Origin: Octopus bimaculoides
Taxonomy: Eukaryota
Assembly: GCF_001194135.2 (NCBI RefSeq)
Contig: NC_069008.1
Coordinates: 16,801,442 to 16,843,344 of the forward strand
Reading direction: 5' to 3'
Length of the DNA stretch: 41,903 nucleotides
The notes beneath the pieces were generated by a model that made no database searches, was not told where the DNA came from, and worked only from the letters and a program-made list of their open reading frames with translations. This document shows positions 1-41,903 of the stretch, one piece after another. The number at the start of each line of letters is the position of its first letter. Positions within the stretch are counted from its first letter, which is position 1. The position numbers and the translations under genes were made by a program.

Positions 1-293
1 TTCTGTAGTACAAATGTCTTGTTTTCATAAGTTCTCAATTAAAATCTTCCACCAAACCTTAGTCACAATTTATGTTCCTAACACTAGCTGAATGATAACG
101 AAGTTATTTTACTAAATTCTTTGTTATGTTTAAAATTAATTGAAAGAAACACAGAGCATCTCAACAGAAATATGGTGACAAAAGGGTTATGATGGTGCTC
201 CAGCATGGCCCCAGTCAAATGACTGAAACAAGTAAAAGAGTAGAGTGAGAGGAGGGATAGAGAGAGAGAGGGTGAGAGAGTGAAACTGCTTAC

Positions 294-1493
294 TTGAAGG
301 CATGTCCGTTGCATCAACAACAAAGATGAATGCATCTAAGCTGCGACAGAGAGCCTTGAGGTGTTCAGACTGAGGCAGATGCCGGAGTTGTTGCAGGCCC
401 TGACGTGCCGCCCTCTCCCGGTCCTTCTTGGCACAGGAATACATCACCGTTAAACTAAACGTTAGATTACTGATGCTCATCAGGAAAAAAGAACCAACAC
501 CTGTGAAAACAACAACAGCAACAACAACATTAACATCAGAAATAAGATGGCAGAATCATTAGCATATGCAGGGCAAAATGCTTAATGACATTTTTCCGTT
601 TTTATGTTCTGAGTTCAAATTCAATCAAGGTCGAGTTTGCCTTTCGTAATTTCAGGGTTGATAAAAAAAAGTACCAGTTACGCAATGGGGTTGAAGTAAT
701 TGAAACTGCAATAAAAAAAAGGGGGTAAAGACCCCCTTCGGTCAAGAATGACCATGGGATTGCACCCAGAAAGTTCCCCTCCAAGGTACAAGTCCAGGCA
801 AGGTTATTCATGGAAAACCAGCAGTGACCAATGCATACCCTCCATTATATGTACATAGGCTAAAGGGTGAAGACCCCCTTCGGTCAAGGATGACCATGGG
901 ATTGCACCTAGAAGGTTCCCCTTTGTGGCACAAGTCTGGGCAAGGTTGCTAATGGAAGACCAGCAATCACCCATGCATATCAGCCTCCCCTCTATATGCC
1001 ACTGGTGTTATCCAAGGGAAAGGCAAAGGGGCTGATACAGCTTGGCACCAGTGACGTCGCAACTCATTTCTACAGTTGAGTGAACTGGAGCAACGTGAAG
1101 TAAAGTGCCTTGCTTAAGAACACAACACACAACCCAGTCCAGGAATCGAACTCTCGCTACCTCATGATTGCAATCCTGATGCTCTAACCACTGAGCCATG
1201 TAACCTGCGATAGTTCCCTTACCAGAAAATGAACCTGGAACGACGCCGTTCTGCTGGAACACTTTGGTAGGATCAGACAATATGTGAGTGATAATCTTGC
1301 TGGTTTTCGACTCGAGACCAGGTCCAAAGATTCCGATCTTGGGGGTGGTCATTTGGAAGAATGTCGAGAGTAAAGAATTGAGATTCCATCCTGAAGACTT
1401 CGGTTTCTGCAAGGCTGGACAGCAATGTCGGTAACTGGCGACGGTTTAGGAATGAAAGAGAAAAAGAAAGAGGGAAGTAAATACAAATGGGAT

Positions 1494-1540
<47 letters not shown>

Positions 1541-3692
1541 NNNNNNNNNNNNNNNNNNNNNNNNNNNNNNNNNNNNNNNNNNNNNNNNNNNNNNNNNNNN
1601 NNNNNNNNNNNNNNNNNNNNNNNNNNNNNNNNNNNNNNNNNNNNNNNNNNNNNNNNNNNNNNNNNNNNNNNNNNNNNNNNNNNNNNNNNNNNNNNNNNNN
1701 NNNNNNNNNNNNNNNNNNNNNNNNNNNNNNNNNNNNNNNNNNNNNNNNNNNNNNNNNNNNNNNNNNNNNNNNNNNNNNNNNNNNNNNNNNNNNNNNNNNN
1801 NNNNNNNNNNNNNNNNNNNNNNNNNNNNNNNNNNNNNNNNNNNNNNNNNNNNNNNNNNNNNNNNNNNNNNNNNNNNNNNNNNNNNNNNNNNNNNNNNNNN
1901 NNNNNNNNNNNNNNNNNNNNNNNNNNNNNNNNNNNNNNNNNNNNNNNNNNNNNNNNNNNNNNNNNNNNNNNNNNNNNNNNNNNNNNNNNNNNNNNNNNNN
2001 NNNNNNNNNNNNNNNNNNNNNNNNNNNNNNNNNNNNNNNNNNNNNNNNNNNNNNNNNNNNNNNNNNNNNNNNNNNNNNNNNNNNNNNNNNNNNNNNNNNN
2101 NNNNNNNNNNNNNNNNNNNNNNNNNNNNNNNNNNNNNNNNNNNNNNNNNNNNNNNNNNNNNNNNNNNNNNNNNNNNNNNNNNNNNNNNNNNNNNNNNNNN
2201 NNNNNNNNNNNNNNNNNNNNNNNNNNNNNNNNNNNNNNNNNNNNNNNNNNNNNNNNNNNNNNNNNNNNNNNNNNNNNNNNNNNNNNNNNNNNNNNNNNNN
2301 NNNNNNNNNNNNNNNNNNNNNNNNNNNNNNNNNNNNNNNNNNNNNNNNNNNNNNNNNNNNNNNNNNNNNNNNNNNNNNNNNNNNNNNNNNNNNNNNNNNN
2401 NNNNNNNNNNNNNNTTATTTGTTTACTTGTTTCAGTCATTAGACTGGGGCCATGCTGGAGCACCATCTCGGACAATTCTTAGTCAGATTAGTTGACTCAT
2501 TTATTTTTAATTTTTCAAGGCTAGTACTTATTCTAAAAGTCTTTTTTGCTCACCCACTACGTCATAGGGATGTAAACACACTAACAGCGGTTATCAAGTG
2601 GTGGTGGAAGGAACAAACACAAAGACACATACACTTATACACCCAAGGCACCCCTTCCCACACACACACACATGCCCAATGGTAGGACTGAACTAAGAAC
2701 CACATGGATGTGAAGCAGACTCCTTAACCCCCCGCCCCAGCCCTGCCGTGGTCATGCTTCCACCCCACTCCCAACCCCCAACTCTCATATTCAGAAACTT
2801 ACATTTTCTTATGGGTCCAGGGTGGCTCGAATTCTTTACACAAGTCCGGGTTGGTGTCGTAGCTAATCGTGTTCCACGTCTTGACGTCCCTCCTGAGCAA
2901 ACGGTTCCACAGGAAATCCAAGGAGGTCAGGCACTGCCAGTGTTTGGACACATGTGCGCAGGTGCAAAGATCCTTGGCACCAAGGTAGGAAAATATCTGT
3001 AACTTCATCTCTTGCTGGATATTCAACAAAAGACAGAATAATAACAAAAATTAATTATGCTGATAATAATAATAATGATAATAATAATAATAATAATAAT
3101 ATATTCACAGACACGGCAGAGCTGGGACCTATATACACTGGAAGCTATGCCAACACTATGGAATAACAACAGAAAAAAGATGGTATAAACACAAGCCAGA
3201 AAAGGTCACAGAAAACGAGAAAGCAACCATACTCTGGGATATGCCAATACACACAGATAGAGAAATTAAGGCAAATAGACCAGATATAGTTGTCAGAGAT
3301 CATGAAGGAAAAAAATGCTTTCTAATAGATGTATCAATACCAGCAGATGACAACGTTTCCCTAAAAGAAATGGAAAAACTTTCAAAATACAAAGACCTGG
3401 AAATAGAGGTAACTCGAATGTGGAATNNNNNNNNNNNNNNNNNNNNNNNNNNNNNNNNNNNNNNNNNNNNNNNNNNNNNNNNNNNNNNNNNNNNNNNNNN
3501 NNNNNNNNNNNNNNNNNNNNNNNNNNNNNNNNNNNNNNNNNNNNNNNNNNNNNNNNNNNNNNNNNNNNNNNNNNNNNNNNNNNNNNNNNNNNNNNNNNNN
3601 NNNNNNNNNNNNNNNNNNNNNNNNNNNNNNNNNNNNNNNNNNNNNNNNNNNNNNNNNNNNNNNNNNNNNNNNNNNNNNNNNNNNNNNNNNNN

Positions 3693-3748
<56 letters not shown>

Positions 3749-4652
3749 GCCCGGATGCAGTAACAAGCAGTGGCTCTCATGGCTTCTGACCTTAATTGAT
3801 TGGAAATGTTATCATGTACGTTGTTTTGTCTTGGTATAAAAAGATGGGCTACAGCAAATATTCTGCTTAATACCACAGATTTGCTTGTCAGTTGTTTGAC
3901 CTTAACCAGTTGAGCATGTCCCTTGGTGGCTGACGATATGTGCATCTCTGATCATGAGCAGAAGTAGTGGGGGAACATCATAGCCATGTATTGAGAGGAA
4001 TTCTTTGGGGGTTTGAATAATTCAACTTTGGAAACATGGGTGTTTAGCTCAACATCCTTAAACAAACCTTATTCAGGGACCTTTTGAGCGGGATGAGCTA
4101 CTCGACCTGAAGAAAATTCTAACTGGGCCCCACCTGCGAGGTCATGCGCCGTTTCTCTTCATATGATATGGAGTAGTCGGAATGCTAAGGGGTTAAGGTA
4201 TTTCTGCTGATAGCAAGAACATGGCGTGACAGGGTTAATAAAATAAAGGATTGTCTGATAATGGTGGTAGGGGCTTATTTGATTAAATAGTCAGTCCCCA
4301 TTATTAAAATAAATGCAAATAAGAACATAAAGGGATCGTATTTACCGGGAGCATGTCAAACGTAAGCACGAGTTCATTGGTTGAAGCTGTCATGGCGGAG
4401 TATTCTCGCGGAGATTGTGACTGCGTGGTGCTGTTGCCATGGTTACCGATACCACCGGTCACCTGATGCTGAGAAGGGGTCATCGAATTCGACGGCAGTT
4501 TGTGCAGGTTCCTTTGCAGTCCACCTATGGAGACAAAGTGGTCGTCGCTGTTGATGAGGTCTTTGTAAAGATGCAGGAGAGCATCCATGTTTGAGGTGTC
4601 GAGAAGTCCTTCAGTCATGGTGGTGGTGGCGGTGGTGGCAGTCGTTGGTGGT
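294..4652 (-). CDS. FBXO4: F-box only protein 4 (partial, spliced). Exons on the minus strand: >4652..4346, 3014..2803, 1434..1223, 500..294; continues beyond base 1
   Basis: GT-AG exons with consistent phases (0,2,1,1). Spliced product: ...LTFDMLP|QEMKLQIFSYLGAKDLCTCAHVSKHW (F-box)...HKK|IYRHCCP...KIGIFGPGLE...SFS|GVGSFFLMSISNLTFSLTVMYSCAKKDRERA...LDAFIFVVDA. This follows the FBXO4 motif order (F-box, YRxCCP, FGPGLE, GxGS, LYS..K.R.RA, DGFIYV). The start codon is uncertain (Met at 4618 or upstream in the gap). Confidence 0.9.
722..1010 (+). repeat. Two tandem copies of a ~125-bp dispersed repeat (GACCCCCTTCGGTCA.GAATGACCATGGGATTGCACC...); relatives at 41160-41280(+) and 25262-25310(-)
   Basis: Direct comparison of 722-840 with 866-990. 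Confidence 0.8.
3100..3426 (+). mobile_element. 5'-truncated RLE-type non-LTR retrotransposon (R4/Dong-like) 3' fragment
   Basis: RH..GTYIHWKLCQHY...ILWDMPIHTDREIKANRPDIVV...LIDVSIP...EKLSKYKDL (PD-(D/E)xK restriction-like endonuclease). (TAA)n at the 5' junction (about 3062-3100) and after the gap (3693-3745). Confidence 0.85.
3745..4180. repeat. Dispersed repeat also present inverted at about 33230-33480 and 41600-41903 (the last with an internal ~110-bp duplication, period 130)
   Basis: Shared GCAAATATTCTGCT.AATACCACAGATTTGCTTGTCAGTTG and CATGATAACA.TTCCAATCA segments. Confidence 0.75.
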
Positions 4653-5238
4653 NNNNNNNNNNNNNNNNNNNNNNNNNNNNNNNNNNNNNNNNNNNNNNNN
4701 NNNNNNNNNNNNNNNNNNNNNNNNNNNNNNNNNNNNNNNNNNNNNNNNNNNNNNNNNNNNNNNNNNNNNNNNNNNNNNNNNNNNNNNNNNNNNNNNNNNN
4801 NNNNNNNNNNNNNNNNNNNNNNNNNNNNNNNNNNNNNNNNNNNNNNNNNNNNNNNNNNNNNNNNNNNNNNNNNNNNNNNNNNNNNNNNNNNNNNNNNNNN
4901 NNNNNNNNNNNNNNNNNNNNNNNNNNNNNNNNNNNNNNNNNNNNNNNNNNNNNNNNNNNNNNNNNNNNNNNNNNNNNNNNNNNNNNNNNNNNNNNNNNNN
5001 NNNNNNNNNNNNNNNNNNNNNNNNNNNNNNNNNNNNNNNNNNNNNNNNNNNNNNNNNNNNNNNNNNNNNNNNNNNNNNNNNNNNNNNNNNNNNNNNNNNN
5101 NNNNNNNNNNNNNNNNNNNNNNNNNNNNNNNNNNNNNNNNNNNNNNNNNNNNNNNNNNNNNNNNNNNNNNNNNNNNNNNNNNNNNNNNNNNNNNNNNNNN
5201 NNNNNNNNNNNNNNNNNNNNNNNNNNNNNNNNNNNNNN

Positions 5239-5277
<39 letters not shown>

Positions 5278-5841
5278 TATATGTATGTATATATATACGA
5301 TGGGCTTCTTTCAGTTTCCATCTACCAAATCCACTCAAAAGTGTGTGGTCAGCCCAAGGCTATAGTAGAAGACACTTGCCCAAGGTACCATGCTGTGGGA
5401 CTGAACTTGGAACCATCTGGTTGGGAAGCAAGCTTCTTACCAAACACCCACGCGTACGCCTGGGGGCGAAATTAAAATTTTAAAATTAAGTTTNNNNNNN
5501 NNNGGGGGGGGAGAAGGGACAGGAAATCGAAATCCGCTGCCAATGAAAACAGGAACCTGGGCCAACATGCAAGATAAACTTCGATTTGGGATTTGGTTTG
5601 CAAGATTCTTTACGTGAATTCTTGTGTTGAAACGTCATGGGTCAGTGATTACGCCAAATATTAATAACACACGCACTGATTCAAATTCCACTCCTTTACT
5701 ATTAGTTAATCAATTAAATACCTAACTTATTAAATCAATTGTTTGTTTAACTTGTTGGTTAAGTTGTCAGTTGTTTGTTTTGTTTCCGTTTGTTATTTGT
5801 AAACACAGGAGTGGTACGAAATATAGCCAACAAGTTAAATC

Positions 5842-6050
5842 GGCGAGCTGGCAGAAGCGTTAGCACACAGGGCGAAATGCTTAGCGGTATTTTGTCTGTC
5901 TTTACGTTCTGAGTTCAAATTCCGCCGAGGTCGACTTTGCCTTTCATCCTTTCGGGGTCGATAAATTAAGTACTAGTCGCGTACTGAGGTCGATCTAATC
6001 GACTGGCACCCTCCCTCAAGAATTTCGGGCCTTGTGCCTTGAGTAGAAAA
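5842..6050 (+). mobile_element. tRNA-headed SINE family B (representative copy). Others at about 545-720, 13895-14030, 14062-14260, 15260-15565, 15898-16345, 16375-16560, 19483-19700, 19790-19880, 25015-25220, 37010-37180
   Basis: TGGCAGAATCGTTAGC (A box)...GAGTTCAAATTCC (B box)...GGTCGACTTTGCCTTTCATCC...AAGTACCAGT; usually flanked by (ATT)n. Confidence 0.88.
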
Positions 6051-6216
6051 GAAAAGGGCGATCCTTCGATATATAGCCAAGAAGTTTGCATCTCAACTAC
6101 ATGGTTCCGGGTTCAATCCCATTGCGTGGCACCTTGGGCACTTGTCTTCTACAATAGCTTCGGGCTGACCAAATCTTTGAGTGAATTTGGTAGACAGAAA
6201 CTGAAAGAAGCCTGTT

Positions 6217-6279
<63 letters not shown>

Positions 6280-7019
6280 CACACACACACACACACACAC
6301 ACACAGGTATGTGTGTGTGTGTGTGTGTTTGTCCACACCGCCGCTTGAGACCCGGTGCTGGTTTGTACACATCCCAGTAACTTAACGTGTTCGTCAAAAG
6401 GCACTGATAGTTTAAGTACCAGACTTATACTGGGGTCGATTCGTTCAATTAAACCCCTTTTCAGGTGGTGCCCCAGCATGGCCACAGTCTAATGACTGGA
6501 AACATTTAAAAGATAGAAAGATAAATATGACATTGTACTTACATGTTTGTTTGTGATCGAAAAAAACTTTCCGAGATTTCGTATCGAATTAACCAAACAA
6601 CAACAGTGAGGAGGAAAAAGGTACAGTTGTAATAATTGCGCTGAATACGAGGGTAACTGTAATTGTCGTTGTCTTGGTAGGAGACACAGAGAAGTCGAGG
6701 GTTCGATCCCGAAGGTGGAAGTCTTCTGGTCAATAAAGAAGAAACAACAAACACGAGTATCGAGTTGTAGGAAACTCTCAAAAGACCTGAATAGCGGGTT
6801 TTCGGAGGAGGACCCCTCCTCAGGGCAGTGCTTGGGCCCTTAAGTTCTTGAACTGTTAATGAGCTTTTAATTAAAGTACCTGAAGTAATTGTTTTTCGTT
6901 TGTTTGTTTGTTTGTTTGTTGTTTTTTTTTTCTTTCGTTGTGGCCAATAAAACGAGTGATGTCTTTCTCAAAGTCTGATTTATTGTGTTTTTGTGGGTTG
7001 TTTAGATGCTGGAAGAAGG

Positions 7020-7750
7020 AAATACATATTAGATAGGAAGAGAAGGAGGGGAATAAAGAGGAGGACAGGATGAAGGAGTGAGGAGTTATGAGAGAGAGAG
7101 AATGAAAGAGAGACGAGAAGACGGGGTGAGAGAAAGAGAGAGAGGAAGAGAAAGTGAGAGGGTGAAAAGGAGAGAAAAGTGGAGAAAGAGTGAGTTGTGA
7201 GTGAAGAAGAATGAGACTGAGTGTAAGAGATTGAAGGGGAGGAGAGAAAATGGTGGTCAAAGAGAGGGAGGGAGAATGGAGGGAGAGACAGAAATGGGAA
7301 GGTATTGAGAGAGGGGGAGAGGGAGCAAGGTCAGCATGAAAGAGTGAGGTACGAGCGAAGGGGAGAAAGAAAGAGATAAAGAGGGGGGAGAAAAGGAAGA
7401 ACGCGAAGAAAGTAAAGGGAGAGGGAGATGGGAAACGGAAAGAGTGACGTATAAGTGAAGGAGAGAGCGAAAGAAAGATATTAAGTGGGGAGAGAGAGAG
7501 CGGGGAGTAGGAGGAGGGGAGAAAGAGACAGCATAGAAGGGAAACGGAAGAAGAGTTGTCACTGGAAAGAGTGAGGAAGAATTATATGAGAGAGAGAGGG
7601 GGAGAGAGTGAAAGAAAGAAAGACACAGAGAGAGGGAAGAAAGAGCGAATGACGGAAAAATATGAGTGTGAAAGAGAGGGAGAGCAAAGGGAGGAGGAGT
7701 AAAAGGAAATGAAAGAGAGAGAAAGAGAATGGAAGAGAGAGAGAGCAAAC
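7020..7750. repeat. Polypurine (GA-rich) low-complexity tract
   Basis: About 730 nt almost entirely G/A on the plus strand. Confidence 0.9.
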
Positions 7751-9824
7751 AGGACTTTGAATGTGTGAATGTATGCGTATGTGTGTGTGTGTGTGTGTGC
7801 TATTTATAGGCTGGCGGTGACGTAACTTTGACAACTGGTAAACTTCCAGCGTGGAATTGGCTGCCGTGGGGACCCCTACGTGGTCGCCAGGTCTGCTAGA
7901 AATAGCAACAAAATTCTTTCTAGGTCATAGCTGTGTGGTGAAGAAGCTAGCTTCGCAACTGTGTGGTCTTGAGTTCAGTCCCACTGCGCATTGTTGTTGA
8001 AGAAATCGATCCCCACCAGGACTTATTCTTTGGAAGCCTAGTACTTATTCTATCGGTCTCTTTTTGCCGAACCGCTAAGTTACGGGGACGTAAACACACC
8101 AGCATCGGTTGTCAAGCGATGGTGGTGGGAGGGACAAACACAGACACAAAGACACACACACGCATACATATACGAAGGGCTTCTTTCAGTTTCCGTCAGC
8201 CAAATCCACTCATAAGGCTTTGGTCGGCCCAAGGCTGTTGTAGAAGACACTTGCCCAAGGTGTCAAGTGATGGGACTGAACCCGGAACCATGTGGTTGGA
8301 AAACAAGTTTTTTCTTTCTTTACCGTAGAAAATTTCATTAAAAATTACCCATTTTTCTGGAAGTTATGAGGAAACAAATTCGTGTGTGTTTATGTGTGTG
8401 TGTGTGTGTTTATGTGTGTGTGTGTTTATGTGTGAGGGTACACTTGTCTAGGTATGCCATAAAATTTATTTTTGTTTCAAGACATATATGAATTTCGTTT
8501 CGTCTACCGGATATCAAAGTCTATTTTTGTATTTACTCCAGTCTCGAAGTATCTAAAACTATTTTGTTACTTCAATTCCCCCCCTTTTTTTTTCTTTCTT
8601 TTTTTGCTGACTTTGATTTCTTCCGAAGTTTCCTTTAATTCTTTCTTTTCACGCTGTAACCTTAAAATACATAATAAAAGTATGTTATGATTCGAAAGCG
8701 ATCTGACTTCTATTTCTAGCAGACGAAGCGATCAGGTAAAGAGCCCTCACTTCCCCCTCACACCATCTCCTTGACGCTATCCGCATCCGGACGGCGTGCA
8801 GAACTGTCAAGAGGAGATAATTACATAATTGGATGTTACAGAAATACTTATTGCCAGATAGGTGGCGCTGAAATACGGAAGATTATTTCCGACGCTAATC
8901 GTCACCATTACACAATACCCAAACTTAATCCTTACCATTAATATTCCTGTCGTTTATTGTTACCATTCCCTTTGCAGACGCTAATCTTTACAATTAATAT
9001 TCTTGGCGGTAAATAGTCACTATCACCATTTTCCACGGCAACCATTGCGATAACCATTTCCGACGCTGATCGTCAGCATTGCCCTTACAGACGCCATTCT
9101 AAACCTTTATCATATCTGTCGATATGATAACCATTTTCTCTCACTAATCAATTAACATTACAATTTTCGAAGGTAATCCTGAATATTGCCAGGTCCCGAC
9201 GCTAATCGTTACCGTTGCAATTTCCGACGCAAATCGTTGATTAAGGGAAATCTAACTTCTATTTCTAGCAAACCTAGCGACCACGTAAAGACCCACCCCG
9301 GTATCTCAACCCCCTCACACCATCTCTGTCGTTCTATTGAACGTCCGGACGGCGTGGTTAGAGTCGTAAAGGGGGAGATAATTACAATGATACATACAGC
9401 TTAGTTGTCAGTATAAATAGTTAGGTGTCGCTACTCGTATAGTGAAAGAGCAGTGCAGCACAAGGCATCATGGTAATTGGATAATTTTCTTTTTTTCCAC
9501 CTTTTTTCAAATATCTTTTCGTGTGGAAATTTCTATTCTTGTTACCGTGGAAAAAAATTTCTTAAATATATTTATTATCTTTATCGTGTCTAAAATATTT
9601 CTGTCGATATCGGCTTCTTATAGTGTGCTCTGTACGTTATGTCGTGATGTGAATGATGGTGATGATGTCTTGAAGTTAATATTTCTTTCGTGTGGGAAAC
9701 CCTTTTTCTAGAATCCTGATGAATGTCTCCCTCTCTTATTTACGACTCTGATTTTACCGGTCATCTAATGTCAGAATATCTGTAAGCCAACCTTGTAGCA
9801 ACTTCCCCTTTCACTTCTTTCTCT

Positions 9825-10175
9825 CTTTCTGTGTCCCTATCTCTCCCCTTCCTCTCTTTCCCCTCCCTTTGTCTCTCTCTGATTTTTTCCCTTTCCCTCC
9901 CTTTATATTCCTTTCTATCTATCCATCTCCCTCTCGCTCATTCTTTCTGTGTCCCTATCTCTCCCCTTCCTCTCTTTCCCCTCCGTTTGTCTCTCTGATT
10001 TTTTCCCTTTCCCTCCCTTTATATTCCTCTCTATCTATCCATCCCCCTCTCGCTCATTCTTTCTGTGTCCCTATCTCTCTCCCTTCCTCCCTCCCTCCCT
10101 TTGTCTCTCTCTGATTTTTTTTGCCTTTCCCTCCCTTTATATTCCTCTCTATCTATCCGTCTCTCTCTCTTTTTC
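9825..10175. repeat. Pyrimidine-rich ~117-bp tandem repeat, 3 copies
   Basis: CTTTCTGTGTCCCTATCTCTC recurs at 9825, 9943 and 10059. Confidence 0.85.
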
Positions 10176-10406
10176 ACTTTCTCCATTCAACGAGGGAAAA
10201 AACCCCGTGCACGGTGTGGTAGCTCGGCCTGCTAGGAATAGCAGCTAAACTCTCCCCCGACGCACGTAATAACCCTTTTAAAGGAAAGAAGGAAAAAAAA
10301 CAAACAAACAATGTAATTATACACACATGCATATATAGACCATCGCCCTTCTCACCATACACATATACGACTGGATGGCCTCGGTTGGAACTCCTCTTCG
10401 TCACAG

Positions 10407-10509
10407 GTCTTCTCTTTCTGGGCTGACCTCAGGCCAAACAACAGCGATCTGGAATTAATTCCGGCAGAATCTTCCATCACTGGACCGCAAACACCACCAA
10501 CTCCATTGG
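10407..10509 (+). other. Candidate non-coding 5' UTR exon of GTF3A
   Basis: Acceptor ctcctcttcgtcacAG at 10405-10406 and donor TGG|GTAAAT at 10510; no ATG in the exon; an acceptor is available at 11550 just before the GTF3A ATG. Confidence 0.4.
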
Positions 10510-11574
10510 GTAAATCACGCATTCTTGGCATAACTATATACACACTACGATTTATACATACATACACACATGCATGATTCCGAACAATATGTAAATATAT
10601 TCAAATTAACTCCGGGGAAAGCACCTGCCCTTTGCTGGCATTTTTGCGTAGAAACCACGTTTGTGTATATATATATATGTAATGTTTGTGTATATAGTTA
10701 TTCCATGTGTATATACATACTGACTATAAAGCACTTAACACAGTAACAAGGCTTTATCATCTTGGTGTGTGTATATGTATGTATATGAATGTATGTATGC
10801 ACACACTCACGCAGACGTGTATATATATATAGATGAGAAATTATGCTAAACATTGGACTATTGTATTCTACATGGAACTCTAAAACTCACCAGTACCAGT
10901 TTTACCTCTAGCTGTACATACACCATATAACACTATATATATGCGTTTAAAATATACATCATAGACGTGTATATAACGAACTATCTATATATACCCGGTT
11001 ATCGTACCCGTACATATACACAAGAACTGAAGATTTTGGTATTATATTATGGATACAAAGAACCAAGCGATGACAATTTTGTTGTAATTAAGCATGATTA
11101 TCTTTCGTTTCATTTATGCCTCATTCTTTGATTAATTATTACATCTAAATTACCTTCCAAGGCCTGCTATTTCATTTTTTTTTTTTTTTAATGAAATGTT
11201 CTTCTACCCTAAACGGTAGAATTCCAGACTGTCTCCCTCCACCGGCGCCTAATTCTTCACGCCATCAAATTTTATTCCACTCTTTTGAATTCATACGTAT
11301 AACTTTTAACTGACCGAACATCAATAATTCCCCGAATTCCTCTGTTAATACCATTTTTTTTCTCTCTCCATTTCTGCAAGACTGTATAAGATAAACTGCT
11401 TGCACAGGTGTGCCACCGAACATTATGTCATTTAATTAACTTGTGCCATATCCCACCTTATTCCCTCCATTTTTTTTTTCACTGTCTTTTACTGCCGCAA
11501 GGCTCATTAGGCTGAAATCAGACATTTTTTATGTTTTTGTCTACGTTTAGGTATATATATCTTGAACCTACGGA

Positions 11575-13824
11575 ATGAGTTCTTCAACCCAAAATACCCG
11601 GACGACCTATGTGTGCTCTGTAGGTGGGTGTTCTAAGATATTTAGTAAGAAACTTTATCTTGATCAGCACATCCGCCAGCACACTGGAGAGAGACCGTTC
11701 CATTGCACGAATGAAGGCTGTGGCAAGACCTACTCCAGAAAAGACCACCTCAACCGACACTTAAAATGGTGTTCAGCTTCACGGTCGGCCGGTTCCAGGG
11801 AGAGGCTAACATGTTCTGAAAACGGCTGCTCAAAAACATTCCAGAACTTGCAGAATCTGCGTGTGCATTTACGCAATGTGCACGAGCGGAGTAAAAATTA
11901 TAAATGCCCAGTTGAAGGTTGTGGAAAAGTTTTCAAAAAGCACCATGGATTAAAACAACATGAGTTTGAACACAGCGGGGTCAACCCTTTCTTTTGCATG
12001 CAGTCTGGTTGCAAGAAATCCTTTCACGTCTTCAGTCATTTCAAACGACACATGAAAGTGCACGATGGCTATAAATGCGAGCAGTGCGCGGAAACATTTG
12101 AAAAGTGGACGCAGTTGATTAGACACAGGTCAACACATCATCGGCCACCACAGAAATGTCCACACTGTGATAAAACGTTTGCTTCGAAATTATGTTTGAA
12201 GAAACATATCAAAGTACATTCAGAGACGCGTGAGGTGTTCATATGTTCGCGAGACGGTTGCGGACGTTACTACACAATGAAACGAAACCTTGTCGCTCAC
12301 ATAAAGTCCTACCATGATGGGCGTCGATTTCCTTGCTCCCACGAGGGCTGCAGCCGTAGTTTTCCATTTAAGCATAAAATGTTGGAGCACGTGAAGAGCC
12401 ATATTCGTGTTCATCCCCTGAAGAAAAAATACCCAAAAAAAGGCCACCGTAAAAGATCCATGGCGAGTCGACTGTCTGGTTATATACCCACAACATCTAC
12501 ATCAACATGTCGTAGCACAGAACTCGTCCCACCAGTACAGCCGAGAGATAATAATTCTGTTATTTCTAAAGCCGTTACTAATAACATTAATGCTAGCCAC
12601 TCCCTGGACACAGGCCGTACAGATGGACCTAAGGCCCCTAATCAACCCTCTAATGTTTCAGTTATTTCTCCAGTCTCAAATGATGTCAAGGTTGCAGACC
12701 GCAGTTGTGATAAAGGGTCACGAGAAATGTGTAATGCCGACAAAGAGAGGACACCCACCAATTTGAAACCACCTCCTCGTGATACTGTCATACACCTAGC
12801 ATCATCAAAGCCATCCGGTAGCAGCCAGATTAAACCGACCCACACAACAACGACTGCTCAATGTTGCAGCAACACCAAAAAGGATAAAATGAATTTGAAT
12901 TCACCAAAAGAAGTAGCAACCGAAACCAACAAGGTTAAAGCTAGTCGTACGCCTCTCCCAACAACAAATATCAAATTTGCTGATTCTGGACATAAACAGT
13001 CAAGCAGCTGCCATAAGGAAACAGTAATTACCTCTGTAACTCATTCACAGTGTCAAGACAGTTCTACCCCTGGTTATCCCAGCCAGAATTCAGTAAAGAA
13101 ACCAACCAATAAATACACCTGTTCTGTCAAAAGTTGTGGCAAAGAATTTGTGTCTGCATCTTCTTTGAAAATTCATCTGTTTTATCATACGGAGATGCAA
13201 TGTTCTGCCTCCATGGATAGTTCTGCCAAACAACAAATGGACGATATTCTTTATTCAACCAAAGACTGTGTCGAAGTGTTTAGAAGTTCGAGGCCTTCCT
13301 CCAAACACCAACCTTGGAATAACAGCACTAACAGTGGCGGCAGCCGCAGTAACGCATCTTCCTGTATCTCTTCCACTTCTCCATCCCACCATTCCTCGCA
13401 AGCGCCAACCCAAACCCCCAATCAAAAACACCAGTTGCCAAGCTCCACTGCGACCACAGCGCAAGGGCCGACTTACCTCCACCAAAAACTTCTCTGTTCC
13501 ATATGCGGGGACATATTTTTCAGCAGTTCGTTGCTCAGTCAGCACTTAAGAAGCCATCCTTCGGCAGCACGCAACTCGTTCTCCTGCCCCAAACCGGGTT
13601 GTGGTCAGGTATTCTTGGAAAAATCTAAACTTGACCTGCATGTCAAAGACCACTCCAGTCATCGTTCCAAATCCCATCCCATCTTCCAGTGCCCGTTAAA
13701 TGACTGCGACATGACTTTTAAGTCCCAGTCACAGCTCAAAACCCATGCCAATCTTCATTCCATTAAGAAATACTCAAAGTCTAAGCAAAAACTAGCCAAA
13801 ATTATCTTGGGGAAATATTTCTAA
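11575..13824 (+). CDS. GTF3A: Transcription factor IIIA-like zinc-finger protein, 749 aa, single coding exon, 9+4 zinc fingers
   Basis: Nine tandem fingers with TFIIIA spacing and motifs (HTGERPF, KRHMKVHDGYKC, KWT.L, F.C.RDGC.R.YT..NL..HI.S.H, C.HEGC), followed by KRSMASRLSGYIP (compare the TFIIIA KRSLASRLTGY motif). Four further C2H2 fingers at about 13114, 13489, 13579 and 13684. Acceptor AG at 11549-11550 and an in-frame TGA at 11563 fix the ATG. Confidence 0.9.
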   Translation: MSSSTQNTRTTYVCSVGGCSKIFSKKLYLDQHIRQHTGERPFHCTNEGCGKTYSRKDHLNRHLKWCSASRSAGSRERLTCSENGCSKTFQNLQNLRVHLRNVHERSKNYKCPVEGCGKVFKKHHGLKQHEFEHSGVNPFFCMQSGCKKSFHVFSHFKRHMKVHDGYKCEQCAETFEKWTQLIRHRSTHHRPPQKCPHCDKTFASKLCLKKHIKVHSETREVFICSRDGCGRYYTMKRNLVAHIKSYHDGRRFPCSHEGCSRSFPFKHKMLEHVKSHIRVHPLKKKYPKKGHRKRSMASRLSGYIPTTSTSTCRSTELVPPVQPRDNNSVISKAVTNNINASHSLDTGRTDGPKAPNQPSNVSVISPVSNDVKVADRSCDKGSREMCNADKERTPTNLKPPPRDTVIHLASSKPSGSSQIKPTHTTTTAQCCSNTKKDKMNLNSPKEVATETNKVKASRTPLPTTNIKFADSGHKQSSSCHKETVITSVTHSQCQDSSTPGYPSQNSVKKPTNKYTCSVKSCGKEFVSASSLKIHLFYHTEMQCSASMDSSAKQQMDDILYSTKDCVEVFRSSRPSSKHQPWNNSTNSGGSRSNASSCISSTSPSHHSSQAPTQTPNQKHQLPSSTATTAQGPTYLHQKLLCSICGDIFFSSSLLSQHLRSHPSAARNSFSCPKPGCGQVFLEKSKLDLHVKDHSSHRSKSHPIFQCPLNDCDMTFKSQSQLKTHANLHSIKKYSKSKQKLAKIILGKYF

Positions 13825-13850
13825 AATATTAATTAAAAATATCCTCACTA

Positions 13851-13894
<44 letters not shown>

Positions 13895-14299
13895 GAGTTC
13901 AAATGCCACCAATGTCAACTTTGCCTTTCATCTTTTTGGGAGTCGATAAAATAAGTACCAGTTATGCACTGGGGTTGATGTAATTGATGTGCCACCTCCC
14001 CTGAACTTGGAGGCCTTGTGCCAAAATTTGAAACCATTATTATTATCATTAAAAAAAAGTGGTGAGCTGGCTGAATCATTAGCACACTAGACAAAATGCC
14101 TAGCGTCCATCTCTACGTTCTGAGTTCAAATTCTGCCAAGGTTGACTTAGCTTTTCATCGTTTTGGGGCTGATTATATTAAAGTGCCAATTGCACCCTAG
14201 AGTTCATTGTAATCAACCTACTCCCTCCTTAAAATTTCTGGCCTTTTGCCAAAATTTCAATTTATTTTTATTTTTATTATTATTTAAGATGTCTCTTTT

Positions 14300-14490
14300 A
14301 GTTGTTTCGGTCATTTGACTGCGGCCATGCTGGAGCACCGCTTTCAGTCGGGCAAATTGACCCCAGGACTTATTCTTTGTGAGCCTAGTAATTATTCTGT
14401 CGGTCTCTTTTGCCGAACCGCTAAGTTACGGGGGCATAAACACACCACCATCGGTTGTCAAGCGATGTTGGGGGGGACAAACATATACAC
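14300..14490 (+). mobile_element. Dispersed repeat family D (representative copy). Others at about 2415-2640, 6330-6520(-), 8018-8160, 30630-30785(-), 35640-35890(-); short ends at 190-240, 32378-32416, 40835-40865
   Basis: Recurrent TTTCAGTCATTTGACTGCGGCCATGCTGGAGCACC...GCCGAACCGCTAAGTTACGGGG...GGTTGTCAAGCGATG. Confidence 0.8.
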
Positions 14491-14664
14491 ACATACATAT
14501 ATACATATATATATGATGGGCTTCTTTCAGTTTCCGTCTACCAAATCCACTCACAAGGCTTTGGTCGACTCAAGGCTATAGTAGAAGACACATGCCCAAG
14601 GTGTCATGCAGTGGGACTGAACCCGGAACCATGTGGTTGGTAAGCAAGCTCTTACCACACAGCC

Positions 14665-15130
14665 TCTCCTGTGCTGCACAGCATCCAATATCGTGTGTAC
14701 CGGTGGGGTTTGCACTGTTTGCCAAGTCACAACAGGGACCTCGGATACAGAGTACTTTACGCAATATGCGTGCAGTTCCATGTAATGCCAACTTTTGCAA
14801 TACACCTAGATTGTAGGGTATTTCTAAGGTTTTCAGATGTTTCTTCAGGTTGGGTGGTATTGAACCCAATGCTCCGATGACAATAGGGACAACCTTTATA
14901 TTTGACTTTCGTAGATGCCACATCTGAGCGATCTCAATTCTCAGGTCTCCATATTTATTAATCTTTTTCTCTTGTGATAATATGTTGATCTCCCGGCACT
15001 GCCACATCAATTATTATTGGGCCCTCTTGTTTGTCCCTCTTAAAGGTTACTTTATCCAGCCTTCGATGATCTAACACCCCTCGTCTGTCTGGAAGTCCAA
15101 ATCCCAGACGATTTTTGCCTTCCCCTTTTT
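14665..15130 (-). mobile_element. R4/Dong-like RLE LINE 3' fragment, second subfamily
   Basis: KAKIVWDLDFQTD...IIDVAVP...EKKINKYGDL...VVPIVIGALGSI...LHGTARILRKVL; TAA-like tract at the 5' junction (about 15130-15146). Confidence 0.8.
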
Positions 15131-16006
15131 ATTATTATTTATTTCTTTATTGCCCCCAGGGGGCTAAACATGGAGGGGACAAACAAGGACAGACAAAGGG
15201 ATTTAGTTGATTGCATCAACCCCCAGTGCGTAACTGGTACTTAATTTCATCTGTCTTCACGTTCTGAGTTCAAATTCCACCGAGGTTGACTTTGCCTTTC
15301 ATCCTTTCAGGATCAATACATTGAGTACCAGTGATGCACTGGGGGTTGTTGTAATTTACTAGTCCCCTCCCTACAAATTTGAGGCCTATAAAGCTGAACA
15401 GCATTTCGTCCGTCTTAAATGTTTTAAGGTCAATTTCCACCGAGGTTGACTCTGCCTTTCGTCCTTTCAGGGGTCGATAAAATAAGTACCAGTTGAACAC
15501 TGGGGTCAATGTTATTGACTCATCCCCTCCCCTAAAAATTGCTGCCCTTGTGGCAAAATTTAAAACCATTATTATCATTGTATATTTAAGAGATGAGGAC
15601 TTATGTACATTATTTATATTTGGCGGATTTTTGTCCTCATCTTGTTTGTATGGCGTAGTGGTTGAGGGCACAGGCTACTAACCCCAAGGTTCTGAGTTCA
15701 ATTCCAAGCAGTGACCTGAATAATAATAATAATAAATAATAACAATAATATCGAAAAATACCTTAGGAATGAGAACCTAGGTTCGAAATTTCCCCAAGAC
15801 ACCTGATGAAGGCTGGAGGGTATATCAGCTAAAATGTCGTGTTAACAAACAAGGACAAATATCCGTCAAATGTAAATAATTTATTATTATTATTAAGATG
15901 GTGAGCTAGCAGCACCGTTAGCACGCTGGACAAAATGCTTAGCGGTATTTCGTCCGTCGCTATGTTCTGAGTTCAAATTCCGCCAAGGTCGACTTTAAAG
16001 TTATCA

Positions 16007-16166
16007 TATGTTGTCAACTTAATGTGACAGTCCCATGAAAGGAAAGAATGCTACTGTTATTTAGTCCTAGGAAACACCGCTTCCCATTGGACCCGGTGTT
16101 TCCTAGGGCTAAATAACAGTAGCATTCTTCCCTTTCATGGGACTGTCACATTAAGTTGACAACATA
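16007..16166. repeat. 73-bp inverted repeat with 14-nt loop (MITE-like)
   Basis: Arms 16007-16079 and 16094-16166; 71 of 73 positions Watson-Crick. Confidence 0.95.
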
Positions 16167-16908
16167 CCATCACTTTATCGTGCTGCTACTGCATAAATCT
16201 CTCTGAGAGATTTAGAAATATATTATTTTGAGGTCAACTTTGCCTTTCATTCTTTCAGGGGTCAATGAATCAAGTACCAGTTACTCACTGGGGTCGATGT
16301 AATCGACTTAATCCCTTCCCCCAAATTTGAGGCTTTACACCTATAGTAGAAAGAATTCTTTTTATTATCGATAAAGGTGGCAAAATGGCAGAATCGTTAG
16401 CGTGTCGAACGAAATGTTCTTGAGTTCAATTTTTCATTTCACTCCTTTTTTGGTATCGGTCAATAAAATTAGTACCAGTTGCACACTGGGGAGTTGATGT
16501 AATCGAATTACTCACCCCCCACTCCTCGACAATTTCAGGCCTTGTGCTTATAGTAGAAAGAATTATTATTATTATTATTGAGATTAAATGAATGGTTCAA
16601 GCGAATGTCAGACAGAGTCTCTGCTCGTACAAATAGTTTAGCATTGCACTTTATAGTTTGCTAGTGAAGGGGACGCTGTGTATTGAGTACTAAGTTTTTC
16701 TGTAAATTTGTAAACCTGTCTGATCTATGCTGCTGTAAATACAAGATGGAATGTGTAGCTTTATGTTAGCATGTCTGCTGGTTCTGTTTTATGTACATTT
16801 TTCTATGCCAGCAAGGGTTGGCTGAGTCCAAATGTGTATATAATATATTTTTACGGAGATGTACTTGCATAGCAAGTGACCTGATCTGAGATCGTGTGCT
16901 GGAATGAA

Positions 16909-17142
16909 AACAATTGCAGTGTGGAAGATGTTTATAAGCCATTTAAGAAACACACCAAAACCGTTAGATTCACTTCAACATTTAAGTTTAATTTGCCAAA
17001 ATATTTTCATCGCTTTGAGACGGAATTTTGTCAGTAAACAGGCCGCGGTCTCAAAGCGACGAAAATATTTTGGGAAATTGAATTTAAATGTTTTGGTGTG
17101 TTTCTTAAATAGCTTATAAACACCTTCTACACTGCAATTGTT
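16909..17142. repeat. Long imperfect foldback element
   Basis: Arms 16909-17021 and 17048-17142 with a 26-nt spacer; the right arm runs into a gap. Confidence 0.9.
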
Positions 17143-17646
17143 ATNNNNNNNNNNNNNNNNNNNNNNNNNNNNNNNNNNNNNNNNNNNNNNNNNNNNNNNN
17201 NNNNNNNNNNNNNNNNNNNNNNNNNNNNNNNNNNNNNNNNNNNNNNNNNNNNNNNNNNNNNNNNNNNNNNNNNNNNNNNNNNNNNNNNNNNNNNNNNNNN
17301 NNNNNNNNNNNNNNNNNNNNNNNNNNNNNNNNNNNNNNNNNNNNNNNNNNNNNNNNNNNNNNNNNNNNNNNNNNNNNNNNNNNNNNNNNNNNNNNNNNNN
17401 NNNNNNNNNNNNNNNNNNNNNNNNNNNNNNNNNNNNNNNNNNNNNNNNNNNNNNNNNNNNNNNNNNNNNNNNNNNNNNNNNNNNNNNNNNNNNNNNNNNN
17501 NNNNNNNNNNNNNNNNNNNNNNNNNNNNNNNNNNNNNNNNNNNNNNNNNNNNNNNNNNNNNNNNNNNNNNNNNNNNNNNNNNNNNNNNNNNNNNNNNNNN
17601 NNNNNNNNNNNNNNNNNNNNNNNNNNNNNNNNNNNNNNNNNNNNNN

Positions 17647-17679
<33 letters not shown>

Positions 17680-18026
17680 GATATATAAGTATGTATAATA
17701 TATATATATGAATATAAGTATACATGATATGTATGTATTGTATATAATATATACATACAGGTTTACTGGAGTGGAAGTATGTGTATGTTTGTGTGATTGT
17801 ATATATTTATTAAACTTTTGCAGGGCAAAAGTTGGCAGTGACTTCGAAGTATCGGGTTGCTCGCCTTCATCAGACTAACGCAAGCAATTAGACTGATACT
17901 TCACAATGACTGTCAACCATTTCCTTGTAAAAGTTTAACGAACGTGTGTTCTACTAAAATGTATTAATCCTTCAATTTAATGTTCAATTGTCCTTGTATA
18001 TAGCTTCACATTAAAATATACATACA

Positions 18027-18076
<50 letters not shown>

Positions 18077-18359
18077 NNNNNNNNNNNNNNNNNNNNNNNN
18101 NNNNNNNNNNNNNNNNNNNNNNNNNNNNNNNNNNNNNNNNNNNNNNNNNNNNNNNNNNNNNNNNNNNNNNNNNNNNNNNNNNNNNNNNNNNNNNNNNNNN
18201 NNNNNNNNNNNNNNNNNNNNNNNNNNNNNNNNNNNNNNNNNNNNNNNNNNNNNNNNNNNNNNNNNNNNNNNNNNNNNNNNNNNNNNNNNNNNNNNNNNNN
18301 NNNNNNNNNNNNNNNNNNNNNNNNNNNNNNNNNNNNNNNNNNNNNNNNNNNNNNNNNNC

Positions 18360-18650
18360 TCATGTGCCACCCGCACAAGAACCAGTCCAGGGGCACTGGC
18401 AACGATCTTACTTGGCTTGCCGGGTCTTCTCACGCACAGCACATTTCCAAAGGTCTCTGTCAGTAGTCATCGCCTCGGTGAGGCCCAATGTATGAAGGTC
18501 TTGCCTCACCACCTCAGCGCAGGTCTTCCTGGGCCTACCTCTTCCACGGGTTCCCTCAACTGTTAGGGTGTGGCACTTTTTCACACAGCTATCCTCATCC
18601 ATTCTCACCACATGTCCATACCAGCGCAATCATCTCTCTTGCACGCCACA
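18360..18650 (-). mobile_element. RTE-like LINE 3' fragment
   Basis: LRWYGHVVRMDEDSCVKKC...EGTRGRGRPRKT..EVVRQDL, an RTE C-terminal motif. Confidence 0.75.
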
Positions 18651-18976
18651 ACTGATATGTATATATATAGCAGATATACTTGTTTATATGTCTTTATAAA
18701 TATGTGGACACATGCTTATGTATGTGTGTGTGTGTGCGTTATAAAACGAAGGTAATTAACCTCATTAAGGGATCATAAATCCAATGAAAACACTGGTTAA
18801 TTACCAATTTATACAATGGCAAACATATAAACCGTGGTTCATATATATACGTTTAAAGAATGAGAAAATGGTTGTAATTTTAGAAATTAATTATCTTTAG
18901 ATTTCTGAATCGAAACAGCTGTCAGAATTGTCATATTTTATAATTAGTGATTTTATTAATTACCTCTCCATTTTCT

Positions 18977-19010
<34 letters not shown>

Positions 19011-19221
19011 TGTGTGTGTGCACGTGTATATAGACATTCACTCATGTATATATTGCACTTGTTTTGTTCTGCTTCGGATAGTTACACATTTGCTGTCTGT
19101 GTCTGCGTGTAGAATTAACCCACCTTTCATCTAAAGTATGTTGTATGAACAGGTACTTGTGTGTGTTTATAAACACACACATGTACATATATATGAATAT
19201 ATATATCTGTACTTATATATA

Positions 19222-19253
<32 letters not shown>

Positions 19254-19722
19254 CATATGTATTTATATATCTCTACACATTTGGATTTGTGTATATATAT
19301 GTGTGTGTGTGTATATATATATGAACATGTTTATATGTATGAGTGTAAATGTTTGTACATATGTATATATTTTTTATGTATGAAAAAAATATTGTCACAC
19401 AAAAGTTTGTGTTCTTGTTTCTAGTATTTATAAATTTAAATGAACTTATTATCATTATTATTATTATTATTAATTATTAAAGTGGTGAGCTGGCAGAATC
19501 GTTACCATAGAGGGCAAAGTTCTTGGCAGTATTTCGTCTGTCTTTACGTTCTGAGTTCCAATCCAGCTGAGGTCGACTTTTACCATTTATCCTTCTGGGC
19601 TCGATGAAACAAGTACCAGTTGAACACTGGGGATGGGGGGGGGGAATCGATTTACCCCCTCCATCCCCCGAAATAGCTGGCCTTGTGCCAAAATTTGAAA
19701 GTATTATTATTATTATTATTTA

Positions 19723-19753
<31 letters not shown>

Positions 19754-20775
19754 CATTATTATTATTATTATTATTATTATTGCCATTGAAGTGGTTAGCT
19801 GGTGGAACCGTTAGCACGGAGGTCAAAAATGCTTAGCAGCATTTTTACCCGTCTCTACGATCTGAGTTCAAATTCTGCCANNNNNNNNNNNNNNNNNNNN
19901 NNNNNNNNNNNNNNNNNNNNNNNNNNNNNNNNNNNNNNNNNNNNNNNNNNNNNNNNNNNNNNNNNNNNNNNNNNNNNNNNNNNNNNNNNNNNNNNNNNNN
20001 NNNNNNNNNNNNNNNNNNNNNNNNNNNNNNNNNNNNNNNNNCTTTAGATTTTTCTACTTTTTCTGTGTATTTAGTATATGATAGTACCAAAAACAATGTA
20101 ACTTTTACTCATGCCAAATGATAAGAGGGCGCAGGGCAAACCCCCAAACAGAATTCCCTGCTCCCTCGCAAAAACATAAACAAAAAGTTTTTAAAAAAAT
20201 AGAATGTAACAAACAACACAAATCTTTTCAATGAATGAAATGACTTCGTTAATGACTTTACCGATCTGTGTGCCATAAACTGATGGCGGCGGAGGTGGTG
20301 TCACAATAAAAGCAAAGTTAGTTTATGAATAAAAAGAATTTTTTAGAAATTGTTTTCGAGATTTATTATTATTATTGTTGTTGTTATATGTTATTATTTA
20401 TTATTATTATTATTGGATTTTTGTTGTATATCTATCAGTCTGTGTATGTATGTATCTTGGTTGAGGTATTCTCCAAGATGGAGATGAGTACAAACGTCCC
20501 CAATATGGTAGGCTTGATAATTGCTAAGAATTCTTAGCATGAAACCATTGGTCTTGTTAACCCTCATATATATATGAGACAGCCAGATAGACAAATATAT
20601 TTGAGAATTCCATGAAAGGTTGATGTTGAGGTAGTGTTGCAGATAAATGCGATTAGGCTTCATCCTTACATATCTATCTGTCTGGCTGTCTGTCTATCTA
20701 TCTACATACACAGACACACACATATGTAGACACATATATTCAGAAACACACACACATACATACATAGACATATAT

Positions 20776-20808
<33 letters not shown>

Positions 20809-21210
20809 AAGGCACAGGAGTGGCTATGTGGTAAGTAGCTTGCTTACCAACCACATGGTTCTGGGTTCAGTCCCCCACTGCATGATGCCTTGGGCAAGTG
20901 TCTTCTGCTATAAACCTCAGGCTGAATCTCCCCCGAGAACTACGTTAAGGGTGCACGTGTCTGTGGAGTGCTCAGCCACTTGGATGTTAATTTCACGAGC
21001 AGGCTGTTCTGTTGATCAGATCAACTGGAACCCTCATCGTCGTATGTTACGGAGCGCTACTTTATCATGCCTAATTGTGTTTATCTGCTTCATTGTCTCT
21101 CTGCCAAACTTAATTGTATATAGATATATATATATGTATGCATATATACTTATTAACAGTACTACTTATATATATATAATATATATTTTTTTCATTTTTC
21201 AAATTTCTAG

Positions 21211-21628
21211 TATTCAACTCTTATGAAAAATGAGCAAGGTAAGTGCTTCAACCCTTTATGGTTACTCACCCCTCTGCGGTTACCTATGATCCCTTCATAT
21301 AAATCACGTCAGTTTTAAAGTGTTCATATTTAAATTAAAACCTTTCACCTCAACATTTATGTACGTACCTTTTGTTAAGCGATCATCATCATCATCACCT
21401 GTTTTCCATGCTGGGATGGACTGGACAGTTTCACAGGAGGGCCATTCCAGGCGCCAGTTGTCTGCTTTGCCAGACCCTGTAGCCTGCCCCTTCTTAACCA
21501 ACATTTGTAGCGTTCTCTTTCGCTGGTAAGCTTTTACCCGCAAACTTGACTTGAGAAATTTCACGTGTTTGCTTAACAGAACCTTCTCTGCTACTTATAT
21601 CCCCTTCCCTCTTCCTCTACATTTTCCT

Positions 21629-21673
<45 letters not shown>

Positions 21674-21814
21674 CACTACTACTACTACTACTACTATCTC
21701 TGATATTGGTACAACCACCATCGCTACTGCAAATATCACTACTACTGTAGCTGGAGTCACCACCAACACCACCACTACTACTACTGCAGCTCATACTGCC
21801 ACCAGCACCACCAT

Positions 21815-21850
<36 letters not shown>

Positions 21851-32632: not shown

Positions 32633-35404
32633 ATGTCTGATGGCCCCAAAGAGACCCATTCTCCTCTACAAAACAATGATGTACCAGAAGCAGAAAATGT
32701 TCCAGTATCCAATGATAACAACAACATGGAGACTGATGTACCAGATGTCCCAGATGTCCCAGATGTCCCAGATGTCCCAGATGTCCCAAATGTCCCAGAT
32801 GTCACAGATGTCTCAGATGTCACAGATGTCCCAGCTGTACCAGATGTCCCAGATGTCCCAGCTGTCCCAGATGTCACAGATGTCCCAGCTGTACCAGATG
32901 TCCCAGCTGTACCAGATGTCCCAGATGTCCCAGCTGTCCCAGATGTCACAGATGTTACAGATGTCCAAACTGAAACAGATGCACCAACATCTAACAATAA
33001 CATTGTGAGTGAGAGTGACCCACCGAATGAGGTACCAAATGTTACTGAAGCATCGACCAGCAACCAGGATATGAATAACAAGGTATCGAGCACTGTAGTG
33101 TCTGCAAAATCTGATAAGGTGACCATTATTTTTTGGCTTGTATTTTTGTTTGGGCATTGGTCAGCCCCTGATTGCTGATCAGACTGATAACACTGTGTAA
33201 CAATTTTTGTTCTGGGGTAGCAACAGTTATTTCCTATTTGCTGGCCCCTAGAATCTATGAAAAATGGCTAATATTTCCTTCAAACTTTGCTTTTGTTACA
33301 TCTATTCAAACCCCAAAGAATCTCTTTCTCAACACATGGCTATGATGCTCCCCAACTACTTCTGCTCATGATCAGAGATGCACATACTGTCAGCCACTAA
33401 GGGACATGCTCAAGTGGCTAATGTCAAGCAACTGACAAGCAAATCTGTGGTATTGAGCAGAATATTTGCTATAACGATATTTCTGCTTCAGCAACTCAGA
33501 ACTGAATCTGTCTGAAATGCAATGGAAAATAGGTTGGTTTGAAAACATTGATGACCAGGTGACAAAAGCAAAGTGTGAAGGGGATAGTAGTCATTTCCTT
33601 TGGTTTCTAGATAGAAGTAGGAAATAAAACAAAAGACAAACAGCAAACAGGATTTTCTTCAAGTAATGCCTCAAGGAACTTATCATCAAACTCGACCGGA
33701 CGTCCTGTTTGATCTTTGTCTTCAAGGCTGAAATCTGCACTTCTGAATTTTGCAAACCATCTTCTGCAAGTTCTTTCATTCAGGCATTTTTTCCTATAAA
33801 CTGAGTGTATGTTTCGAGTCACTTCGGCTGCAGAGTTTCCTTTTTTGTGCTCATAGAGCATTATGTGCCTCAAATGTTCTTTGGATACTTCCATGTTAGA
33901 AAGGGTTTTAATCAAAGAAATTTTAATTCTATTATTCTGTAAAATAATATTTAATTAGTTTAAATGTACACAAATGCATAAAAATAATTTTTAATTCCAT
34001 TAGACATTCTAAAATACTATTAAATTTCATTCAAGTTTCAAAAAGGTAAAATTGGACAGAACTTATGGGATGACCTGATACACACACACACACGCACACA
34101 CACACACTGTCATCATCATCATCATCATCATCATTTAACGTCTGTTTTNNNNNNNNNNACCTGATACACACACACACACGCACACACACACACTGTCATC
34201 ATCATCATCATCATCATCATTTAACGTCTGTTTTCCATGCTGGCATGGGTTGGACGGTTTGACTGCCGTCTGGGAAGCCAGGAGGCTGCACCAGGCTCCA
34301 GTCTGATCTGGCAGTATTTCTACAGCTGGATGCCCTTCCTAATGCCAACCACTCCGAGAGTGTAGTGGGTGCTTTTTACATGTCACCGGCACAGGGGCCA
34401 GAGGGGGCTGACAACGATTGGTTGATGCTTTTTACATGCCACCGGCACAGAAGCCAGTCAAGGCGGCGCTGTCATAGGACACATTCGGATGGTGCTTTTT
34501 ACGTGCCACCAGCGCAGGGATCACAACTATAATTTCCATTTGATTTTATATATATATATATTTAGTTTAACCCTGTGCATATTTATTGTTTAGCAGGAGG
34601 GTCATGCCAACCTATCAAAATCAAGAGTACATTCTAGAAAGAGTTCTGTAACCAGCAGCAAAGCATCATCTGCTAGAAGGTTGCACTCATTGGACCTCAA
34701 CACACCCGTCTCTGGTGGAGCCCAAAAGAAAAAAAAGAAAGGTTTGTCAAAGATTCTCTTCCTTTATTTGTCTCCTTCCGTTCCATCACTCTGTTTCACC
34801 CTGTCGCACTCATATTCACTAGCAGGGCCCCATTGTAAACACTGCCGGTCACAGACACACACTACAGGGTGACCCCCTAAAAAACAGAACTCATAAAAAT
34901 TTTATTAAATCCTACAAAGGTCCTGCAAATTTCTTAAAATTTGTTGGACCTTAAACTCCAGTCTGTGTACGATTGTTCCCTTTTCATAAAAGTTATGTTC
35001 TTTTCAAAATATGCTCCAAATGGCCTCCGCGGCATTGGAGGCACACTTACATATGTCGTGCAAAATTGTCAATTACTCGAACACATTCCTCTTTCAGTGG
35101 CCAAAACTCCTGAAAAGCGATCGGGCAAGAAAGAGGACGACAAAGGTAAGATTTGACTTTTGCTCTGATTTTGTTATTGTTTATCTCCAGGTAAGCTCTA
35201 TTCTGGAATGCTTGTAATTAATGGTACTGGTTCCATGCTGATTCCATTCTATGCATCCTGTCACATCATGTTACTCCTGAGATCCTTTGAGGAACCTATT
35301 TCAGAAACAACCATTGCAGTCTTGGTCTATCACAAAGTTTCTTGCTGTTTGGTCTGGCTTATAAAAGCCATTAATTCTGTGATTCTTTCCTGCGACATTC
35401 TAAC

Positions 35405-35445
<41 letters not shown>

Positions 35446-37455
35446 GCAGCCGTAGCTGTTTGGTAAGAAGCTTGTTTCCCAACCACATGGTTCCAGGTTC
35501 AGTCCCACTGCGTGGCACCTTGGGCAGGTGTCTTCTACTATAGCCTCGAGCCGACCAAAGCCTTCTGAGTTGATTTGGTAGACGGAAACTGAAAGAAGCC
35601 TGTCGTATATATGTGTGTGTATGTGTTTGTTGTGTGTGTGTCTTTGAGTCTGTGTTTGTCCCCGCTCTGTTGCTTGACAACTGGCGTTGGTGTGTTTACG
35701 TTCCCATAACATTACCAGTTCGGCAAAAGGAGACCAATAGAATAAGTACAAGGCTTACAAAGAATACATCNNNNNNNNNNNNNNNNNNNNNNNNNNNNNN
35801 NNNNNNNNNNNNNNCTAAAATCCCTTCAAGGCAGTGCTCCAGCATGGCCGCAGCCAAATGGCCGCAGCCAAATGGCCGAAACAAGTAAAAGACCAGAAGA
35901 GTAAAAAAGCAAACTGTCTTTTATTTTATTTTATTTTATTTTATTCTATTTTGTTTTATTTTATTTTATTTTATTCTATTTTATTTTATTTTTTCTTCTC
36001 CTTTTTTTCGTCTCCCTTCAGTTCTCTACTCCACCTCCCTGGCGTCGACGCTACCAGATTTTGTGTTTCCCTTGACACTACTCGACCAGACCCAACTCAT
36101 CTTCAACTGTGTCGCAGACCACCAAATCAATGCTGAAAATCCATTCCTGATGCTCAGGAAGGACGCCATTCTTGAGGACATGAAGAACAGGGCTGCTGTC
36201 TCTGATTTCTATCCCTTCAAGGAACAAATTATTGTAAGTATGTTGCCAAATGTCTTCTTGTTGTTGTCGTTGATGTCATTTTTGCTCCTGTTATTTATTT
36301 TCCTTAGCAGGAGTGGCTGTGTGGTAAGCAGCTTGCTTACCAACCACATGGTTCTGGGTTCAGTCCCACTGTGTGGCACCTTGGGCAAGTGTCTTCTACT
36401 ATAGCCTTGGGCTGAGACCAAAGCTTTGTGAGTGGATTTAATAGATGGAAACTGAAAGAAGCCTGTTGTGTGTGTGTGTGTGTGTATACAGACATACATC
36501 ATCATCATCATCATCATCGTTTAACGTCCGCTTTCCATGCTAGCATGGGTTGGACGATTTGACTGAGGACTGGTGCAACCGGATGGCTACACCAGGCTCC
36601 AATCTAATTTGGCAGAGTTTCTACAGCTGGATGCCCTTCCTAACGCCAACCACTCAGAGAGTGTAGTGGGTGCTTTTACGTGTCACCCGCACGAAAACGG
36701 CCACGCTCATATCTATCTATCTCATGGTCACACTGAATCATTATCATTAGGGCTTTATTCATTTATTTTTTTGTTAATTGATTCTTCTAATTACTGCTTC
36801 TAATTATTTGCATTGATGACAGAAATATGCAGGAGATGAACTTATGCTGTTCTACGACCATGAATATAAATATGGTGGAAATTTTTGCATCATTTTGTCT
36901 GAAGAAGCTAAAGCGAAGATGTACCAGTTTATTAAGGTGATGTGGCATCATTAATTCTTTTATTCTTTTATTCCTTTATTCTTTGTGGCAAGAATCATTA
37001 TTGTACTGGTTAAAATGCTTGGCAGCAGTTTGTCTGTCTTCGTGTTCTGAGTTCAAATCCCAGTGAGGTCGACTTTGTCATTCGTCATTTCAGGGTTGAT
37101 GAAACAAATACCAGTTAAATGCTGGGGTTGAGGTAATCAACTAGCTCCATTTCCCAAAATTTCTGGCCTTGTGCTAAAATTTAAAACCATGTTGGTAGTC
37201 GAGTGCTGATACTTCCAAGAGCACCAATTACTATTGGTATCACGTCTACTCTCTTCGTTAACGACAACCTTCGTATTTCCCACTTCAAATCGTCACAGTT
37301 GTTTATTTTTTCTTCTTCTTTCACATTGATCCTGTTGTCACCAGGGCATCCTCTGTCGATTATCATGCATATTCTTTGCTTTGTATTCACCACAATAATG
37401 TCCGGTTTCCAAAGTCTGGTCAGGTGATTCCACTGGATCATTGCATCCCACAGGA

Positions 37456-37489
<34 letters not shown>

Positions 37490-40090
37490 GAGTTAGAGAA
37501 CAGTGCATGCGGTCAAAGTGACACTGGGGTACAAATATACAAAGCCCAGTATACCCATCATTTATTAGACATAACTAGACTGGGAAACCTTTCATACCAC
37601 CTCGTATATACACTAACATGTGCCTACTTACATAAGTAGTGCTTCAAATGTAAAACAATTATCACATCGGTAGCACGGCCAAACTGCTCTATGTCTGAGT
37701 GAAGGAACACCTCACTACTGATGTGTCTTCCTTCTGCAAACATGTAACCAAATGCAGTAATACCACCAAAGAGATAGACACCTCCATACCAGCTTTGTGG
37801 AGGAACACAGGAAGTCTTCGTATCAAAGAAGCTATATTGATCAACCTCCTTAACTGAAAAGTCAACAGTTGACCCGAGATGGGCTGGTGGCTCCTCTAAA
37901 TACATCACAGCAACTACGAACACCATCATAACATATGCCACCAGCATCATCTCCCACTGCTTCCACCACCACCACCACCACCACCACCACCANNNNNNNN
38001 NNNNNNNNNNNNNNNNNNNNNNNNNNNNNNNNNNNNNNNNNNNNNNNNNNNNNNNNNNNNNNNNNNNNNNNNNNNNNNNNNNNNNNNNNNNNNNNNNNNN
38101 NNNNNNNNNNNNNNNNNNNNNNNNNNNNNNNNNNNNNNNNNNNNNNNNNNNNNNNNNNNNNNNNNNNNNNNNNNNNNNNNNNNNNNNNNNNNNNNNNNNN
38201 NNNNNNNNNNNNNNNNNNNNNNNNNNNNNNNNNNNNNNNNNNNNNNNNNNNNNNNNNNNNNNNNNNNNNNNNNNNNNNNNNNNNNNNNNNNNNNNNNNNN
38301 NNNNNNNNNNNNNNNNNNNNNNNNNNNNNNNNNNNNNNNNNNNNNNNNNNNNNNNNNNNNNNNNNNNNNNNNNNNNNNNNNNNNNNNNNNNNNNNNNNNN
38401 NNNNNNNNNNNNNNNNNNNNNNNNNNNNNNNNNNNNNNNNNNNNNNNNNNNNNNNNNNNNNNNNNNNNNNNNNNNNNNNNNNNNNNNNNNNNNNNNNNNN
38501 NNNNNNNNNNNNNNNNNNNNNNNNNNNNNNNNNNNNNNNNNNNNNNNNNNNNNNNNNNNNNNNNNNNNNNNNNNNNNNNNNNNNNNAGAGAAATTAAGGC
38601 AAATAGACCAGATATAGTTGTCAAAGATCATGAAGGAAAAAAATGCTTTCTAATTGATGTATCAATACCAGCAGATGACGTTTCCCTAAAAGAAATGGAG
38701 AAACTTTCAAAATACAAAGACCTGGAAATAGAGGTAACTCGAATGTGGAATCTAAAAACAGAAACAATTCCTATCATAGTAGGTGCCTTAGGTATAATAA
38801 AAAAATATTCAGACAAATACATAACAAAAACACCAGGACTTACAAATATATATAACATACAGAAAATTGCACTACTGGGCACAGCACACATTCTACGCAA
38901 AACACTTTCAATACAGTGACCATAAGAGCATCACAACAAACCACAGCACATACCCAAGACGCACAGACCTGCGCTCGGTAGTGAAGTGAAAGCATGTGAT
39001 AAAAATACGACTACTGAATAATAATAATAAAAATAAATTCTGGTTTATTGGCCACAAGGTCTAATATGAAATCAAAAACATGAAAGGACAAATACAGGAC
39101 GATAAAAACAAAGGGTTTTGTGAAAAAGAAAGATCTGTGTAAACGTATGATAACAAGAGAAATATAACAAGTTAAAATCTCCCAATAGGGAGAGGCACTT
39201 TGAAAGGTTACTCATGGAAAAACCCATAAAAGCCACGGGAGCCTAGTCAAATGGGGCGAGAGCCCCTTCTCCTTTTATACTCCTTTTTTTTACAGGTGTA
39301 ATCTCATTTTATTTGTCATCAGGTGATCGTGAGCAGTAGGAAGATCAGAAAAGAATTTATGCTCCCGTGCGAGTTGGACGACGCGAAACCTGGCACGGAG
39401 AAAGACCCGTATGTTGGGTGCTTGGACAGTGTTGAAGGGGACTTCAGTCTGCAAAAGATTGAGCTGGACAGAGCTATTCAGGTAAGCCAACCTCCTCATC
39501 NNNNNNNNNNNNNNNNNNNNNNNNNNNNNNNNNNNNNNNNNNNNNNNNNNNNNNNNNNNNNNNNNNNNNNNNNNNNNNNNNNNNNNNNNNNNNNNNNNNN
39601 NNNNNNNNNNNNNNNNNNNNNNNNNNNNNNNNNNNNNNNNNNNNNNNNNNNNNNNNNNNNNNNNNNNNNNNNNNNNNNNNNNNNNNNNNNNNNNNNNNNN
39701 NNNNNNNNNNNNNNNNNNNNNNNNNNNNNNNNNNNNNNNNNNNNNNNNNNNNNNNNNNNNNNNNNNNNNNNNNNNNNNNNNNNNNNNNNNNNNNNNNNNN
39801 NNNNNNNNNNNNNNNNNNNNNNNNNNNNNNNNNNNNNNNNNNNNNNNNNNNNNNNNNNNNNNNNNNNNNNNNNNNNNNNNNNNNNNNNNNNNNNNNNNNN
39901 NNNNNNNNNNNNNNNNNNNNNNNNNNNNNNNNNNNNNNNNNNNNNNNNNNNNNNNNNNNNNNNNNNNNNNNNNNNNNNNNNNNACCACCACCACCACCAT
40001 CATCATCAACATCATCATCACCATCATCATCATTGCCATCATCTTCACACCATCATCATCATCATCACCACAACCACCACAACCACCACC

Positions 40091-40140
<50 letters not shown>

Positions 40141-41471
40141 TGCCATCATCATCACCCCCCCACCACCACCACCATCATCATTGAGGATGAGGATCTGTAT
40201 ATTGACCGAGTTTTCTTCTCTTATTTGAGCAGCTAAAAAACTGAAGGGCCTCATCAAGCCCAGGGTTTGCTGGGGTGTGATGGCATTGGGCCTAGTATCT
40301 TGATCTTCTGGGGGAAGGGGGCGCTAGGAATGTGGCCCGGGTGCCAAGAGGGCATTAGCCTGAAAAAGTTTAGGAACCACTGGTCTAGTGTAACAAGCGC
40401 CACGAGATGAACAGCTAAAAGGGCTGAAAGCCCTCTTTGCCAGGGGTCTGTTTAAGTGTCTGTGAAATAACTCATCCTGGAACTTTTTGATGTCCCCTCT
40501 GCATAACGCCTTGTTTTATTTTGCATTTCAGGCTGTCCCTACTACGAAAGACACCTTCACGCAGACGAGGTGGAAAAATCCACGGACTTCCTGTACGCAG
40601 TACATACCACGGGAATTCACTGAACAAGAGAAAGAGGAAATCCAGCAGGACCCCAAACTGCTGGAGTTCATTGTGGACGTCACCCCACTGTGAGTAACAA
40701 AGCAAAATTCACAGACAGGTCAAAAATAAATAGACATCCCACCTCCTCCCTGTTTTACCGTTTTATCCGTGCGGTCAGCACCGAGTTCTTCAAACATGGC
40801 ACAAGGCGTTTCCTTTAATTGTTTTCTTTCTCTTTTACTTGTTTCAGTCATTTGACTGTGGCCGAGATATATATATTTGACAGGAAGGACACCAAAAGAA
40901 AGAAAGAGACCTCGATATTATGCAAATAGAGGAATTTATCTGTAAAAATATGTGACACTTATTCAGTAGCCATGATAAAACTCTGAGTTTCGGATGCCAG
41001 AGTGGGAGCCCACGCCAACATCTCTTCAGTTATCCGGCTGGATAATAATAATATAAAACTCAGAGTTTTATCATGGCTACTGAATAAATTGGGCTCGACA
41101 TGGCCACTTTAAATGCTAAGGGTCACCCTTTAGCATTCAGATTATTTTGTCAAATATAGGCTTCGGTCATGAATGACCATGGGATGGCACCCAGAAAGTT
41201 CCCCTCCAAGGCACAAGTCCAGGCAAGGTTGTTTATCGAAGACCAGCAGAGTCACCCATGCATACCAGCTTCCCCTCTCCACACCACCACCACCACCACC
41301 ACCGCCATCATCAGTATTTGAACTCCGAGTGATTTCCACTTTATTGTTTGTTGTTGTAGGTTTCAGGAAGCTCTGCAGCAGAACGAAATAACGGATGTGT
41401 TCTATGACGACTGGCTCCATCTTGGGAAGGAAGTGGATATTTCCGCCGGTCACATTGACGGTCAGTTAAAG
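32633..41471 (+). CDS. DNAI3: Dynein axonemal intermediate chain 3 / WDR63 (partial, spliced). Exons: 32633-33118, 34597-34741, 35098-35145, 36022-36233, 36823-36936, [one expected exon not visible], 39323-39481, 40532-40689, 41360-41471; continues past the window
   Basis: VFPLTLLDQTQLIFNC...KDAILEDMKNRAAVSDFYP, KYAGDELMLFYDHEYKYGGNF, RKEF..P..., TQTRWKNPRTSCTQYIPREF, EALQQNEITDVFYDDW match WDR63 motifs (FPL..T..TQ.IFNC, RNRAAVSDF, YD.DFKYG.NF, TQTKW.YP.NA.TQY.PREF, ALQQNEI). Phases are consistent. Attachment of the first three exons rests on phase and splice signals only. Confidence 0.92.
32735..32965 (+). repeat. Coding 9-bp minisatellite (GATGTCCCA)n encoding about 25 D/A-V-P/T tripeptides
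   Basis: Directly visible; in frame within the 32633 exon. Confidence 0.95.
33648..34080 (-). mobile_element. Tc1/mariner transposon 5' fragment (TIR plus N-terminal HTH)
   Basis: MEVSKEHLRHIMLYEHKKGNSAAE..RNI...ERTCRRWFAKFRS.DFSLED...GRP is the mariner DNA-binding region; TA followed by TIR-like TCAGGTCATCCCATAAG at 34080-34062. Confidence 0.85.
37183..37460 (-). mobile_element. R4/Dong-like RLE LINE fragment, third subfamily
   Basis: ILWDAMIQ...KPDIIVV...MIID..CPGD...KEEEKI...VIPIVIGALGSI; begins directly after (AAT)n at 37459-37489. Confidence 0.8.
37601..37857 (+). pseudogene. Decayed GIY-YIG endonuclease (Penelope-like element relic)
   Basis: LVYTLTC...(frameshift) NNYHIGSTAKLLYV*VKEHL...SSFCKH..KC...LRIKEAILINLLN*. 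The stops are TGA at positions where CGA (Arg) is expected. Confidence 0.7.
38588..39030 (+). mobile_element. R4/Dong-like RLE LINE 3' end, near-identical to the 3100 copy
   Basis: ANRPDIVVKD...LIDVSIP...IPIIVGALG...LLGTAHILRKTL*, a short 3' UTR, then (AAT)n at about 39017-39030. Confidence 0.85.
40260..40382. mobile_element. Possible hAT/Charlie-type MITE end; similar end at about 22125-22200
   Basis: AAAAAGTTTAGGAACCACTG resembles the reverse complement of the CAGTGGTTCCCAA(C/A)C hAT terminus; the partner end was not confidently found. Confidence 0.35.
40959..41087. repeat. Perfect 32-bp inverted repeat with 65-nt spacer (MITE-like) in a DNAI3 intron
   Basis: TTATTCAGTAGCCATGATAAAACTCTGAGTTT (40959-40990) and its exact reverse complement (41056-41087). 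Confidence 0.92.
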
Positions 41472-41903
41472 GTATGGTTGAAACTGTATGAATACACATT
41501 ACAGAGATTGTTGTTGTTATTCGCTGTTGTCGTTGCCGTTTGTCTTGAATCAACGATATTACGCAGCTCCTGGACGATTATAAAGGATTAGTATAATTAT
41601 TTATCATCCAAGGGACATAGTCAACTGGTTAAGGTCAAACAACTGACAAGCAAGTCTGCGGTATTGAGCAGAATATTTGCTGTAGGCCATCTTTTATCGC
41701 AAGGCAAAACAATGTACATGATAACACTTCCAATCAGTTAAGATCAGAAGCCATGATAGCCACTGCCTGGTACTGTCTCAAGACATTGTGGTATTGAGCA
41801 GAATATTTGCTGTAGGCCATCTTTTATACCAAGACAAAAACAATGTACATGATAACACTTCCAATCAGTTCAGGTCAGAAGCCATGAGAGCCACTGCCTG
41901 GTG

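What the first reader, a model, noticed from the sequence alone, without database searches (positions are those of the whole stretch)
11575..13824. TFIIIA with a 13-finger architecture and an intronless CDS
Canonical TFIIIA is about 340-430 aa with 9 fingers and a short tail. Here the 9 fingers and the KRSMASRLSGYIP motif (ending about 12490) are followed by about 200 aa of S/T/P-rich low-complexity sequence, finger 10 (YTCSVKSC...HLFYH, about 13114-13188), a second Ser-rich spacer of about 100 aa, and a cluster of three fingers (about 13489-13758) plus a basic tail. The whole 2250-nt CDS has no intron while the neighbouring genes are intron-rich and vertebrate GTF3A is multi-exon. This suggests retroposition or intron loss plus acquisition of a second zinc-finger module. 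A second DNA/RNA-binding head on the 5S rRNA transcription and storage factor could give it new targets; C2H2-ZNF expansion is a known coleoid feature. The architecture is seen in the sequence; its novelty and function are inference.
Basis: partly seen in the sequence, partly recalled or inferred. Interest (0 to 1): 0.75.

Follow-up and report, generated by a model that had tools for sequence, protein, structure and literature searches.

The report
Cephalopod TFIIIA with duplicated finger module
This octopus gene is the 5S-rRNA transcription factor TFIIIA, and in octopuses, cuttlefish and their relatives it has lost its coding introns and gained a conserved copy of its own last three zinc fingers, a modest but apparently undescribed variant of a classic protein.

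Summary
Window 11575-13824 (+) is one uninterrupted 749-aa ORF with 13 C2H2 motifs at the stated coordinates, in Octopus bimaculoides by my reading of the assembly accession. Fingers 1-9 plus the KRSMASRLSGYIP motif make it the TFIIIA orthologue; RefSeq misnames its O. sinensis counterpart ZXDC/CTCF.

The interpretation needs revising in three ways.
- **Age and spread.** The single-exon CDS and the C-terminal three-finger cluster are shared with decapodiform cephalopods, including Sepia esculenta RNA-seq contigs and a genomic contig. They are old and coleoid-wide. Haliotis and a nemertean have split genes, and no non-cephalopod TFIIIA examined has fingers after finger 9.
- **Origin.** Fingers 11-13 are an internal duplicate of TFIIIA's own fingers 7-9 plus the basic stretch, not a module captured from the ZNF expansion. 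Only finger 10 and the second spacer are octopod-specific.
- **Function.** The extension is under strong purifying selection (dN/dS 0.02-0.04). It has lost most positive charge and typical base-contact residues, so a protein-contact role, such as with TFIIIC, is at least as likely as a second nucleic-acid-binding head.

This is a new variant of a known kind, of moderate interest.

The parts
11575..13824 (+). Complete single-exon CDS of the TFIIIA (GTF3A) orthologue, 749 aa plus stop
   Evidence: Orthologues are 93% and 89% identical in two other octopuses.
11608..12402 (+). Canonical TFIIIA array, fingers 1-9 (aa 12-276). Finger 2 is C2HC. Finger 6 carries the TFIIIA-specific KWT signature.
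   Evidence: PF22110, 34 bits against a cut-off of 27; 1tf6, E 1.3e-30. dN/dS is 0.07.
12403..12489 (+). Basic stretch plus TAS-like motif KRSMASRLSGYIP (aa 277-305). It matches vertebrate KRSLASRLSGYIPP.
   Evidence: dN/dS is 0.15.
12490..13113 (+). Spacer 1, S/T/P-rich and predicted disordered (aa 306-513)
   Evidence: pLDDT below 30. dN/dS is 0.21. It aligns poorly with the decapodiform spacer.
13114..13188 (+). Finger 10 (aa 514-538), an octopod-specific isolated C2H2 finger
   Evidence: dN/dS is 0.04. A beta-beta-alpha unit is predicted. Its origin is unresolved.
13189..13488 (+). Spacer 2 (aa 539-638), an octopod-specific Ser-rich linker
   Evidence: Absent from P0003 and P0004. dN/dS is 0.12. 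pLDDT is below 35.
13489..13758 (+). Fingers 11-13 (aa 639-728), an internal duplicate of fingers 7-9 with the same CX2C, CX4C, CX4C pattern
   Evidence: hhalign places it in register on F7-9, E 3.7e-21. F7-9 is the best of seven three-finger slices. F7-9 of other animals' TFIIIAs outscore every poly-ZNF protein in hand. dN/dS is 0.02.
13759..13821 (+). Basic C-terminal tail SIKKYSKSKQKLAKIILGKYF. It is shared in form with decapodiforms (K.K..L..IIS) and may be a decayed copy of the basic/TAS region.
   Evidence: It has no non-synonymous change against the second octopus. Net charge is +7 in 21 aa.
11400..11574 (+). Conserved block immediately upstream of the ATG (5'UTR or promoter). It includes a splice-acceptor-like ...TTTTTGTCTACGTTTAG|G ending at about 11551.
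   Evidence: About 88% identity to the second octopus contig, against 66-75% further upstream. Its function was not tested.

Best explanation
This is the coleoid-cephalopod orthologue of transcription factor IIIA, and apparently the only TFIIIA gene among annotated octopus proteins.

Shown:
- The N-terminal nine fingers and the basic/TAS-like motif are canonical TFIIIA.
- The CDS is a single exon in octopus and in decapodiform cephalopods, while Haliotis and a nemertean have split genes.
- A C-terminal module of three fingers plus a basic tail is shared by octopods and decapodiforms. It is an internal duplicate of TFIIIA's own fingers 7-9 and the basic stretch after finger 9.
- Octopods alone carry an extra isolated finger 10 and a second spacer between the two arrays.
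- All added fingers are under purifying selection at least as strong as that on fingers 1-9.

Inferred mechanism:
- Fingers 1-9 and the TAS-like motif do the usual job. They bind the internal control region of 5S rRNA genes and 5S rRNA itself, and they recruit TFIIIC.
- The duplicated module hangs on a disordered tether of 220-330 residues. It copies the part of TFIIIA that in yeast contacts TFIIIC subunit tau138 and is needed for transcription activation.
- Because it has lost most of its positive charge and typical base-contact residues, it most likely acts as a second protein-contact module, helped by the basic tail. It could contact TFIIIC or TFIIIA itself. A sequence-specific nucleic-acid reader is less likely.
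- The likely order of events is intron loss first, possibly by retroposition and replacement of the parent gene, followed by an in-frame tandem duplication inside the now intronless ORF. Both happened before octopods and decapodiforms split.
For: Identity as TFIIIA:
- Best PDB hit is Xenopus TFIIIA fingers 1-6, E 1.3e-30.
- Pfam PF22110 passes its cut-off.
- After the cephalopod sequences, the next ~20 profile hits are all annotated TFIIIA/GTF3A, followed by P43.
- The TAS-like motif matches vertebrate KRSLASRLSGYIPP.
- No second octopus or Sepia TFIIIA-like protein appears at E<=1e-40 in 5.8 billion clusters.

Single exon and coleoid-wide:
- P0004 is an uninterrupted ORF on a 54-kb genomic contig.
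- A Sepia-type RNA contig (5'UTR plus CDS) is collinear with that contig.
- One run carrying P0003 is a Sepia esculenta larval RNA-seq run.
- Haliotis (52.6 kb) and Tubulanus genes are split.

Duplication origin:
- hhalign aligns the module in register to F7-9, probability 99.4%, E 3.7e-21.
- The F7-9 slice scores 126.6; the other six three-finger slices score 70-104.
- The module profile's best single-domain hits outside cephalopod modules are F7-9 plus basic stretch of 16 non-cephalopod TFIIIAs, at 51-71 bits.
- Those scores are above all ~150 top poly-ZNF representatives, which reach 49.7 bits at most. The second-best hit inside each cephalopod protein is also its own F7-9.

Constraint:
- dN/dS is 0.04 for F10, 0.02 for F11-13, 0 for the tail and 0.07 for F1-9, at dS about 0.5.
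- In decapodiforms, F12-13 are 80% identical.

Fold:
- AlphaFold2 predicts 13 beta-beta-alpha units.

Mechanism:
- In the yeast cryo-EM study, ZF6-8 and a helix near ZF9 form the interface with tau138, and ZF7-9 are needed for transcription (PMC10245719).
- F11-13 have net charge +4 against +11 for F7-9, with contact positions SSLQ/ESKL/SSQT.
Against: - No functional assay exists, so the role of the extension is inference.
- The margin favouring F7-9 over other finger triplets is moderate in octopus itself. A simple pairwise score there favoured F1-3 (132 against 111), and single-finger core comparisons were uninformative.
- 'Sole TFIIIA' rests on annotated proteomes and transcriptome-derived proteins. 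It does not rest on a whole-genome search.
- No retroposition hallmarks (poly(A) remnant, target-site duplications) were looked for, and they are not expected to survive this long.
- A 5'UTR intron in octopus is not excluded. An acceptor-like site is conserved 24 nt upstream of the ATG, and the octopus contig L006 may be genomic DNA.
- Two decapodiform sequences (P0004, P0249) have lost the cysteines of F11. The decapodiform tail and TAS-like motif are also diverged. The module is therefore not uniformly constrained.
Confidence: 0.7

Rival explanations
1. The C-terminal fingers are a second nucleic-acid-binding head that gives TFIIIA new DNA or RNA targets. Examples would be flanking 5S rDNA, a second 5S repeat, or other RNAs.
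For: They are bona fide C2H2 fingers derived from fingers that bind the 5S gene promoter in Xenopus (PMC2566860). They are followed by a strongly basic tail, +7 in 21 aa. They are under strong purifying selection.
Against: Net charge drops from +11 (F7-9) to +4 (F11-13), and from +8 to +2 in Sepia. Positions -1, 2, 3 and 6 are mostly Ser/Leu/Gln/Thr, and these contact residues differ between octopus and Sepia. F11 has lost its zinc ligands in two decapodiforms. In yeast, ZF6-8 mainly contact TFIIIC rather than DNA.
Confidence: 0.25
2. The gene is a neofunctionalised retrocopy (paralogue), and a canonical short multi-exon TFIIIA exists elsewhere in cephalopod genomes.
For: The CDS is intronless while other lophotrochozoans have split genes. 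The ORF sits inside the first intron of another same-strand gene model, which is a common home for retrogenes. Vertebrates keep a TFIIIA paralogue, P43.
Against: No second TFIIIA-like protein from Octopus or Sepia was found in either database search, although both include RefSeq octopus proteomes and many cuttlefish transcriptome assemblies. The octopus protein keeps the vertebrate-type TAS-like motif, which P43 lacks. Fingers 1-9 are under strong constraint.
Confidence: 0.1
3. Fingers 10-13 were captured from an unrelated C2H2-ZNF gene by fusion or exon shuffling, as part of the coleoid ZNF expansion.
For: Finger 10 has no clear parent. Its best pairwise matches are F4 (E 2e-5) and F1-F2 (E 1e-3). 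Coleoid ZNF expansion is known from the literature (my own knowledge).
Against: For F11-13, TFIIIA F7-9 of many animals outscore every poly-ZNF in the top 150 of 1.84 billion representatives. The CX2C/CX4C/CX4C spacing, the HX4H in the middle finger and the HDG..F.C linker are TFIIIA F7-9 features retained in decapodiforms.
Confidence: 0.07
4. The long ORF is an assembly or annotation artefact, or the extension is a neutrally drifting read-through tail.
For: The window has many N-gaps. RefSeq names for the orthologue are inconsistent, ZXDC and CTCF.
Against: The same architecture appears in independent assemblies of three octopus species and at least three decapodiform sequences, including RNA-seq contigs. 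There is no gap inside the ORF. dN/dS on the added fingers is 0.02-0.04.
Confidence: 0.02

Closest known systems
Metazoan TFIIIA / GTF3A (Xenopus, human)
   Same: It has nine tandem fingers with the same spacing pattern, the finger-6 W signature (PF22110), the short HxGY linker between F5 and F6, and a basic region with the KRS[LM]ASRLSGYIP motif. Best sequence matches are TFIIIA throughout.
   Different: It is about twice as long, 749 aa against 348-366 aa for the vertebrate proteins. It has four more fingers after the TAS-like motif, a C2HC finger 2 and a single-exon CDS. None of 21 non-cephalopod TFIIIA or P43 sequences inspected has a finger after finger 9.
Fungal TFIIIA variants (S. pombe with 10 fingers; Yarrowia lipolytica with an extra finger in a C-terminal extension; S. 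cerevisiae with an 81-residue insert between F8 and F9)
   Same: They show that TFIIIA tolerates extra fingers and long spacers at its C-terminal end (PMC2566860).
   Different: The fungi gain a single finger. Here a whole three-finger copy of F7-9 plus the basic tail is added behind a 220-330-residue disordered tether, and octopods gain a further isolated finger. This is an independent event in animals.
P43 (42Sp43) 5S RNA-binding protein of fish and frogs
   Same: It is a nine-finger TFIIIA relative that binds 5S rRNA, and it shows that the TFIIIA scaffold can be duplicated and specialised.
   Different: P43 arose by whole-gene duplication and lacks the TAS-like motif. It scores well below TFIIIA against the cephalopod profile, E 4.5e-48 against about 1e-75. 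The cephalopod change is an intragenic duplication.
ZXDC and CTCF (the names RefSeq gives the O. sinensis orthologue)
   Same: They are multi-finger C2H2 proteins with generic finger similarity.
   Different: ZXDC proteins score E of about 1e-34 to 1e-42 over a quarter of the query. TFIIIA proteins score 1e-60 to 1e-116. CTCF structures score E 5e-14 against 1.3e-30 for TFIIIA. The names are automated misnomers.

Membership tests
TFIIIA (GTF3A) | Nine tandem C2H2 fingers with the TFIIIA spacing pattern (CX4C in F1-5; a shorter CX2C in F6 here and CX2C in F7; CX4C in F8-9 with HX4H in F8; short F5-F6 linker) | tested here: met
   Regex map. Alignment with nine TFIIIAs has invariant ligands in all nine fingers.
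TFIIIA (GTF3A) | TFIIIA-specific finger 6 signature (Pfam PF22110) above the gathering score | tested here: met
   34.0 bits against a cut-off of 27, aa 157-184.
TFIIIA (GTF3A) | Closest relatives across taxa are bona fide TFIIIA rather than other ZNF families | tested here: met
   PDB best hit is 1tf6, E 1.3e-30. Mytilus GTF3A, Tubulanus, Haliotis and ~15 vertebrate TFIIIAs rank directly after the cephalopod sequences.
TFIIIA (GTF3A) | Basic region and C-terminal transcription-activating motif KRSLASRLSGYIPP after finger 9 | tested here: met
   KRSMASRLSGYIP at aa 293-305, compared with the vertebrate motif. It is diverged in decapodiforms (KKNVVSLLTG). The functional meaning of the motif rests on my knowledge of Xenopus work, not on a test here.
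TFIIIA (GTF3A) | Binds the 5S rRNA gene internal control region and 5S rRNA, and is required for 5S transcription | not testable with these tools
   This needs biochemistry. No 5S gene is present in the window (Rfam).
TFIIIA (GTF3A) | Is the orthologue, with no other TFIIIA gene in the genome | tested here: inconclusive
   No second octopus or Sepia TFIIIA-like protein appears in two searches of 5.8 billion clusters. Whole cephalopod genomes could not be searched.
Retrogene (processed gene copy) | Intronless CDS where relatives have a multi-exon gene | tested here: met
   Window ORF and L001 against Haliotis and Tubulanus.
Retrogene (processed gene copy) | Poly(A) remnant, target-site duplications, and a surviving multi-exon parent gene | not tested
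   The event predates the octopod-decapodiform split, so these hallmarks are not expected to survive. No parent gene was seen among proteins. Stepwise intron loss cannot be excluded.
ZXDC / CTCF (RefSeq names of the orthologue) | Best similarity and domain architecture of those families | tested here: not met
   Both score far below TFIIIA. The TFIIIA-specific PF22110 and the TAS-like motif are present.
P43 5S RNA-binding protein | Nine fingers without the TFIIIA TAS motif; closest to P43 sequences | tested here: not met
   The TAS-like motif is present. P43 proteins rank below all TFIIIAs.

The most novel reading that the evidence does not exclude
Coleoid cephalopods have rebuilt the founding zinc-finger transcription factor. 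A tethered second copy of TFIIIA's TFIIIC-contacting and activating part (fingers 7-9 plus basic tail) changes how the Pol III pre-initiation complex assembles on 5S genes. It could recruit or bridge a second TFIIIC or a second 5S repeat, or act as an intramolecular mimic that regulates the first copy. Octopods then added a further finger. That would be a lineage-specific rewiring of an otherwise near-invariant core transcription factor.
Probability: 0.2. Interest if true: 0.65.

Novelty: new variant of a known kind. Interest (0 to 1): 0.45.

Why it matters
TFIIIA is the protein in which zinc fingers were discovered, and all ~20 non-cephalopod animal TFIIIA and P43 sequences sampled here have the nine-finger layout. 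A conserved, selected 12-13-finger form shared by octopuses and cuttlefish shows that even this core Pol III factor can be remodelled.

It also offers a natural experiment on what fingers 7-9 and the C-terminal activating region do beyond DNA binding, because the duplicate has kept its fold and its constraint while shedding charge.

Practically, the gene is misnamed in RefSeq as ZXDC/CTCF and should be annotated as GTF3A. It is also a clean example of intron loss followed by an intragenic domain duplication that only an intronless ORF would readily allow.

Tried and rejected
- **Simple pairwise scores.** Scoring the C-terminal triplet against each N-terminal triplet gave the clear F7-9 answer in Sepia. 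In octopus it was ambiguous (F1-3 132 against F7-9 111).
- **Single-finger cores.** Similarity matrices of individual finger cores were uninformative. The signal lies in spacing, knuckles and linkers, so I moved to profile methods.
- **Exhaustive representative search.** The search with the module profile was swamped by poly-ZNF proteins through summed scores. It was useful only for finding P0145 and P0249, and as a control set.
- **Origin of finger 10.** Its best pairwise hits are F4 (E 2e-5) and F1-F2 (E 1e-3), with a weak 7-bit match to the F13 position. The origin is left unresolved.
- **Nature of contig L006 (SRR11869390).** I could not establish whether it is RNA or DNA. It therefore supports conservation, but not transcription or the absence of a UTR intron in octopus.
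- **Tail as a decayed TAS copy.** The idea is suggestive by eye only (K..LA..L.G). The profile alignments stop in the basic stretch, so it stays a hypothesis.
- **Literature.** Searches for TFIIIA with cephalopod or octopus found nothing relevant.
- **Fold search.** I did not run one, because the full-length model's mean pLDDT of 48.7 would give meaningless matches.
- **Nautilus or other early-branching cephalopods.** None could be found or recognised in the protein collections.
Full report
**1. Observation**

Window 11575-13824 (+) is a single ORF of 749 codons plus a stop. It is the only long ORF in the 41.9-kb window that is not an N-run artefact.

- F1-9 at aa 12-276.
- KRSMASRLSGYIP at aa 293-305, ending at nt 12489.
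- F10 at aa 514-538 (nt 13114-13188).
- F11-13 at aa 639-728 (nt 13489-13758).

Pfam reports 10 significant zf-C2H2 stretches and the TFIIIA-specific finger model PF22110 above its gathering score. AlphaFold2 on a five-sequence alignment predicts a beta-beta-alpha unit at all 13 sites. pLDDT is about 60-85 for F1-9 and 53-70 for F10-13, and both spacers are disordered with pLDDT below 30.

The exact protein is on record in assembly GCA_001194135.2, chromosome CM046628.1. From my own knowledge that accession is Octopus bimaculoides.

**2. Identity**

- The best solved relative is Xenopus TFIIIA fingers 1-6 (1tf6, E 1.3e-30). Yeast TFIIIA also appears in the list.
- In two searches of 5.8 billion protein clusters, the cephalopod sequences are followed directly by annotated TFIIIA/GTF3A proteins. 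These are Mytilus GTF3A, Tubulanus, Haliotis and about 15 vertebrate TFIIIAs.
- P43 5S-RNA-binding proteins and generic poly-ZNF proteins come only after those.
- The motif after finger 9 is nearly identical to vertebrate KRSLASRLSGYIPP.
- The O. sinensis orthologues are named 'ZXDC isoform X2' (749 aa) and 'CTCF isoform X1' (760 aa). True ZXDC and CTCF score far worse than TFIIIA, so those names are misnomers.
- No second TFIIIA-like protein from Octopus or Sepia appears at E<=1e-40. This is apparently the only TFIIIA, with the caveat that whole genomes could not be searched.

**3. Distribution of the architecture**

- Three octopus sequences share all 13 fingers: the window, O. sinensis at 93% identity, and an unnamed species P0002 at 89%.
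- P0003 (633 aa) comes from 51 contigs of about 3 kb in many sequencing runs. One of those runs, SRR23936174, is a Sepia esculenta larval RNA-seq run.
- P0004 (635 aa, on a 54-kb genomic contig) and the fragment P0249 are further decapodiform-type sequences.
- All of these share fingers 1-9, a long spacer, the C-terminal finger cluster and a similar tail. All of them lack finger 10 and the second spacer.
- F11 has lost its cysteine pair in P0004 and P0249.
- Every non-cephalopod TFIIIA inspected carries no finger after finger 9, including Haliotis with its long tail. The Mytilus model and P0009 exceed nine only through repeated segments within the array.
- The 12-finger form is therefore coleoid-wide. 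It is not general to molluscs, and only the thirteenth finger is octopod-specific.

**4. Gene structure**

- The CDS is uninterrupted in the window and in the decapodiform genomic contig L001.
- The Sepia-type RNA contig L002 (392 nt of 5'UTR plus the CDS) aligns as one collinear block to L001.
- The RNA contigs from different runs share ends, and an AATAAA lies near the 3' end. This fits a transcript of about 3 kb that covers the whole ORF.
- By contrast, the Haliotis asinina gene spans 52.6 kb and the Tubulanus gene 2.8 kb, and both are split into several coding exons.
- Loss of the coding introns is therefore real, derived and old.
- Retroposition is a reasonable cause but was not tested. 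The ORF does lie inside the first intron of a same-strand 302-aa gene model whose CDS starts ATG|GTAATT at 9470.
- In octopus a 5'UTR intron is not excluded. About 180 nt upstream of the ATG is 88% conserved and contains an acceptor-like TTTAG|G at about 11551.

**5. Origin of the extra fingers**

- F11-13 repeat the CX2C, CX4C, CX4C pattern of F7-9.
- Decapodiforms retain the HX4H of finger 8 and the HDG..F.C linker.
- Profile-profile comparison aligns the module in register on F7-9 (probability 99.4%, E 3.7e-21).
- Against each three-finger slice of a TFIIIA profile, F7-9 scores 126.6 while the other six slices score 70-104.
- The decisive control used 300 proteins in hand, including the top ~150 poly-ZNF representatives out of 1.84 billion. 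After the cephalopod modules themselves, the best single-domain matches to the module profile are F7-9 plus the basic stretch of 16 non-cephalopod TFIIIAs (51-71 bits). Every poly-ZNF scores 49.7 bits or less.
- The second-best hit within each cephalopod protein is its own F7-9.
- The module is therefore an intragenic duplicate, not a capture from the coleoid ZNF expansion.
- An in-frame duplication running from finger 7 to near the stop codon is easy in an intronless ORF and awkward in a split gene. In Haliotis the last exon starts only after finger 9. This suggests intron loss came first, which is inference.
- Finger 10's origin is unresolved.

**6. Constraint**

Values below compare the window with the second octopus, at dS of about 0.5.

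| Region | dN/dS |
|---|---|
| F1-9 | 0.07 |
| TAS-like region | 0.15 |
| Spacer 1 | 0.21 |
| F10 | 0.04 |
| Spacer 2 | 0.12 |
| F11-13 | 0.02 |
| Tail | 0 |

Between two decapodiforms, where dS is near saturation, F12-13 stay 80% identical. F11, the spacer and the tail are relaxed there. The extension is not neutral.

**7. How it probably works**

- Fingers 1-9 and the TAS-like motif should perform the canonical functions. This is established family knowledge and was not tested here.
- The duplicated part corresponds to the region that forms the interface with TFIIIC tau138 in the yeast TFIIIA-TFIIIC-DNA cryo-EM study. There the interface is ZF6-8 and a helix near ZF9, and ZF7-9 are needed for transcription rather than for tight DNA binding (PMC10245719).
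- The copy has lost most of its positive charge, +4 against +11 in octopus and +2 against +8 in Sepia. Its helix contact positions are mostly Ser/Leu/Gln/Thr and differ between octopus and Sepia. The tail remains strongly basic.
- I therefore favour a tethered accessory protein-contact module, aimed at TFIIIC or at TFIIIA itself. A new sequence-specific DNA or RNA head is possible but less likely, at about 0.25.

**8. Comparison with what is known, and novelty**

Extra TFIIIA fingers are known in fungi. S. pombe has ten, and Yarrowia has one in a C-terminal extension (PMC2566860). I found no paper linking TFIIIA with cephalopods.

The sequences are public but misnamed. This is a new variant of a known kind. 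It is of moderate interest to Pol III and zinc-finger specialists, and it gives a useful annotation correction.

Noticed in passing
window 9470-23824+ (first coding bases 9470-9472): A same-strand 302-aa gene model with no Pfam hit starts with ATG immediately followed by a GTAATT donor and runs past 23824. The TFIIIA ORF therefore lies inside its first intron. Whether TFIIIA transcripts share that first exon is unknown.
   Followed up: partly
window 11400-11574: The ~180 nt upstream of the ATG is about 88% identical to the second octopus contig, more conserved than sequence further upstream (66-75%). It contains a polypyrimidine tract and TTTAG|G acceptor-like site about 24 nt before the ATG.
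   Followed up: partly
window 11698-11772 (aa 42-66): Finger 2 ends in Cys rather than His (HLNRHLKWC, so C2HC) in all cephalopod sequences. Other TFIIIAs have His at that position.
   Followed up: partly
window 30988-31059 (-): A tRNA-Cys (GCA) gene scoring 66 bits against Rfam tRNA. It was not checked whether it is a functional gene or part of a tRNA-derived SINE.
   Followed up: partly
window 9824-10169: A CT-rich tandem repeat of about 2.9 copies of a 116-bp unit (91% matches) lies between the upstream gene-model start and the TFIIIA ORF.
   Followed up: no
window 8016-8307, 14363-14648 and many other sites (e.g. 5267-5449, 22317-22469, 24343-24505, 29596-29786, 35455-35766): There are many copies, on both strands, of a repeat of about 150-300 bp (80-92% identical). 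It looks like a SINE-type interspersed element, and one copy sits about 540 bp downstream of the TFIIIA stop codon.
   Followed up: no
window 13849-13894: A (TAT)15 microsatellite begins 25 nt after the stop codon. The second octopus contig L006 ends in a similar simple repeat.
   Followed up: no
window ~1575-4618 (-) and 27308-27370 (+): Part of a multi-exon F-box (weak Arf) gene model lies on the minus strand upstream. A WD40-like exon fragment ([21 protein letters not shown]) lies downstream. Both are consistent with intron-rich neighbours.
   Followed up: no
window, several stretches (e.g. ~1540-2440, 3430-3700, 4650-5250, 17150-17650, 18080-18400, 29870-30180, 37970-38590, 39500-39990): Runs of N (assembly gaps) explain the very low-GC bins in the composition profile and the spurious long X-filled ORFs. 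None lies within the TFIIIA ORF.
   Followed up: yes
O. sinensis proteins P0001 and P0122 (XP_036371090, XP_029653420): Isoform X1 differs from X2 only by an 11-aa tandem duplication in spacer 1 (GHTDEPKAPDT next to GRTDGPKAPN). The two are named ZXDC and CTCF respectively, and both names look wrong.
   Followed up: partly
P0003 aa ~88-113; P0004 aa ~531-553; P0249 aa ~265-290: Zinc ligands have been lost in particular lineages. Sepia finger 3 lacks its second Cys (CAVEGSEQ), and finger 11 lacks both Cys in P0004 and P0249.
   Followed up: partly
L010 3053-4306 and L011 6001-7749 (ENA ERZ25070167): Two uninterrupted TFIIIA-like ORFs (P0008 417 aa; P0009 582 aa, with a partial duplication of N-terminal fingers) sit on low-coverage contigs of an unidentified organism, one next to a reverse-transcriptase-like ORF. 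These may be independent intronless TFIIIA copies.
   Followed up: no
P0005 (Mytilus edulis GTF3A, 553 aa): The model contains three near-identical copies of the finger 8-9 segment. This is probably an assembly or gene-model artefact rather than a real expansion.
   Followed up: no
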